Shown: positions 1-64,000 of the stretch, in pieces
Layout of the letters: the number at the start of each line of letters is the position of its first letter
Numbering within the stretch: the first letter of the stretch is position 1
Assembly: GCA_017499595.2 (NCBI GenBank)
Contig: CM039002.1
Span: 1,302,001 to 1,366,000 of the forward strand
Source: Psilocybe cubensis
Taxonomy: Eukaryota
Reading direction: 5' to 3'
DNA length: 64,000 nt
Program-made: the position numbers and the translations under genes
The notes under the pieces: generated by a model
What the model was told of the DNA's origin: nothing
The model's input: only the letters and a program-made list of their open reading frames with translations
The model's database searches: none

Positions 1-1328
1 TTGTGCAAAGCACCCTTTGGGATCTTCTTTTCTAAATACCTCAAATCCCTGAGAAATTTGTACGGGTCTGGCCAGCGTTGTGTGGTAAATTGTGGGGCAA
101 ATGCGCTTGTTCGCCATAATACGGTCTTAATCATCAGCAGATTGCCGACGATATGAGTATGCTTGCGGCCGTCCAATGGTACTAGATAGTGGCAGATGCT
201 GCACAAGCAACAACAATCAGCAGTCTGTCAGCTTCCAACATGGTAACTTTTGTTTCGAAGAAGCATTTCAATCCAGAAAACTTGTAGTATGCTAGTGGTG
301 GTTGTAGGTTGGGTCGCATAGAAGCCAAAAGGTAATGATCAAAAGTAGTTGCATTTTCTCACAATAACAACAACAGTGCCACAAAATCCTTTCGGGTTGA
401 GTTACATAAAAGCGATGTTGTTAGAGATGCGGGATATAGGCACTGCTTTTACTCCAGGATTGAGTAAAAATCACTTCTTTCGACTCATTTGTTGACCGAT
501 AACTCACACCCGCGCAGTTTGACTAGATAGAAGTCGAAAAATTGCGAAGCATCGGTGTCAAATCTGATCATCGTTGAGAAAAGCATTGGTCATGCTATCG
601 GCGTCCCGGTCACTAGTCACTAGTCATAGTTCCTGTCCCATTACCGTGGCAAGGCCATCAAGTAAAAATCTCGGAGTTCCCAGCACACTCATTAAACCAC
701 TCGCACCCTAAACCAGTAGGATTGTATGGCACTTAATAATCCATCGCGGCATAAGATCGAATTACTATCCAAGGAAGATTTTAGTTACATCCTACTCTGA
801 AAAGCGGTGAAAGGCCCGCAGATGATTTGAGAACAGTACACTAGCTGTACTCGCAATGCATTGAATAGGAGCACTTCACATCGTTCAGCAATTGCATTGG
901 TTGTCAGTCCCATGCTTTAATGATATATACTAAAAAGAGGTCAGGTACAAAAAGCTGGGGAACAATTGAATGATTTGCAGAACTCAGTGGTAAAGATCGG
1001 GTACCTAGACCAAGTGTAGGACGGTTAAATGATGTACCGATTCCAACAAAGCGTGAAGAGCACTCGTGATTGTGGCATTGTTCTTACCCCTCCCGTTATG
1101 CTGTTATCAGATTAGTAGATCTGTAAAATTTACTGGCCACCAACCTGTGACTAAAGTTCGTCGGTGGTAGCTTGTTCCATGTAAACCCATGCTGTAAACT
1201 TCTATGCGAATTGATATCTGAAGCTCTAAATGGCTTAACTTTGGTCACTGGATTGTGCATTAAGTATGTATTCGATGCTCGTTTATTCTCAATGTGTAGG
1301 TTATTATCGAGAAAAATTGTACAGTACT

Positions 1329-3568
1329 CTAGTCTTCAGCTTCACCCGAAGTGATCACATCATCTGAAAACATGATCAGAATGAATAGATGAGGAAATAT
1401 GTGCCAACACACCGATTTTGAGCACTGCACGGACAAGCTGTAAAGTAATCAATACGCAGAGTCAGCTGGGACGCAAGAGAAGAATGGAATACTGACCTGA
1501 GTAGCAAGCAAATATTGCTGACGCTTGGAAATAAGAGGGTCGTAGACAAATTGCTTCTTCATATCTAAATGGGAAAATCCCACCGTTAATGGCGGATGTG
1601 ACTCCGTACACAATGCAGATTCTTACCATTTTCTCCCCTATCGTTGCAGTCGATTCCAAGTCTTGAGTTCTTTTCATTTACCTGCCGGCTGCGAACCTCC
1701 GTGAGGGTCTCAATGGGCGATAAACCACTGTTCTCTGCCAAAGCCAATGGAATAGAATCCAGAGCGGACGCAAATGCACGCATTGCATATTGTTCAATGG
1801 AGGCGATCTGTATGCAAGTGTCAGAAGGTTAATTGCAGCAAAGGTGGACAGCAATCCTACTTCGTCTGCAGCTTTAGATACTGCAATGGCGCAATTAATT
1901 TCTGCAGACCCGCCCCCATAAACCACGCGGTTATCCACCACAAGATTGCGCACAGCACAAATTGCGTCATGGAGAGCCCGTTTGGCTTCGTCAATGATCT
2001 GAATGGAAATAGTAGAAGTGATGATGAGATATAAGGGGTAGGCATGGACTACTCACCATCTTATTACTTCCTCTCACGAAGACAGTAACTGCTCTTGTGT
2101 TTGCACATTCCTCAATAACGAGCATTTTGTCGCGTGTTGTGCCGAAAGAAAGTTCACGCACGATTCCGGCTTTTCCAAGCTTGTCGGCTGTAAGGTCCTC
2201 AAATCTAGGAACAATTCTTCCTTGGGTGGCAATGGCAATCAGCTTCGAAAAAAAAAGGTCTTCAGTTGTTGCGCTTTTCTCAGAGGCCACTCCTTACCTC
2301 GATTTCTGGACCACCCACCCACCGCACCGCGGGTAGTTCGTTTTGCATCAACAAATGGTTAGCCTCATCATCGAAGCCCCATTGGCAGATGACCAAGTTT
2401 GCTCCAGTATCCTTAACCCGCTTAATCATATCTGCAAACTTCTCCTTCTCGTATTCTCGGAGTTTTTTGTATTCATCAACACTTGTGATATCCAACTTGT
2501 GCTTGGTTTTGGGACGAGGAGGCTCAAACGGACACGTCAAAATAGCAACACGAGCATCTTTTACGTAGTGTGGCATTTGTGGATGCGACATATCCTTGTC
2601 TATGAGAACACCCCGAATGAGCGTTGTGTCAGCCAATGAGCCTCCGACTTTGCCATCGACCTTGATCAGATCAAAAGGTACATCACGACGCTCGAGGTCT
2701 GCGACAGCGAGAACGGCATCCACAGCAATCTGAGCAAACTGAGTGTGTTCTTTTGAGACGCTAGTCATAAACAAAGTTTAAGTAAAAGGGTTGTGTGAGA
2801 TGCAACTTAATGACAAACATTTTGCTGCCCAAACTTGTTTTTGCAGTCTTGAGGAGGTTTTCAGTGTCTGCCAATGAGAAATCTACCCGTTCAGAGATAC
2901 GATCCAGTTGCTCGACGGCTACTGCACATGCCCGATCGAAACCATCTGCAATTCGGATAGGATGAATGCCTCGGTCGAGAAGGGCTTCACTTTGTTCAAG
3001 CAAAGCGCCTGCGAGGACTAGTGGATAGTTAGCACCAGGTATATCAAATAAATAACATATTCGCGCGCGCACCGACAACACCTGTAGTTCCATCGCCGAT
3101 CTCGTCGTCTTGACTTTTTGAAAGCTGCACGAGAAGTTTAGCGATTTGGTGCTCGACTTCCATCTGCCCCAGGATAGTTGCTCCGTCGTTAGTGACTGTG
3201 ATTTCTCCATCCGGAGAAATAAGAATTTTATCCAATCCTTAGGAGGCAAATCGATGTGAATGCGTCTTACTGAGATATAATCCATTGATCAGCACTCACC
3301 TCGAGGGCCCAGAGATGTTCTGATAATATTCGCGACTGTACGTGCAGCAAGAATATGAGACTAGATACCTGTAAGTCCGATTCAGAGAGATATCAGCAGA
3401 AAAGTACCTTGATTGCCTCTACACCATGCGTCCTCGTTTTCTTTGCTTGCTCGCGAAGGATGATGAAGGGTCTTCCGTACTGTTGAGGAATAAGCGAAGT
3501 TTCGAGCAGATCTGTACAGGTCTTACCTCATCTGTAGTGTATACAGCAGAGTTTGGGTCGAACGACAT
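1329..3568 (-). CDS. CCT5: T-complex protein 1 subunit epsilon (CCT/TRiC chaperonin), multi-exon
   Basis: Exons encode [74 protein letters not shown] and [12 protein letters not shown] at 3568 ([14 protein letters not shown]), stop TAG at 1329-1331. Confidence 0.96.
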
Positions 3569-3786
3569 TTTTGAGGATGAAGAAAGGTGTGGACGTTATG
3601 TCTGAGGACGCGTCGCGAATCTGGAATAATTCTGCGGAACGACTTGATGTGACAGCGTGACGCCGTTGATTGACAAGGATTGAGGGATTCGTAGGACTGC
3701 GGTACTACTATCACTGCTCCACCTATCTCCCTTTCAGACAATCATCGCTCCCGGTCTCTTTCAATCTTTAGAAAGTCATTGTACGC
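3569..3786. promoter_or_regulatory. Short bidirectional promoter region between divergent CCT5 and PP2A-C genes
   Basis: Only 218 bp separate the two head-to-head start codons. Confidence 0.6.
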
Positions 3787-5214
<1,428 letters not shown>

Positions 5215-5895
5215 TTCAACGACTTGGGTTTCCCTTAATAACGTACATACTGTTAAACTTGTACATTCTTATTTCGAAGGCAGCAAGATATATACCTCTC
5301 TCATTCTTTCACGCATGGACAACATACGATGGCAGACCATTTCATGTTTTGTTGAGAATCTGTAATTTGACCTTGTTTCTATAAACCTTCTTTGTTCTTG
5401 AAAAGTGTATCAATTGAGATGTCAAACATTCAAGTGTGTTTTCGTTTCCCTGTACTTTGTTATTGGTGCTGTCTACAGTCGAACTTGTCATAACCTACAC
5501 TTTAGGTGTTCACCCAGACAAGCTCATAGGTTTGATAACTTTGATTGGTAAAAGCACCAGAGGCCGAGCGACCCGAGCCCCATAAAGCGATTGCTCCGAT
5601 ATCAATTCGCGAATGACGTAGACACCCCTGAGCTCAACTCGAACAGAACGCAGCGAGGTCGTAATGAGAAAAGCGAGTTTTGACTCGAAGCAAAAGCATG
5701 ATGGCGCACAAAAATTTGTCCTTATGTTTTCCCCGTCATATTAGAGTTATCGCACTCGAATTTGTATTAACACAAGGGTACGGATACCAGATATATAAAT
5801 AAAGATTAGGATTAGCTACCGAGTCAAACTTGAAGCTTGAATGGTCAAGACTCAAGAGATGAGAGTGAAGGCCCCATCCAATCGAAAGTATAGAT

Positions 5896-7339
5896 CTAGT
5901 GGGTATGACTATGGCCATTCATATGGCCATTGAGGGGAGAATGAGCGTGGCCGGTACTAGCTCCATTGCCAACGGGAATTTCGCGGTGTTGATGAATGTC
6001 GTGGATGACCCCAGCAGCCCCTCTGATATAAGCACTTCCACGCCCGTAGTATCCACCTCCATAGATGTGTAGGTTTTCTGCTGCTGTGATAGACGCGCTG
6101 GCGCTTGCATGCCCGACAGCGCCAGTAACCAGGGATTCCATTTGGGCGGAAACATGCTTCATTGCGGATGCTGTAATGGCGGTGATAGCTGTCTCCATTG
6201 CGATGGTGAGCATTTTATGCATCTCAATGGTGACATGCTCCACGGTCGTTTCAGCGATGCTGACGAGGGTCTCCTGCATAACAGGATGTTTTGCGAAGAC
6301 GCTGAGGTCTGGCTCGGCAATGACCTTAAACTTCATCCAAGGAACTTCGCTAAGCATAAGCGATAGCTTTTTATTGAGTTCGATGATGATAAGTACGCCA
6401 TTGGAGTTACGAAGTCGAGTGCGAAGGTCCAGGCGGGCAATTCGGTATTCATCGCCTTTATGTATCCGGTATTTCGCGACTAAAAAGAATCCATCGAGAG
6501 AATATTCGAAGCAATGGGTACTAAATCCTGAGATGTCCCACTGGAGATGGCCGTCGAGAAACCCGATGATTGTGTCGAGGTCAATCTTAGAGTGGACGAC
6601 TGCACCGTCGAGTCGACGACATTGGGCGTGAAGGAATGTTCCTTTGAGCTCAAGCTTCGTGCAAGTTTCCTCAATTAACAGGTGGTGACTTTCACTTGAA
6701 GGGAGCATGTCAAAAAAACGTCTCGAAGAAGATATTAGACATACCGTCTGAATGAAGAGGAAGCAAAGTACGACGATTTAGAAGTCATGGTAGATGATGT
6801 TGAGACTGTGGTGGCGCTTGACATAGTCGATGCCGCAGAGAACATGTTGGACGAACTGGCGGTAGTGGCCGTCGAAGCAGAATTTGCGGATAACATGGCT
6901 TTGGCGACATCTTGCCCTGCAACTAATTTTATGGGTTCAGGCCGTTTGGGTCTATGTTATATATGATGAGATTCGTATAGCTCGGTTGAGAGTCAGAACG
7001 GAAAACACACGAAGACAGTGATAGGGGACGGGTGATGAGTTCCAAAGAACCGTCAACGTTTTTGATGTGGCGGTTTAGATCGAGATGGCTCTCGGTAGCC
7101 TTGTCGGATCCTCCTTTGGACCTTGCTGTGAGAATTCCCTCCGCATTGACTGAGAGACTCTCGGCAGCAGCACTGAAGCCATGGGATCCCCAGGTTAATT
7201 TGCCGTCAATAAAGCCCACATAATCGTCCAGCTTGATGGAAGAACTCGAGAAATTGTTGGTGTCGCGAATCTTGCACTTGGCGGAAAGAACACCGGATTT
7301 TGAGATCGAGAATTCCTTGCAAGAAGATGAAAGTGACAT
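5896..7339 (-). CDS. Double CVNH (cyanovirin-N homology) lectin-domain protein with Ser/Thr linker, helical C-terminal domain and His-rich tail; copy 1
   Basis: Two CVNH-like units (LSAKC..SSIKLDDYVGFIDGKLTW..GF..SHLDLNRHIKNVDGSL and LHAQCRRLDG..SKIDLDTIIGFLDGHLQW..LDLRTRLRNSNGVL). Introns at about 6952-7010 and 6696-6744 keep the frame open. No signal peptide. Confidence 0.85.
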
Positions 7340-9370
7340 GGCCTTGTTGGGAATAGGTTAGGTTATTACTCTCAATGAAACTTCGACAAGTAAATATACC
7401 TTTATTTTATGCTAAAATATGATACGAAAGGGATTTCGGATGGTTGAAATAATACTCGTCGTCAAAGTTGTGGTTTTTATATGATGTCCTTACTGCAAAC
7501 ATCGGCTAGCGTTCATCTTTGAGTCGGAATAGGTTATCCCCCGCGGTAGGAACTCTTCAGTCATAGCCAAGTATCAAACAATCGAAGCAGGACAAGGCCC
7601 GCCTGTCATGTAAGAATACATCGAGGTACAACTTGAGCCAGCTTTTCACAAACGGCACGATTGAGTACCGTGCAAAGTATACTCCGTAAATAGGTCTTGA
7701 CATTAACTGACATGTCCGATGCAGAGAGGGAATATCGCTTGGTTATTGCTAGTATGACAGGAATTCAGGGTATGGCAGATGGTCCGGGTCTAAAGGCAAG
7801 ATGGTTCCGAGAAAATCTGGTCTGATAACGTCTGAGCATAATCAATGCGCTATTAACAAATTATTCAGCGTACATTGTACCTACTTACCTTGAAGGTAGT
7901 ATGGGAATGTGCCGCGGAAGTTGACAGGAAAGCTACCATGTCGTTCGACCAGAAAGACAGATATTTGAATCTATCTGCCGAGACTCAGGAGTAGATTACT
8001 ATCCGACGCGCCACTCGAGCAAAGGTGTTGTGAAAAGTCAGAAACAAAGTCGGAAGGTACTCTTCAAAGCCTAACCGTGTTGACACCGTGTGAAACTGAG
8101 CCACGATATCCGCACAGTTTGGTTTGTTTGGCCTTGTTATATCAGGCATTTCATTTTTTTTTGAGTGTAACCTTTCGCGACAACTTGTCAGTGGCAATCA
8201 AGACTCAGAACAACGGAAGGCGCGGTTCAAATCAACCTCCGCTTTAATTTTAGAGACTGCTTCAGTTATATTTTTTTGGCCGATATACGAGTCCAATTAT
8301 ATAGTAGTCCAAGTTGAATAAGTTGTTCATTGGGACAAAGTTCCGAGCTACTTCTAATGATCGTCGGACCTTTCTAGACAAATTTCCAAGTGTTTCACAG
8401 GTGCTAAAGAGGGGTGGTACAGTGGTGGGCGTAGCTTAGTACACACTGTCGAGAAAGTTATCGCTAAGTACTGTATCTCTAGATTTCAGCAAGCCTTCAG
8501 AATGGAGCCTATACTTTGCGCTACAGAGGCTTTATGGCACAACGCTTACGATAGATCTCACATGAAACACATGGCTGTTGTCGACATTTTAACATAAATA
8601 CCTGATATAAAGCAATTGATATGACCATCTCGGGAAGAATCAGGAACATTTTGCTTGGTCAATGGTGAAGTTCTTACCTGAGTATATTATAAAGCCAAAA
8701 ATAGACCTTGCACTAAATTAAGCGCGCGCTGCCGGTGATCTTAGGTTCATCTAAATTTAGCCAGATCTGGCGGGTTTGTTCTTGAAATGCCGTCAGAACT
8801 TCAGATTTTCATCATGGAAAAATCGTTTTACATCTACAGGATATATAGGCACAAATACTACTTATTTAGAGAATCGTTTATCATGTCTAAGGAAATGAAT
8901 TATTGATTTAACTGAAATTATTGAACGCGTTGTTTCGAGAAATGTAATCCGTTTAGTCTGATGCTGTACGTAGGTTTCCAATGTTGGAACCATATGTCCT
9001 GCTTGAAGTACTACTCAATATATAGGACACTTTCAGTCAAAGCTGTTTGAGTTTTACTGAGGCATTGAATTGAAATGCGTAGCTATTAAACATGAAAAAT
9101 ATGTGAATGAGTGACTGAAGACCCGGTAATAGTCTTATACATATGCAATCAATATGAAGCGAAGCAAATACTAATAGCAGGGTTTAGAAATTACATAGCA
9201 CATTATTGACATGAAGGGAGTGTAAATCAACTTGAACCCAAGCAGATAAAAAAATATTGAGAAATAAATAAACAACACGAACCCAAAGGAATGTGAATAG
9301 CAAAATATTCAACGGTAGTAGTATAAAAAATTAACCAAGAAACTACCAAACGGAATCGGACATGAGCGGT

Positions 9371-10793
9371 TTAGGTGTGTTTCGCGATTTCGGCGTAGCT
9401 GTGGTGGGCGTGGCCGTCCGCATGATAGCTTCCATGGGATTCGTAGTGAGCCGAGTGGCCGTTCGATGTCGCGCTATATCCGTAACCCCCAGCTGCACTA
9501 TAGCGTCCACGACCATAGAGGTGAAGGGATTCGGCTGCGGTGATCGAAGCGCTGGCGCTTGCATGGCCCACAGCACCAGAGACCAAAGTTTCCATTTGAG
9601 CAGAGACGTGCTTCATGGCGGAAGCGGTGATAACAGAAATAGCAGACTCCATTGCAATCGTGAGCATTTTGTGCATCTCGATGGTGACATGTTCGACAGT
9701 GCTTTCTGCGATGCTGATAAGTGTTTCTTGCATGACGGGATGTTTAGCGAACACGCTAAGGTCAGGCTCGGCAATAACCTTGAACTTCATCCAAGGGACT
9801 TCGCTGAGCATGACGGAAAGCTTCTTGTTGAGCTCAATGATAATGAGGACGCCATTGGCATTGCGGAGTCTGGTTCGAAGATCAAGACGAGTGATTCGGT
9901 ATTCGTCGCCCGCGTGAGGTTTGTATTTAGCGACCAAGAAGAAACCGTCAAGGGAGTATTCGAAGCAGTGAGTGCTGAATCCAGAGATGTCCCATTGGAG
10001 ATGACCCTCAAAAAATCCGATGATCGTGTCGAGGTCAATCTGAGAGTGGACGAGGGTACCATCAAGACGGCGGCACTGAGCGTGAAGGAACGTGCCCTTG
10101 AGCTCAAGCTTCGTACAGGTATCTTCAATCAAAAGGTGCTGGCTCTCACTGCAAAATAAACAACACGTTAGCACAAATGGTTGACCGCGGTTCGGAAGTA
10201 AGTACCTTCGGAACTTTGTAGAAGAGAAAGCAGCGTATGAAGAAGAAGAAGATGACTTGGTCTCTTTGAATGATGTGGACACAGATGTCGAGGTTGAAGT
10301 TGTTGAGGCAGCAGAGAACATGCTGCTGGCACTGGCAGCGCTGGCGATGCTCGAAACACTAGCCTCAGAAATTCCCCTCAACAGCTCAGGTGCAACGAGA
10401 TGTTTGCCATTGGCATGCCTGTGCGAAGTTACATGTCAGAAAAAGTAAAACAAAATTGTGGGTAGACACTCACGCATCGACTGGGTGTGGGTTGGGAATA
10501 ACCGCCAAGAGACCGTCGTGATTTTGAAGATATATATTAAGGTCGAGTTTGCTTTCGACCGTCTTGCCGTTCACTTTGAATTTGGCAGACAGTACACCGT
10601 TGTGTACATGAACGTCCTCGGCGTGGTGACTGAAACCTCTGCCTCCCCACACAAGTTTTCCGTCAGTTACTCCGATGTAATCATTGAGCGAGATTGAAGA
10701 GTGGATAGTGCTCTTCTTGTCGGCCTTTTTGCAATCAGCAGAAAGAACACCCTTGGTGATGGTGACTTTGTCGCAAGTTTCGGAAAAGATCAT
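9371..10793 (-). CDS. Double CVNH lectin-domain protein; copy 2 (tandem paralog)
   Basis: Same architecture and comparable intron positions as copy 1. Probable 5'-UTR intron at 10795-10848 (GTGCGT..CTAG) and TATAAA near 10934-10939 on the minus strand. Confidence 0.85.
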
Positions 10794-12720
10794 ACTAGAG
10801 GGCAGACTTGAGTCTCGCTGGTAACAAGAAAAATAAAACAGAACGCACTTGAAGTATGAAGAAGAAAATTGAGTTTGTGGATTACTTGGAGGTTGAGGAT
10901 GATGATAATAATTTCAAGTCGAAAAGTGGAGACTTTATACATCTTGCCTTCCGTGCAAACCTTAGTATAGGACAGGAAATTACCCGAATTCTAGTTTCGG
11001 ATCCGACCATGTTTGCATCCGACAAAACGACACTGGATCGCAATCGACGAATGCCAGTAAGATCCATGGCCCGTTTTTGGATAGTACAGGGAGCTCGGTG
11101 CCAGTGCCATAAATAACAGATCCTTTAACCTTAAACCCGAAATTTACAATTGAATTGAAAAGAGTCAAAGGAGCTAGACATGACCGATCACTTCTTTAAG
11201 TTCTTAATGCCGTGGTTTGATTGACATTTGCCATTCCATAATGAGGGGCAGGCACTGCGTATCTCCGGACACAAGAAAGGCGTCCAGTTCGAGAGCGAGA
11301 AAGAGCCAACATAGATAATGCATCGGGTTCAGCATATCGACTTCACTAATTTCAATCTTTCGAGGCACTTCTGCAGCGAATTTAACCAAGATGTGGGCCT
11401 GGAGAAATTCGGTCCGTGATGGAAAATTGGAATCACAGGGATTCAATGAAGTGAGCCTGGTGTAAGTATTCGTTGAAGAACCAGACAGGAACTACTAGTG
11501 AATGTTGAATGATTAATGCCCACAGCTGTGAAACACCATCGGTCAGAAATGTTGGCCGGTTCGAGGAACACTCGAGTTGAGGACATTCGATACGGTGTGT
11601 GGTAAAGCTGTCACTTCCAGAGCAGGAAGAGAGCGGTGCAGGGGGCTCGCAGGAATCTGACAACGAGGTTACGAGACAGAAAAAGACATGCCGTGTGTTA
11701 GCCAATTCATTTTTGTTTGCAGCTGCTTGGACGTCTTTTATAATTGACCACGGCGGACTTGCACTTGCGCGGTCACACTGTACAGATTTTGTTGAACTTT
11801 GTCAATCACTTTCGTAATAATCCCTATCGAAAGACCTTTCATCATTCCGCATAGTAAAATGACCGGAACCAAACATGACAAGCTTTGGAACTATAATCAT
11901 TGAACAATAGACAGATCATGCAACTATGCTTGTTTACCATGATGATCCAGTGGCCAATAATGCTATGGCTCACCTATTCGGTTTCACTACTAACTATTCT
12001 GGTTAGTAGGGAAAAATTGTGCGACAGTGTTTGGCCAGTAGCGAAGCATCGAATAATTGCATTCTTACAGCGGACAGACTTTAGCGCTTCAAGCTTCAGC
12101 TCTTGTCCAACCATTGCGAAATATGGAAAGAGATGTTTTCACGCCCATGAAATAGTATATGGGTACTGGCCAACAACCTGTGCCTCAGGACTCAAGGCTC
12201 ACAGGCGTCTCCGCGAGGAGAAAAGTACTACAAAGAAAAGTCAAATTCCGGGATGCGCCACACTATTAATCGGGTGTAGCCCTGATGTGGCCAAGAAAAT
12301 GCAGAACTACATCTTCTTTACCACTGTTTTAGGCCATCAGGAATTGGTGAGCAGAATGTGACTAGACAATTGGCTGACCACTGCCTGATATTGAAAAAAA
12401 ATTGATGAAAGCAAATTAAATTATTAATGCTGGACCAGAGGACTCAGCAGCAGGGTATTTACATAAAGGCAAATGGGTGGGTCAGAAAACCCAATCTAAG
12501 ACAACGGAAACTTGATTTAATTGGAGTTGCACGAATCGAATGTCATCTTCAAAGCGTCATAGTCGACGAAGAGTATAAGGAAAAGTATTGCCTAATGATG
12601 GCGTGGGAACAACAAGGAGAAATAGGGTGGTAGTGACGTCATGTGTAGGTGCGGGTATTTGAGAGACAACACGTCGCGTCGATGCAGCCATCCTTGCTTT
12701 CCACCAATACAGAAATTAAG

Positions 12721-13533
12721 ATGCTCTCTTCAATCACTTGCTACTCTGTCCCTCGCCTCTCCATGTCCATTAGAGCTGCTGCTGGTGCAAGTGCTCGATT
12801 TAACAGTACCAGGTTCGTGAAACACTGCACTTTTGTTTACTGTGTCCCCCTTTCCCACTAACAGACAACCAGACTCTATTCAAGGTTTTCTAAATGTCGA
12901 ATTCCCTTAAAATAACATGCTAATGGAGTGATATCCTAGCACGATGCATGAAAACGATCCGGATGCAAGTGCTCAATTTATCAAGTTCCCGATTCATATT
13001 AATAAGTTTATTAGGTTCTGGAAAAGGAAAAACACAGAACTCTCAATCGCGATCTGAACGACAAGACATCTTCACCTCATGAATATGCACCTGGCTGGAA
13101 TGAAACTCTTGCGAGCGCATCAGAGGCAGCAGTCAAGGTTAGTTTTAGTATTTTCTTTACTTCTACTTTGATTTACTAATGCATTCTCAGGCTGATAGGT
13201 CAGACGGCGGTCCTCAGGAAATGCAATCCAGAACGGTTGAACATTTGAAAGCACGCCGTCGTGAAACAGACGGAGAAAGTTCGACAACGGCGTACTACAG
13301 CCGTGATACGGTAACTGGTCCCCTCTCCGGGGCAACTGGAAAGGAAGAGGTGATTGTACACTGTGGAAAAGTGGTACTAGACAAGTTAGGGGCTGATGTT
13401 GTCTCAAAAGGTTTAAAGATGCACGATTTCATGACTCCCAGTGAAGAAGATGTGCGTTAATCTCTAAAACGCAGTTCTTTATCTGTTCTTCAACATGTTT
13501 ATCCAGGTAAAAGCCGACAGGGGAGAGGTCTAA
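12721..13533 (+). CDS. Small conserved-type fungal hypothetical protein, probably mitochondrial
   Basis: Arg/Ser/Ala-rich acid-free N-terminus (MLSSITCYSVPRLSMSIRAAAG). Spliced exons give STMHENDPD|VLEKEKHR..APGWNETLASASEAAVK|ADR.. and end SEED|VKADRGEV*. Confidence 0.7.
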
Positions 13534-14947
13534 CGTCCTGCTGTCGTCTATTCGAAGCCCCCACGCCTCAAGCAGAATAATCAGAAAACAAGACGGATTT
13601 GACCCTACCCGCCGTCCGCGCAAAAAAGATATGTAACTTATAGCGCTTTCCATTCTTGAGAATCATAATGTCTGTATTATTGTCATCCTTATCTTCTGGA
13701 CGAGTCAATCCGCCAATACATATGTCTTCAGAGTCAATCAGGAATTTTATTTGAAGATACTGAAAATTACATGCATTTATAGTTGTCTGTAAATGTGTCC
13801 GAAAGCATATCTACGCAATGAGCCCCCAAACATTTACGCAATAAGAGGGTCATCGATGCAGCGCAGCTTCTCATTTTTCTCTACATCATCGAAGTGGTAC
13901 TTACAACGGTGGGCAGTGGCACAAGCGCTTAGTTCGTAGCTATGATCTTGGCAAACAACCGGATCAATATGATCTAATAACGCCTCAATTGATGGTTGAT
14001 TTCAAGTTATAACGATCATCCCGCAGAGTGGCTTTCAGAAAAGAGCACAGCTCCTTGGTCGTCTCTAACTACCAACAAAATATACGGTCATTGTGGAAAC
14101 TCTTATCGAGGATATCAAGCCTACAGTATCTTGGGTCTTGCAGACAATATTTTGAGAGATTGAACTTGTGTTTATTGGACATCATGCCTATTATAAAGCA
14201 TTCACTTCGGGTACCACCGTGACGAATGTTCTTTTAATCATTTCCTTGACCTGCAATTCCATCTTCTCCCCGTAACTTTGAAAAGTAGCTTCAGATGGTC
14301 ATACAACATCGTTTCGAGAATCTTGACCAGATCATACACACAGCCAGGATGTCACCGTTGCTTACCGGCCGAGGCCTCACTGCGAGCCCATCCCTGCTTT
14401 CGAGGGATCTCACGAACCATCAAATGTATCAAGCAAGTCGCCTTTCTGGGGATACGCCAATGGTCCAGAAATTGTCAATTATTCGATTAGCCGCGGCGAC
14501 CGTTCTCCAAATGCCTCCAATATAACTGAGGCAGGATTCCCAAGCAAAGCTTCTTGATTTACCACCTGACAAATTATTCGTATGCACTATCACACTGTAC
14601 TACGCTGAGTCTTTCCAGGTCTTACTCTGATTCGTTCATCAATCATTGGTGCCGTGAAGCCGCAAGGAAATGCGGTGTGAAGCACTTGTATCAGGTCTAC
14701 ACTAGTTCTGCGAGACGATTGCATCCCTGGGAACGGATTGATCGAGATGCCTGACAGAAGTTCTTTTTATTGATTCTACGAAACTTACTTGAAGCCATCC
14801 CTTTTCCGTTTCTTTGTTCCACTCTTTTGCTTTCTTTGCTGCGCAACCGCAACACCTCTGGAGGGTGTTCTGTGGAACTTGACGCAGAAGTCTAGATACT
14901 TCAATAAAGGACTGTGGGCCAGGCGCTCAGTACCTACTCCTATATCG

Positions 14948-16340
14948 ATGGCCGGTGTGTATTGTATACCGTTTGAATAAATAGCTCTCATCATGCTCAC
15001 TTTCTGCCTACAGTGGACGGTCTTGAAGCAACTTCGTTTTCTGGATTTCTGCTCGCATACGATGTCATCTACGTCCTAGGATTGGTATCTCTAGGGGCGG
15101 TTTTTCTGACGGTTTGGTTTTCGGCAAGGGTCAAAAGGGCGTCAACGTGGATGATGGTCGTATTTTCGTGGATTGTCACTAGCTTGGGGAATTTGATATT
15201 GGTCGGGCAGCAGACGGGTCGTCCTCCAATGGCCGGGGCGTGTCTTCTTCAGGCGATGTTGATCCATGCTTTGCCAGTATTGTGAGCCCCCTTTTTTGCA
15301 CAATTGAGGGTTGTAACTTACGGACCCCAGCACTTCGTTTTATGTCACTGCGTTTATGCTACAGGTTTACATATCGATCCATCTTGCCCTGAAAAACAAT
15401 TCAACACTCACCAAATTGCAAATGACTCTGGTGTGTCCTGTCGTTTGTGGCTTGAATTTCTTCGTGCACACGAGTTTAATGCCTTTCAGCTTCATCTCGT
15501 CCCATGTGGTGCCTTCTTCTGTGTTCTACTCGAGATTATGATTGTGATTTAGATATTCTTTATTGTAAAGCTGCAAAGTCTGATTCTTCTTAGCTTGGAC
15601 TTATAAACCCCAATTCGGTGGAAAGACATCCTTTGGGCATGTATTGCCACTTAACGACCTCTGCCGCGTAAGGCTTAAAAACGTTATTTGATTGGATATG
15701 GCCCTTACATGCTACTTATAGGCCAAAGATCACTGCTGCTCTCACTATCATGGCATTAGCAATATTTATATGCATAGAGGGTAGTATTCTTACATCTTTG
15801 ATGTACGAAACGTCTATTTATGCATGGTATCCTCCAGGATTGATCGCATTTATGCTTTGGCGTCTTTGGAAGTCGACAGGGAGATTAAGTCCTTTGCGAA
15901 ACTCATATGACCACATCTCCTTCGACGTCGCCCTTCGTGTAGTAATATTTGGATTTTGTCCCATGGTCGCTATAGGGTATGGACTCGCTGAGATTTTAGT
16001 TTCCTGTGAGCTGAAATCCCAACCTGGCTTGACAGAGTATCATCTCTTCAGTATTTTCCGAGGACAAATATAGACACTATCACAAGCACTATAATCCAAG
16101 CTGTCCGTAAGTCATTCGGACCCATATAACCCAATTGCAAAAAGTCTGATTCTTTCATCTCCGTAACCCAGTGCCAGTTGTGGCAGGTTTGATATTCGGA
16201 ACTCAACGGGTACGTCAGATTTTCTAAATCTACTGTACCATTTTCCGATATTGAAATTTATGGCTTAGGACATTCTGCGTGTCTGGATGTTCTGGAGGAA
16301 AAATTCAGAGCCAACGAAAGCCAAATCTGATTTAGCGTAA
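14948..16340 (+). CDS. Multi-pass (about 7-TM) membrane protein, GPCR-like family typical of agarics
   Basis: Successive hydrophobic helices, an extracellular GQQTGRPP..CLLQA loop, a MYCH loop and a C-terminal FGTQR|DILRVWMFWRK. The start is a 7-nt coding exon ATGGCCG|GTGTGT. Confidence 0.7.
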
Positions 16341-16716
16341 TGCTATATCATACTTTACAAATTCATGAAGCAATCGTATTTATTTATTGATTTTTGCTTT
16401 CTGCTTTGCTGTATGTGGTGGACCTTTTGTCAGGCTCCCGTGTTTATGAATGAGCTTTGTCCACTTTTATATATATATCTAGTCCATGCACATGTGCAGA
16501 GCTCGAATCAAGATAATGATATCTCTCTTCTTCATGGGTACAGCCTCCATAAAGGCAATCACATTTGATATTGGTACTCAGCATAATCCAGTTTAAAAAT
16601 AAATATGTATGAGGTCGATGACTTCAATGACTCCGACCCAGACAAACGCCATCAAATGAGAAAAATGTTGACTAAGGCTTGGCGTGCCCTCTTAGATTTG
16701 TACATTTACTATCTAA

Positions 16717-19700
16717 ATGTACGAACAACGCCGCTCGAGTGTTGCACTCCCTGGCCTGCCACCCGGGGCTCAGCCGCCCGTAATCGGTCAAACAAGTTCC
16801 GCAGCCCATGCATTTCCGGCATCGACAGCTTATAACTTCGAAGTCACACCCCCTATGTCAGGTCAAGAGCCCTTGCCAAACCCCTGGGACGCACCTTTCA
16901 CATCGAATCGGCCACCGCAAATGTCTAGACCAACACGGCCGCGCGTGGTGTCCATGCAAGATACATACCCGACGCCGTTAGCTAGCCACGGCGCAGGACC
17001 TCGCATTGATACTGGTCAAAGGATCGCATTTCCCTTTCCTGACCCAAATTACTATCGGTCTACATCTTATCGGAATGAAATGCAGTCTGGCGAAAGACCA
17101 ACTCACCATCATAGTAACAGCGATCTTGCATCCCCTTCCAGTGCCTCGACGCTACAACCCCCACAACCATTACATCATCGGAACACTTCGGTCACTTCAT
17201 TTGCATCCTCCTTCAACGGATACAGTGAAGACGGTCATTTTGGTTCAGATTATCATGAAGTAGTTGATTTTTTTGCTTGCTATTCGACTGACCTGACAGT
17301 TGATTAGGCAGATTATCAAGAAGTCGATAACGATTCAGTACGCGCCTTGACCGATCAACAGTGAGCATAGCTAGTCATCCTTACTTATATCGTTGCGCAT
17401 TTTCAATGCAAGTGTTTCAGGCTAGCATCTGAAGAAGGTTTACGTCGCTTTCAAGCAGGAGAATTATCTGAAAAGGACCAAGAATGGCATCGCTTAGTCC
17501 CTGAGGAGGCCAGAGATGCTTTAGGGAAGCAAGAAGTTCAAAGGCAGTCAGTCATCTTTGAAGTTATCAAATCGGAAAGAGATTATGTCGCCGACCTCGA
17601 GGCAGTCGAAGCGGTTTGTTTTACAGCTTTCTTGCCGTCGTTCTAGTAGTAACTTACCTCCTTTGCAAAGGTTTATGTTGAAGGCTTGCGCATGGCGAAG
17701 CCTCCAATAATATCATCGTCCCGCTTGGGGATTTTTATCAATGAAGTGTTCCAAAATCTGCGAATTATCTTATCCTATCATCAACGTATTCTTGCTGCCC
17801 TTTTTGCACGGCAACGAGAGCAACATCCTCTGATCCAATCAGTAGCGGATATCATATTGGACAGTTAGTGTCTTTATGCAAGTTTTTCGCGTGCATCCAT
17901 TAACAGCCATTTTAGCTGCCCTTGGGGATGACTTCCGTTCAAACTACGAAACGTACATCAAGCAATACCCACTAGCTGAATCTCGCCATCGAAAACAAAT
18001 GAAATCTAACCGTGCATACGAGACGTTTATCCAATCTGTTTCGAATGACCCTAGAATACGCAAACGAGATCTGATCACTTTCCTATCGCGTCCTGTTACC
18101 AAACTTCCACGACTTAACCTACTTCTTGAACAACTTTTGAAATTAACTGACGCCGAATATGACCACCCTGATCTGCAAACGTTGCCAATTATTCTTGGAA
18201 TTTTAAAAGATTGTATCAAGAGCACCCAACCTGGAATTGAAGCTGCGGAGAGCAAGGTCAAATTCTGGGGTCTTTGCGAAAGTTTAGTGTTCCAAAAGGG
18301 TGAAATCATTGTGAGTGGTACTCCATCACCATAATTGGTTTCGGGCTAAATTCTTTTGTGCATGTTGTCGTCAGGATATGGATCTTTATGATGGAAGTCG
18401 CACTCTTGTATATCTAGGGCCTGTCATGCGTCGCAGCCGAACCGAGACAAGTTTTTCTGACAAATGGGTAGAGTTGACTGCTGCATTGCTTGACAATTAT
18501 TGTAGGTCAAGGTCATACACCAAAACACGCATATATGAACACTCTGCTTTTAGTTCTTCTTACTCGGGAAGAAAAGCGTGCTAATGGCACTGTTAGACGT
18601 TTGCTCATGTCAAGGGTTCGTTCACTTCATTCTTGGGTTGCTTGTTTTTTTTACGCAACTTCACGTATGCAGCCATTACCGCTTTCTTTCCTTCGGCTTG
18701 GAGCATTCAATACACCACCCGAGCCACGTCGCGAGAAAGCAGAGGACGGTGGCTTGTTGGATAGATATCGCAATGTCCCAATGTATCCGTTCACAATATA
18801 CCACGCTGCAAGTCGCTCTACGCGGCGGTATACCTTATATACTGCGAGTGATGCTTTGCGGAAGAAATGGTACAATTCGTTCGTTGATACAATCGGAGTG
18901 CACAAGGTCCGCCAGGAGGCGAATATGGTAAGCCTTTTGCTTGTCGACCAGTGACGCTTTATTCTGATTCCGATTTTTAGTGGTTCAATCCGCAAACCCT
19001 CACAGATGGATATTTTAGATCTGTGGGCAGGGATTTCACCCCGGTCAATGGAATGAACATCACGGGAAGAATACAATGCGCCGTTCCCTTTTGTAAATAT
19101 TGCCTATTGCTTATATGCTGTTTTTCTGACATTATGTCGTTTCCAGTTAATGGTTCTAGACGTTTTCTTGCAGTTGGGTGCGGCCCAGGAGTTTATGTTG
19201 CTCCTGTCAAGACAGAAAGTGAGCAGTATATTCCACTGAATAACGACTTGTAATTTCTCTAACCCTGTGAATACAAAGAATATCGTCTGGCCGTCTCTGT
19301 TAGGACACCAAACACCTTGGCTGCTTTCATCACGTGGGGTGACAAAATTTTCAACCGACTTGTCGTCCAAGTTGACTCTTCATTGACGTCTTACTCACTG
19401 GATATTCTTGCCCGCTTTGCTGATGGCCAAACGGATTCCACTGCCGTGGATGCCTCTAAGGAACGTATTGCCGGTAATGATTCACACATTGTCTTCTTCA
19501 GACACGTACACCTGGGAGGCAGGGCATTGTGTGAGGACAGCTGTTCCATTCGTATCTGACAATTTTTGACACCTTCCGCTCATTCTTAGTGATTTATTGT
19601 TCGAAACGAAGGCTAGCGTCATCAATGACTTTGCAAGTACTGGAAGCCCTAGATGTCAAGGACCTATCTATAGTTCCCCGAAGGTCTATTGCATCGAATA

Positions 19701-20530
19701 TGCATTGCTTTAGACCATATGGCGAAGTGAGCTTGATGATTCCGCCGTTATTAAACATTACATGAAGACTGATGTACGTCATTCTCAGCCGGGCTATATA
19801 CCCAAGGATGCGTATGACATTGTGGCTTTATCGAAAACAGTTGGAGTCTGCACAAATGATGGAATCGTTACATTAGATCCGACGAAGTAAGTTATCTCAA
19901 TGGTAGTACCTACCTTTCAATTTTAACATCAACTTTCTTCTATGAAGCATTGTTCAATCTGCTGTAAATATTATCCCAGACCTCAAGGACGGACTTACCA
20001 ATGAACCTATGGCGCTGCTGAAAGCACGTCTCGAAGGCAAACGACCACTAGGATTTGTGAAGGTTGACCAAAATGAATTATTAGTGATTTATGATGGTAA
20101 CAGCAAACACTATTCATCACTTGGAAAATGTGCTCATCTGTCCCCGTTCCTGTTAGAAATGGGGTGCTACATCAATAAACACGGTGTTCCTGTCCGTCGC
20201 AGTGGATTCATCAAATGGGAGATCAAAGCTGTATCATATGCCTATCGTAACGGGCATATTTTGCTTGTCTCTCCCGAGTTTATAGAGATACGAAATGCTG
20301 GCACAGGTCGGATAGTGCAGGTCATCGAAGGGCAGGACATCAGATTGCTTTATTCGGGACCATATTCCACGAAAGATGATCCAGTGCTTGTTGTAATGCG
20401 GGGAAAAAAGGACGACAAAGAAGGCGTCAGCGAACGAATTGCAGAACTGGTGCAGACAGAAGAAATTAGCGTGATGACGCCGGCAGTGACAACTCCATCG
20501 GCATCTGTGTGGGATGAATGGGACATGTAA
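16717..20530 (+). CDS. Rho guanine nucleotide exchange factor, DH-PH-CNH architecture (Rom1/Rom2-like)
   Basis: DH motifs RQSVIFEVIKSERDYVADL and FLSRPVTKLPRLNLLL, a PH-like region (YTLYTASDALRKKW) and a C-terminal CNH-like region (FIEIRNAGTGRIVQVIEG). Confidence 0.88.
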
Positions 20531-20744
20531 ATGCGCTCTGGACTGTTGTGGCTAGTTGAACGATTGTTGGAATTTTTATTGCATCTTTATGTTTCTCTGC
20601 GATATCTCTTAAAATATTGTATCCCTTGTAGATACCCATACATGTATCATTAACGAAATTAGTTACATAGACCTGTTAATCTCTACAACGTAATACAAAA
20701 CCGGATTTCCCTGTGGTTGCTTCTTCATTATCTCCATGAAAAAT

Positions 20745-22811
20745 TCAAGAACCTGCTGCCAGTGTGCGCCGCTCAATGAATCCTTTGATGTTCGAGTGTC
20801 CCTCCAATGTGCCAAAGAAACATCGCTTGACACTATTCTCCCATACCACTACATCAAGCTCCTTTGCATAGTTAAGAACAAACTCGTAGTCGGCTTGCGA
20901 CGCAAACGCGGTGTAGAGGTAACCTGTTGAAGTAAGCCATATTTGGTATAATTTATTAAACTCATAAAATGTAGTCGCTGACCTTCCCGAGATTTTAAAC
21001 GATTCCGTTCCAGCTCCCAGAGTCTAATCTGATCCTGTACAGTGACCGGAAGCAGAGGGTTCTGGATGAAAATTTTCCGTGAACAATTTGTCAAATGATA
21101 TGAGAAACAACACACATTTTTACGCATCTGAGGATGTGCATGGGCAGTCAAGTAGCTTATAATCTGGGAGACATCAATCCCAAGTCATGACATATGGGAG
21201 AGTCGACGTAAGCTTAACCAACCTGGTCAGCAGATATTCCATTCATCAAAGCCTTCTTCACGCTGTCTCGTGTAATAGAGCCCACGACGAGGTTTGGAAA
21301 ACGATATTTCAACGAAACGAAGAGATTGAGCACAGCAGTTTGCAATGGGTTGTCTACACATGCGTGTTTAAATGAGAATCGAAGATTATTGAGACAAAGA
21401 AATTACCAGTATATGCGTAAACACGGTAATTGGTCTCTAGAATGATGAAACCTTCCTGCGGACCAGAGCTTGTGCCCCTGGCTGTAGGAAGAGGCGGGGC
21501 TGACGATGTCAAGGTAGTCGAGAGTCGCGTAGGGCTAAAGCGCCTCGATGAAGGCTTGCAGACAGAATTGAATCTTTCATATTACTTAGATAGTTACTTC
21601 AACATACCTTCCTTTGCCAGATGAGGCCATAATCTCGCAGATCCTCCAGCATGGCCTTTTGTGTCCCACTCAGATTTTCAGTTGAGTATTCCTGAGGTAT
21701 TGTAATTTAGTCCAATGCTTGAGCAATACTCAGAAAGTCGTACCCTCCCCAACTCCATTGTCGATAGCATGAATATGAATCCAAGTACCTCAACGAGGTC
21801 CATTTGTCGCTCCTATACAGAATGATTAACCCAAAAGGATTTGACGCCTGCAACACCATGTACCTCCGCCAAATGTAGGTATTGAAGCAGTAAGTCCCAA
21901 AGTTGATCGTGAGGTGAGTGAAGCAAGAACTGGAATCCAGCGGACGTAATTTGAAGTAATGAAGAGCTTGAAGGGGTGATAATGAGAGGTGGACAAATGG
22001 AAAGAAAGTGGTAAACATACTGGGACAAAGCCATTAACCCACTTCGCTGTAGAAGAAAAAGAACGCCTTGAGACGGTCTTGTGGGTGATTGGCCAGTTCC
22101 TGAAGACACCATATAGTGTAGAATAGTCTATAAAGCGTTCCAAGTTCAATTAAAGACCGTAACAACAGAAAGGTCTTTAGATACCTCCCATCGTTCCAAG
22201 GCATATCCATCCAGGGCTTCAATATCAATGCCTTGTCTTTTATCATCCTTATCAGCTGGGACACCGAAACTCCCGCTGGATCCTCTATGAATGTTTTCAG
22301 CTGCGCCAAAACTCGAAGAAAATAGACAGAGCCTTACCCTCCAGTCATCGCTTGACGCAACCCGGACTTGAATGTTCCGTTCAGTGCCAACTTGGTGGAT
22401 GACTGTGGTATAATGTTCAACCGTCCGAGAGTAGCAAGGGCATCTTCATATAGCCTAGGAAGTTATAAACAATTGTTTACGACTCTCAGCAACAGCGATC
22501 GACCGTGTACTTTTTGCCTTCGCGGATGACCCACGCCGCCATAGTTGACGCCGCTATAGCAGACTCAAGCCATAGTAGGTTCATAATTATTTGTCGTTCT
22601 AACGGTGCAAGAAGCCTATATGCATCCGTCAGCCATTATATGGCTATATAACAAGATAGACGTACCGAAATATTGACAGACATGATGATGGCCTTTGGTA
22701 CAGCCTCGTCAAAGTGTTTTGTGATTGAGATTGTAGAAAGGGCAGCAACGCATGCGGGGTGGGAGTTGAGTCTCCGTTCTCTGAATATATGTACGGTTGT
22801 GTGGAAGGCAT
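20745..22811 (-). CDS. TFB2: TFIIH subunit Tfb2 (p52/GTF2H4)
   Basis: [75 protein letters not shown]. Confidence 0.93.
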
Positions 22812-23117
22812 TACACAGAATGTATAGCACGACTCTACGAGGCAAAAACAAATCTTTGGCAAGTTACTTATTTCCTAGTCACGGGAGAATAGAACCGATT
22901 CGTTTATGAAGCCTAACTCTATGGTTAGGGTTTACGAGCGCTAACAAGTTCGACGCATAACATATTTGCTTTGAAAAATAATCATTACCACAGTCTCAAT
23001 CGAATGATTTATTATAATTTAGAGATGGTGTGCATCACAACAATAAGATAGTTCGAAGGTTATATATCTAGGCACTGGCATTCGAATTTTTGTGTCCAAT
23101 CGTTTCCAAACATCCCA

Positions 23118-24607
23118 CTACTCGGTTTCCTCAGCTTCTGTGGTGAATACCATGCAATGTCCATCATCTCCCGCACTTACGACTACAGAACCATCTAATC
23201 CAAGCGACGCACCGAGAACTGGTGCCCTGTGTCCCGTGTGTGTTCGTAGAAGCTTGCCAGTTCTGGCATCCCAAGTGCGTAATGTTTTGTCGGCGGATCC
23301 AGAAACCAAAAGATATGATTTGGGAGCAGGATGGGCGAGAAGTGTTGTAATAGCGTCCTGATAACAAGCCATAAATGTTAAATTATGAATTCTCCGACAG
23401 TTTATGAACTGACCTCGTGTTGAAGGGTAGAGCGTAACCTCATTGTGCTAAGATCCCATATGCAGGCTTTACCATCCGTGGCTCCAGTTACAACCACTCC
23501 AGAACCAGAACCACCGGCTCCTGTGAGATCGATGAACACGATGGCTTCGATGCTTTCTCCTTCGGTATGACCACCCAATGTTGAGACAATCTCTCCTTTG
23601 CTCAAACTTACGACACGGACGCCACCAGCAGCACCGCCGACGACTGCCAGTGTTGAGGATGGGTTGACAGCTACAGACGTGATTCCGTCAAGGCTGAAGC
23701 GAGCATCGTCTGGGCCCAATTTGAATAGAGGTGTAGGAGATCGAGGATCCCAAAATATTAGGAAACCTTCTTGATCTGCTGAAATGATTCTTTTTCCTAA
23801 CTATGGGTAAGTATTTAGTAAGTTTGCAGGAGACTTAAGTCTTACCATCCGGCGTAAATTCACCACAGTTAACAGGACCCATGTGGCCTGCAAAAACTTG
23901 CATAGTATTTCCGGAGGGCACTAACGTAATGGTTATATGAAATAGACAGTATAGCTAATACTATGGTACTCACGTTGCCACAGCCAAAGCGTAGAGTCGT
24001 TTGAACCAGCAAGTAACACAGAGCCTTTGGGATGCCATCTCAAAAACTGCGATCTGATTGAGCTCGGTGCTAAACGTGAGTGTAAATTAACACATACCAT
24101 GACCTCATCAGGACCTTGTAGTTCTGTCAAAAATTCCCAAGTGTTATAGTTTTCTTTTCCGACCCTTCTCCAAATTCTGATCTTGCCGTCCATGCCTCCT
24201 GTGGCGATCATCTCGCCATCTGTGCTCCAGGCCGTGCTTGTTACACTATCTGTGTGTCCCGTCAATTTAACAAGAATTTCTCCATCAGTGATATCCCATA
24301 TATATCCCAAGTCGTCTTCTCCCCCAGAAGCAGCGATAGGTTGAGTGGGATGACAGGCCACGGCAAAAACGGACGCGTTGTGCGTTGAGAAATGCTGCAC
24401 AGATATATCTTCGACGTGACCTGATGATCCTTCAGCCAAGTCACCAACGGTGTCTGCTGCTTCGTCGTCGTCGTCGTCGTCGCCCATGGGGTGGTCACCG
24501 TCGTCCTCTATTTCCTCAAGGACATCATCTTCGGTGATGAACAGCTCTTCCTGATTGTTCTCGTCCTCGAGGTCGATATCTTCAGCACGGGCTTTTCCTG
24601 AGGCCAT
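23118..24607 (-). CDS. SQT1: WD40 ribosome assembly protein Sqt1 (AAMP-like, Rpl10 chaperone)
   Basis: Acidic N-terminus, then WD repeats ASGGEDDLGYIW, GHTDSV..ATGGMDGKIRIW and LRWHPKGSVLLAGSNDSTLWLWQ. Confidence 0.85.
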
Positions 24608-25070
24608 TTTGACGCTGGTATAGTATATGGGCTCTGGTTGACGTCCAAAGGTATTTTATAAAGTGGCTGCTCAGTGCTGAGTAAACGAATTGCTGACCTG
24701 ACTGTCAAGTATTTGCGAGCGAGCTGACGAAGGTGCGATAAAAAACTGCTAAATCGGGAATTGACTCATCCACGTGGTGGGCATCTCGGGTCGGCGGGTC
24801 CTAAAAAGTTCCCGAAGAGTCTGTTGGCGGCTGCGAAGACTCTGGGTCTCAGAGATGGATTTGTTCTCGGGCTCGGAGGTCTGTGCATCGTCGGTGTGAG
24901 ATCCAGTGCATTTCGCTGGGAAGAAATGCACGGCTAGCCATCAGTGTGCGTGTATAGACCCAAGGGTCATACCAATACCCGCCGAGCCGGGATGACCAAG
25001 CAAATTATAAGATGGAGGCTCCTCCACGTCAGTCCGTCTTCCACCACTTTCTTGTTTCTCGTTTTCCATT

Positions 25071-26874
25071 ATGTTGTTTTCTTTCTCTTTGGTCGTGACG
25101 GCCTTGGTCGCGAGTGTCAGCGCGTCGAATGTCGTTGAACTTGTTCCTGACACCTTTGACGGTGTCATTGGAAAGGGCACACCTGGTTTGGTCGAGTTGT
25201 GAGTTCTCGTGCTTTACCGTGTCAATAGTATGAAAGTAGACTAAAGACATTACTTCTAGCTTTGCTCCATGGTGGTATGTACATCTGTACACCATATTCC
25301 ATCGCTTTGAATACTTATAAATCCTTCTTTCAACATAGTGGGCACTGTAAAGTGAGCAATGACGGCACAGAAGTTTCGACATTGCTGACCAATTGTTTAG
25401 AACCTTGCTCCTGTGTATGAGCAACTTGCAGATGCCTTCGTACATGCCAAAGACAAGGTTATCATTGCAAAAGTTGATGCAGATGGCGAGGGAAAACCTC
25501 TTGGGAAGAAATATGAAGTAACTGGATACCCCAGTTCGTATGACATACTCTCCATCATCACTTACCGCTAATACAACTTCTCAGCTCTGTTATGGTTCGA
25601 CGGTGAGGGGAAGCACGAAAAGTACACTGAAGGCCGTGATCTGGATAGTTTGGCCAAATTGTAAGTCATTAACTAATGAATGGCAATCATCACTTATACG
25701 CATGCACTTGAACAGCATCACCAAAAAGGTTGGCGTCAAGTCAAAGATCCCTGCTCCTCCTCCTTCAGCTGTTGTTTCCTTGGACCTTCACAACTTCGAT
25801 GAAGTTGTCATGGTTAGTTCCTTTAACAACTGAAGTTATTGGGCACATTCATTCATTTATTATACCTATAGGATCCTTCAAAAAATGTTATCGTGACTTT
25901 CACTGTAAGCATGGATCATCAGGAGGTAGCCTTTTACTCATGGAATCGTCACTAGGCTCCCTGGTGCGGCCACTGCAAAAACCTTAAGCCCCATTACGAG
26001 AAAGGTAGGTTCGCTCTTTGTCTACACTTTCAATTTTAATAGTCATGTTTTCATAGTCGCTACTACGTTTGAGCCTGAGAGCGACGTAAGTTGGAACACT
26101 TCCCAGAATTACTATGCTTAACTGATCTTGGTTTTAGTGTGTCATTGCTAACATTAACGCCGATGACCAAAAGAACCGACAAATTAGCGAAAAATACGAA
26201 GTTACTGGATTCCCCACTATCTTGTTCTTTTCCAAGAGCGACAAAGAACCCGAGGATTATAATGGCGGACGTACAGAGGCTGATATTGTCTCTTTCTTGA
26301 ACGAGAAGTGCGGTACAAAACGTGCTGTCGGTGGTGGGCTGAACGACGAGGTGCGTTCATCGATCTAGTAGACGGATGCTTTCTGGATCGTGTTGTTGAC
26401 GATTATTGTTCCTTTCTTTGTCATTTTAGGCTGGACTTGTACCCGAATTTGACTCTTTGGCACACAAATTCTTCACCGCACAATCTAGCGCCCGCGATGC
26501 AATCTACAAAGAGGCGCTCAGCCTTGCCGCCACTACCGGAGCAGCATCTAAGCACTATCTCCGTGTAATGGAGAAGGTCGCTAATGGATCTGCTGAGTAC
26601 ATCGATAAGGAGACTAAGCGGTGAGTTTTTTCGGGTCTTCAAGCGTCTCGTAATAAGAAACATGGTTCTCGTACTCTTTTTCTGCTCTCTGGCTTGACTC
26701 GGTGTTTTGAATATGGCTGACCTTTTGTCGTGTATCAGATTGAGCGGAATCCTTGCGAAGCGCAACCTTGCACCCACCAAGCTGGACGAGATCAAGGTTA
26801 AGATCAACATCCTCAAGTCCTTCGTCGAAGACAGGGCTAAAGATACCATCGCACGAGAGGAGTCGGAGCTTTGA
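25071..26874 (+). CDS. Protein disulfide isomerase, ERp38/TigA type (two thioredoxin domains plus ERp29-like C-terminal domain)
   Basis: Signal peptide MLFSFSLVVTALVASVSA. Two WCGHC motifs, the first split across micro-exons. Helical C-domain HYLRVMEK..KLDEIKVKINILKSF. Ends ..REESEL*. Confidence 0.92.
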
Positions 26875-27493
26875 GTTTGTGCATGATACCACTATAATTA
26901 CCAGTAGTCAAGTGTATATAACATCCGAGCAATTGGCGACCAGCATATTTATGTCTTAATAACCGTGTTTGCCTTTTTTCGTGTCTTGTCAACATTTTTT
27001 GGCTGTCTAGGATGGGGGTGGGAGGTGTCGATAGTGATGATGTGATTTACCCTGAAATCTCCTTCCAGGCGATTGAAAATCGCGCGAATATTTGCCTCGT
27101 GTCGATGCAATCAGGCAAGAATGCCAACGACATGCATAGACTCGTGATCAACAAAATGCCTTGAGGCATCCAGGTCCGAGGTGAGCGTCGAATTTGTATG
27201 AGGCTCTAGCAAGTTCGCCGTTTAATTGATTCGCCTTTCGAAGACCTGTAGCCACTTCAAAGTGTGGCGTTTCTACAACATTCAGCTCCTCCACCATCAG
27301 ATAGGAGTATTCTCCCGTGTAGCCATTTGGCTGGTTGAGTCCAGATCCACATTTTCCTAGCGCTTGTGTGCTTGTGTGCAGTGGGCATATAAATACAAGG
27401 TGGGTGGGAAGTGGCATGGCGGATTTCATCCCTTCACTTCTACAACTTTTGGTACACACAGAACTCATTTCTACAGATTAAACACCATTGATA

Positions 27494-28675
27494 ATGGCAC
27501 ATTGGCCCCGCTTTGGCTCGTTATCTCGTCCGCGATGGAACCCAATAGTGGGACTGCAATCCAAACCGCTCAGACACCCAGATGAAGAGGAAGGGGTGCC
27601 CTTCATCCCTCCAAGTATCAGCTCCATGGATGACCTCGAAGAGGAAGAGGAAGAAGAAGAAAAGGAGCAGAGAAGGGCTGCGAGGCCAGCACCAGCGCCG
27701 AGCCTGCCCGAGGAGCCCGTGCAACAGAAGCTGATCAAGCTCAAGGCATATCGATTCAGACCGTCCAAGAATGCCTGGAAGCACGTGGTGACGAATGTAC
27801 ACCGCGATGACGAACATGCGGTGGACGAAAAGAAGGGCCCGTGTTCTCAGCTGAGGATTATCTCGTGGAATATAGACTTTGACTCGCCGCACAAGGAGGA
27901 GCGGCTCACGGCGGCTCTGCGGCATATCGAGGAAGATGTTCTGCAGTGCAAGGAAGATGAACCCCCGGAGCCATGCTGTATCCTCCTTCAAGAGGTCAAT
28001 CAATCGGTAATGCCATCTCTTTTGCGCGACGAGTGGGTTCGGAGATGGTTTGTGGTGACGCCGTACACGAAGGACAAATGGCCAGAGGACGCAGGCTATG
28101 GGAACGTGACTCTTATTTCGCGCTCTCTCAATCTTGTTGAGAGCCACATTCTGCACTACGGCTATTCGGTTATGAGTCGCACCGCGCTGTGCGTCAAGAT
28201 CAAGCTGAATGTTCCAGGGACACAGGAGAAGAGGGTCATTTCAATCGTAAACACACATCTAGAGTCGTTGCCGCAGGGAACACCATTCAGACCAAAGCAG
28301 TTGGAGATGTGTGCACGTTTTCTACGGTTGAACGGGGTGTATGGTGGTGTGATTGCAGGAGATATGAACAGTATTGCACCTGGCGACGCAGAGATTGGCA
28401 AGAGGTTGGGCCTCAAAGACAGTTGGCGTAAAGGTGACGACTCAGACGCTGGCAAGACTTGGGGGTTCCAGGGACAAAATCAAGGCAACTACCCGACTGC
28501 AAGATTAGACAAAGTATTTTACCTACCTGGAATGGGGTATAGGGTGGACCAGCCTAAATGTATTGGCGTCGGATTAAAAATCCTGGAGTCTTCAGACGAG
28601 GCGCTATGGGTTAGTGACCACTACGGGCTAGATACCACCCTGCGGATGTTGAAGCCAAGATCGAACTCATCGTAG
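27494..28675 (+). CDS. EEP-family phosphodiesterase, TDP2-like
   Basis: Single ORF with ISWNI, LLQEV, VNTHLES, AGDMN, RLDKV and SDHYGL motifs. First ATG at 27494. Confidence 0.85.
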   Translation: MAHWPRFGSLSRPRWNPIVGLQSKPLRHPDEEEGVPFIPPSISSMDDLEEEEEEEEKEQRRAARPAPAPSLPEEPVQQKLIKLKAYRFRPSKNAWKHVVTNVHRDDEHAVDEKKGPCSQLRIISWNIDFDSPHKEERLTAALRHIEEDVLQCKEDEPPEPCCILLQEVNQSVMPSLLRDEWVRRWFVVTPYTKDKWPEDAGYGNVTLISRSLNLVESHILHYGYSVMSRTALCVKIKLNVPGTQEKRVISIVNTHLESLPQGTPFRPKQLEMCARFLRLNGVYGGVIAGDMNSIAPGDAEIGKRLGLKDSWRKGDDSDAGKTWGFQGQNQGNYPTARLDKVFYLPGMGYRVDQPKCIGVGLKILESSDEALWVSDHYGLDTTLRMLKPRSNSS

Positions 28676-29246
28676 TTTTCTGTACCTTTTCTGTTGCAAA
28701 ATTTAGGTTGATCAAGGAAGAGAATGAAGAGAGGGCATTATAGTTTGGTTTCCGTGACTCTTTTAATTAATCATGATAGTGAGTCATTCTGACTCTACAA
28801 ATGCCAAGTTGGGCGACTCTGCTGTGCGGCCTAAAAATAACGCGTATGGGGGCAAGCTTGACCCTTTGCGCAGATTGTCATTTATCGGGCAAAAATGGCC
28901 ATCAAACGAGGCTATGTGAGACCGATGTGGTGATCTTAGAGATAGCACGGGGAGAATGTGGAAGCACAGTAGATATATTTCAGTTTCTGAAGACAGAAAA
29001 GCAAGGGCAGAGTCGAGTGCTCTCAAGCTACTGAAAGAGGGGTAGGTCAAGCCTCAAGAAGAGGACAAGAGGAAGGCTCTGTGGTGACGTTGATCTCGTG
29101 CTCGAATTGATCGGGGGTATTTTTTAGAGTGTTGACACATGTTTGTTTGGTTGTAGTTTGTGTACCGCGTAGTCATAAACTCACAGTCCAGGCTTCTTCT
29201 TGTTCTTCCACGTTTGCTGAATTGCCCCTCGTTGTCGCTCTTCACG

Positions 29247-30261
29247 ATGAAGTCTGCTTTCGCTGCCGTCGCCACTGCTCTGTGCCTTTCTGCTGGTGCT
29301 CTCGCTCAAACTTCCCCTCCCTTGGTCAACACCCCGTGAGTCTGCTTCACATTCCCGTTCTTTCTTTTTCTCAATCGTACTAGTGTACCCAACCCTCCCG
29401 TTTGCCAACCCCTCCTGATCACCTGGAGCGGAGGAACTCGTACGTGCTCAGCTTCTGTTACAATCTTTCCATTCACTGATATCACTTTTGCAGCCCCATA
29501 CTTCTTGGTTCGTACACTATTCCTGCCTTCGCTGCTAGTTGACCTTATATCCATTTCGTATCTTTTATAGAGGTCCGTTGGCTTCCCCTCACTTGTTGTG
29601 CCATTGCTCAAGTTATTTCTTTAGCATTCTCCCTGGTGGACAACCCAGTGCCCCTGCCCTGCTTGACTTTGGTCAAGTCGACGGCACTTCCCTCACATGG
29701 CGTGTCAACTTCACAGTTGGTGAGTGAAACGAACTCATTCCAAGGAAATGTTTGCTCACCCTTACACCCAAGGCACCTCTCTTGGACTTGTCCTCCGTGA
29801 CAACACTGGTTTGGTTTCTCAGTCCGCACCCTTCAGCGTTGCGGCCGGCAGTAAGTTGCATCCATTCCGACGCCTCATGCCAGTGATGCTAATATGTAAT
29901 AGGCGACCTCTCTTGTCTTAGTGGCTCCGGCTCTTCGTCGACTGGCTCAAGTTCTACTGGCTCTGGCCCTGGCTCTAGCTCCAGCTCCGGCTCTAGCTCC
30001 ACCGCTGCTGTTACCAGCCCAACTTCCCCTGCGTCGACCCCCGTGACCCCGACATCCCGCTCGTACGTGTTTTATCAGCAAGTAGTACCGCATTCGTTTA
30101 CTAAATTTGTTCTGAGCAGTTCTAGCGCCTCATCGCACTCATCCGGCACCGGTACTTCTTCTTCAGCCACCAATGCCCCTAGCTCTGCAGCATCCATTGA
30201 GAGCGTCCAGATGGGCCTTGTTGGTGCTCTTGGGGCAGCCCTCGTCGCTCTTTTGGCTTGA
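29247..30261 (+). CDS. Secreted Ser/Thr-rich, probably GPI-anchored cell-wall protein
   Basis: Signal peptide MKSAFAAVATALCLSAGALA, a CQPLLITWSGGTPPYFL domain, a Ser/Gly/Thr-rich stalk and a hydrophobic C-terminus (GLVGALGAALVALLA*). Confidence 0.85.
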
Positions 30262-31065
30262 TTGAATAACTTTCCTTATTGTCACTAAACTTTTCTGCCC
30301 TTTTGCTTTAGAGACATTGTTTTTAATTGATTCCCTTTGCCAGATAAGAGCACATCTATGCTTACATTTTCTGATGCTTTACTTGTACGCTTTTTTGGAT
30401 GTGGGGACTTCTTAGGCACTTCCTTCATACCACTTTTACCCCCTATACGATTTCCAATGACCGAAAAGTTTCCTCCTGTTCTAATTACTGTTGCTGTAGT
30501 TTGTGACTCTTTTCTACTTGGGTGTTTTACTTGAACAATTTTGCTGTCAAAGTAATACATGTCGTTCTTTGGTTCGCACCGTTGTTATCTCTCTAAAAAT
30601 TATGACGCCATTTGCAGGTATACAGCTGCGCAGTGGTGTATGGTGGAGCTATTGCCATAGGGATTGTGACACCTTTTTCAAAACCAACATGTTACACGAG
30701 GGCCTAACGAACAGTTGATGTCGCATCAACTCTGCCTTCATTGTACTCTAGTACTGTATCATGTGTAGATCAATCTGGAACATTCACTTGGCAGCGTACA
30801 AAGGCTTCGACTCTTGTCAATTCGAATATCAATTGAGGTCCCAAGCATTCTACACGATTCTACGAAGAGGAAGAAGGAACTCCGTCATTCCAAGAAATTC
30901 TCGAACAGCTCGATGCACATGGGATGGGTTCATGATCTAGCAAGCGGAGTTTTCCAAATGAAATAGGGAGTAATACTAACCTATACTATTGCCTACTTAA
31001 TCTTGAAGCTATTTCTTTCCGCTAGAAGTCTGTCCTCTCCTTTCATTGATCAACTGCATGACGGT

Positions 31066-31117
31066 TTCCGGGTTTCCCTCTTAGCGGTTCCGGGTGCGAG
31101 ATGGCCGACTTCCGGGT
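31066..31117. repeat. Three TTCCGGGT octamers at exact 22-bp spacing
   Basis: Copies start at 31066, 31088 and 31110. Confidence 0.8.
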
Positions 31118-33469
31118 GACTGCGACTTTGAGTCGGTGGATGTGTTCAGCTCAAGTTCAGCCTCTTTGTTCCAGCAGGGATAAAGAAGTTCCAGATGCAT
31201 GTTTTACCTGATGCTCCATGCCAGGCAGCGTCTTGACTTCAGTAGTTGTAAGAAATACATGTTATAACTGTAAGGTCTGTAACTTAAGATTGTACACTGG
31301 CGGGAGTAGCTTCTGAAGATCAGATGCTTTAATTAATTTAGAATAAGAATTCCTTTTACTTACGGCTGCATGGAAATTCATGGATTGTCAAATTTTCTGT
31401 AGTACGCCTTCATTCATACAAACAACCATGTCATAGTAATAAATGAGACACATCACTATTTCCTGGGTTATAGGTGATGAAATAGCCCCAGTTTGGGCCT
31501 CGCCGCCCCGTGCCAGAGAGACGAAATTCTTATCAGAATAAGTGTCAAGAATAGGGTATGCATGGTAGATACAAATTCTCAGCACATATGATTTGTGTAC
31601 ACAAGAGGTGAAATCTCGCAATATATTGAAACAGGTGTAATATGTATGTATAGGTTCCAAGAAGCTGTCTGCTTTTATTTCAAGACCTTCTCTTAGTCAA
31701 TCATAGAGAGTTACTAGCCAGAATTTGTCTTCATGTCTGTACAATATGTATGGATATAATTTTCCCGGAAAATCCTCAAAGATTAGTTTATACAAGTTTC
31801 TGGCAAGAAGAGAGAGAAAACAGCACTCGGGATTCTGATAGGATTCTCCTCCGAGTCGGGCGGCAGAGGCTCTCAATAATACTGTTGTCAGTGGTGAAAA
31901 TTACTTGAATTGATATTCAACATCCAGTTTGTCTCAATTGTCACTAAAAATATGAGGCATTTATATTGAGTAAATGTAAACATATGTGAAAGTTAGCACT
32001 TTCAGTTTGTGCAAGAAAATGATTGAAATATTTACACAACCCACTGCATAATAATTGTATAGTGAGATGCAATCTATGGCAGAAATAAAGGCGAAATGAA
32101 TAGTAGTAGTAGCTTAACTTGAATCCCTAGAACTTATAAGTAGTACCCCTAAGCGACCACGAAGTTAATTGACGTGAGAAAATATTACGTGGCTTGTAGC
32201 CACCTACTTTGTAAGCCAGTCAGGTGTGACTCTGAGTGAATTGGAAATTGAAATATTGACCTTTTAGCTTTGACTTTTACTCCAAACACAACCTCAATCA
32301 AACTCGTTCCATAATTCACTCAGTGCGAACGCGCGTAGCAACACATCTATGACTGTTATACTTAACGGACATGAGGAATCTATCAGAGGAGATGGATGCC
32401 GCCTCAATGACGTGCTACATCTCAGAATCCTTTTTTAACGTTCATACAGGTTATTGAAATTTGTAGACGGGTCCCCTCTGGTCCCCTTTACTGCTTCCAA
32501 TCCTCCGATCCATTATTTGCTCTCACGCCACCAGCATCTGCCTTGACAACCTTTCCAAACCATAAGACGCAAATCCCCCCTATGGACCTTAGATTGGGAA
32601 GCTACAAAGAACTGTCGAGCAGCTTTCTGAATAGCCTATTCTTCTCCATGCGCGCTAATGGTAGCCGAACTATGCTCGCAAACAGTAGAGCTACACTTAT
32701 GCTCGGGTACACGGAAATCCGGTTCATGGTGCCCAGTTCGCTGCTCAAGAAATCGATAAACAAGATATCTTTGTTTATCCATAGAAAAATCACGGCTTCT
32801 TTAGAATTGTACGTCTATTTTTTTTTCGCGTGGTGCGAGTCGCAATTTTATTTAAGGTGCCTTGCAGACCAAAAACTTGTGAAATTGAACACCGCGAATA
32901 CGCGAGCGGCGACGGTGTCAAATGCGCCACTTTCTAGTCGTTCCCACCCAACCCACATTTCACATTGTGGCGTCCTACCAAGACAATCCAGCTAGGTGCT
33001 TCTCACGACAAAATAGCATGAGAGAAAAATAATCTAATGTTTCCTGGTATGTTTAACGTGCGGGTGTCTTTCACAATGCATATTGACCCTCGACTATACT
33101 ACAGACTCTTTGAGTTCGAGCTCACGAATATCATCAGTGACTGTAATGAAACGCACACCCAAGCAGCCTATCTTCTTGACAACTACATCTCCATGGCACA
33201 TGAGTATCCGAAATCCTATGTGTTCAGGGTGCTTATTTTGATGGTTCAAGAACACATTCAATTGCAACGTCTTGTAGGTGAACGGCGTTAGTACGACCAA
33301 ATTTAGAATCTAACGGCATTCTACTTTCCAGTACCGGTCATCTCTCTGAGAATCAATGTTGCGGGGCGAAGGGGGTTGATATGAGGCTTATATTGCTATC
33401 TCTTGTTACATTCTTCAAACGCTCGCCTATCAACTGCTTCAAAATAGTGTACATACTCATCCAGTTATC

Positions 33470-35823
33470 ATGGCTCCTGGCGGCCTTGGGGCTATTGTTG
33501 ACTATATTCATCAGGGGCCATGGTACAAAACTAGAGGTGACTTGCAATTCCGTGGTACGATTGGAATGATAATTTTTATCTTTCGAAACAGGCATCTTGG
33601 TCCTAAACATTTTCCTTCTTGTCCCTCTTTTGACGTCAGTGATTAATGGCCTTGACTCCTCGTTGGTGAATGGTAAGCCTGTCTGGAGAGTACGAAGTTC
33701 CATTCCTGTACAATGCCGCTTTTACAGGGCTCCAAATCTCTCCGGATTGGCAAGATTACTTTGGCAATCCAAGAGGAAAAACATTGGGTGACATCATTCT
33801 GCCTCGAGCTGTTCAGCACATCGACTTATCACTGCTGCTATAGGGCTTCTTAACTCTGCCCAATTCTTAGGAAACCTTGTCGGCCTACCTTTCTCACCGT
33901 ATGTGTCCGATACATATGGCCGTCGTGTAGCCTTGTTCTTGGGAAGTATGATTATGTGCGCAGGTGTCGGACTACAGGCCGCGGCTTGGAGTATCGCAGC
34001 GTTTATCGGTGCTCGATTCATCAGTAAGCTTTATTGAATTGAGTGTTATTTCTCTGGCTTTGTCTAATATTTTGGCATTACCTCAGTTGGGTTTGGGCTC
34101 TCATTTTGTACAAATGCCGCCCCTCTACTTCTCATCGAGCTCGCATACCCCACACATGTGAGCGTAGGTTGTTGGTTAATATTGTCGTATATCTTATGCT
34201 TTGCCGCCATAAAAGCGTGGAAGAATAACTGCCATGTTCAACTCCTGCTGGTATCTCGGTAGCATTATCTCGGCATGGGTATGTCGTAGGCATTATCACT
34301 CGGACGAGATCCTCTCAATCACCTCACCTCGAACGCCAGGTCTGTTTCGGCGCATTTGATCACGCCAACGGTAGCCAATGGTCCTGGCGTGTTCCTACTC
34401 TGGCTCAGGCTCTGGGCCCACTGATTCAGATTTTCTCTATCTGGGCTATGCCGGAGTCTCCTCGTTGGCTTGTTTCTAAGGGGATGGTGAGGAAATGCGC
34501 CACTTTCCCAAAAGTCGTTGTCCCCGTTACTAAATATAGAAACTTGTATTCAGGAATCCAAGGCTGCCGCTGTTCTAGCGAGGTATCACGCGCCCACCAA
34601 CGATGTTTACGATCAACTGGTGGTATTCGAAATGGCTCAGATCCGGCACGCTATCCGTATAGAGGAAGAAATCAGCAAGTCTACATCCTACTGGTCTCTA
34701 TTTTCGAGCCCCGGTAATAGGAAACGTATGCGTATCATCTTGGGTATTGCAGTATTTTCGCAATGGAGGTATGAATCCCCAACTTCACAAGCTTTTTTAT
34801 CCACTGAGTGTCAGGTATTAGTGGAAACGGACTTGTGTCGTATTACATCAATCTCATTCTAGAAGGCGTTGGTATCATGAAGACGGAGACAAAATCTATT
34901 GTTAATGGATGCTTACAGGTGCCTTATGACTTTCTCTGTTGGGCCTTGGCAAATTTTGATTATACCCTAGGTCTTTAACTTTGGTGCAGCAATGGGTGCA
35001 GCAATGCTTGTGGATTACGCTGGTCGTCGACCATTATTCTTAATATCAACTTCTGGGATGCTCATAAGTGCGTCGTTACTTTATTCAAAGTCGGCCTTAG
35101 GAAATAAATGTTGATCAAGGCCTGCAGCGTTTTGTATCTGGACTGTTACGAATGCATTATACAATACTGTAGGGGACGTGAATGCTGCAAAGGCTACTAT
35201 TCCTTTGATATTTGTTTTCTTTTTCTTCTATGATCTCGCGTATACGCCCATGCTTGTTGCATATACTCTGGAGATTCTTCCTTTCAAGGTTCGAGCAAAA
35301 GGCTTTGCAATCATGGTAAGTATCTAATTACATGTTTCTTGGTTGACCTATTGATTAAACTTTGCCACAGAATTTGGCAATGATGGCTGCAATTGCCTTT
35401 AATCAATTTGTAAACCCGTGGGCACTTTCTGCGATAAGCTGGTGGTATTACGTCGTTTATTGCGGTTGGCTTGTTTTCGAACTAGTCTTCATCTTTTTCT
35501 TCGCTGTGGAAACTAAAGGTGTGATGTTTTAAACCAGTTGACATATCAATTTTTAATATCATATAGGGCGTACTCTGGAGGAAACTGCTGCTTTGTTCGA
35601 CGGCGAAGAGCGACCAAACGATCTGGCTGTTATGGGTGACGCGGCTGCGAATCCGACTGGAAATCGCAGGCACAGCATAATTGTTATTCACCCACAGGGA
35701 CAAGACTCTTATCGGGAGCGACAGACAAAAGTAGAAGAGCAGTATGAAATGAACAGGCGATACTTAGACTCTGATACCTCGAGTATATCCAGCAAAGATG
35801 TCCTACGCAAGGCTTCTGGTTAA
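33470..35823 (+). CDS. MFS sugar porter, LAC12/cellodextrin-transporter-like; copy A
   Basis: NGLDSSLVNG, SDTYGRR, ELAYP, PESPRWL, FSQWSGNGL, EILPFKVRAKG, VETKGRTLEE. Confidence 0.92.
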
Positions 35824-36705
35824 GTTGACGCTTGTTTACCGCGATCTTGATCATTTAATGGTGCATTCTGTATCAGTATGCGTGATATGATTGTATCAGT
35901 ACCCATTTGTGGACAATGATGATGACTTCCTAGTCAAGTTTGCCTTAGTAGCCGAGAAGCTGAACTCTGCCCTCTATAAGAGCTGGAGTTTCGCGGAATA
36001 AACATATGGTTTGATGGTGGGGAGTAATATGCAGATATTATCTATGTCAAGATTGAGAACACAAGATGCACTAATTGCCCAGGCCTCTGAAAAGCCAATG
36101 CGCGCCAATCGCGGGCGCTTTTACTACATACTAGTCACGTGAACAATGATTTGTTGAAATGGACACCGATCGCGAACGTCCAACTGCCTTTACATCTTCA
36201 TGCATCTTGCTCTCGCTGTTGTTCTCTACCCTTTCTACGAAACATAGCTTATCACTTGAACTCCCCATAAGGCTACACTTGCAGTCTTCTACCTCCTGTC
36301 ATCGCGAGTAATAGTTCCATCCATCACATGATGGCTTATGATGGCCGTCGTAAGCTATTTCATCGGATTTTCTCCGGTGGACTCTTTCTGCCTACATCTT
36401 GATTTCACAACGTGAGCGGAATGTAGGGATGTCAAATATCATGGTCTTGCGGCGCCCAGCGTATCTGTGCCAACTTCGGCAATGTGATCGCAGAATAATG
36501 TGGTCCCAGATTTGTACCTGACATATTCAAATCTCGGAAGCGGGAGCAAGGGTGGATTTATAGTGCGAGAACGAGTATTTCTACTTGAGAGAACTTCATA
36601 GGGTGGAGCCCGTAGTTCATCCGTCCTTATATTCCTCCGGCTGTAAGGAAGAAGTTTGTCGTATATTGCATTTTCCCCACTTCCCCTTAATTGTGGGACC
36701 CTACA

Positions 36706-38963
36706 ATGGCGCCGACGGGTAACGAAGGGCATTGGTCTGTCGTTGATTTCCTTCACAGAGGATACTGGTGGCAGAACCGAGGTGCGCATCAATACTGTTA
36801 ACCCAACACACATTTTTGATTTGTGATCTAACCCTGTACAGGCATTCTTCTGCTAAACATATGCCTTTTGACCCCCCTCATGACATCAGTGGCCAATGGC
36901 CTTGATTCTTCTCTAGTAAATGGTAAGACATTGACTGACCGCGTCCGTTACAGGTCCAGGCTTATGTATTTTGTGTTTTAGGTCTTCAAATTTTACCGGA
37001 ATGGCAGTCATCTTTTGGTTTTCCTAAAGGCCGAACGTTAGGTACGTACTTGCGGTCTCTCTGAAGACAATCATTTTAACACATTTCAGGTGTCATAAAC
37101 TCCGCCCAATTTTTAGGAAATCTAACTGGACTACCATTTACACCATACCTCTCTGATATTCTTGGACGGCGCGCAGCACTGTTCATTGGCAGCCTGATCA
37201 TGTGTCTGGGCGTAGGTTTACAGGCTGCGGCATGGAGTGTACCAATGCTAATTGGTGCACGTTTCACCAGTGAATATACCTCCATCCAATATATTTTGAG
37301 TTTTGTCTTAACATCATTTGCAGTTGGCTTGGGTCTCTCGTTTTGTCAAAATGCATCACCGCTACTGTTAATCGAACTCGCCTACCCAACACATGTACGC
37401 TCGTAGCCATTCAACTCAACTTGATCAATTTTTCTTACGACATTTTCGCAGCGCGGAAAACTAACGTCCATGTTCAATTCATGTTGGTACATTGGAAGCA
37501 TCATTTCTGCGTGGGTGAGGCATCATCTCTGTTTTTCTTTTCTTCCGCTGTTTATGCTAAATGATTGTATACAGGTTTGCTATGGTGCATATCGGCATGC
37601 TGGCGAAAGCGAATGGTCGTGGCGAGTACCGACACTCGTGCAAGCCATTTGTCCGGTGATCCAGCTTGTCAGTATTTGGTTCGTTCCCGAATCACCACGA
37701 TGGCTCGTTTCAAAAGGTCTGGAATCGAAAGCGTCAAAAGTCCTAGCGAAGTATCACGCACACGGTAGTGATGAGAGAGACCCTTTGGTTACCTTCGAAA
37801 TGGCGCAAATACGCCATGCAATCCGTATGGAAGAGGATATTAACAAGAGCACGTCATATCTCTCCCTATTTTCCACTCCTGGCAACAGAAAACGTATGCG
37901 CATTATTCTGGCTATTGCTGTTTTTTCTCAGTGGAGGTATGGTATTTCGTGAAGTTCAGCTTTCACTGTTCAATATCTCATTTGTGGTTCAGTGGAAACG
38001 GTTTGGTGTCATACTATATTGACATAGTCCTCAAGGGTGTCGGAATCACAGACACTGAAACCAAGTCAATAATAAATGGGTCTCTCCAAGTGTTCAATTT
38101 TGTGATCGCCATGGGCGCCGCCTCGCTTATCGATTTTGCTGGTCGTCGCCCACTTTTTATCATCTCGAATTCAGGGATGCTTATTAGTGTGTACACTTTT
38201 TTTTATAAACGTTACATGATTTTTTGAACAGCTCTCTAGCTTTCTGTGCCTGGACTATTACTACCGCTCTTTACAATACCATGGATAATGCTGCAGCAGC
38301 CAAAGCGACCATTCCACTCATTTTTCTATTCTACTTTTTCTACGACCTCGCCTACACACCCATGCTTGTCGCCTATACCCTTGAGATTTTGCCATTCCGC
38401 GTTCGTGCTAAAGGATTTGCAATCATGGTAAGTATCCAGGTTTAAAACTCACATACACACATTAATCTCTTCATCTATTCGGCAGAATTTGACAATTATG
38501 GCCACCGTCGCCTTCAATCAATTTATCAACCCGTGGGCACTGGAGGCAATTTCATGGTGGTACTATATCGTCTATTGCGGATTCCTTGTCTTCGAACTCG
38601 GTTTCATCCTTGTCTTCATTGTGGAAACAAAAGGTCAGTAACCTCTTAGATATCGCCAAGTATCATCGTAGTAATAAATCGTCAATTGCAACAGGAAGAA
38701 CATTAGAAGAAACAGCATCTCTGTTTGACGGGGATGAGCAACCAGCAGACCTCGTTTCTATGGGAGGCGTAGCCGCCGATATGTCGATGAGGCTTAGCCA
38801 GGGTGTAATTGTGACGCAGACTGAAATCCAGTACAGAGAAAGGGCTCCAGAGTTGGGACGGTCGGAGGACAAACTTTACGAACATTACGAAATGAAAAAG
38901 CGATACCGGGATTCTGACATGACGACGTCAAGTTCAGATCTCCACAACTCGCGCGCTTTCTGA
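36706..38963 (+). CDS. MFS sugar porter, LAC12/cellodextrin-transporter-like; copy B (tandem paralog)
   Basis: Same motifs as copy A (SDILGRR, PESPRWL, FSQW, EILPFRVRAKG, ETKGRTLEE) and mostly shared intron positions. Confidence 0.92.
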
Positions 38964-39278
38964 GCATTCTATATACCACCTGTATTTGACTTGTAACAAC
39001 CCAAAATACCAACATTTACTCGCTGTATAACTTAGTACTTTCAATATCATTGCTGTTGCATTAGGATGTTTTAATATGTAAGAATCAACTTGTAAACGTT
39101 TTCCATCAGCTTGTAATATTTTCGAAACCAAATAGACTCATTGTCAATCAATGTCAGGGTTAATATCTACAGTAAAATTGCTGTTCAGCTAAGTAATTTT
39201 GCATTAAGTGTATCGCACTTGGCTATAAAACTGATTAGAAATGAGGCCAAGTGAAACCATAAATCAAGTTCTTCTGGG

Positions 39279-42036
39279 TCAAGGGGTTTCTTCGAGAGGA
39301 CTCCAAACCTGAACGTTGTTTGCAAAGCACGAGAATGTGCCCCAGCCTTGCGCGTCGATTTCCACTCGTCCATGTTGTGTCATTTGACTCTTGAACATTT
39401 TGCCAGCATAGCGCTACGTAGAATAGGTTACGAGGCAGCTGAAAAGAACGAAAAGGAATACACGCACAAGGCCGACATTCATACGAAGTTCATGGACGAA
39501 CGAGTCAGCACTGCGTAACATCGCGCGTTATTTAGAGTGCAGATCATCCAGAAGAGGACGAACTTACCCATCCTCCTTGTTGCTGAGGATAACTGCGCAG
39601 CCGTGATGGTTCTCATCGCCTTTGCGTACGAAGCCGATGCAGTTTTTCTCGACTAGGTAGTCTTCAGTGGGGCCGTAAGCGAATTTTCGCCGCATCTCAA
39701 CCAAGAGGTAGATATTCCGAGACGTGTTCTGGTTGTACCCTTCTTTATTTGGGTAAAGGTCACCGTAGAACAGGCACCTGCGGGTGAAGCGGGGTTTTCT
39801 TAGTGAGCGGAAGCGCTGCGATGGGGAAATAAGCAAGCTGTGTATGGCTACGTACGGGAGACCATAACCTCGGAGTAATATTAGGGCATATGCTTGTGTT
39901 TTGAAGTTGTCCCCCACCTTTGGATGCGCATGAGACATATGTGGGGAAATAAGCTCCGACGAGCAGTGTCAAAAATAACGCACCCAACTTTCTAAGCTTT
40001 GGCCCTCGACCTGCGACAGCACGACGTTCGATTTAGAATGACGCGTGATTGACTGGTGGAAGCATCAGAAGAAAATCCTTACCGTACTGATTATGATTGG
40101 AAAAGTGTTTAAAAAGGTCATTTGCAGTGATGGGTAGCCGGAAGCAAAACAACTCACTCGTGGTTATCCACAAAAGTCACTGCATCATCGGGTTTTACCT
40201 GGACAACTGTATCCTTGAGGATCCGCCTGAGATCGTATCGTGTTCGTTCGCGACTCGCTTGATTGAAATTCATGTGCAAAGGCACATCGAAAAAGGTCGT
40301 CTGAATAAGGAGAAAGATCCTGAGAGTCGATCGGATGAAAGTCGGAAAAAGACCCTTACTTCGCCTTTAAAGGCTTTTATGTAGGGCATTATCATTTTCA
40401 AGCTGTGGTACCGACGGTGTTTCAACAAGACGCCGTTCGGGTGGTATGACGATCGACGTACTTTCCAGACCAGTATTCGGCTGGAAAGAACGCGTTAGAA
40501 CGCTGACAACACCTAGAACCTGACATTAAACTTACAGACAACAAACATGTCTTTCAATCCGGATCGACGACGCGTTTCCTGGATCTGTATGTCATGAGCC
40601 CACAAGTTTATACGCGTAGTTGACAAATAGTCACCCAATGTAGCATAAACTTCCTGTCGACGTGTTTTATGGCGTCAAGTCTGAATCCACTCGCACCGGT
40701 GGTCTTTTAGGTGCTGGTTAGACGCGCGAAGGCCGACATCTCTAAACGCTCACTTTTAAAATCCATTCTCCCCAATTCTCCAGGTCTTCCCTTACGGCTG
40801 GATGGCGATGGTCGATCTGCAAAAGCAAATTAGTGCTATACAACGAACTTGGACTTTGCGACTTACATCAACTCCCAGTAGGAAGTCGTAGTTTCCAAGC
40901 TCGGAGTCTACGTTTCTAGACCAGCCCTTGTGGCCTGGTGCAACTATACGGTATATCCCTTTCGTTTTAGTTTTGTGGTCCCAATCGACGCCTATGATGC
41001 AATTAGTTTTCAAGGAATTGGGAATTGGATCTATATCATACCAGTAAAATGTTCCCTATTCCACTTCATGGTGCTATACTTGTTGCATTGTACAAATTAG
41101 GTTTCCAGTAGACCCAAGAAGACTGCAGAACATACTTTATTACCCCTACCCGGGTAGTTGAAGGCAGTCCACCCCTGAGTCCAGAAATTCAGCTATAAGC
41201 AGCGGGATGTTGAAAGTATAAAACAGTACATCTATTTCTCTAACCGGGCCCGCGTCTTTCAGTCTGTTTTCTGGCTGCGATGGTACAGCGTTGAACGTTT
41301 CTACATGATCGCCGCCCAATTTATGCTGTAAACAAGATGTTAACTTTTTCTCCCTATGAAAAAGGACAGGTGATGATGTACATTCAGAACGGCGTCGATC
41401 AAGATATCAATCCCGTGTTCTTTGGCCACTTTACACGCTTGAAGAAGCTCCTCGCGAGTGCCCCATCGTGTTTTGATCGTCCCTTTCTGTTCGAATTCGC
41501 CCAAATCCCACTGCGAATACGATGAAAAGTTAGCTTCTTAAAGGATAGGGGCGCTCATACGCGACGCACCAAATCATAGGCGTCGTACCCTCGCCCTTTC
41601 TGCAGCAACAAGCGCGTCAGGTAAATGAATACACCAGTTGGAACCCCATATGCAAAGGTGCCCTTACTGGTTCAGCTGCCTTATTCGGTGGTGGAAGCCA
41701 GACTTGGGTGACGCCGAGTTCTGCCAAGTGAGGTATCTCAGCCTCAAAGTGCTTCCACCAACTCAGCGATTCGTGCAAGCAATCCCAAGTGAAAAACTGG
41801 ATCTACGACGCGTCAAAAAAAGAAAAAAACAAACACCCACAGTCAGCTTGGAGAAACACAAGAAAGTAAACACAAGTTTGCGGCGGGTTTCAGGTTTTTT
41901 TTAAAAATGCCATTTTGTTTACCATTAACGGGTTTGCGCTTTTGAGCCTCTCCTCTGGCCCCAGGCGCATGTAGGTCAGAGGCGAAGAAATCGAGGAAGG
42001 CGCGAGACCGAGCCATGACTTGATCTTGGCAAACAT
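39279..42036 (-). CDS. Intracellular alpha-amylase, GH13 (subfamily 5-like)
   Basis: QFFTW, VWLPPPNK, GYDAYDL-WDLGEF, DAVLNHK, catalytic GFRLDAIKH, EYW and FVDNHD. No signal peptide; many short exons. Confidence 0.9.
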
Positions 42037-42786
42037 CGCAAGACTTTCTTGAGTAGCAGACCACTAAGAGGATGAAGGAGGATTCAAAAAAAGCCACTTA
42101 AAAAGCTTAGCATAATTAAACATTCCATTGCAGCTGGCAGCGGAGCGGCTGGCAAGCGGCGAACTGGCCATTCCAACAGTTGCAACGGTCCGCATCAATC
42201 AATGGAAGTAAACCCCGCAGGCAGCAGTAGCACGTGAGTCGTGAGAACATCAAGCCCGGCACATCCCGATAAGGGTATAAATTTGCGCGAGGTGGATGTG
42301 CTGTCCGTTGAAAGTTCCCACCACAGCGCCTCCTCGTCTCATGTTGGCGTTTTGCTTCACATTGGGATATGGATACGGTGCACTCATTTGTAGTCAGTTG
42401 GTGGGGAGAAAGAAACGGCCTCCTTAATCGCTCCGACCACGCTATAACCTACGTAGGAAGGAGTTTCATGATGACGGCGATATCTCCCTTGTTCCTCGTC
42501 GCTGTTACCACTTGTATAATTTGTAGTTATGTGAAATTTATTGTTTTGGTGATTGATCGTTGGTTGTGCGTTAAGCAAATTATACCTTCTTCAAAATGAG
42601 CCTTTTATGTACGCAATCAGTCAGAAAGAATTGACCTGTACCCAATCGCGTGAATCCGTCGCAAAAATTTGCATTCCGTCCAAAGTGTAAAGTGCAATGT
42701 ACAGCATTACATGGCATAGATACCATAGAAAAAAATTAAGAAATGAGGATAGCACCAAAATAAAGGGAATATGATAACAAAATGGG

Positions 42787-44948
42787 TCACTTGCGCGATA
42801 ATGCATTCTTAGTGAATATCGAATTCACTAGACTAGACGACATAGATCTCTGGGGAACACGCTCATCTTGCTTCAAAGGTGAAAGTACCGACGGTATACC
42901 CAACGCATCGTCGACCTATAGCCAAAAAAAAAGTCCACCCATTATTAATATTACATGCAAAATGTACAGGAAAGAAGCAGAAGCAAATCAGCGCACCTGT
43001 GCCAAATTCAACGTATTAAAAGCGAACGGTCCAACGTTAGCAGCAAGAGGTATAAGTTTCCGTTTCTTTTTCTTCGGAACTTTCTCGTCATCGCCATCAT
43101 CGTCCTCGCCGTCTTTCTCCTCGCGGTCTGTGTCTGCTCGGGATACCGGCTGCTTGCTTCCCGCCCGTCTCGCTTTGTTAGGTTTCGCAGCAGGCGCCTC
43201 CCGCGCTTCACTTGGCGCTCTCGAGCTCTTCTTCGATCCCTTTGGCTTCTCCACAATTTGCGGTATATCTGCGTCATTTTGCTCCGTTGCCTTTCGTTTA
43301 CCCTTGGAATTTCGAGGCACAGCAGCAGCAGTAGCAGCAGCAGCATCTTCATCCTCGGCATGTTCACGTTCGACAGCTTTAGCTTTTCCTTTCCGTTTGG
43401 TGGTAGGAGCAGGCTGTTCCATTTCGTGTTCAGATATTTCGACGATGTCTGGGTCATCATCAGGGGTAGTGGTGGTGGTGGTGGTCGGGGGTTTCTTGCG
43501 ACGAGGTGGCATGCCGCCTGTTGACTTCCTTGCTATCTGCCGTTGATTTTTGCTGGGTTTGTCCTGGTCTTCGCGAGCTTTCGAGCTTGTCGCCTTTGAC
43601 GATGCTTTTTTACTGGCTGCAACGGGCTCCTCTTCTTCGATTTCTTCGATTTCGTCGTCGTCGACTTCCATTGGAGGAGGAGAGGTTGGTTTCCTAGATT
43701 TCTGCTGAAAACGCTAGTTGGTATTTTTGTGATGATTAGAGTAAAAAGACAGCATACGATGGGTGAAGGTCGGATTCGGGATCGTTCTTCTTCAATGTCT
43801 GCCTTGAGTTTCTCATTGGCTTTCTGAAGCTTGGCCATTTGCTTTTTGAGACTCTCATTTTCTTCCTCATGATTATTTGACTGACTCTGTTGACCAATGA
43901 GGACATGTAAGGCATAAACATAACACAATATTACTCACCTCCAATTCTGCCAAGGCATCTTTTGTTCTCTGCAGTCGGTTATGCGCCTTTTCGAGATCTC
44001 GTGCTGCCTTCTCGGTGTCATGTTCATACGCCTCCTTTATTTCGCGGAGCTCCAGTTCGAGTGCCACTATTTGTTTACGTTGTTGCTCAGCGGCTTCGCC
44101 CTCTTTGTTTTCTAGACTCTGCCATCGTTCAAGCTGGTTGGACAGGCTGGCTTTCTCTCGTTTGAGTTCATCAGCGAGGCGGTCGGCATCTGATAGCTTG
44201 TTTTGTAAAGCTTCCATGTTCAACGTTGTTCTCTGAAACTTTGTTTCCAGAGATTTGATCTCGTTCTCGAGAACAGCGTTTTTCGCGGTCAGATCGACGA
44301 CTTCAGCCTATTACAGTGTCAATGAAAGGGCTTGGAAATGGAATGAGAAACATTACCGACATCTTTAGCGTCCCTCTCCTGCTTTGCGATCCTGAGAGCA
44401 TTTCGCACTTCAGCCAACTGGAGTTTATTCGACTCGCGCGTTTCCTTGAGTTTCGCCAGATACGCCGCAGACTTTTCCTTCTCCGCTTGCAGCTCCCTCT
44501 GCATCTCCTCCGCAAACTCCGCCCTCTCCTCCTCCATCTCCTCCACCCTCCTCTCCAACTCCTGCTCGCGCATCTGAAAGCGCGTGATCTTCACATCCCG
44601 CTGGACCCTCAACAGCTTCTCCTCGCGCGTGATCGCCATCTCCCTAATCACCGCCGCGCGCTCCGTCTCGACTTCGACCTGCAGCTTCTTCTGCACGATG
44701 CGGTACGAGCTGAGCACGGCCTCGCAGCCTTCCTTCCACAGCTTTTGGTTCGCGTCCCATTTGGCTTGGATCTCGAGCACGGCGTCCCGTGTGCGCGCTT
44801 GCTCGTGGGAGACTTGGTCGGTGAGCTTTTTGATGGTGTGTTCGAGCGTGCGGTTGCGCTGCACGAGGTCGTCGATTTGCGCTTGGTTGGCGGCTTCGAG
44901 TGACGGAGGGGCTTTGGAGAAGTGGGGTCCTGCGTGCCGGAGGGACAT
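42787..44948 (-). CDS. Long coiled-coil protein with a basic disordered C-terminal half containing an H3-tail-like motif; possibly Mde4/Lrs4 (monopolin)-like
   Basis: Heptad-rich E/K/R exons, then ..QIARKSTGGMPPRRK.., KKKKRKL and LSPLK near the C-terminus. The monopolin resemblance rests only on recalled terminal motifs. Confidence 0.7.
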
Positions 44949-45291
44949 GGTGCAGTGGTGGGGGAGATAGATAATAGGTGGCGCTAGATCCGGGAGGCGC
45001 TTTCAAAGGAGTGAGGTTCGCGCAGAGATTAGTAGAGGCTAGAGTTGAGTTCGGTAAGCTAGATGATTTCCAGAAAAGATATTTCATAAAAGAAAGATAT
45101 GCTATATTTGCTCACAGAGGGTATTATATCCGATATGGAGGAGTATGCATGGAGGTAGCAAGAGAAGCGCGCGTCAACCCTTGTCCGTTCTGAATCGAGG
45201 GTGGAGAAGCAAGCGTGGGAAAGAGGCAATAAAGTCGCACGTGGGCGCGAAACGATTTCCAAACAAACAGAGCCCGCAATCACTGCTGTCC

Positions 45292-47237
45292 ATGGCTCCC
45301 TCCAAACCGGCCAAGAACATATCCCTCAGAGTACCGAGACACAATGCGCAGCGGATCAACGTCAAGCTGTCGGCGGAGGTGCAGAACCAGGCTAGAATGC
45401 AGCGGGTGCTGGTAGACGTCGTCCAGCCGAGCTCGAGGCTGTCGCAGGCCATTGTGTGTAAACTGAGTGTTATCTGTTTTTTTAAGGCGCTGAAATGGGT
45501 ATATCTAGGAAAGCGCATCGGATTGGAATTCATTGCTTATGACAGCTAGAGCCGAACGCGGACCACAATGGGACGTTGGCACACAACAGTCCGTCACCTT
45601 TGCTGCTAAATTGTTATAGTCATATTTCTAACAAACATCCAATATTCAGATTCCTAGTCGACAAATACTCTGATTTATACTATGACCCCACACCTCTGCT
45701 AGAGACAGTTAAAAAGTTGACAGAAGACGAGCACGGACCTGAATCAGGCTTGCAGAGCCAACAACAGCACCAGCACCAGCAACACCAGCATCAGCAGTCG
45801 CACCGCGACCACCGGGAGCACCAGCTTCCATCGCACCATCCTCCGCACGCGCCGTCCTCCTTCCAGCCCTCCCTCCCACCTCGGCACCAAACGCCGATGC
45901 GGGACAGAGACTTTGGGATGGCGCAGCACATGGCGCGGGACCAGTCCCCGCACCGACATCCAGGCGGCGGCGGTGGTGGTGGTGGTGGAGGAGGCCCCGG
46001 TGGCCCTGCGCAGGGGAACTACCCATACCCGCCAGGGATGAACATGCGTGGGCCGTCGAGCGGTGGGTTCCCTGGTGGAGGAGGACCATCGGGCGGCTCT
46101 CCGTTCAACCCAGCGGCGAATAGGTATATGGCGGCGGATCCTACGACACCAATACGCGGAGGAAGTGGGATGGGGATCTCGTCTCCTATAGGTGGTGATG
46201 GTATGCGACCTAACATGGGTGGTGGAGGAATGGGAGGAATGGGAGGAGGAATGGGACCTGCAGGGATGGGAGGGGGGATGGGAGGAGGAATGGGACCAAG
46301 TGGCATGGGAGGTATGGGAGGGGGCATGGGAGGAGTTGGCATGGGAGGTGGTGGTATGGGCGCAGGCGGCATGGGAGGCGGCGGTATGGGATCAGGCGGC
46401 ATGGGAGGCGGCGGGATGGGATCAGGGGGTATGGGTGGTGGGGGAATGGCAGGAGGTGGTATGGGCAACATGGGAGGAGGAATGGGCAACATCAGTGGAG
46501 GAGGCATGGGCAATATGGGGGTAGCAGGAATGGGCAACATGGGCGGAGCTGGAGGTATGGGCAATATCGGCGGCGGCGGCGGCGGGATGGGGAATATTTC
46601 AGGGGGCGGGATGGGTCCTATGGCCGGAGGGATGGGCAACATGTCAGGCGGAGGAATGGGCAACATCGGTCCCATGGGTGGAGGCGGCATGATGAATATG
46701 GGAGGTGGTATGCCCAATATGGCCGATCGAACAATGGCTGGTATGGGTGCAAACACCATGGGAGGAGGCGGCGGCATGGGTGGTATGGGCGGCATGGGCA
46801 TGGGCGGTATGGACGGCGCAGGGATGGGCAACATGGGCGGAGGTATGGGTGGCGGCATGGGCGGAAGCGGCGGCATGAACGCAGGCATGGGCACCGGTGT
46901 GGGTCCCATGGGCGTCGGCATGGGCGTCGGTATGAACTCGGGCATGGGAGGCATCAACTCGGGCATGGGCGGGATGGGCGGCGGGATGGGCGGGATGAAC
47001 GCTGGGATGGGCGGGATGAGTGCTGGGATGGGAGGCATGAACCCCGGGATGGGCGGCGGCGGGATGAACGCAGGCGTCGGCGGGATGGGCATGGGTGTCG
47101 GCGGGATGGGCATGGGCGGGATGGGAGGCGGGATGGGCATGGACCACGCGAACCCGATGGCTGCAGGCAACATGGGGATGGGCATGAACATGTCTCCGAG
47201 GGGGATGAACAGAGGCATGCCAGACGGTTACAACTGA
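45292..47237 (+). CDS. Protein with a ~100-aa N-terminal domain, a Q/H tract and a very long Gly/Met low-complexity domain
   Basis: Spliced N-terminus MAPSKPAKNISLRVP..SQAIV|SRAERGPQWDVGTQ|QFLVDKYSDLYYDPTPLLE. The open last exon to TGA 47237 is dominated by GGM/GMG repeats with varied codons. Confidence 0.8.
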
Positions 47238-47299
47238 TACATAATCGATATACCCTTCATTATTCCCCCTCTTTTTATTTTATTTTCGCTAATGTACTC

Positions 47300-50150
47300 A
47301 TGTATATCCTCTACTGCAGCTATCCTGTCTCTTTCATATCTCCTGATCTTCTTGTTTTTCTTTTCTTTTTACCACTTACCCAACCAAAAAAAAGTGTAAA
47401 CAAATCGCGCGCGCAACTTAAGTATCACACAGAGATGTAGAGGAGAAAAAAAGCTGCTCATGGGTGCGTTAAAAACCCACTGGGAAAAGTATAAAAACCC
47501 AATGGGAAAAGCTACCAAGGCAGGGACATGACAGACAAAAAAATCCACCGAGATCCTCAACATCAACAGAAGCAGAACTGAATCCCATTCCTCCCACTTC
47601 CATCCACACAAGGTCGGGGTGTCGAACGGAGGGTGGTAAATTGTCGAGTCGAGTCGAGTCGAGTAAGCGAGTTTCTTCGTCCTCCAAATCAACATGCCCA
47701 TCCATCCCGCCAATGCCAATGCCAATGCCAATGCCAAACCATCCCACTACAACCCAGCCCAACACCAAGGAAACAAAAAGTAAAAACAAAACAACAAACA
47801 ACGTACAAACTACCGAAAAAATCATCGTATATCTTGAGGAGATCCTTGGGTGCGTCAGCGTCAGCGTCAATTTTGCTTTTTTTTCTTCTCATTTCATTCT
47901 TTTTCTTTCGGGTTTTCTCGTAGATCTCTCAGTGTAGCACACAATGAACGATATTTCGAATAAAACTCAGCGGATTTGTCGCAGGTGTCAGCCCAGAAAA
48001 ATGACAACCCATCATCGCCTAGCCGCGCCGTAACAGCCAGAGAAGTCAAAGTCGAACACACGTCCTCGCCGTTCTCGGTGCCACGGCGCATCTACACGAG
48101 ACAGGTGCCGTAGGCTTGGGGATGGGGGATTTCATTCACTAAAAGCGCAGTTCGTCAGATTATATATGGGGTGAGGAGGATTGAAGCTGGAGTGTTACGC
48201 ACCGTATGTTGAAGAGCCTCTTGTATGGCTGTCGGATCGTCAAAAATTAAAAAGCAAAAAGCGAAAAAGAGAAAAAACTCAAAAAACGTCGAAGGAGGAT
48301 ACGCGGCACCAGAACCAGAACCAGCACCAGAAGAAGAACCAGAAAAAGAACCCAAAGGAACTCAGAGACTCAAGAGGTTGATAATGGAGTCGTTGCAGTC
48401 TTTTCTTTCTAGGCGTTGTCGTTGTCGTTGTCGTCGTTGTGGATGTCGTCGTCGTCGTCGTTGCGGATGATGCTCTCACTCATTCTCTCACTCATTCGCA
48501 ATCTCACTCACTCACTCACACCAAAGACTCATCGAACAAAAAAAAAACCTATATCCAAAAAAAGCAAAATCAGAATCCAGATTCCAAAACGAGGCCTCCT
48601 TAAAACAAAGAGAAAGCAAGAAAGCAAGAAAAAAGCGAGAAGGGAAGGAGGGAAGGAAGAAAGAAAGAAAGAAAGCCACGTACATGAAACGCTCACCGGT
48701 CTTGCGTGGCGTTTATCTTTTTCCTTTTTCGTTTTTCGTTTGTGTCTGCGTGTCTGCGTGGCAGTGATATGGCTCTATCATCAAAGGTAAAAAAGCGCGT
48801 ACACCAACGAGAACAAGAATGAGAAAGACGGAAGATGGAGGAGCGTACCTTTCGAGGCATATGTGCCAGCGGCTCCCCATGGGGAATATGTTCGTTTGTT
48901 TTTTTTTTGGTTTCGGTTTTTTTTGTTTCTGATTTTGGTTTTGGTTCCTCTTCGTCATCGTTTTTTTTTCCTTGTTTTTTTTGGCTTGTTGGTGTCGCGT
49001 TTCTCTTGATCTTGATCTTGCTTTGTTCCTTTTCGCTTCTTTTCGCTTCGTTTCGTTTCGTGGTGTGCTAAAATCTTGAAGGCAGTGATATGACTCTACA
49101 TTCCCATCGCATCGAAAGACATCAGCACAGCGACAACAAAACCTTCAAAAAAAGAAAAGAAAAGAAAAGAAAAGGAAAAAACAGAAAAACGAAAACGAAG
49201 AAAAACGAAGAAAAGCAGAAAAACAGAAAAGAGAAAAGGGAAAAAACGAAAAACGAAAAAAGAAGAAAAAACTCGCCATAGAGTCATATATGCCATCTGT
49301 CCTCCTCCGTTTCATTTTTCAGTTTTATTTTTTAATTCGTTTGTTTGTTTGTTTGCTTGCTTGCTTTATGTTTTCCTTTTGGTTTCTCGTTTCTCGTTTC
49401 TTTTTTCTTGATCTGTTTCGTTGTCGTCCTCGCTTTTTTTTCGTTTCGTTTTATCTTGATCCTCATATTCCGCCTTATCAATCCCCATCTCCTTTATTAT
49501 TATTATTTTTCTTGATGTTTCATCCGTTTATCTTTTATCTTGACGTTCACATTTTATATTTGCTGGGCTACAACACAAGAAACCCACGCGTCAGACACCC
49601 AGAAAACACAACACAAAGTAAGAAAAGGAAAGGACACATACAAAGAGAGAGAGAGGGCCATGTCAGTGGTATGTAGAAACGACGACGCACTGTATCATGA
49701 TGATCGATAGACGTCAGCCATCTAGTATGGACAAGGGCTAGGTAGCCAGCAGAAGACGTACCTTCCGTATTCTTATTCCGTATCATTCGTCTTCGATTGT
49801 GTGTATGTGGAACCCTTTCTCTTGTTTCTATTGAGCGATGTTGTCGTTATTATTATTATTATTATTGTTGTTGGCGATGTCGATGTCGATGTCGATGTCG
49901 AGGTCCATGGCGATGTCGAAGTCGAGTACGATATCGCCTTTACCCAAAACCCACCAACGCCCAAGGACACAAACAAGGCGACACCGAAATGCCACCCCGC
50001 CCACGCCCCAAAGCAAAGGCAAGCAAAGAGTAAAGTGAAAGGCCAACCCCCGCCCTACTAGGTACAAGGCGGGAGAAGAAAAGAAAAAGAAACGTAGAAC
50101 GTAGAAGGTGGAAGGTAGGAAGAAGGGGAAGAGTTGTGAAGAAAGAAGAA
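47300..50150 (-). ncRNA. Candidate long structured non-coding RNA (ends approximate)
   Basis: TATATAAA at 50169-50176 (-) followed by a CT-rich tract. Intron 49690-49761 (GTACGT..GCTGAC..CAG). Minus-strand G-U hairpin at 49938-50035, duplicated stems at 48759-48868 and 49081-49294, and no credible ORF. Confidence 0.55.
47640..49900. repeat. Dense microsatellites and A-rich/T-rich tracts
   Basis: (GAGTC)n near 47646-47664, (CAATGC)n near 47711-47736, (CGATGT)n near 49875-49900, (TAT)n near 49848-49866, and alternating A-rich and T-rich blocks at 48540-49560. Confidence 0.85.
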
Positions 50151-50168
50151 ATGACAGAGGAAGGGGGG

Positions 50169-50176
50169 TTTATATA
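50169..50176 (-). promoter_or_regulatory. TATA box
   Basis: TATATAAA on the minus strand, followed by a pyrimidine-rich initiation-like tract. Confidence 0.6.
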
Positions 50177-50704
50177 CACCTGTGGCTGACTGCTGATCGT
50201 AATCCTGTATATCTGTATATCTCATTTGGGAGGCTGAGGCTTGAGGCGTGAGGCGTGAGGCTGACTCGGTCGTGCATACACACACACAACATACACACAA
50301 AAGTTATTTTTGGAAATGTGTGGCACACAAACCGGCAAAGTCGGGTCCAAGACCAATGCCGTCGCGATGTCGGATTTCGAATGCGTCCGGGATTAGAACT
50401 GGTTAATGGAGGGGGGTAAAAATCATTGAAGTTTGACCTGTTGAACTCGCTCGTTCAAAATTGGAATAAAAGGACACTGTAACTTTCGGAGGGCGCGTAT
50501 GGCTTGATCTTGATCGCGGCACGACAGGATCGCAACGTGCTTCCATGTTCAAAGAATCAATCTAGGAAATACAGAAATAAATAAACAATATAAAATTTTG
50601 ATTAGCATTGTGTGGGGGTTTGATACAAGTGAGTGAGTAGGGGGGTTAGATGCACGAGTTAAATAGCCCGATTAGTAGGGAGGAAGAAATGGTAAGTTGT
50701 GTGT

Positions 50705-52106
50705 CTAGACGTGGGCGGGTTTTGCTTTTTCTTCGGTTTCAGGGTCGACCAGCATATGCCATAGTTCAGGCCCGTCGCGGATTAAAGCCTTGTTGGGGAC
50801 GGACGGACGGACGTCAGCTAGCGAATAAAAAAGGCCAACGAGGGTGGCTTACAATGACAACTTCAACAGCAATGAGAGCAATGATAATAAGTTCCATCGA
50901 GTGCGTTGATGACTGGCAAAATAAAGTTGTTCAAAGGCTGTCTTTACACCTAGAAAAAAGGTGTACACACCTCGGTCAGCAATTGACGAAGCATCGATTG
51001 AGCTTCAGCCGCATAAGTAATCTTGTCATTGAAGGATGCGGTTCGCGACGTGACTTCCAGCGCATCACTCAAAGACTTGAAGTGAGCTGTAAATTTCAAA
51101 ATAAGCATTCACATCCAAGAATAATCGTCCGTGCAAGCTCTACCTTCCAACTCGGGCTCCGACCAATAAAAGTCTGGTACTTCGGTAAAGTTCTCCCTGT
51201 TAAGATTCAAAAGCTGCCTAAACTTCATGAGTTCGCCGAGTTTCTTGATAAGCTGTGTGCGCCCCATGCCAGGTTTGCCTGTCTGCGCCAGAGTATGTGG
51301 AAGCAATGCCATAGAGCTCAGATACTGGTCCAGAGACACCTCCAGCGCTGAGAGCGCCGTCGAACGAGAAAGGGCCTGGGAGAACGCGTATCGGGCCAGA
51401 AGAGTCTCCTCCGGGAATGCCATGGGAGGAAGAACCTTGGGCAGCAATTCAGGCTCGTTAAGTGGTTCAGCCTGGCCGAGGATAATCAAGTCTCCCTGCA
51501 ATCTCGTTTTTCTAGTAAACACGTTCAGCACACATCCTGAAAATAACAGTACACAGACACGCACTCGATAGGATCCACCACGAATTCCAATTCCTCAGTT
51601 TCCGGTTCTCCCAAGGGAGAGACTTCCATGCCTCTAGCGCGGTCAATCACGTCGCTGACGAATGTCTTCGCCTCCGTCTCTCCAAGTCCCCAACACACAA
51701 TATTGCCGTTCGAAAATACAAAGATCTCGCCTTCTTTCCCTGCTTCGCCCCATTTCGGAATCCACCAAGACTCGTGCAGCGCCTGAGACCGAGCAGGCAG
51801 GTCGGGATGAGAACGGAGACGCGAGAGGATATATCGTTCCGCAGTGGCGAGAGTCGTGACGGGTTGTATGGTACCCCTCGTTGGTGTTGGATTTGAGCGA
51901 ATAGGCAACGACTCGGAAGCTGAACGGCGTAGAGGTGTTGTCGACTTTGGTTTAGCCTTACCGTCAGACAAAGGATTCGCGGACGCAGCAGCAGGCTTTT
52001 TCGCGGAATAGCATCGTGTAGAAACCCATTGAGGAGAGAAAATAGCTCTGGTCAAACTTTGACCAAATCTTGGAATACTTGTGGAAGAAAGCCTAAGAGA
52101 AGCCAT
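50705..52106 (-). CDS. DUF155 protein of the RMND1/Sif2/Rmd family, probably mitochondrial (Mrx10-like)
   Basis: Presequence-like N-terminus, GEIFVFSNGNIVCWG, AFSQALSRSTALSALE, PDFYWSEPELE, INDKITYA and a C-terminal TM segment MELIIIALIAVEV. Confidence 0.87.
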
Positions 52107-52289
52107 AACAAATTGGCCGGAACGAGATTGATTATATCATTACCCAGCCGAGCCGTGATGTCGTCTCACTCCGGCGACCCGTCTGCATTACACTACAAAA
52201 TGTAAGTAACTCAGACAATTCACACAAATAATAGGCGTCTCAAACCAAGTAAAATTTTTGTTCTACTCGATACATGTACGTAAAATTGG

Positions 52290-53000
52290 CCTAGTACATG
52301 GGAGACACCAGATGACCTGGGGTAATTGATTTGAATATTCTGGAATCCACACCATGATGGACAGTCGGCCCATACAACAATCCTCTGCTTTCACATCCCA
52401 GTCTCGACGCCGCAAAGGCCCGGACAAGAGTCGTCAACAACTGCAATGGCGCGGATATCCTTTCCGCCCACCAGGCTTTGCGCCCTTTCCCCCTTCCGAC
52501 ACTCGAGCACACTGAGGACCAAAGCCACAAGTGATACCTTGTATGCCCCGCTGGAGCACCACGTGAAAAACTAGATCCATTCATCAGACCAGGCATCGCA
52601 GGAATGATTAGAAAACCAACTAACCCCAGCCGAAACGCCTAAACAGGCGTCTCCATGAAGCCACTAGTCTCATCGAGACCAGCGGACACAGGATACCGAT
52701 AGTAACAAAAGACGATAGTAAAACGGGGACTAAATCCTTCAAAGGCGATATGAGTAAATACAATAAAAAGCAGTAAGACTGGAGATACGAACCAAAAATC
52801 CATCAACCAGCTAGGGATGCCGACAATTCCCTTAGCTTTACTGTGATGACATAGAAACGATTATCCGACACTAGGACTTCGACTCATAACGATCGGGAGA
52901 ACACCATACTGATACCTCTGTGAAAGAAAAGATCAGGAAAGCGATTAGACGATGTGGGGGATAACATACTCAGACATGGTGGGGTTTACGACCAAAGAAT
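52290..53000 (-). ncRNA. Candidate short spliced structured RNA or micropeptide gene (ends approximate)
   Basis: TATATAAA at 53021-53028 (-). Three canonical-looking introns (52918-52969, 52841-52909, 52737-52792). Only tiny ORFs from ATG 52977. G-U-containing hairpins at 52661-52685 and 52632-52653. Confidence 0.45.
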
Positions 53001-53191
53001 TCTCCCATACTCCAAGCCCCTTTATATAGCCTGCCTTTTTGTTTCGGGCAGGTCATTTCTGACGCGTGATCCATATTCAGTGGCGTCTTCTTACCGGCCC
53101 GGCGCTCCATAATTTAGGGGCTCCCGCCAAAGGCTCTTTGTAGAATGCATTCAAAGTGTAGAAAAGCTTTCAAAGGCTCTTTGTCTACAGT

Positions 53192-55006
53192 TCATACAGT
53201 CTCAAACCATCCTGCCTGTATCATTTCCTGAGCTAACCCTTCCCACCCTCGCCGTCGAGCTTTTCTTCCCGAAAGTTCGGTTGCAAACCTGTATCGGACT
53301 ATCAATATCGCGTTACATGCTCTTGAATGGACAAACAGACCTTAAGCATTCATCAAGCTTCCATCTCCCTCGACCATCTTCACCCGCCGAACTAAAGTCA
53401 TCTTCTCCACTCCATGCAGGGGTATAAGGGAACCCGGGACATATCCTCCGGCTCAGGGCGTAAATCATCCCTGAGATGAAAGCGTCTTGAGCACCAACTT
53501 CGTCCACCACCCCATCATCTGCATCATGATCACGGCCAGGTCTCTCAGTTCCCTGCGAATCATTGTCATCTTCTTCATGGGTCGTAGTGAACTGGCTACT
53601 TTCATTTGTACCCTGTCCTTGGCGCGTGTGCGACCTTATCTGGTGTTGGTGGTACATATGAGGCTCGCTGATATCTGTGTCCGAGAAATAGTTGCTTTCT
53701 CTCGTGTAGCCTCTCGATGATGGAGTCCTACTCCTTCCATCGGCCCAAAAGTCACTCCCACTTCGCACAGATCGAAGCTCAGAGTTACGCTGCGGGAATG
53801 GAGTCCGTAGGTGGTCGACATCTGTGTTCTTGATTTGCACGGGAGGCGGCTTGTCCTCGACCCAGCCCGAGCTCTGGAAATACTCCTTCGTGGGGAGAGA
53901 CAGCACTGCGCCGCCTTCTTGGCCCCAGTGAGCGATAAGCAACGCATGCGGAGGAGCGCTAGACGCAAGCGATAACAGAAATGCACGCGGCGTAGTTTCA
54001 TAATGCGGTGAGTTTGCCTGTGCGTAGTGTTTATTGAAAAACAACACGTCGGCGTGGGGGATAAGCTAGATCAAGCATTAATCGTACAATCATTCCTCAA
54101 GTCAGAGAAGATAGACACACAGCTTCCACGCCCTGTTTTCCTTTCCTTCCGACGTCTATACTGAATACACAGTGACTTCTCCACTTCCTCTCCCGCGCCA
54201 GCCCATCCAGACCAGTGATATTATTCAGCGTCGTCTTCACTGACCTTCCTTCAAAGTGTAACCAATCGAAAGGGGCCGGGCTGTTTGGATTATGAAATAC
54301 AGGGTTTACCGGGACACGAGGGCCCGATTGAGATGGCCTGGGTGTAGGGTTAGTTGTGGCAAGGGAGGCCGAAGAGTAATTAGGTATCGTTGGGCTGATG
54401 TTAGGTGTCGTCTGCGGGTAATTCTCAGGTGCGAGCAAAGGCCCCAGTAAAGATATGAAGTCTTCATGTGTGATATCTGGTAATGGATTATGGTTCACGA
54501 CAGTTCGTGTATTATTCTCGGCTTCAAACGAGCATTAGATTCTGCGATGTTTAGACAAGCTTGAACACACCTGAATGAAGCACCCAAGCACTAGGAACAC
54601 CCGCATCCCGCCAGATTTTGCAGTACTTCGTGACAACACCCTCATTTTCCAGATCCTTCAGAACCATGCGCCCATCTTCGTTTCCGCCCAGAGGCGCGAC
54701 AAGCACGGCTTCCACTCCAGGGAATTGAGCCAGAAGCGATAAAAGCTAAAACGTAAAGAAGAATCCAAAGTTTAGTTCATCTCAGTCTTCGAACTTGATT
54801 GAGTTACTCACCATGTTCGCCGATCCCCCTCGCGTCTTCTGGACCGAATGGGCCCGCACCACGGAAGAGGGTGCGGGATGGCATGGTACATGCAGTGTAT
54901 GTGTCTGAAAGAGTGTTCCCGAAGCAACAATTCGGAGGGGTTTGAAAGTTGGTTGCTGGAAATATGGGTTGTTATTATCGTCCGATCGTTCGCGTCGTGA
55001 TTTCAT
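53192..55006 (-). CDS. PfkB/ribokinase-fold protein (ketohexokinase-like) with a degenerate C-terminal motif
   Basis: RGGSAN, FDWLHFEGR, HWGQEGG and VVDEVGAQDAFISGMIY, with long insertions. Confidence 0.8.
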
Positions 55007-55428
55007 TCTGATATGGCAGACGGGTATAATATGAGTATTACGAGGTATATGTGTGTTCCAACCGAGAAGCAATAGCAGAGAAAGCGGGTCAAGAATTATA
55101 AGGGGCCCGACATGTTTGTTTAGCACCAAACGCGTGAGGTCAATCCTTGATCAAGGAATCAGGATAAAAAGTGGGTGCGCCTTTCTTGGATCTTCTGATC
55201 AAATAACAAAGAAGGTATACTGTGCCTGCTCAACACTCACTTTCTAAACATCTTAAGTTCCAAAAGTTCTGCTAAAGTGAACAGGGAGAACCACCAACCC
55301 CATGTAAAAATGAAATGAAGGCAATTGTCAGTCGGATGCCGAAAAAGATGTGAGTCCTGTCAATACTACGGTAATACTTTTAATAAAGAAGATGAGAGCC
55401 TGGGGTTTATGATTCCCGGCTCCTGGGT

Positions 55429-56787
55429 CTACTGCATCTCAACATCACCATCACCATCCACACTCCCGTCGTCGCTCTCCCACTCACCCTCACCATCTTC
55501 GCCCTCCTCGCCCTCATCCACAGGTGATGCTGTGATACCTAGCTCGTCCAATTTAGCTATGAGTTCCTGCACATGTTCCAACAGCGGCTTATCAGGATGC
55601 TCTTGATTCCGGTGCAGCTTTGGAAACGAAGCTAAGATTAATTACAAGCAAATGAACACGAGGAAAAGTACCGACCACTTGACATGTCTCGAGGCAATCC
55701 CTGGAATCCCTTCCCAATTCTTGCCATGTTAGGTCTTCCAGTTTTCCACCATTTTCCTGAGCTTGCTCGGCCATGAGGTAGAAACACCACCCTTCCAGGT
55801 ACCACGCCTCCACATCTTGATCATCCGAGGACATTATTCCATGGAGAACTAGTAAAGCTGGTGTGTATAAGGACAGCTCGAGGAAAAGTTTTACAAGAGC
55901 CAGGCGAGTAGGAATTGGGGGTAGTTTGGGATCATCTGGTACAAGTTTGATAAGACTCGAGATAATTTCGTTATGATTGAGACGCACCAAGATCAATATC
56001 TTGCATTGTCGCCCAGGCTTGCTCAAGAAATGCCTTGGCTTCGTCGGGTCGCTCCTGGGACATACGCACGGAGGCCAAGGTTTGCAAAGCTTCTGGATTC
56101 CCTGGATCGATTTTCAGTGCAGCCGACAGTAGATCTTCACAGTTTTGTTCAGCTTCAGGTTCATCGCTGTGTAAAATTCGTCAGACCGTAGATGTGCGAT
56201 TGAATGAAGATAAACATACCATAAATCATACGAAGGGTCCATCCAGATCTCCACTTGGCCTACAAGGGCTCGGACGATGTTACTTCGCAGTTCTGATTCG
56301 TCTTTTTTGGATGCTTCATCATCTGCACGCTCTTTTCCTTTCAGCTGTGCATGTAAGATATGGATAGCAGCTTGATAGTGTTTTAAGGCTCCTCTTGGGT
56401 CGTCTTCGCTCAGCTGAGCGAGATACAGATGTGCGGATGGGGGAGATGGAGACGGGGCATCTGGACTTGGGGGTATTAACGATAGGAAGGTCTAAATTGC
56501 ACCAATATAAATAAATATCGAATCGTTGTGATGTCGCTACTCACCTCTTTTGCTGCGTCTAGATCTCCCAGTTCGAGCAGAGAGACGCCTAGCATCTCCC
56601 TCGCCTCTGCATTTTTGGGATCTTGCTCTAAAGCCCGGCGAATAAAGCGCACGGCGAGCTCATAATCGCATTGAACGATCAAGGCCTGGGCCTTCTCAAG
56701 AAGAGATTCGGTGGATGGGGGAGAAGATTTTGCTGGGGCGTCGCCTGGCTTCGAAAGGCCCTTTTTCTTTGGTCTTGTTCGTCCCAT
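55429..56787 (-). CDS. ACL4: TPR protein, assembly chaperone of Rpl4
   Basis: LYLAQL, EIWMD..LCDEPEAEQNCE, EALQTLASVRMSQ, DDQDVEAWYLEGW and an acidic tail ending DVEMQ*. Confidence 0.8.
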
Positions 56788-57030
56788 TGGACTTAAAGTA
56801 GGAGACGAGGTTAAAGATTTTGTCGATCACGTGGGCGAGAGATCGAGAGGAAATTGGAATGTGAAATTGTGACAAGTCTTTGAATTCATTCCATGCTGCG
56901 TTTGCCAGACTTGTCTCTTCTATTCAGTTTGCAGGTCTGCTTGTCGCACAAAGGGATGACAATCTACGTCGGCGATTACTAGACACACATTCACGTCCAA
57001 TTCACCTTGTTGCCTGATATCTGATAATCG

Positions 57031-58372
57031 ATGACCACGCTTTCATCTACCACGTTCGAGCTTGACTCACCTCCAGTAGACGAGTCTGTTAATGACCCAC
57101 TGTATAATGAACGATTCGATGCTTTCCTACAGAAGAGCCTCGCAGATATCAAAGCTTTTGCTGATCGAGAGCTGCGTTCATATGATGAGGTCTCTAAGAC
57201 CTCCTGATAGAGTAGTTGGTATTCTGACTGTACTCTGCACAGACAAGGCGGCGCGTTGCTGAATGGCATGCTAAACACCTCTTTCCTCAGTCGCCTTCAT
57301 CCCTTGCTTCGGGAAAGAGTCCGCCTCAAGGTATGTTGTGCATCTCGTTTGTATCAGATGATTTCTTTGATTCTTTTCTAGTGAGATCTATTCTTTGCGA
57401 TGCTTCACATATCCTCGAATCCCTATCTGCGGTCTCAAATACACAGTCATTTTTATTGGCAATAAATCCCAGCGATCCATCTGATCAGGGATTCTTAGGA
57501 GGATCTGTGGTCGGTAGGGAGTTCTGGCGTGGACTGCGAGGTGGAGGCGTCCAAGGGGCCAAAGCTTTCAAAGTATACTGCGCCAATCTCATATCACAGG
57601 CGGAGGCAAGCCAAAACCCCTCGAATGCTGGTAAATCTGAACGTAATGTATCTACACCTCCTGCCAAATCCATCAAATCCGAACTTTATGAAAGCGTGCG
57701 CAACGCCCTCAGGTACGGATCTGTCATTTTAACTTACTAGTTAATCACAAGCCGAACAACTCCTTTTATAGGCTGGCGAGCGGCGTCCGCAATGCAGAAA
57801 TGAAATGGACGAATCCAGAGAGATTAGATGTATACGGAGTCCGACTAGAGGGCTGGCCAGAAGGTGTCCCTGCCCAGAATCCCTCGACTCTGAGGGTTAA
57901 TCAGAACAAAATGCTGCTCGAGGCAATGCAAAACGGCTCGATGAAGTTTGTTAAACTTGTCCCTGAACCTAATGAATCACACGACGCGTCAACATCAGGC
58001 CAGACTGAAGCTGCGAATGAAGATTTTTCGTGGGCTTATGATGCGGATGCTCTCACAACGTCGACTTCGCCTTCTCCTTCTCCTGGCCCAAATCCTGCCT
58101 CTTCAACTTTCTCCAAAGCTTCCACTGTGACTCCAGTGCCAACGACAATGATCGATAACAATGATCCATGGGCCCTGACACCGTCCATATCCGTTGAACC
58201 TGACGAAGCGAATTCTTCTTCTTCTTATGATGTAAACTATGCTTGGGAAGACAGCTTCAATGAGGAAGCCGTAAATACCCTGGGAGAAGATTGGGACGAT
58301 GGAGTTATCCTTGAGCGGCCGAGAAAGCGGCAACGAAGCGAAGAGCCTCCTTATTCTGGGTTTACAGAATAG
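57031..58372 (+). CDS. Hypothetical protein, multi-exon
   Basis: Spliceable exons with GFLGGSVVGREFWRGLRGGG and AEMKWTNP..YGVRLEGWPEGVP..NPS motifs, and a basic RPRKRQR near the C-terminus. Confidence 0.7.
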
Positions 58373-58654
58373 CAGTGAGACATCGGTGTAGAATCGTAGT
58401 GTAGTAAAAATCTTCTATCTACTCATCCATCGATAGTGTCATTGAGTATATTAGTTTTTTTTTTGTCTATGGCATCATCACTACTTGAATACATATTTGC
58501 AGAACATCATATACGAAATGAAGGGTCTAGGTTTCATCGATGTTGTCCAATGATGTTGTTCCGGATTCGATATATTTGTTTATCAAACACGACCTCCTTT
58601 CCGGCTGCGATTCTTTCTTGAAACTTGAACTTGCACTCCCACTACAAATCCACT

Positions 58655-60101
58655 ATGTTTTCTTCGATCTTTTCGTGAGTTTCTCTGCTCTTATTTGATT
58701 TCCAAATTTGTCAATATTTATACAGAACAGCACCCCCTGTCGATCCGACAGCCCCCAACTTCCACTCCGTCTCGTCTAGTGTACCCGAGAATGAGCTTTT
58801 TGGTGAACTTGAGCCCAAAGATACTTCGCTTTTGTGTGCAGGAGGCTTTGTGACGGAGACCCAGACCTTCTATGTCATCACCGAAGATGGCACGTCCGTT
58901 ATGTGTCAAATAATCCACTCTGCCGTCGGGTGAGGCTTATCCTGCATAGATCGTAAAATCCATTACTGACATCTATTTCCTGTTAGTGTATGGTATCCAA
59001 CCATCCAATTCACATGCAAAATTGCCAATCCATCGAAAGGAGAGAAGATCTGGAAGTCTGTCAATGTCAACAATTTTGTGACGCCTCCCCCAGGGGGCTA
59101 CGATAAACGCTCGAGCAAGGCGGACGAGTACTCTGTCCTCTACAAGGCGACTGCTGACCCAGAATACCCCGAAGGCTACACGATCCGTGCAAACCTTGGT
59201 AACGACCTCCAGATCTCGTTAGAAGTCACTCGACCTGCCTCTATTCCTGGCTACAAGGTTGGAAAGGGCCCAGAGGGAGGATATTCATACTTTGGTGTTG
59301 ATCCCAAGAAAGCAGATGGATATGTAATCCACCGATTCTGGCCTCGCTTCAAGGCAACAGGACACATCATCCGCAGCGGGCAGGCTGAGTCGATTCAGGG
59401 AAGCGGAATGTTCGTGCACGCTATTCAAGGCATGAGGCCTAACCTTGTTGCATCTGCGTGGAACTTTGCGCACTTCCAGAGCGAGGAGCTCGGAGGCGTC
59501 TCTGCAATCCAAATGGAATTCACAACAACTGAGACGTACGGTAAGAAGGGTTCAGGATCTGGAGGAGTGGTGGTCAACGTCGGATCTCTGGTGATTGGGA
59601 ACAAGTTGGCCACTGTCACGGCGGAGACGAAGTGGCCAGGAGAAACTTCTTCGGGTCCTGTCATCTCACGCGCGCATCATCTCAAACCAGAACACGACCC
59701 CGACACCAGCTACCAGAAACCTTCAGAAATTGAATATCAATGGAAAGCACCCTCTGTTGTCCCTGATGCTCCTGGTATTGTCGAAGCCAAACTGCACGTC
59801 GACCTTGGGACGAACGAAAAACATCAAGGTTTGATTGAGAAGGTGGACATCCTTGCAGAAATTCCATATGTGATTAAAGTTGCCGTAAACTATGTCGCAG
59901 GAACGAAGCCCTACATCTACCAGGTAAATCAATTATTTCTTGCTGACATTCATTTTCCCCAATTGACGTGGTTTTTTCTCCCAAAAGTGGCTGAATAAGA
60001 CGAAGCTCTCAATCACCGGACCAGAAGCTTTGGCCCCAGGGCTCTCGTCTGGAGTGGAGGTTGCAGGAACGTTGTATAATGAGGCCACTTTTATCTCATA
60101 A
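58655..60101 (+). CDS. SVF1: Survival factor 1 (Svf1)
   Basis: CQIIHSAVG, HRFWPR, VHAIQGMRPNLVA, AIQMEFTT, EKVDILAEIP, AGTKPYIYQW and YNEATFIS*. Confidence 0.92.
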
Positions 60102-60365
60102 ATCTGCTGCGCCTGGGACGGGCCGTATTAGTATCTACAGTCATATCTACTTACTTACAACGACGATATCTTGAATTCGCGAACATCGGTGTGAGTCAGT
60201 GCGGTGTTCAGAAGAAGTCGCTGCACGTGCATATATGTCGAGAAATGAATTCTTCAGTCAGGGTCAAAGGTAGCCAAAGTCGCAGCAACAAGTGAACGGA
60301 ACCGTAGTTGGAACTTTACTTGAAACAGTCCCCGGTTGGTCTTCTTCTTATGTTTATCATGCACC

Positions 60366-62251
60366 ATGTTCAGTCGTATAATCCGCATCGTCCCTAAACC
60401 AATTCTACGTCGTACAGACGGCCGTTCGTTATCCCGGCGTCAGCAATCATCGTTGGCACTGGTGTCGACTGCAGCTTCCAAGCCTAATTTATCTCAGATA
60501 TCTCGCATTCATTATCACCCGCAACTTTCAACATCGACTGTGACTTTGCTGCACCCAGTCCTTCACAGATCGTTCCATTCGACTCCTCCCAACAATGGTG
60601 GCCCACTGATACCCATCTTGGCATCGTTTCTCAAGGCACGAGCGCCCCGTTCCGCACATCTATGCACCGTCACTAAAGTACTCATGTAGGCTTCGGCAGG
60701 CTTTGAGCTTGCCCGCGTCGCGAGTCGCATCGCCCTCACATTCATTCCATTTCTATGGTTCAATAATGTTAGGTCTCACAAAATGATTAAATACGCTGCC
60801 CTGCACGGCTTTCCTTTGTCGGAGGAGAAACAGATGAAGCACATGAAGAAGATACGCAGGAGGACGATGATGCTCCAATTTCTGCTCTTCGTGCCCTTTG
60901 TGCTGTTCTGGGCCACGATCACAGCCAGCCTCGAGAAAACACCATTGACTGGACGGTATGAACGGTCTCCCGGGGTTCTCGGTTATCTGTGCTCACAACG
61001 AAACTTATAGATGGCGCATGATCCTACTTTCCCCAGAGGAAGAAGACGAGATAGCAGCGAAATTGGCGGGCCCTGGGTGGTACAACGCCGTTGGAGACAT
61101 TCTCGCTGAGCAGGGTTCACCAAAGGCTATTCCACCGAGCGACTGGAGGTATCAATGGGTTAATGATACGCTTCGCCGCCTGGAATCCAGCATTCCCATC
61201 CTTTCTCGAGAACCAGAGTTGTGTCCGAAATGGATGGAAGGTGGTGAAGATTCTAAACCTTTACCTCCGCCTGCGAAATTTCCCCTTCGCCCTCGCCCTC
61301 GAGCCTCAGAATACATTCATTGGGCTTGCATGAAGATGTGCAATAAGGATGACGTAGCAGCTTTTCCTCCCATGGGACCTATACCTGGAGTACCTTACTC
61401 TTTGCTCGTTGTTGAGAACCCAGAACAATCGAACGCTTTCTCATACGGCTTCGGCCCTGATGGAGGCAGTGGCATCGTGGTATATACTGGATTCCTGGAT
61501 GAGATCTTTGCTCGCCATCCCCAAGAATGTCAGTCAACACCGCCCCCTGCCCCAAAATCATCTTGGAGCTCGGTCTTCAGAAGCCTATTTTCCAGTTCGC
61601 CGCCTCCACCTCCCCATCCAATCCCGACATCAGAACAGACAGCGGAGCTGGCAATTCTGCTTGCCCACGAGATGGCCCATCTTTTACTATCTCACCATTT
61701 AGAAAGTCTGTCGTCCGTTAACATCATCATACCAGGCACACTTTCGATCATGTCCGATATACTGCGGGTGCTTATTTTCCCTATCACCATGTTGTTTGGT
61801 CCCTTTGTCAACGATGCTGTTGCGCAGATTGGCAAAGTTGGTTCAGGGGAGCTGCTCAAAATATCTGAATATTGTAGCAGCACGCATCAAGAAATTGAAG
61901 CTGACGTTGTATCCGCCAGGTAAGTGTTTACTTGGTCGTGTGATAATGCAATGCCGAATGCTTAGTTATTGATGACGTAGACTTCTGGCACACGCTGGTT
62001 TTGATGCGCGAGACGCTATAAAATTTTGGGAGCATAGATCGGGAGAGGAAGCGGAGTGTGCAAAACCAGGCAAACATGAACTTCCGGACAGCACCAGCAC
62101 CAGTTCAAGGGTTGCCAGGCAAATCATGGGTGACCACAGTACCCATCCAGTCAACGAGCTGCGGGTGAATAGCCTTAAAGAGGAGCTTGCGCGATGGGAA
62201 TCTGAAAGGCAGAAAGCAGTCACTCGATTATCGTCGTCCTCGCCGCCCTAA
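60366..62251 (+). CDS. M48 family zinc metallopeptidase, OMA1-like, mitochondrial
   Basis: Presequence-like N-terminus, EKTPLTGRWR, NAF, LAHEMAH (HExxH), EIEAD, AGFDAR and STHP. Confidence 0.87.
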
Positions 62252-62542
62252 AATGTGTCCATCATTTTTCCTTTTGCTTTATTCCACCATCATGATATAT
62301 TTTTGTAAGTTAGTACCCAAGCCATGTAATCATAGCACAGTTAAGTATCTCTCGTCGTATCATCTATCGGGATCTTCCACCGCTCAAATATAATTATTCC
62401 CTACCGCTTATTAGTGATGGAATACAATCATATAAAAACTATTGTATTGACATGCAAGCCAAATCTACGGAAGGTATCTGGTTTGAGCGACCGAAAACGG
62501 GTATGTAAGGGTGCAAAACAGAGTTTAATGAGAGTGCTCCGT

Positions 62543-64000
62543 CTATAGTTGCTCTCCGTCTACAATATGCACTGTTTTATACCTTCTTACCAGTCGAGTA
62601 TTCTTCGCACCGTCTGCATGGTATTGAACCTCTTCGATAATTTCATACCCATAATACCTGGGTAAGAAAATGATCCACACCCAGTAATACAAGCCACAAC
62701 ACTGAATTAAAAAATTAGCCCATAAAATGGATTAAAAGAACAAGGCGCTTACCCCAAGGAGGCCAATACCCGCCACACAGTACCTAATTATAGGTGAAAG
62801 GATCGACATCAACCCCAATCCGAAGCCGCGGATGCAGGCTATACAAGGTCAAAAGAGAAAAATTACTTACGTGGCGTACCAAAACGAAACGTCAGCATGG
62901 CCAGGTTCCGGTGGTACCCTGGAAAGCAACAGAGTACATGAACAGAGTAATCTTAAAACAAAAAAATAACGGAACACACCATGGCATTAAGAGTAACAAA
63001 ACGCAAGAGGTGAGGTACAATGCGACAATGGAATTTTTGGCCTGAAATGCGGGAGGTTTTATGTTGGCCAGCGCCCTGCGTCGGCGGAGGGCCCATAGAC
63101 CTAACGCCAGAGCGCAATTGAAAACCTGTCCAAAATCTGTCAGTGGGGTTTCTGACAGATTTATTGTCATGAAACAATTCTACGATGCACACCAAGGATG
63201 GGTAAGATGCCAGATCCAACACGAAATTAAACGCATCTCTAGCAGGTATAGCAACAATTACGAGGACGGTCAAAAGGCCTTTCAGTGCTATAGGGCCAAG
63301 AGGCGTCCCGAAAGGCCTTATAGACGTGAAGACGCCAGGATACGGCAACAAGCCTTGTCTGGCGACCTCTCGAATTACGCGTGTGTGGCCAATCGTCTAT
63401 AACACAATGGTTGGATATGCCCAAAATTTGGACAATAGATGGCTCTTACGACTGCGATCTATATCACGTATGGTTAATATAGATGAATTGGTACACTAAA
63501 CAAAGGCCAAACTTACAATATTACCAAAACAACTCGCCGCTACAAATAATGGGAATACTCTTGCACCTGTAGTCCCAAAGACACGCTGAAAGAATAACAC
63601 CGCAATGAGCTGCCCAGAGTTTCGTATGTCTTCTTGTGGAACAGCTGCGACGTATGCAATATTTATAAATAAGAACAAAACAGAGACCGATAAAAGAGAG
63701 ATTATTCCGGCTCTGCGAACAGTTTTGACAGGATCCTTGCTGCGAACTTCGCCGAGTACATTGAAAGCATTGTTGTAACCAACAAATGCGTGGTTTGATT
63801 TCACCTGAAAACGATCAGAGGGATTAGTTGATGCCGGTATCTATTTCCGTCGGGGGTATCACATACAAATGCTGTGGCAAGTGAATTTGGATTCCACGAA
63901 GTGCCTTCAAAAAGGTTGTGGAAATTGGCATAGGGATCCTCAATTCGGGTCAACCCCAGCAATACTGCCAGTCCAGTAGCAACAATGCTAGAAGCTTCAT
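62543..64000 (-). CDS. APC-superfamily amino acid permease (MUP1/LAT-like), 5'-partial
   Basis: AFVGYNNAFNVLGEV, LFINIAY, REVARQGLLP, PFGTP, DLASYP and YWWVW-type C-terminal TM. The gene runs off the window edge. Confidence 0.88.

Follow-up and report, generated by a model that had tools for sequence, protein, structure and literature searches.

The locus considered here raises the question of why a protein without a histone fold should carry, far from its N-terminus, a near copy of the part of the histone H3 tail that surrounds lysine 9, and what such a copy may do. The gene lies in a 64,000-nt stretch of Psilocybe cubensis DNA, which is referred to as the window. Its joined exon translations are 100% identical to the 640-aa product listed by NCBI as "hypothetical protein JR316_0005903 [Psilocybe cubensis]" (P0006 in our protein set). 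The features of the locus are listed in Table 1.

Table 1. Features of the JR316_0005903 locus, in positions of the window.
Feature	Position	Strand	Description and evidence
Whole coding region, rod-plus-tail protein	42787..44948	minus	5 exons, 640 codons plus stop; translation identity, spliced contigs
Exon 1	44361..44948	minus	Residues 1-196; helical rod, first portion
Exon 2	43939..44307	minus	Residues 197-319; rod
Exon 3	43758..43886	minus	Residues 320-362; rod end and S-P site RPSP
Exon 4	42997..43704	minus	Residues 363-598; predicted disordered acidic/basic tail, contains the H3-like motif
Exon 5	42787..42915	minus	Residues 599-640 plus stop; contains the family-wide C-terminal motif GIPSVLSPLKQDERVPQRS
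H3(4-18)-like motif RQIARKSTGGMPPRR	43498..43542	minus	Residues 417-431, exon 4; PDB search, shuffles, conservation
K422 codon AAG, H3K9-equivalent lysine	43525..43527	minus	Invariant, 18/18 distinct versions
KKKKRK basic cluster	43057..43074	minus	Residues 573-578; conserved across Agaricomycetes homologs; putative nuclear localization signal
C-terminal motif GIPSVLSPLKQDERVPQRS	42844-42903	minus	Family-wide, in exon 5

The gene model is supported by transcript-like contigs. The four predicted introns (81, 53, 52, and 53 nt) all have GT..AG boundaries on the minus strand. Contigs assembled from runs X1 and X2, which belong to one study and are presumed to be RNA ("RNA?"), join across 42914-42994, 43705-43757, 43887-43938, and 44307-44359, which correspond to these four introns. 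The spliced contigs span 43360-43704 and 42995-43426, the motif included, with zero differences from the locus. Contigs of the DNA run X3 are unspliced over the locus and have zero joints. As the X1 and X2 contigs splice the predicted introns exactly and cover the motif, the frame in which the initial annotation had read the motif is that of the spliced mRNA.

AlphaFold2, run with a 40-sequence alignment, places two long helices at residues 17-254 and 271-356, for most of which pLDDT exceeds 80-90. Residues 357-640 have no secondary structure in this model, and pLDDT is <50 for nearly all of them, those around the motif (413-427) included. The predicted architecture is a helical rod of ~340 residues followed by a disordered tail of 285 residues. 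No Pfam family matched above its cut-off on any exon, on the full protein, or on nine relatives. For the histone fold in particular, there is no Pfam match above the cut-off and no AlphaFold2 helix after residue 356. Both sources agree with the initial annotation, which had described a coiled-coil protein with the motif in a disordered basic region and not in a histone fold.

Several candidate identities were considered for the rod. When the PDB was searched with a profile, all that came up were generic coiled coils, among which lamin was as weak as tropomyosin, myosin, and phage gp26. An intermediate filament or lamin rod was rejected, with no Filament match for P0006 and 26.3 bits for the best relative versus a cut-off of 40. 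XRCC4 was also rejected (16.9 bits versus a cut-off of 26.2), and shugoshin, CtIP/Sae2, Csm1, and lamin were dropped with no match above threshold. In the ESM Atlas, coiled-coil clusters of Ascomycota without annotation were found at 0.90-0.91, with structural TM of 0.35 or lower, and these are regarded as leads only. No chromatin factor was found among the 10 long ORFs surveyed in the window. Among the products of these ORFs are two CVNH proteins, a WD40 protein, an endonuclease/exonuclease/phosphatase domain, Svf1, and a peptidase M48.

A profile search of 1.84 billion representatives recovered 318 relatives at E<=1e-3 (82 at E<=1e-30). All named members are "hypothetical" or "uncharacterized" proteins, and they come from Agaricales, Boletales, Polyporales, Russulales, and Phallales. 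The family is Agaricomycetes-wide and lacks annotation. Its tail contains several family-wide islands, namely an acidic D-S-D-I-E-E-I patch, a K-G-K-A-K-A element, K-K-K-K-R-K followed by I-N-x-F-P, an F-x-F element, and a C-terminal G-L-N-I-P-T/S-x-L-S-P-V-K...V-P-x-R-S. The KKKKRK cluster may act as a nuclear localization signal, which would make the protein nuclear. A second such signal had been considered and was dropped as unnecessary, since the KKKKRK cluster is present family-wide. The S-P-x-K sites are possible CDK sites, as judged by the CDK consensus. The S-P site in exon 3 reads RPSP in P. cubensis versus RPPSPQK in most relatives.

The codons from 43542 to 43498 on the minus strand read RQIARKSTGGMPPRR. 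The 10 of 13 identities to H3 Q5-R17 counted in the initial annotation were reproduced, and the codon reading of the P. cubensis copy likewise bears out its description, in which R replaces both K4 and K18, M replaces K14, and K9-S10 is left intact. When the 67-aa stretch around the motif was compared blind with 177,635 PDB sequences by phmmer, 45 matches were obtained at E<=10, and all 45 are histone H3. The top match is an H3 K14M peptide (E 0.053), and the same peptide is the sole match at E<=10 for the whole exon-4 product. Among 200,000 composition-preserving shuffles of residues 360-640, 10/13 identities were reached in none and 9/13 in one. Across the 178 family proteins, the 150 that lack the motif have a best 13-mer of at most 6/13 against H3. 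The consensus of the motif carriers, Q-x-A-R-K-S/T-T-G-G-K/R-P-P, agrees with H3 at 11 of 12 positions, with T6 among the allowed residues. Two versions, KRTRQVARKSTGGKPPP from Crepidotus and RTARKSTGGKPPK, are closer to H3 than the P. cubensis copy, and the Crepidotus version also shares with H3 the R-T found just upstream of K4. These results make it unlikely that the likeness to H3 arose by chance alone. Nonetheless, very many windows were scanned, and a single match of 10/13 in such a large scan could be luck, which makes conservation the decisive test.

In an alignment of ten full-length carriers, the top-residue fraction averages 0.76 over the stretch Q418-R430, compared with 0.505 (sd 0.124) for the tail as a whole. 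This 13-residue stretch ranks third among the 264 windows of the tail and is the second-best non-overlapping island, behind the C-terminal motif. An alignment of orthologs had been proposed as a way to see whether the motif forms a conserved island, and by this rank and the invariance of A7, K9, and P16 it does. The motif is present in 9 of the 48 full-length (>=450 aa) aligned homologs, and many of the 39 homologs that lack it have another small motif, [V/E]-A-G-P-S, near the same place. This distribution indicates that the motif is an add-on and not a core function of the family. Named carriers are Psilocybe cubensis, Flammula alnicola, Cyclocybe aegerita, Agrocybe chaxingu, Gymnopilus dilepis, Hebeloma cylindrosporum, Agrocybe pediades, Crassisporium funariophilum, Crepidotus variabilis, and Panaeolus cyanescens. 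Among these carriers, Cyclocybe aegerita and Hebeloma are used as laboratory species. Among the named family members, the motif is absent from Crucibulum, Cyathus, Macrolepiota, Leucoagaricus, Asterophora, Arthromyces, Tricholomella, Blastosporella, Amanita, Mycena, Roridomyces, Dendrothele, Marasmius, Pleurotus, Hohenbuehelia, and all named members outside Agaricales. A protein search restricted to residues 400-480 recovered the query itself alone, and for a codon-level comparison with metagenome loci, 597 stretches matched and 0 were confirmed.

A maximum-likelihood tree was inferred from 55 full-length homologs with the motif masked. Rows that are near-duplicates or isoforms (P0009, P0169-P0171, P0182), along with P0180, were left out. 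In this tree, the 11 carriers fall in one group of 12 (SH-aLRT 93), and the next node out has a support of 95. The carrier label requires 2 changes on the tree, versus a mean of 10.2 when labels are shuffled, and none of 500 shuffles is as low. The motif has a single origin, in the common ancestor of an Agaricales clade of dark-spored mushrooms that comprises Psilocybe, Gymnopilus, Hebeloma, Flammula, Agrocybe, Cyclocybe, Crassisporium, Panaeolus, and Crepidotus, with one additional loss or gene-model gap. The twelfth group member is P0014, a 494-aa Gymnopilus junonius gene model without the whole region. These patterns bear directly on the view that the motif is a drifting piece of low-complexity tail that resembles H3 by chance and has no function. 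The absence of the motif from most of the family is compatible with this view. However, the motif is kept in every full-length member of the clade although column identity in the tail around it has fallen to ~30-50%, three of its columns are invariant over 18 distinct versions, and the sole clade member that lacks it is the shortened P0014. Functionless chance resemblance is accordingly rated as very improbable. The sequence is an expressed short linear motif under selection that copies H3 residues ~5-16, the K9 cassette.

The variation tolerated within the motif provides clues to its partner. Counts were made over the 18 distinct 13-mers found in the 28 carriers among the 178 family proteins. 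A7, K9, and P16 never vary. R8 is R in 16 versions and K in 2, G13 is G in 17 and S in 1, and G12 (+3) is G in 15, N in 2, and A in 1. The Q5 column has Q 14, R 3, and V 1; the T6 column has V 8, I 6, and T 4. At S10 (+1), S is found in 7 versions, T in 5, K in 3, and R in 3; at T11 (+2), T is found in 14, I in 2, S in 1, and P in 1. The K14 column is split between R (8) and K (8), with M and P once each. The A15 column has P 13, R 3, and K 2, and the H3 alanine in none. The R17 column is variable. The two versions with R8K, in P0056 and P0065, are close relatives of the Psilocybe protein and read QIAKKSTGG. The Hebeloma versions read ARKKING, with I11 and N12 and with no S or T in the core. 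The A-R-K-[S/T] core, which is ARKS in P. cubensis, is only partly kept across the clade.

These counts sharpen the initial description of the P. cubensis copy. Its statement that K9 is the only lysine retained holds for the clade in that K9 is the sole invariant lysine. Its statement that the K4 and K18 positions are arginine is correct for the P. cubensis copy and does not extend to the clade as a conserved feature. The proposed phospho switch at Ser10 fails as a general feature, with S or T at this position in 12 versions, K or R in 6, and the Hebeloma core devoid of both phosphorylatable residues.

The reading that we prefer, with a probability of about 0.5, is that the motif acts in the manner of H3K9, as a substrate or a docking site that would link a nuclear rod protein to an H3K9 methyltransferase and then to a methyl-lysine reader. 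More generally, the motif probably plugs into the gene-silencing machinery. The protein would be handled by the H3K9 methylation system like an H3 tail. K422 would be presented to a methyltransferase of the SUV39/Clr4/DIM-5 type as a substrate or pseudosubstrate, and a reader of methylated lysine, for example an HP1-type chromodomain, would then bind methylated K422. The outcome could be that the dimeric rod is tethered to heterochromatin or that the enzyme is modulated, as with the motifs of G9a/GLP, ATF7IP, and SETDB1 in mammals. Orthologs of Clr4 and HP1 are assumed for P. cubensis, as for basidiomycetes in general.

The peptide-array profiles published for known writers can be compared with the columns of the fungal motif. 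Clr4 favors R at -1, with the order "S > K, R > T" at +1 and "T >> C > S" at +2 (PMC7700585). SUV39H1 has an absolute need for R8 and recognizes K4 to G12; its +1 position is open to R, K, S, and T, its +2 position to small residues, and its +3 position to G, K, and Q (PMC8303541). SUV39H2 reads R8-G12, with contributions from T6, A7, G13, and K14 (PMC8303541). The fungal +1 position contains only S, T, K, or R, which is the set accepted by Clr4 and SUV39H1, and the substitution pattern fits the published specificity of SUV39-type writers. Other observations count against a K9 writer. R8K occurs in 2/18 versions, although SUV39H1 has no activity without R8 (PMC8303541), and the I at +2 and N at +3 of Hebeloma are outside the tolerated sets. 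For the reader part, K or R at +1 in 6/18 versions departs from the ARK[S/T] chromodomain consensus. The H3 residue A15, present in 0/18 versions, also speaks against the preferred reading.

The conservation of G13 and P16 goes further than the profiles cited here for writers and readers of K9, so another or an additional partner is possible. The motif could be a true mimic of the H3 tail that is aimed at a different H3-tail binder, independently of K9 methylation. Candidates include an Aurora-type basophilic kinase acting on S10/T11, a KDM4-type demethylase or an acetyltransferase reading T-G-G-K/R-x-P, a DNMT1/UHRF1-like reader of the DNA-methylation system, and a histone importin. Such a binder would account for conservation through G12, G13, a basic residue at position 14 (K/R in 16/18), and the invariant P16, past what ARK[S/T] readers need, and S or T follows basic residues at position 10 or 11 in 16/18 versions. 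The mammalian DNMT1/UHRF1 pathway uses H3-like motifs (LIG1, PAF15). DNMT1-RFD enzymes are present in Agaricomycotina (PMC13297926). However, the strictest columns, A7 and K9, are the heart of the K9 site. Individual candidates also face difficulties, as K14 is not kept as a lysine for an acetyltransferase (R 8, M 1, P 1), the Hebeloma core without S or T is at odds with a universal kinase site, and the H3 NLS determinants past residue 17 that would concern an importin are not copied. On balance, a partner unrelated to K9 methylation appears unlikely.

An explanation outside the histone-tail machinery altogether was given about the same weight and is likewise considered unlikely. The motif may be a conserved basic element, for example an AT-hook-like contact to DNA or RNA through G-R-P, in which case the likeness to H3 would be a compositional convergence. 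The AT-hook core is a G-R-P tripeptide, in the form R-G-R-P flanked by basic residues. K, R, S, T, P, and A abound in the tail, G-R-P is found in 7/18 versions, position 15 never matches H3, and several further islands without an assigned function are conserved in the family; all of these are compatible with a non-histone role. Against it, neither an AT-hook nor any other Pfam family was matched, and the arginine of G-R-P is replaced by K, M, or P in 10/18 versions. The variation of this arginine, while A7, K9, and Q5 are better kept although dispensable for an AT-hook, makes such a role less likely. An AT-hook proper was rejected, as the motif has the form G-G-[R/K/M/P]-P and R-G-R-P is found in 0/18 versions. 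Compositional convergence is also difficult to reconcile with the 11/12 consensus agreement with H3, given that the shuffles reach at most 9/13 and the 150 motif-less relatives at most 6/13.

A bolder extension of the preferred H3K9-like reading can be formulated, which we regard as a long shot. The motif would be a surrogate H3 tail (~2-16 in the Crepidotus version), through which a cell-cycle-regulated, non-nucleosomal nuclear rod would offer a methylatable platform read by HP1-type proteins. The rod would then form a fungus-specific heterochromatin scaffold akin to lamina-heterochromatin tethers, and the cassette may perhaps derive from a captured fragment of an H3 gene. To our knowledge, fungi are a kingdom without lamins.

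As far as we know, cellular histone mimicry is documented almost only in mammals, and the copied core usually has four residues. Among the papers listed on H3K9-like and H3 mimics, judged mostly by titles and abstract openings, none describes a cellular fungal H3K9-like mimic or the family of JR316_0005903. Here, a fungal clade has kept 12-13 residues that copy the H3K9 segment, in a protein that has no other annotation, with a clear evolutionary starting point and motif-less sister lineages that provide natural controls. If the motif is methylated and read like H3K9, mushroom H3K9 writers and readers would have non-histone clients, and a first functional handle would be available for an Agaricomycetes-wide protein family. 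In that case, the natural variants (R8K, K/R at +1, K14M) would also form a ready panel for probing how specific fungal SUV39-type enzymes and chromodomains are.

Comparison with known systems helps to place the fungal motif. It shares with the histone H3 tail (residues 1-20) the series Q-x-A-R-K-S-T-G-G-x-x-P-R in register, and the PDB searches match H3 only. Unlike H3, the fungal protein has no histone fold and no free N-terminus at the motif, the first residue of which is 417; the motif does not preserve K4, K14, or K18, and it has other residues in place of A15. Viral mimics such as the ARKS of SARS-CoV-2 ORF8 and influenza NS1 resemble it in presenting a short H3-like stretch in a non-histone protein. 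However, those are pathogen proteins aimed at a host, whereas the fungal motif belongs to a cellular gene and is vertically inherited in a clade. The role of ORF8 is disputed (PMC10833455).

K-to-M inhibitors, such as H3K9M and EZHIP, are comparable to the P. cubensis copy in having a methionine in an H3-like context, and H3K9M is reported to trap Clr4 (PMC5030085). In P. cubensis, however, the methionine is at position 14 and not at the target lysine. It is found in 1/18 versions, that of P. cubensis only, and no version has M at K9, which is a lysine in 18/18. The inhibitor idea raised for K14M in the initial annotation was consequently rejected.

The closest parallel is found in mammals. 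There, ARK[S/T] H3K9-like peptides of G9a, GLP, ATF7IP, and SETDB1 undergo methylation, after which chromodomains bind them (bioRxiv 10.1101/2023.12.21.572340). The mammalian set comprises the automethylation sites of G9a/GLP, ATF7IP K16, SETDB1, and DNMT3A K44/47, with binding by HP1/MPP8 chromodomains (bioRxiv 10.1101/2023.12.21.572340; PMC10611923; see also PMC6172828 and 10.1101/2025.10.22.683908). LIG1 K126 and WIZ are also named as H3K9-like motifs (PMC10611923). Common to the mammalian and the fungal motifs is an A-R-K-S/T core within a disordered stretch of a nuclear protein other than a histone, with disorder predicted and nuclear location presumed for the fungal one. They differ in length, as the fungal copy is far longer (up to 10/13 H3 residues, from Q5 to P16, versus a four-residue core), and in host, which in the fungi is a coiled-coil protein and, as far as is known, not a methyltransferase subunit. 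They also differ at +1, where a third of the fungal versions have K or R. Furthermore, the origin of the fungal motif, unlike those of the mammalian motifs, can be dated to a single event, with motif-less sister lineages at hand. As judged from the residues that they share, the fungal motif belongs with the H3K9-like mimics of mammals.

Natural variation in the H3-like motif is seen in two homologs closely related to the window's exon 4 product (P0056 and P0065), where the motif reads QIAKKSTGG and a lysine occupies the position equivalent to H3 R8. This arginine has been reported as necessary for SUV39-type enzymes, in work on SUV39H1 (PMC8303541). The R8K substitution is a natural variant of the motif. 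Only one member of the motif-bearing clade, the 494-aa homolog P0014 of Gymnopilus junonius, does not have the motif. Because its gene model skips approximately 90 tail residues directly after RPPSPQV, this absence may be attributed to a gene-model error with the same likelihood as to a real loss.

The family alignment also contains a small [V/E]-A-G-P-S motif, which is frequent in lineages without the H3-like motif and occupies the corresponding region of the tail. In Flammula and Agrocybe pediades, G-P-S is retained upstream of the H3-like motif. Two further tail motifs, KKKKRK-I-N-x-F-P and G-L-N-I-P-x-x-L-S-P-V-K...V-P-x-R-S, the latter including an S-P-x-K site, are better markers of the family than its rod.

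Features located in the window
Feature	Window position	Strand	Basis
CVNH (cyanovirin-N homology) open frame	5896-6777	-	domain match, E 1.9e-15
CVNH (cyanovirin-N homology) open frame	9371-10435	-	domain match, E 9.8e-15
G-L-N-I-P-x-x-L-S-P-V-K...V-P-x-R-S tail motif	42844-42903	-	Agaricomycetes-wide conservation
KKKKRK-I-N-x-F-P tail motif	43057-43074 (KKKKRK)	-	Agaricomycetes-wide conservation
[V/E]-A-G-P-S alignment position	equivalent to 43560-43620	-	family alignment

The tail stretch AAAATAAA is encoded by a GCA/GCT-type trinucleotide run (window 43313-43359). Contigs from the public run X1, which includes spliced contigs at this locus, break at the trinucleotide run, and one has a loose end in which the repeat is longer. 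This pattern hints at either length variation or an assembly limit.

The divergent neighbour of the rod-plus-tail gene is a 564-codon open frame (45543-47237, + strand), which begins with a Q/H-rich segment and continues mostly as G/M repeats (GGMGGGM...). G+C content and GC skew rise sharply over the same interval, and a Pfam search of the frame found no family. Its predicted product resembles a low-complexity, prion-like protein of a very unusual kind.

Among PDB sequences, the top match of the motif region is chain H of 9uus, an engineered H3 K14M peptide. Both have Met at position 14, a residue that, among the motif versions, is found only in P. cubensis; this agreement is a coincidence. 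H3K14M appears as a tool in papers about K14 methyltransferases and NuA3.

Follow-up and report, generated by a model that had tools for sequence, protein, structure and literature searches.

A probable mRNA-like long intergenic non-coding RNA gene of seven exons in a repeat-rich gap between two convergent genes of Psilocybe cubensis

Results

Within a window of 64,000 nucleotides from contig CM039002.1 of Psilocybe cubensis, the whole stretch of DNA analysed here, an intergenic gap of 3467 nt separates the ends of two flanking genes, whose stops lie at 47237 and 50705. The left border is the stop codon (47235-47237, plus strand) of a Gly/Met-rich gene to which a Pfam search assigns no family, and the right border is the stop codon (50705-50707, minus strand) of a DUF155 (RMND1/Sif2 family) gene, recognized by Pfam PF02582 at 100 bits, whose coding sequence we assembled from four introns seen in runs X8 and X10. 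As a correction to the first-pass annotation, the DUF155 gene lies on the minus strand, so that the gap is flanked by two convergent genes and the spliced RNA described here sits in tandem behind DUF155. Our RNA evidence consists of assembled cDNA contigs from X8 and X10, two samples of one public study, which we take as cDNA because both runs skip seven introns of the flanking genes; X1 and X9 were the DNA runs used for comparison. Assembled contigs of this kind cannot show RNA ends, level or minor isoforms, and they reveal strand only through splice motifs. Sequence of the gap is likewise present, in shares of 0.47-1.00, in the DNA runs of the organisms labelled A, B and C.

The first-pass annotation had proposed, from the letters alone, a spliced, mRNA-like minus-strand transcript of about 2.9 kb, and the cDNA contigs carry a transcript of about this extent, stranded only via its splice motifs. 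It spans the gap in seven exons and six introns (72, 74, 181, 74, 135 and 64 nt) and measures at least 1816 nt when spliced. In the fourth record of X10, a contig of 1817 nt, every letter agrees with the window; the contig omits 48139-48202, 48775-48848, 49096-49276, 49568-49641 and 49690-49761, each with plus-strand ends of CT..AC or CT..GC; no joint of the spliced RNA was found in DNA runs X1 and X9. Five introns correspond to listed X10 joints, and the 135-nt intron is derived from contig arithmetic and depth bins. Five of the six introns rest on the single X10 contig, and the X8 contig aligned up to intron 6. Five introns are of the GT..AG type and one of the GC..AG type, with 5' sites of the GTRNGT or GCGAGT type in all six, 3' ends of YAG and CTGAC-type branch motifs in several.

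Read along the minus strand, exon 1 (49762-50131, at least 370 nt) is given by positions 1448-1817 of the X10 record, in agreement with the depth bins, and contains a CU-rich leader, a G/U-rich hairpin, and (CGACAU)n and (AAU)n tracts. Intron 1 (49690-49761, 72 nt, GTACGT..CTGAC..CAG) is the very intron predicted beforehand, reproduced to the nucleotide by an X10 joint from 49689 to 49762 that reads CT..AC on the plus strand, equivalent to GT..AG on the minus strand, and that is found in neither X1 nor X9. Exon 2 (49642-49689, 48 nt) lies between two joints, the second of which (49567 to 49642) defines intron 2 (49568-49641, 74 nt, GTATGT..CTGAC..TAG); the second branch site and acceptor suspected near 49568-49595 prove to be the 3' end of this intron, with its branch-like CTGAC and its TAG. 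Exon 3 (49277-49567, 291 nt, 55% A, 75% purine) is a piece of the X10 record, and intron 3 (49096-49276, 181 nt, 62% U, GCGAGT..TAG) is the GC..AG intron, whose joint from 49095 to 49277 ends in CT..GC. Exon 4 (48849-49095, 247 nt, 51% A) follows from pieces and joints of the same record, and intron 4 (48775-48848, 74 nt, GTACGC..TAG) from the joint 48774 to 48849.

Exon 5 (48684-48774, 91 nt) and intron 5 (48549-48683, 135 nt, GTACGT..TAG, 53% U) are the parts of the model that we infer, the intron having no listed joint; rows at the masked repeats 48603-48685 were left out of the joint listing. The X10 record holds 228 letters between 48548 and 48986 against 363 expected, leaving 135 missing; a contig piece ends exactly at 48548, GT and AG stand exactly 135 nt apart, and the depth bin 48577-48787 comprises 89 unmasked nt, as the arithmetic for exon 5 suggests. 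Exon 6 (48203-48548, 346 nt), which contains U-rich, (GAGU)n and (CGA)n tracts, is again a piece of the X10 record, and intron 6 (48139-48202, 64 nt, GTGCGT..CTGAC..TAG) is given both by the X10 joint 48138 to 48203 and by the seventh record of X8, which stops at 48138 and whose loose end begins with 30 letters identical to 48204-48233, intron 6 being skipped. Exon 7 (47716-48138, at least 423 nt) is covered by the X10 record and by the X8 record, and it may extend towards 47240, where it would overlap the 3' UTR of the Gly/Met-rich gene. The X8 record, a contig of 2920 nt, is continuous over 47066-48138, starting from the last 172 nt of the Gly/Met coding region; it thus joins the Gly/Met coding end to the spliced RNA, although a two-gene contig of this kind shows neither a single transcript nor an overlap. 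X10 is without cover at 47521-47715 and at about 50498-50657, and X8 was not aligned between 48155 and 50475, although its contig continues. Contig depth for the spliced RNA is 170 in X10 and 630 in X8, compared with 31 and 64 for DUF155, figures by which genes cannot be ranked.

At the upstream end, the TATA box TATATAAA (50176-50169, minus strand) and the CT-rich tract downstream of it are present as first described and form a putative promoter. The X10 contig reaches 50131, 38 nt downstream of the box, although contigs cannot prove a start, and a separate X10 contig (record 5) covers 50108-50497, including sequence upstream of the TATA box. Transcription would start at this promoter, about 440 nt beyond the point where the DUF155 transcript ends, and would head for the convergent Gly/Met-rich gene, approaching it from its 3' side. 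The same region bears on whether the spliced RNA is instead an intron-containing 3' extension, produced by read-through, of the upstream DUF155 transcript and thus no separate gene: the two share a strand and lie in tandem, the DUF155 contig stops at 50613 and so comes to within about 440-480 nt on the upstream side, the span of record 5 lies in this region, and the 2920-nt X8 contig exceeds the summed exons up to 50131 by about 454 nt, so that it would reach about 50585 if colinear. We nevertheless consider read-through improbable, given that a consensus TATA box and CT-rich tract lie just upstream of the X10 contig start, that neither run has a contig bridging DUF155 and the spliced RNA, and that the DUF155 stop codon would lie upstream of six exon junctions, an arrangement that makes a transcript a target of nonsense-mediated decay.

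The gap had been described as having no credible open reading frame, and this is true both before and after splicing. The longest ATG-initiated frame in the spliced RNA encodes 65 amino acids (48091-47897, minus strand), whereas shuffled sequences give a mean of 60.5 and, of 500 shuffles, 35% contain a frame at least as long; stops close all three frames of exon 3, and 0 of 28 open reading frames of the gap reach the Pfam cut-off, with sub-threshold low-complexity matches alone on both strands. The spliced RNA could still serve as a messenger for at least one very small protein, since it has frames of 26 to 65 amino acids, the shortest of them opened by the first AUG, at 49908 on the minus strand, and many fungal micropeptides lack homologues. 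This reading seems to us very unlikely: frame lengths do not differ from those in shuffles, more than 20 of the 26 ATGs of the spliced RNA precede the 65-amino-acid frame, searches of Pfam and of proteins of 35-114 amino acids gave that frame neither a family nor a homologue, and the frames in exons 1-5 simply translate repeats into low-complexity peptides.

The base composition of the gap follows its splicing pattern. Exons 3-5 are rich in purines, with 43-55% A, while introns 2-5 are rich in U, at 45-62%. Of the 150-nt bins taken across the window, 852 in all, 12 are extreme in purine content, and 7 of those 12 fall within the gap. The alternating A-rich and T-rich blocks noted earlier are therefore present, but as the exons and introns themselves and not as blocks closed by short GC stems, and in the central part of the gene what is exon and what is intron goes with base composition. 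The GCCACG/CGTGGC pair cited as such a stem does exist at 48675-48710, where its 6 bp lie across the 5' splice site of intron 5 on the minus strand (fold of 48720-48660, -12.4 kcal/mol); as the arm at 48675-48680 is inside intron 5 and is spliced out, the stem can form only in the pre-RNA.

Several local hairpins stand out more clearly. The hairpin said to need G-U pairs on the minus strand was recovered at 50015-49955, with 14 G-U pairs among its 25 bp and a folding energy of -31.6 kcal/mol against -6.1 kcal/mol for the plus strand, and it appears in both the minimum free energy and the centroid structures of exon 1, which folds with a z of -3.13 in sense and -1.85 in antisense orientation. 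The duplicated stems correspond to an 18-nt motif that lies at two splice junctions, comprising in each case the last 3 nt of an intron and the start of the following exon. The first copy (49081-49098, minus strand; intron 3 and exon 4) pairs with the end of exon 3 (49279-49297) in a junction hairpin of -17.5 kcal/mol, the 200-nt window around it having a z of -4.17. The second copy (48760-48777, minus strand; intron 4 and exon 5) pairs with the end of exon 4 (48851-48870) in a junction hairpin of -16.7 kcal/mol, and its arms also pair in the unspliced fold, looping out intron 4. A duplicated inverted-repeat cassette therefore bridges two introns, and splicing leaves a hairpin across each of the two exon junctions. 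With up to 3 mismatches allowed, the motif occurs at only these two sites in the 64 kb, both within this gene; it has two sites in 0 of 100 shuffles and occurs in 0 of 72 related loci.

The transcript as a whole does not bear out the earlier description of it as highly structured, and only these few local hairpins stand out: the whole spliced RNA shows a modest advantage over shuffles, with a folding z of -1.75 (0 of 20 shuffles as low; antisense z -0.25), and 200-nt windows have a mean z of -0.07 (n = 22). These values also weigh on the proposal that small RNAs are cut from the hairpins, namely the 25-bp G-U stem and the pair at the exon junctions, or that proteins bind to them, with the repeats as spacers. 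The hairpins are stable and strand-specific, the sense strand alone giving local z values between -3.1 and -4.2, the junction hairpin is present twice, and the 25-bp stem is a long and stable one, as a miRNA-like precursor would need. Set against this, global folding is unremarkable, whole-exon shuffles overstate the significance of the G-U hairpin because both of its arms are G/U-rich, conservation backs no helix, the change that distinguishes one junction hairpin from the other is not compensatory, and no snoRNA or miRNA family in Rfam comes near its threshold (SNORD69 at 20.1 bits against 37, MIR530 at 18.9 against 85). A precursor or scaffold role is accordingly one to which we give only slight credence. 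The transcript had also not been recognised as a known RNA family, and a search of Rfam 15 agrees, with no family at its gathering score and only sub-threshold matches in repeats; the top match, Plasmodium RNase P, reaches 43.1 bits against a threshold of 100 in the A-rich tract that corresponds to intron 3, and the remaining matches score about 20 bits or less.

Comparison with relatives suggests that the gene is confined to one lineage. Four related loci (L001, L004, L005 and L006) are syntenic on both sides of the gap, and in these the DUF155 and Gly/Met ends lie about 240-360 nt apart compared with 3467 nt here, an interval too small to hold the gene. The whole gene would therefore sit within a lineage-specific insertion, some 3.2 kb of DNA rich in microsatellites and absent from the four syntenic relatives, which suggests in turn that it is evolutionarily young; the relatives compared are distant ones, sharing 73-77% of nucleotides in DUF155 exon 2, and the gene is young by comparison with lineages whose coding DNA is about 75% identical. 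Searches of the gap against 72 related loci with blastn and tblastx returned only a 58-nt element (in L008), one A-rich stretch shared with the distant L072, and the end of the Gly/Met coding region, and blastn against the rest of the window returned no paralogue. The idea of conserved helices joined by fast-evolving spacers consequently finds no footing in these 72 loci, which have no similarity to exons or introns beyond the 58-nt element and the low-complexity match. The element matches a tandem pair of units of about 20 nt, with the palindrome CCCANTGGG, at 47454-47532, 93-95% identical to positions 10639-10697 of L008; this is the only block of the gap with a relative elsewhere, and it belongs to the spliced RNA or to the 3' UTR of the Gly/Met-rich gene.

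Discussion

We consider it likely that the gap holds a minus-strand gene for an mRNA-like long intergenic non-coding RNA. The transcript exceeds 200 nt, lies between protein genes, has its spliceosomal introns removed and, judged by its sequence, has no coding capacity; it is probably a genuine, new fungal lincRNA, and a young one. As to what such an RNA does, our estimates are all of low certainty. With a little less than an even chance, it is a young transcript that has little, if any, sequence-specific function; we place appreciably less weight on an action in cis that would come from transcription entering the 3' end of the Gly/Met-rich gene or overlapping it, and still less on a trans-acting, protein-binding RNA that would work through its A/G-rich repeats, which we think unlikely. 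Small-RNA or micropeptide roles would take up what remains.

The lincRNA may also record its own origin. We can envisage that a multi-intron gene was born de novo in a microsatellite expansion between convergent genes, its purine-rich blocks becoming exons and its U-rich blocks introns, that duplication of the intron-bridging cassette added an exon-intron unit, and that the RNA is now under selection, a scenario that we consider doubtful. In the DNA run of organism C, the aligned parts here (47602-48863 and 49633-49834) show 4 differences in about 1411 positions compared with 15 in 668 in the adjoining DUF155 gene, a weak hint of selection. If the de novo reading were true, it would mean gene birth and intron birth from low-complexity DNA, caught in the act.

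These findings do not open a new category, as fungal lincRNAs are already catalogued by the hundreds. They do indicate that the reading of raw sequence alone found a real unannotated gene, an exact intron included, in DNA that gene finders would call junk. A seven-exon non-coding RNA built from repeats and absent from syntenic relatives offers a tractable case for the origin of lncRNA genes and of introns, and it also bears on how far base composition alone, with purine-rich exons and U-rich introns, defines fungal splicing and on whether young transcripts influence a convergent neighbour.

Among known systems, fungal telomerase RNA, itself a large Pol II non-coding RNA, resembles this transcript in size class and in the absence of an open reading frame. 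The template of a telomerase RNA comprises about 1.5 telomere repeats, and for such fungi we assume the repeat to be TTAGGG; between 47240 and 50700, neither strand contains a stretch of 8 nt or more of a (CCCTAA)n template, the single CCCTAA-type 7-mer lying at 50649, outside the transcript, and we rejected this candidate. snoRNA host genes of the GAS5/UHG type are likewise multi-exonic and spliced, with short, non-conserved reading frames, but here the introns are either short (four of the six, at 64-74 nt) or made of U-rich repeats (the two long ones), and the cargo is absent; this candidate was also set aside, the introns having no near-threshold snoRNA match in Rfam, which divergent fungal snoRNAs could escape. 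Introner and MITE-like elements offer a parallel in the duplicated cassette, where two introns are flanked by the same short inverted repeat, although the repeat arms are retained here in exons and not excised.

Further parallels come from fungal transcripts without coding function. Convergent and natural antisense transcripts of fungi likewise approach a protein gene from its 3' side, whereas here more than 1.8 kb, the bulk of the gene, is intergenic and antisense to nothing. According to a review (PMC12566771), fungal lncRNAs have fewer exons on average than mRNAs. In Ganoderma lucidum, 402 lincRNAs are reported, 200-1966 nt long with a mean of 609 nt (PMC4059649), and as described there they are likewise intergenic, mRNA-like, noncoding, known from RNA-seq only, poorly conserved and of unknown function. 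Compared with the lincRNAs in that account, the RNA of the present gap differs in measuring at least 1816 nt when spliced, in having seven exons and in being composed almost wholly of microsatellite-like repeats.

Results

The DNA between the Gly/Met-rich gene and the DUF155/RMND1-family gene, here called the gap, spans 3467 nt from the Gly/Met stop (TGA, 47235-47237, plus strand, read from the sequence) to the DUF155 stop (50705-50707, minus strand; PF02582 match in Pfam, 100 bits). The two genes are thus convergent, contrary to the orientation implied by the first-pass annotation, so that a minus-strand gap transcript lies in tandem behind DUF155 and head-on to the Gly/Met gene. Microsatellites and purine- or pyrimidine-skewed blocks crowd the gap, which holds 7 of the window's 12 bins of extreme purine content (150-nt bins, 852 in all). 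The Gly/Met-rich gene (45543-47237, plus strand), to which our Pfam search assigned no family, contains ~900 nt of imperfect GGNATG-type repeats, a part seemingly much shorter in related loci L001, L004, L005 and L006; both this gene and the adjoining gap have thus grown by simple repeats in this lineage.

Searching public runs with 47240-50900 returned no run containing it that was recorded as RNA. Two runs of one study that we guessed to be RNA, X8 and X10 (18-20 Mb of contigs), contain 0.73 and 0.60 of the sampled words, and we compared their contigs with those of the DNA runs X1 and X9 over 47100-53400. Seven short introns of flanking genes, all CT..AC (four of them in DUF155, two more within 52571-52791, another at 53287-53338), are skipped in X8 and X10 and none in X1 or X9, which identifies X8 and X10 as cDNA assemblies. 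X10 contig record 4, with 1817 nt within the gap and no mismatches, skips intron 1 (49690-49761, 72 nt), intron 2 (49568-49641, 74 nt), intron 3 (49096-49276, 181 nt, CT..GC), intron 4 (48775-48848, 74 nt) and intron 6 (48139-48202, 64 nt). Intron 1 is exactly the intron predicted from sequence, and a predicted second acceptor proved to be the end of intron 2. Contig arithmetic and splice signals place a probable intron 5 at 48549-48683 (135 nt): record 4 has 228 letters between 48548 and 48986 versus 363 expected, its aligned piece stops exactly at 48548, and GTACGT and TAG lie exactly 135 nt apart; alignment rows at a masked repeat in this region (48603-48685) were dropped. Depth bins agree with the six-intron model within a nucleotide or two, and the splice-site dinucleotides assign the RNA to the minus strand. 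As a loose end, X8 contig record 7 (2920 nt) spans 47100-48138 and then continues with sequence beyond intron 6.

By record arithmetic the X10 contig extends to 50131, inside a CT-rich tract and 38 nt downstream of the TATA motif TATATAAA (50176-50169, minus strand) that precedes the tract. Since contig ends prove no start, we infer from these signals that the gap RNA probably has its own TATA promoter. The main rival account of its identity, a read-through extension of DUF155, accords with the tandem arrangement and must be set against the TATA motif just upstream of the contig end; we consider it quite improbable.

The gap RNA is a minus-strand, six-intron, non-coding transcript. No credible ORF occurs on either strand of the gap, as the first-pass annotation had stated. 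With six introns removed, the RNA measures 1816 nt from 50131 to 47716, or 2292 nt if it extends to 47240. No ORF that runs from an ATG to a stop exceeds 65 aa (mean of 500 shuffles 60.5, with 35% reaching at least 65), the first of its 26 ATGs opens a 26-aa repeat-encoded ORF, and no frame of exon 3 is open. The adjoining DUF155 exons, serving as positive control, yielded a 389-aa ORF. Of 28 stop-to-stop ORFs taken from the two gap strands, none reached the Pfam cut-off, and a search among proteins of 35-114 aa gave no homologue of the 65-aa ORF. The first-pass annotation had recognized no known RNA family, and no Rfam family reached threshold; the top match, a Plasmodium RNase P model (43 bits versus 100), fell in the A-rich tract that is intron 3. 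Telomerase RNA was ruled out, a telomerase-type template being absent.

The alternating A-rich and T-rich blocks noted earlier do alternate, but by composition they are the exons and introns of the spliced model: in the RNA sense, exons 3, 4 and 5 are 75%, 69% and 64% purine (55-43% A), and introns 2-5 are 21-34% purine and 45-62% U. Purine-rich exonic enhancers and pyrimidine-rich introns follow a general logic that this composition fits, and base composition may well define the exons. The reported duplicated stems correspond to an 18-nt motif with just two occurrences in the window (48760-48777 and 49081-49098), each made up of the three final bases of an intron (intron 4 for the copy at 48760, intron 3 for that at 49081) and the first 15 of the following exon. 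The pairing partner of each copy is the end of the exon before it, giving a pre-RNA helix that bridges the intron and leaves, after splicing, a cross-junction hairpin (-17.5 kcal/mol at 49081, -16.7 at 48760). The copies show one non-compensatory difference, and their 321-nt spacing suggests that an internal duplication added an exon-intron unit.

A strand-specific G-U hairpin was likewise recovered (25 bp, 14 of them G-U; -31.6 kcal/mol versus -6.1 on the other strand), and the GCCACG/CGTGGC stem is present but straddles the intron 5 5' splice site, so that one arm leaves with the intron. The description "highly structured" did not hold: global z was -1.75 in sense (none of 20 shuffles as low) versus -0.25 in antisense, and folding windows averaged -0.07 (n=22), three or four of them at or under -2.8. 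Exon 1 gave -3.13 in sense versus -1.85 in antisense; the local G/U richness or repeat origin of the hairpin arms means that shuffling the whole exon inflates such local values.

Scanning metagenome contigs with DUF155 exon 2 yielded 72 loci, the closest 85-93% identical in protein and just 73-77% in DNA. L001, L004, L005 and L006 share synteny with the window on both sides, each with a close, convergent Gly/Met gene; Gly/Met N-terminal matches occurred in 9 of the 72 loci (five of these short, on the opposite strand and ~3.1-3.2 kb off), and in L003, L010 and L011 another gene follows DUF155. Estimated between the final DUF155 residues that matched and the close of the Gly/Met frame, stop-to-stop distances in the four syntenic loci are ~240-360 nt versus 3467 nt in the window, which places the gap gene within ~3.2 kb that they lack. 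When the gap was compared with all 72 loci by blastn, the sole matches were those to the Gly/Met coding end, an A-rich one in distant L072 and a 58-nt element in L008, whose remaining interval is unrelated DNA of normal complexity. The gap gene is therefore probably young, to judge by these comparisons of sequence. The gap sequence is present in DNA runs that carry the labels organism A, B and C; X9 (organism C) differs at 4 of ~1411 positions in the aligned parts of the gap gene versus 15 of 668 in DUF155, which hints at constraint weakly at best, as the comparison admits only pieces at least 95% alike and X9 lacks 30% of words.

The 58-nt element (47454-47532), with the palindrome CCCANTGGG, forms a tandem pair in the window, at 217-295 nt beyond the stop codon of the Gly/Met gene and at the end of an X10 contig (47520), and ~1.5 copies in L008 (10639-10697), the only one of the 72 loci to carry it; the two are 93-95% identical in unalignable surroundings. 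L008 also has an additional copy, in inverted orientation, of the gene found at 57094-57958 of the window (~11214-12264 and ~2000-2500 in L008); this copy takes the position of the Gly/Met gene downstream of DUF155, which indicates a rearranged neighbourhood in that relative.

Just upstream of DUF155 lies another spliced transcript without an evident ORF (52200-53030, minus strand), with a TATA-like motif near 53025 and introns at 52571-52624 and 52736/7-52791/2 in both X8 and X10. Its contig word depth, ~10,000-30,000, is by far the highest over 47100-53400, depth being a poor measure. With both splices applied its longest ATG ORF is 61 aa, and a third intron directly after the first ATG is possible from the sequence; it had no Rfam match at E<=1, and the tblastx matches of at least 45 bits listed for L001 include none in this interval, despite two-sided synteny. 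Between this abundant transcript and the start of DUF155, a block of ~100-116 nt (52230-52343) shows 84-88% identity to L004, L005, L006 and L007, 79% to L013 and 74% to L010, versus 69-70% for the DUF155 region overall. It is a conserved non-coding element that represents the 3' end of that RNA or else the promoter of DUF155. Another block, of 29 nt (52971-52999), is common to the window, L005 and L007.

Discussion

We tentatively favor the view, at somewhat short of even confidence, that the gap RNA is a young transcript with little sequence-specific function. A cis effect, with transcription entering or crossing the Gly/Met gene at its 3' end, is a weaker possibility, raised because a single X8 contig runs from the last 172 Gly/Met coding nucleotides into the spliced RNA, a contig that does not itself prove overlap. 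A protein-binding RNA acting via its A/G-rich repeats seems unlikely, and small-RNA or micropeptide roles share the remaining probability.

A limited literature search found no published description of the gap RNA. It belongs with the catalogued lincRNAs of mushroom-forming and other fungi, which in Ganoderma lucidum number 402, with lengths of 200-1966 nt and a mean of 609 (PMC4059649), and which on average have fewer exons than mRNAs according to a review (PMC12566771); against the figures these sources give, the gap RNA stands at the long, exon-rich extreme.

Follow-up and report, generated by a model that had tools for sequence, protein, structure and literature searches.

A long G-U-rich hairpin in an expressed, spliced and apparently non-coding RNA of an Agaricomycete fungus

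A spliced RNA with a 47-position hairpin in its first exon is encoded on the minus strand of the window (the whole 64-kb stretch of DNA that was analysed, to which all positions refer). The exon structure was read from contigs assembled from the public runs X1 and X2; the runs X3 and X4 are DNA. X1 and X2 were taken as RNA because their joints are of the intron type, with 14 such joints listed over three genes and none of these seen in X3 or X4. The transcribed features are as follows.

47066-50131, minus strand: spliced RNA, represented in X1 by record 3 (2920 nt) and in X2 by record 7 (1817 nt)
50131-49762, 49689-49642, 49567-49277, 49095-48849, 48774-48684, 48548-48203 and 48138-about 47066, minus strand: exons of the six-intron model
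49690-49761, minus strand: intron 1, 72 nt, GT..AG, joint 49689>49762 present in X1 and X2 and absent from X3 and X4
49568-49641, minus strand: intron 2, 74 nt, GT..AG, joint 49567>49642
49096-49276, minus strand: intron 3, 181 nt, GC..AG, joint 49095>49277, with plus-strand ends CT..GC
48775-48848, minus strand: intron 4, 74 nt, GT..AG, joint 48774>48849
48549-48683, minus strand: intron 5, 135 nt, GTACGT..TAG, deduced from how record 3 of X1 and record 7 of X2 are numbered
48139-48202, minus strand: intron 6, 64 nt, GT..AG, joint 48138>48203

All six segments skipped at this locus in the X1 and X2 contigs have minus-strand intron ends, GT..AG in every case except the one GC..AG. The six-intron model, which reproduces the X1 record length exactly, superseded an earlier five-intron model; the joint of intron 5 is unlisted, and the 135 nt missing beside a masked repeat are assigned to it, which the sequence at the splice sites and the exact agreement in length confirm. 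A further joint, 45796>47709 (GT..CC, X2 only, with 25 letters on its shorter side), is a probable repeat artefact and was not used. The 3' end of the RNA is placed between 47066 and about 47716, and the RNA is about 2.5 kb long from the likely start. One X1 contig of 2920 nt covers 47066-50585, with no other letters across the hairpin stretch 49933-50585. The RNA is probably abundant: the mean word depth of its contigs, a poor measure of expression, was 630 in X1 and 170 in X2, and for the contigs of the two neighbouring genes it was 21-64 (X1) and about 31-132 (X2). The DNA at 47.3-50.2 kb is of low complexity throughout, with many microsatellites and short repeats; intron 3 is likewise of low complexity and U-rich, and exons 3-5 are A-rich (43-55% A). 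A dispersed repeat or transposon was considered and rejected, as 47240-50700 has no second match within the window.

Two long hairpins are predicted in this RNA, one in the first exon and one about 1.4 kb downstream in the last.

49938-50035, minus strand: main hairpin, 47 gapless positions around a UUCG loop at 49985-49988
47993-48108, minus strand: second long hairpin, last exon, 43 pairs (23 G-C, 11 A-U and 9 G-U)

The main hairpin had been described in an earlier note, from pairing by hand, as a gapless stem of 47 positions, and script pairing of the reverse complement returned exactly the same composition of 21 Watson-Crick pairs, 20 G-U pairs and 6 mismatches, all six of which are U-U (50010/49963, 50016/49957, 50017/49956, 50025/49948, 50026/49947 and 50027/49946). 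The helix adjoining the loop is unbroken over exactly 21 bp, and the stem contains no A-C opposition (G-U to A-C, 20:0). The loop is closed by a U-G pair followed by an A-U pair; the letters UUCG are shared with C(UUCG)G tetraloop hairpins, but the closing pair is not C-G, and assignment to the canonical motif was rejected. The extra stability of the canonical C(UUCG)G motif is not assumable for a U-G closure.

The earlier note had also held that the structure forms on the minus strand only, and had proposed that its fold be scored against shuffled sequence. So scored, the minus strand of 49930-50045 folds at -52.1 kcal/mol with a z-score of -6.29 (none of 200 dinucleotide shuffles as good), and the plus strand at -15.8 kcal/mol with a z-score of -0.12 (82 of 200 as good), which bears out the claim. 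The main hairpin alone accounts for about -50 kcal/mol of predicted folding energy. In the spliced context of 1951 nt, 39 of its 41 pairs have a probability of at least 0.86, the remaining two reaching 0.62 and 0.71, and the outermost position pairs with a probability of 0.17; these values were computed on the superseded five-intron model with a maximum pair span of 600, and the 135 nt extra in that model sit about 1 kb away from the hairpin. The MFE was unchanged when G-quadruplexes were allowed in folding, where two-tetrad motifs were the only ones present. The main hairpin is well supported as a real and thermodynamically dominant stem-loop of exon 1.

The plus strand remains unfolded, and to this extent the earlier statement that the element is no DNA inverted repeat stands; it is qualified by the 21 Watson-Crick positions among the 47 of the stem, where about 8 are expected from composition (P ~1e-5). 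A DNA inverted repeat or foldback element was rejected on the plus-strand z-score of -0.12 and this Watson-Crick share of 21/47. An origin of the two arms by tandem duplication was rejected as well, as their direct similarity was matched by 279 of 500 block shuffles.

The G/U-rich composition of the arms eases pairing by chance, as the earlier note had cautioned, and several controls bear on this point. Block shuffles at eight block sizes from 6 to 116 nt (400 each) gave z-scores of -5.4 to -7.1, with none of the 3200 reaching the observed energy. Of 4406 segments of 116 nt, both strands included, just two have a lower raw energy than the one with the hairpin, and both lie within a coding repeat of 68-69% GC; in the set of 24 segments whose composition-corrected residuals were most extreme, the hairpin had the lowest z-score at -5.8, the runner-up standing at -5.0. 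With helices scored as pairs minus twice the mismatches without gaps, the main hairpin scores 29 and the second-best locus on either strand of the whole window 15; the maxima were 13-18 in 40 block-shuffled windows and 18 when 72 related natural loci, 552,039 bases in total, were scored on both strands. Pointing the other way, random 64-kb sequences of the hairpin's own G/U-rich composition scored at least 29 in one case of 30 (37), the other 29 giving 18-26. Sequence that is G/U-rich throughout would therefore yield a comparable helix roughly every 2 Mb, and hairpin-like G/U-rich sequence in the window amounts to a few hundred bases only. The main hairpin is not a composition artefact.

The second hairpin has G-G, A-G, G-A and A-A mismatches and five bulges, and again no A-C opposition. 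Its region, 47985-48115, folds at -60.3 kcal/mol (z -4.5) on the minus strand and at -37.1 kcal/mol (z -1.7) on the plus strand. Pooled over both hairpins, the count of G-U pairs to A-C oppositions is 29:0, the same one-sided wobble in each. This pattern marks the RNA strand, and the transcript data agree. Of the two conclusions that the earlier note had drawn from the wobble bias, the strand is borne out by the minus-strand splice ends in the X1 and X2 contigs, while the case for selection on RNA structure is only a statistical one, made up of the shuffles, the 29:0 ratio and the U-U-only mismatches of the main hairpin.

The region around the 5' end contains the following features.

50169-50176, minus strand: TATATAAA box from sequence reading, with a CT-rich leader after it
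50047-50075, minus strand: small upstream hairpin with an 11-bp stem, adjoining the 5' side of the main hairpin in the MFE structure of the leader 50131-49900
49828-49908, minus strand: first AUG and a 26-codon ORF, context GCCAUGG

By record numbering and bin depth, the X2 contig (record 7, 1817 nt) terminates at 50131, and we infer a transcript start near this position; contigs cannot prove a transcript start, and the X1 contig continues to 50585. The likely start lies 96 nt before the main hairpin, in keeping with the figure of about 100 nt given previously. The AUG at 49908 begins 29 nt past the hairpin and is the sole ATG between 50131 and 49906, and a longer leader of the X1 type, to 50585, would add five AUGs. 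The 26-codon ORF is made of (GACATC)n and (AAT)n microsatellites. The longest AUG-initiated ORF of the RNA (118 aa, 47825-47469; in shuffles the median was 63.5 and the 95th percentile 104) begins at about position 1707, after 12 listed AUG-ORFs of at least 25 codons. No Pfam match was obtained, and in a search of proteins of 64-207 residues none of 234 candidates scored at E<=0.01. At gathering score, Rfam gave no match in the whole window; at E<=5, seven matches were obtained in 46900-50700, all far under gathering and none over the main hairpin. A 28-codon ORF at 48015-47929 that ends in CVLH was considered as a mating pheromone and treated as chance; no family of the receptor type was found in the 10 ORFs scanned of the window's 15 of at least 230 aa. 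The minus-strand RNA is apparently non-coding, and we consider it very probable that a real hairpin is carried by an expressed, spliced, non-coding RNA in this Agaricomycete fungus.

In all five syntenic relatives the flanking genes are about 270-390 nt apart, too close to leave room for the hairpin locus, versus about 3470 nt here; these relatives are distant, with about 70% DNA identity in neighbouring exons. Among 72 related metagenome loci, no similarity to 50700-47550 was detected beyond A-rich low-complexity matches in one locus (L072), and no comparable helix was found (best score 18 versus 29). When the DNA downstream of the RMND1 gene was scanned for folds in 16 of these loci, no long gapless sense helix was detected; some of the windows scanned reach -48 to -54 kcal/mol, and these are GC-rich coding repeats or, in L019, folds of both strands. 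For a small transcript-like unit in another locus, L008, neither the window nor the remaining loci contain a protein or DNA relative, except for an element of about 80 nt.

For the role of the main hairpin, we tentatively favor a barrier to ribosome scanning, with a probability of roughly one in three as its selected function. The hairpin, at about 96 nt from the likely 5' end, would block scanning 43S complexes in cis before they reach the leader AUG, and the short ORFs behind it would stay largely untranslated. The RNA might thereby evade translation-coupled decay (NMD), which would otherwise be expected because more than 2 kb of RNA, with six exon junctions, extends beyond the 26-codon ORF, and such an escape could let the RNA accumulate. 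With its abundant G-U pairs, a 47-position RNA helix is encoded by DNA that forms no palindrome and whose antisense strand does not fold. Kozak is reported to have shown that scanning is stopped by hairpins of about -50 kcal/mol. A precedent is provided by PMC11098462, where an engineered stem-loop placed upstream of a small ORF in a yeast lncRNA reporter abolished both translation and NMD sensitivity. The present RNA resembles such Kozak-type and reporter stem-loops in that a stable helix, here of about -50 kcal/mol, separates the 5' end from the first AUG; however, the main hairpin is natural, belongs to a basidiomycete lncRNA, and has 47 positions with half of the pairs G-U. Double-stranded RNA structure has also been linked to NMD escape of yeast lncRNAs (PMC4747904); there the duplex forms between two RNAs, while here it would be intramolecular. 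Several points weigh against the barrier. The second hairpin, in the last exon, is left unexplained despite the same one-sided wobble, the likely 5' end competes with an X1 contig that reaches 50585, and helicases may unwind a helix of which half the pairs are G-U. The five syntenic relatives without the locus furthermore leave any function without support from conservation.

The same absence from relatives also fits a hairpin that has no selected role and arose through sequence turnover, either slippage or an inverted duplication, in a locus that is young, low in complexity and restricted to one lineage, a reading that we regard as doubtful. The microsatellite-rich surroundings suit such an origin, the excess of Watson-Crick positions (21 versus about 8) is what a decayed inverted repeat would leave, the half share of G-U pairs is what G/U-rich sequence yields, and one of the 30 random G/U-rich sequences did match the score. 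The G-U pairs could then have been made, with similar doubt, by a mutation bias under high transcription, with C-to-T and A-to-G changes on the non-template strand. However, neutral decay predicts near-equal numbers of G-U and A-C, as opposed to 20:0 in the main hairpin and 29:0 with the second, and known transcription-linked mutation asymmetries are well below ten-fold. A dominant A-to-G bias along the transcript is further disfavoured by the A-rich exons 3-5. The mismatches of the main stem are U-U in six of six cases versus about 30% expected from composition, its 47 positions contain no indels, local-composition shuffles never came near the observed fold, and direct repetition between the arms is not significant.

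Alternatively, the spliced non-coding RNA may be a milRNA or hairpin-siRNA precursor, with two stems of about 45 bp cut by Dicer to about 21-22 nt, which we consider rather unlikely. Unlike the scanning barrier, this reading accounts for both long hairpins, which a single spliced non-coding RNA of Pol II type carries in the same orientation; the locus, which is intergenic, has no Rfam structural RNA match, and the uninterrupted loop-side helix has exactly 21 bp. The main fold consists of one unbranched stem, in which 12 bases are unpaired, and a loop of 4 nt; it agrees with the fungal milRNA structural rules as quoted from PMC9757828, which bar secondary stems and limit unpaired bases to 20. 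It resembles the fungal precursors of that source in being a foldback that does not branch and leaves few bases unpaired, and in belonging to a non-coding transcript of Pol II type between genes; the differences are a longer main stem, a very high G-U content and the absence of conservation. Well-supported fungal hairpins tend to be short according to PMC9757828; milRNA examples from Coprinopsis cinerea are the subject of PMC6145500. Against cleavage, full-length RNA with an intact hairpin assembles at high depth, which implies that most molecules are uncut. As many as 20 of the 41 main-hairpin pairs are G-U, far above the share in known small-RNA precursors. No target of an arm 21-mer scoring at least 18/21 was found elsewhere in the 64-kb window, and the main hairpin is conserved in none of the 72 related loci. 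The full form of this reading, which is unlikely, is a young, lineage-restricted primary transcript with six introns, from whose two stems of about 45 bp, rich in G-U wobble, Dicer would release regulatory small RNAs; long double-stranded RNA would thus come from DNA with neither a palindrome nor an antisense strand that folds. It is very unlikely that the hairpin regulates, from the 5' UTR, an mRNA for a small protein (the 118-aa ORF at 47825-47469 or a short ORF), as this ORF, in spite of a length slightly above the shuffle 95th percentile, a hydrophobic stretch at its start and the strong GCCAUGG context of the first AUG, lies behind 12 other listed ORFs, gave no Pfam match or homologue among the proteins searched, is preceded by a first ORF of 26 microsatellite codons, and belongs to a locus missing in relatives.

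Fungal lncRNAs with a defined structural element are few and the annotation of milRNAs in basidiomycetes is weak, and the locus offers a clean test case in which two long hairpins belong to a single abundant RNA that is spliced and non-coding. Should the 5' hairpin protect this RNA from decay coupled to translation, nature would provide an equivalent of the stem-loops engineered into yeast lncRNAs to study their fate; should it be diced, an Agaricomycete would have a hairpin-RNA gene that is young and well defined; and if neither holds, it would illustrate how strongly structured RNA arises in low-complexity DNA.

The gene structure also recalls the snoRNA host genes of the GAS5/UHG type, in which many short introns and ORF-less exons are combined with a high RNA level. 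Rfam detected no snoRNA at gathering score in the locus, a search by which lineage-specific snoRNAs may be missed, and two far sub-threshold C/D matches lie at 49241-49329. Short introns, the lack of an exon ORF and the high RNA level are common to both, but four of the six introns here are only 64-74 nt long.

In Psilocybe cubensis, hairpin 1 lies in the first exon of a spliced minus-strand transcript, here called the host RNA, whose last exon carries a second hairpin. The features concerned are as follows.

49938-50035, minus strand: hairpin 1, with its loop at 49985-49988
49828-49908, minus strand: 26-codon ORF, the first of the host RNA
47993-48108, minus strand: hairpin 2
47825-47469, minus strand: 118-aa ORF, the longest AUG-initiated ORF of the host RNA
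45543-47237, plus strand: gene for a G/M-rich protein, flanking the host RNA downstream

Pairing of the reverse complement of 49938-50035 by script exactly reproduced the hand counts of the earlier note: 47 gapless stem positions with 21 Watson-Crick pairs, 20 G-U wobbles and six mismatches, all of them U-U, around a UUCG loop. This loop is closed by U-G, whereas the canonical C(UUCG)G tetraloop has a C-G closing pair, and the test for that motif thus failed. The 98-nt hairpin (39 U, 37 G, 17 C, 5 A) folds in isolation at -50.1 kcal/mol. The claim that the fold is specific to minus-strand RNA was borne out by comparison with shuffles, as 49930-50045 gave -52.1 kcal/mol on the minus strand (shuffle mean -33.0, z -6.29, 0/200 as good) versus -15.8 kcal/mol on the plus strand (z -0.12, 82/200 as good). 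A DNA inverted repeat was tried as an explanation and failed. Hairpin 1 is also dominant in the fold of the 1951-nt spliced RNA, where 39 of its 41 pairs have a probability of at least 0.86; this calculation was built on a five-intron model that differs from the six-intron model described below about 1 kb away from the hairpin. Permitting G-quadruplexes left the fold unchanged.

The earlier note had cautioned that G/U-rich composition makes pairing easier by chance, and six tests addressing this caveat confirmed that hairpin 1 exceeds chance. Block shuffles (6, 8, 12, 16, 24, 29, 58 and 116 nt), which preserve the arrangement of G-rich and pyrimidine-rich segments, gave z-scores of -5.4 to -7.1, the observed energy being reached by none of 3200. 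When the 64-kb window was scanned on both strands in 4406 windows of 116 nt, only two of these, both within a coding repeat of 68-69% GC, had a raw energy below that of hairpin 1. Of the 24 whose composition-corrected residuals were most extreme, that of hairpin 1 had the lowest z (-5.8, followed by -5.0); energy z-score alone thus places it at the top of the 64-kb window, by a margin that is not wide. A score for gapless helices, in which each mismatch cancels two pairs, was aimed at the feature originally observed and set hairpin 1 clearly apart: it was 29 for hairpin 1 and 15 for the runner-up locus on either strand, with maxima of 13-18 in 40 whole-window shuffles (20-nt blocks). In natural sequence, both strands of 72 fungal loci related to the window (552,039 bases), the maximum was 18. 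The harshest null was random sequence of the hairpin's own G/U-rich composition: 29 of 30 such 64-kb sequences had maxima of 18-26 and one reached 37, so purely G/U-rich sequence should yield a helix of this kind about once in 2 Mb, and the window contains a few hundred such bases. At the DNA level, 21 stem positions are Watson-Crick versus about 8 expected by composition (P ~1e-5).

Hairpin 2 was flagged by a fold scan of the window, and 47985-48115 gave -60.3 kcal/mol (z -4.5) on the minus strand and -37.1 kcal/mol (z -1.7) on the plus strand. Nine of its 43 pairs are G-U, and it has five bulges and G-G, A-G, G-A and A-A mismatches, with A-C absent. Over both hairpins the ratio of G-U to A-C is 29:0, whereas strand-symmetric mutation of a decaying inverted repeat should yield the two in about equal number. 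The U-U share of mismatches in hairpin 1 (6/6) compares with about 30% predicted by composition, and U-U is among the mildest mismatches for an RNA helix. The wobble asymmetry and the all-U-U mismatches speak for constraint acting on the RNA. They could also stem from strongly biased mutation of the non-template strand, given a G-rich leader under high transcription, but the A-rich exons 3-5 of the host RNA count against any general A-to-G bias. As direct repeats of each other, the arms of hairpin 1 are not significant, and no further copy of the region was found within the window. The 3' arm of hairpin 2 is overlapped by a 28-codon ORF (48015-47929, minus strand) whose CaaX-like terminus, CVLH, is of the type found in lipopeptide pheromone precursors of fungi; a scan of 10 ORFs revealed no receptor-type family, and the resemblance is probably due to chance.

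For the host RNA, five sequencing runs of a single organism were considered, three of them genome-sized (X3-X5) and two putatively RNA (X1 and X2), and contigs of X1-X4 were compared with 44000-53000. Ends of intron type (GT..AG, or CT..AC / CT..GC on the plus strand) mark 14 of the 15 listed joints. Every one of the 15 is confined to X1 and/or X2, with none in the DNA runs X3 and X4, so X1 and X2 were treated as RNA assemblies. The joints are spread over three transcription units, two of which are the flanking protein genes. The fifteenth joint, 45796>47709 (GT..CC, X2 only, shorter side 25 letters), looks like a repeat artefact. Over the hairpin 1 locus, X1 record 3 (2920 nt, 47066-50585, mean word depth 630) and X2 record 7 (1817 nt, depth 170, start 47716) contain identical minus-strand introns, five of them as listed joints; the record numbering of both demands an additional 135-nt skip at 48683-48549 (GTACGT...TAG), adjoining a masked repeat. 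The resulting six introns (72, 74, 181, 135, 74 and 64 nt, that of 181 nt being GC-AG) predict exactly the 2920 nt of the X1 record, and all six are oriented on the minus strand, in agreement with the strand proposed earlier. Record numbering and bin depth both put the end of the X2 contig at 50131, and a TATATAAA box lies at 50176-50169, its first base 45 nt before that end. A separate X2 contig of low depth (11.9) covers 50108-50497, and the X1 contig extends to 50585. The host RNA probably starts near 50131, contigs being no proof of transcript ends, which would place hairpin 1 96 nt from the 5' end, close to the 100 nt first estimated. As a gauge of expression contig depth is unreliable; for the host RNA it is about ten times that of neighbour-gene contigs in X1 (630 vs 21-64) and above most of them in X2 (170 vs about 31-132). 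No sequence differences over 49933-50585 were found in X1 and none were reported in the four runs, so hairpin 1 offers no usable polymorphism.

Intron 3 (49096-49276, minus strand), the 181-nt GC-AG intron, is U-rich and of low complexity, and is complementary to A-rich exon stretches (48707-48741 vs 49244-49278, 35 nt, 83%; 48718-48736 vs 49242-49260, 19 nt, 95%), which could reflect long-range pairing in the precursor or chance. A contig of DNA run X4 matches up to 50047, the edge of a small upstream hairpin, and the next 168 letters of the contig are purine-rich but differ from the window; a second haplotype may explain this, or a match of low complexity from another genome site.

Spliced from 50131, the host RNA has 2466 nt. 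Its sole leader AUG (49908, context GCCAUGG) lies 29 nt past hairpin 1 and opens the 26-codon ORF, which is entirely microsatellite, (GACATC)n followed by (AAT)n, with the predicted product MDLDIDIDIDIANNNNNNNNNDNIAQ. The 118-aa ORF starts about 1.7 kb into the RNA (shuffle control: median 63.5 aa, 95th percentile 104 aa); neither it nor a 110-aa ORF has a Pfam match, and none of 234 candidate proteins of 64-207 residues is a homologue of it at E<=0.01. In Rfam, nothing in the window reached the gathering score and 46900-50700 gave sub-threshold noise only; hairpin 1 is a member of no curated RNA family. The description that fits the host RNA best is that of a spliced long non-coding RNA. Structured elements of fungal lncRNAs are a known kind of feature, of which hairpin 1 is a new example, unusual in its length, wobble content and one-sidedness.

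With regard to related loci, the upstream minus-strand gene belongs to the DUF155/RMND1 family, its best named relatives being Agaricomycetes (among them Asterophora, Pholiota and Serpula), as fits a mushroom-type basidiomycete. One of its exons, used to scan metagenomes, yielded 72 loci (L001-L072) of 36-93% protein identity. When the minus strand of 51200-47000 was compared with these by BLASTN, matches were limited to four places: exons of RMND1, the end of the G/M-rich coding sequence (L001, L004, L006), A-rich low-complexity stretches of L072 and a short element of L008; hairpin 1 was matched in none of the 72. By TBLASTN, the G/M-rich gene is convergent about 270-390 nt past the last RMND1 exon match in L001, L004, L005, L006 and L007, versus a distance of about 3470 nt in the window; in nine more distant loci it lies about 2.7-2.9 kb downstream in opposite orientation, and in the others it was not found or the contig was too short. 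As none of the five loci with the same arrangement has room for the host RNA, the locus appears to be lineage-restricted, judged against distant relatives (about 70% DNA identity in neighbouring exons). The element matched in L008, about 80 nt long and close to the 3' part of the host RNA (47454-47545), has a duplicated 20-mer CTTTTCCCA[G/T]TGGGTTTTTA (minus strand) and is 93-95% identical to L008 12639-12697, the rest of that intergenic region being unaligned. The L008 copy lies downstream of a TATA box (~12068) and a short unit without a conserved ORF, and could be a positional counterpart of the host RNA or a conserved 3' element. The protein of the G/M-rich gene is of low complexity and very rich in these two residues, with long GGMGGGMG-type repeats; its N-terminal part is conserved, and Pfam gave no match.

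As to function, helices of about -50 kcal/mol are reportedly at the threshold for impeding scanning (Kozak), and the helix of hairpin 1, which has about this energy and precedes the first AUG in the leader, would be expected to do so. If the 26-codon ORF were translated, the six junctions and more than 2 kb of RNA behind it would make the host RNA a textbook NMD target, yet it was assembled at high depth, and a cis barrier to scanning that keeps it untranslated and stable is therefore the best-supported mechanism, held tentatively at a probability of about 0.3-0.35. The analogy is with a yeast lncRNA reporter in which, according to PMC11098462, a stem-loop upstream of a small ORF abolished peptide production and the RNA lost its sensitivity to cycloheximide and NMD. 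Such a barrier leaves hairpin 2 unexplained. That hairpin 1 is a non-adaptive by-product is about as likely as the barrier, or slightly less so. Processing by Dicer would account for both hairpins, and hairpin 1 resembles hairpin-RNA precursors in looks and follows the structural rules for fungal hairpin loci given in PMC9757828; the absence of conservation and the unusually high G-U content nevertheless make a Dicer substrate rather improbable. In its proposed working, as a scanning barrier, hairpin 1 resembles leader stem-loops; that it is the leader element of a true mRNA is unlikely, and the host RNA failed the tests for a coding mRNA.

Elsewhere in the window, a nearby gene at 52127-53000 is very highly expressed: its RNA contigs have a depth of about 10,000-11,000 each, versus 21-64 in X1 for those of the two neighbouring genes, and show two minus-strand introns (52570>52625, 52735>52792). 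Two minus-strand ORFs about 3.5 kb apart (5896-6777 and 9371-10435) each encode a CVNH (cyanovirin-N homology) lectin domain.

Follow-up and report, generated by a model that had tools for sequence, protein, structure and literature searches.

A pair of C-loop-like hairpins, each interrupted by an intron, in a spliced and apparently non-coding RNA of Psilocybe cubensis

A duplicated stem motif on contig CM039002.1 of Psilocybe cubensis is a real feature that had been misread as a pair of long-looped hairpins; it consists of two C-loop-like hairpins, each split by an intron, within a spliced and apparently non-coding RNA made from the minus strand. All coordinates refer to the window, the whole stretch of 64,000 nucleotides that we analyzed. 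The sequence-only reading had placed copies of an 18-mer at 48760-48777 and 49081-49098, differing at one position, with partner arms at 48854-48868 and 49279-49294, and had drawn both on the minus strand as a 4-bp stem, a 1x3 internal loop and a 5-bp stem; the positions and the geometry were borne out for both copies. The stretches that it took for hairpin loops are instead minus-strand introns (48848-48775 and 49276-49096). They are mutually unrelated, as it had said (209 of 300 shuffles align equally well). Its picture of a duplex kept while its loop diverged has another explanation, the diverged part being an intron that is spliced out.

The repeat itself holds up against chance. At up to three mismatches, the window holds just these two matches to the 18-mer (chance mean 0.05; none of 100 shuffles reaches two), and a complex 17/18 repeat appeared in 0 of 200 shuffles of 47715-50131. 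When the window was scanned for a 4-bp stem, a 1x3 loop with CAC and a 5-bp stem within 260 nt, six cases emerged, the sole sequence-sharing pair among them being the two hairpins described here. Each 18-mer consists of a 3' splice site (its last three letters) and the first 15 nt of the following exon. At 49662-49673 the 3' arm has a weak third match, which was set aside, as it has no partner and does not lie at an exon start. A dispersed transposon end would be expected in many genomic copies with element boundaries; the motif occurs twice in 64 kb, each time split by an intron.

Evidence for splicing came from assembled contigs of four runs (X1-X4), compared over 47250-52300 after the splice signals of both enclosed stretches had been read from the sequence. 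X1 and X2 belong to one study, their RNA label being our guess, and X3 and X4 are DNA-like; in these contigs strand was taken from the splice signals, ends and level are not fixed, and rare forms are dropped. Contigs from X1 and X2 skip exactly 48775-48848 and 49096-49276, along with three more introns in the same transcript and four in the neighbouring DUF155 gene, whereas X3 and X4 have no joint and skip nothing. On the minus strand the two stretches carry the donors GTACGC at 48848 and GCGAGT at 49276, are 72-79% pyrimidine and end in TAG; the longer, intron 3 (previously the 180-nt 'loop'), is 79% pyrimidine with a branch-like CTGAT at 49125, and the shorter, intron 4, is the former 75-nt 'loop'. 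Both 'loops' are thus spliced out at an equivalent position, each intron interrupting its hairpin at the identical nucleotide, after the first base of the 3' arm. X1 and X2 together give five listed joints in the transcript plus a sixth that is inferred: their contig coordinates fall short by 135 nt across intron 5, where a repeat region was skipped and no joint is listed.

Table 1. Features of the spliced RNA and its two hairpins (window coordinates)
Feature	Positions	Strand	Details
TATATAAA box, then CT-rich tract	50169..50176	-	~45 nt upstream of inferred 5' end; sequence reading
Host RNA	47715..50131	-	1817 nt when spliced from 7 exons; ends weakly indicated by a single contig
Intron 1	49690..49761	-	72 nt, GT-AG; joint 49689/49762 in X1 and X2, absent from X3 and X4
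Intron 2	49568..49641	-	74 nt, GT-AG; joint 49567/49642
A-rich linker ahead of hairpin 2	49296..49567	-	57% A
Hairpin 2, 5' side, end of exon 3	49277..49295	-	arm 49295-49281, bulged U 49290
Hairpin 2, loop	49280-49278	-	3 nt; 49277 is the first 3'-arm base
Intron 3	49096..49276	-	181 nt, GC-AG; joint 49095/49277, ends CT..GC, X1 and X2 only
Hairpin 2, 3' arm, start of exon 4	49081..49095	-	C-loop-like long strand 49088-49084
A-rich linker between hairpins	48870..49079	-	55% A, A-runs up to 10
Hairpin 1, 5' side, end of exon 4	48849..48868	-	arm 48868-48854, bulged C 48863
Hairpin 1, loop	48853-48850	-	GAAA tetraloop; 48849 is the first 3'-arm base
Intron 4	48775..48848	-	74 nt, GT-AG; joint 48774/48849, ends CT..AC, X1 and X2 only
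Hairpin 1, 3' arm, start of exon 5	48760..48774	-	C-loop-like long strand 48767-48763
Intron 5, inferred	48549..48683	-	135 nt, GT-AG; fitting splice signals
Intron 6	48139..48202	-	64 nt, GT-AG; joint 48138/48203

The host transcript is apparently non-coding. Contig 4 of X2 measures 1817 nt, the predicted spliced length of 50131..47715, and the X1 contig extends beyond both inferred transcript ends; the TATATAAA box reads as a candidate promoter element. Among 26 AUGs in the 1817-nt RNA the longest ATG-initiated ORF has 65 codons, the ORFs are of low complexity, and a 118-codon ORF starting in the last exon found no relatives among 234 candidates; spliced, longer than 200 nt and without a credible ORF, the RNA is a candidate long non-coding RNA (lncRNA). 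Contig depths of 630 and 170 for the transcript, against 64 and 31 for the DUF155 gene, cannot rank the two genes by abundance. A long G-U-rich hairpin with a UUCG loop is predicted near the RNA's 5' end (49938-50035, minus strand), and an AUGAUG word with three CUGA words at 47925-48020 (minus strand), superficially like a box C/D snoRNA, has no Rfam match.

We considered several established RNA classes for the transcript. An H/ACA pocket would need more room than the 1x3 loop gives, and a snoRNA or snoRNA host was rejected, there being no Rfam match near the gathering score; over the window as a whole Rfam gave nothing at that score, only weak composition matches with E up to 5. A telomerase RNA was likewise rejected: CCCTAA, TAACCC and AACCCT are all absent from the transcript, the telomere repeat reported for Agrocybe chaxingu, which may not be that of this host, being TTAGGG (PMC11433599). 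Separately, the DUF155 3' region carries CTAACCCCCCTA at 50638-50649 (minus strand), which resembles a telomerase template for a six-G repeat; it was not seen in 11400-12600 of a Cortinariaceae-like DUF155 locus (L051, described below), and the likeness is probably due to chance.

Once the introns are removed, each predicted stem comprises about 15 pairs with arms of 17-21 nt. Of ten junctions tested, two gave junction-spanning hairpins, exactly the two in question, with z-scores of -3.9 (reached by 1 of 300 shuffles) and -3.8 (by 2 of 300), against -0.3 to +1.7 at the remaining eight. Pair probabilities for hairpin 1 are 0.95-1.0 in the mature RNA versus 0.0 in the precursor, and the four loop-proximal pairs of hairpin 2 behave in the same manner (0.99-1.0 versus 0.0), the next pair reaching 0.57. 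In unspliced RNA with at least 15 nt of flank the stem pairs have probabilities of 0.1 or less. The plus strand could be dismissed as the folded strand, with a pair probability of 0.0 and splice signals that lie on the minus strand. The hairpins are therefore predicted, by the folding model, to close only once spliced. In hairpin 2 a rival register competes with the lower stem, the one closing the 1x3 loop, and leaves it a probability of just 0.09; although non-canonical pairs earn nothing in the energy model, the modelled value stands against the docking-module reading proposed below.

The conserved internal loop resembles a C-loop. Its strands are UCACU*ACA in hairpin 1 and UCACU*AUA in hairpin 2, three bases facing one in both copies. 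We judged the fit by sequence, against Table 12 and the Figure 4 text of PMC4551918, where the JAR3D C-loop has C at position 2, positions 5 and 6 closing the loop, and 0-2 bulged bases between positions 6 and 7. Both copies follow the pattern of C at position 2, C or A at position 4 and a U5-A6 closing pair. Variants accepted there include UCAAU*AA and ACACU*AU (group IL_73276.5), and neither window string is among the C-loop variants given in those parts of the paper. The C-loop of PSTVd (loop 26), as described in excerpts of PMC9516175 and its preprint, is bounded on either side by an A-U pair, leaves a C free within an A-C-A strand identical to the short strand of hairpin 1, and is required for VIRP1 binding. 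From these comparisons we infer that the 1x3 loop would fold as a C-loop, a motif in which two non-Watson-Crick pairs (tWH and cWS) cross and build triads. Ribosomal C-loops are chiefly architectural in the sections consulted of PMC8570644, PMC2441787 and PMC6237812, so a C-loop alone is no proof of protein binding. The mature RNA contains no stable C-loop-type hairpins beyond these two, and the DUF155 mRNA contains none; 7 of 100 shuffles of the mature RNA yield at least two, which is not rare by chance. The presence of two C-loop-type hairpins is thus suggestive, not decisive.

Comparison of the two copies places the similarity in the stems, which are identical at 28 of 31 nt (none of 300 shuffles is as alike). 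Of the three differences, one is the lone bulged base and the other two are the partners in one pair, A-U in one copy and a C/C mismatch in hairpin 1; no compensatory change separates the copies, the lone double change disrupting the pair in hairpin 1. The linkers are marginally similar between copies (matched by 7 of 300 and 5 of 300 shuffles), and introns 3 and 4 differ in donor and branch region. The introns and linkers are of low complexity and prone to slippage, and fast neutral decay there could mimic selection on the arms. The contrast between arms and introns is weakened because low-complexity introns can decay fast.

The hairpin looks lineage-restricted. Upstream, on the minus strand, lies the DUF155 gene, whose best relative is a Psilocybe cyanescens protein (82%), followed by relatives from Galerina, Agrocybe and Flammula; on the other side is a Gly-Met-rich gene (45543-47237, plus strand) with no Pfam family, the 3' region of which may run into the 3' end of the non-coding RNA. 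That gene encodes a very long Gly-Gly-Met C-terminal tract and has four relatives for its non-repetitive part; in four agaric loci it is convergent with DUF155, and the tract is shorter there. An alignment of 17 named DUF155 proteins led to 68 loci, and none of them yielded a homologue of the hairpin, which the sequence-only reading had suggested seeking in other Agaricales. In L027, L030, L049 and L050, whose nearest named proteins include those of Flammula, Psilocybe and Agrocybe, the Gly-Met gene lies about 300-450 nt from DUF155, too close for the RNA to fit between them. Downstream of DUF155 in these four loci, sequences resembling the 3' arm were rejected as compensatory homologues, being the antisense of Gly-Gly-Met codons in the neighbouring gene. 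As a chance control, viral contigs gave 22 matches to the 3' arm, none of the 22 with a partner arm within 300 nt; metagenome contigs gave no match to the spliced hairpin core. A further 63 loci, many with little downstream DNA, yielded no motif match that held up.

The remaining locus, L051, is Cortinariaceae-like, its nearest protein being that of Phlegmacium glaucopus (338 of 367 residues). It has no hairpin copy and nothing credible in Rfam. Between 12640 and 13280 it has a TATA-like box, a CT-rich tract, intron-like segments and short ORFs in the place and orientation of the window RNA, a possible positional counterpart without the hairpin module. A non-coding element of 60-80 nt, about 90% identical, lies downstream of DUF155 in both (window 47454-47532, L051 13216-13274); within it the near-palindrome TTTCCCANTGGGTTTT, whose middle base varies, has two copies in the window and one in L051. 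The element has no Rfam match, was not found in the other loci, and might represent a small RNA or a site on the DNA that a protein binds. Elsewhere in the window, the neighbouring ORFs 5896-6777 and 9371-10435 (minus strand) each have a CVNH lectin domain.

We propose that the feature is a duplicated protein-docking hairpin, completed by splicing and carried on A-rich linkers of an lncRNA that serves as a scaffold or decoy, a proposal that we regard as evenly poised between right and wrong. A unit of 5' arm, intron and 3' arm would have been duplicated within the spliced, apparently non-coding RNA. In the precursor the arms are predicted to be engaged in other pairings; removal of the intron would let them close as a compact hairpin of about 15 pairs that marks the mature RNA. 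The retained 1x3 loop may then adopt the C-loop fold, in which the helix is over-twisted and a single base flips out, and could be the docking site for one protein; a pair of these sites, separated by about 250 nt and borne on A-rich linkers, would make a two-site scaffold or decoy. Support so far comes from one species and two copies. Of the functions offered by the sequence-only reading, a repeated protein-binding element fits best, with binding as the conjectural part, and its choice of the minus strand was right. A doubtful extension is that splicing acts as an assembly switch, two C-loop hairpins that exist in mature RNA only serving, together with their A-rich linkers, to titrate a translation or transport factor, or else to form an intron-split small-RNA precursor. 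The titration would be modelled on mammalian BC RNAs with eIF4B and PABP, amounting to a splicing-licensed protein decoy.

In the portions of PMC4210447 and PMC7072442 that we used, the C-loop of BC RNAs mediates eIF4B binding (PMC4210447) and competition for eIF4B, and these RNAs carry a poly(A) region and bind PABP. Like BC1 and BC200, the window RNA is non-coding and has an A-rich tract adjoining a C-loop-like hairpin, a likeness of analogy and not homology. BC RNAs are short and SINE-derived, are made by polymerase III in mammalian neurons and have a true poly(A) tract, whereas the window RNA is 1.8 kb long, spliced and fungal, with broken A-runs of at most 10; as a 1.8-kb spliced fungal transcript it was rejected as a BC1/BC200 member. 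Splicing builds none of the C-loop cases cited in the sources consulted, which come from rRNA, a bacterial mRNA, T-box leaders, viroids and mammalian BC RNAs.

Against the docking hairpin stands, in the first place, a neutral relic: a unit of exon end, intron and exon start duplicated in a young, functionless transcript, its complex arms decaying more slowly than the low-complexity introns and linkers. The lack of the RNA at four syntenic agaric loci favours this account, and the marginal linker similarity fits an old duplication of the unit. However, identity ends sharply at the stem ends, the complex parts of the introns (donor and branch region) have nothing in common, the arms flanking the intron have been retained together and still pair, and the differences affect the bulged base, one opposed pair and the hairpin's terminal loop; we consider a relic unlikely. 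Control of splicing strikes us as decidedly improbable. An exon-exon duplex in the precursor would bracket the intron and cover the 3' splice site, helping splicing or, when protein-bound, blocking it, for example at the GC-AG intron. Pairing between the precursor 3' splice site and the exon upstream is indeed possible (-17 and -24 kcal/mol for the two duplexes), the last G of the intron is able to replace the last G of the exon, and one intron is long with a GC donor. Yet the precursor stems, given their flanks, have the low probabilities reported above, both RNA-like runs join across both introns (though contigs drop rare forms), and splicing of a non-coding RNA has no obvious output to control. 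That the transcript is a short-peptide mRNA, with the hairpins as UTR or coding-region signals, is highly improbable: a 59-codon ORF from 49315 does pass through hairpin 2, but the hairpins lie in different frames, and the short, low-complexity ORFs and the orphan 118-codon frame also speak against coding.

A precursor for miRNA-like RNAs (milRNAs), the other function raised by the sequence-only reading, is weakened and still a rival. In vertebrates, miR-451 arises from a short hairpin processed by Argonaute. An intron-split precursor in the window would be a fungal counterpart of miR444 and miRtop14, perhaps likewise a short hairpin processed by Argonaute. In the sections of PMC11706861 available, the arms of those hairpins are separated by an intron in a non-coding transcript, and a non-spliceable miRtop14 gene gives almost no product; its authors knew of no other such case outside miR444, and fungi go unmentioned there. 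The inter-arm intron and the splicing dependence, here a matter of prediction, match this layout in both window hairpins, and two copies with near-identical arms resemble a miRNA family. In contrast, miR444 and miRtop14 are conserved across plant families and are proven miRNAs; the window RNA differs from them in its stem of about 15 pairs, present twice per transcript, and its C-loop-like bulge. Fungal milRNA hairpins (PMC9757828, PMC6145500) are also short and come from non-coding fungal transcripts, the shortness being stated in the consulted part of PMC9757828, which gives a milRNA size range of 19-25 nt. No sequence match to the window stems was found among those searched, and the window stems are shorter than a typical duplex and, with their asymmetric 1x3 loop, short for one of 19-25 nt. 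Six arm words searched in nine supplementary files of PMC9757828 gave two matches, both unrelated; the Coprinopsis set of PMC6145500 gave none among the rows shown, and Rfam offers no family match. An intron-split case was not found among the hairpins in the parts of PMC9757828 searched. A search for complementary sites, suggested earlier for the 18-mer, gave none at up to five mismatches elsewhere in the 64-kb window, a small fraction of the genome. A milRNA is less likely because the stems are short, and we would put an intron-split precursor among the distinctly improbable readings.

Neither this RNA nor an intron-split fungal hairpin was found in a literature search that covered titles and abstract openings, subscription papers and bioRxiv supplements lying outside it, and 12-mers from the arms matched five papers in full-text literature, all unrelated. 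Within the literature searched, neither a splicing-licensed decoy nor an intron-split small-RNA precursor was found described in fungi.

Elements that span exon junctions are missed or misread when structure screens work on folded genomic DNA. The locus described here is a clean example from a fungus, an intron at the same position dividing both copies of one hairpin. Should the arms yield small RNAs, intron-split miRNA precursors would extend beyond plants. If the loop is a protein-binding C-loop, it would link splicing to the assembly of an RNA-protein particle and would offer a small and directly testable way into a mushroom lncRNA, hardly any mechanisms having been assigned to that class.
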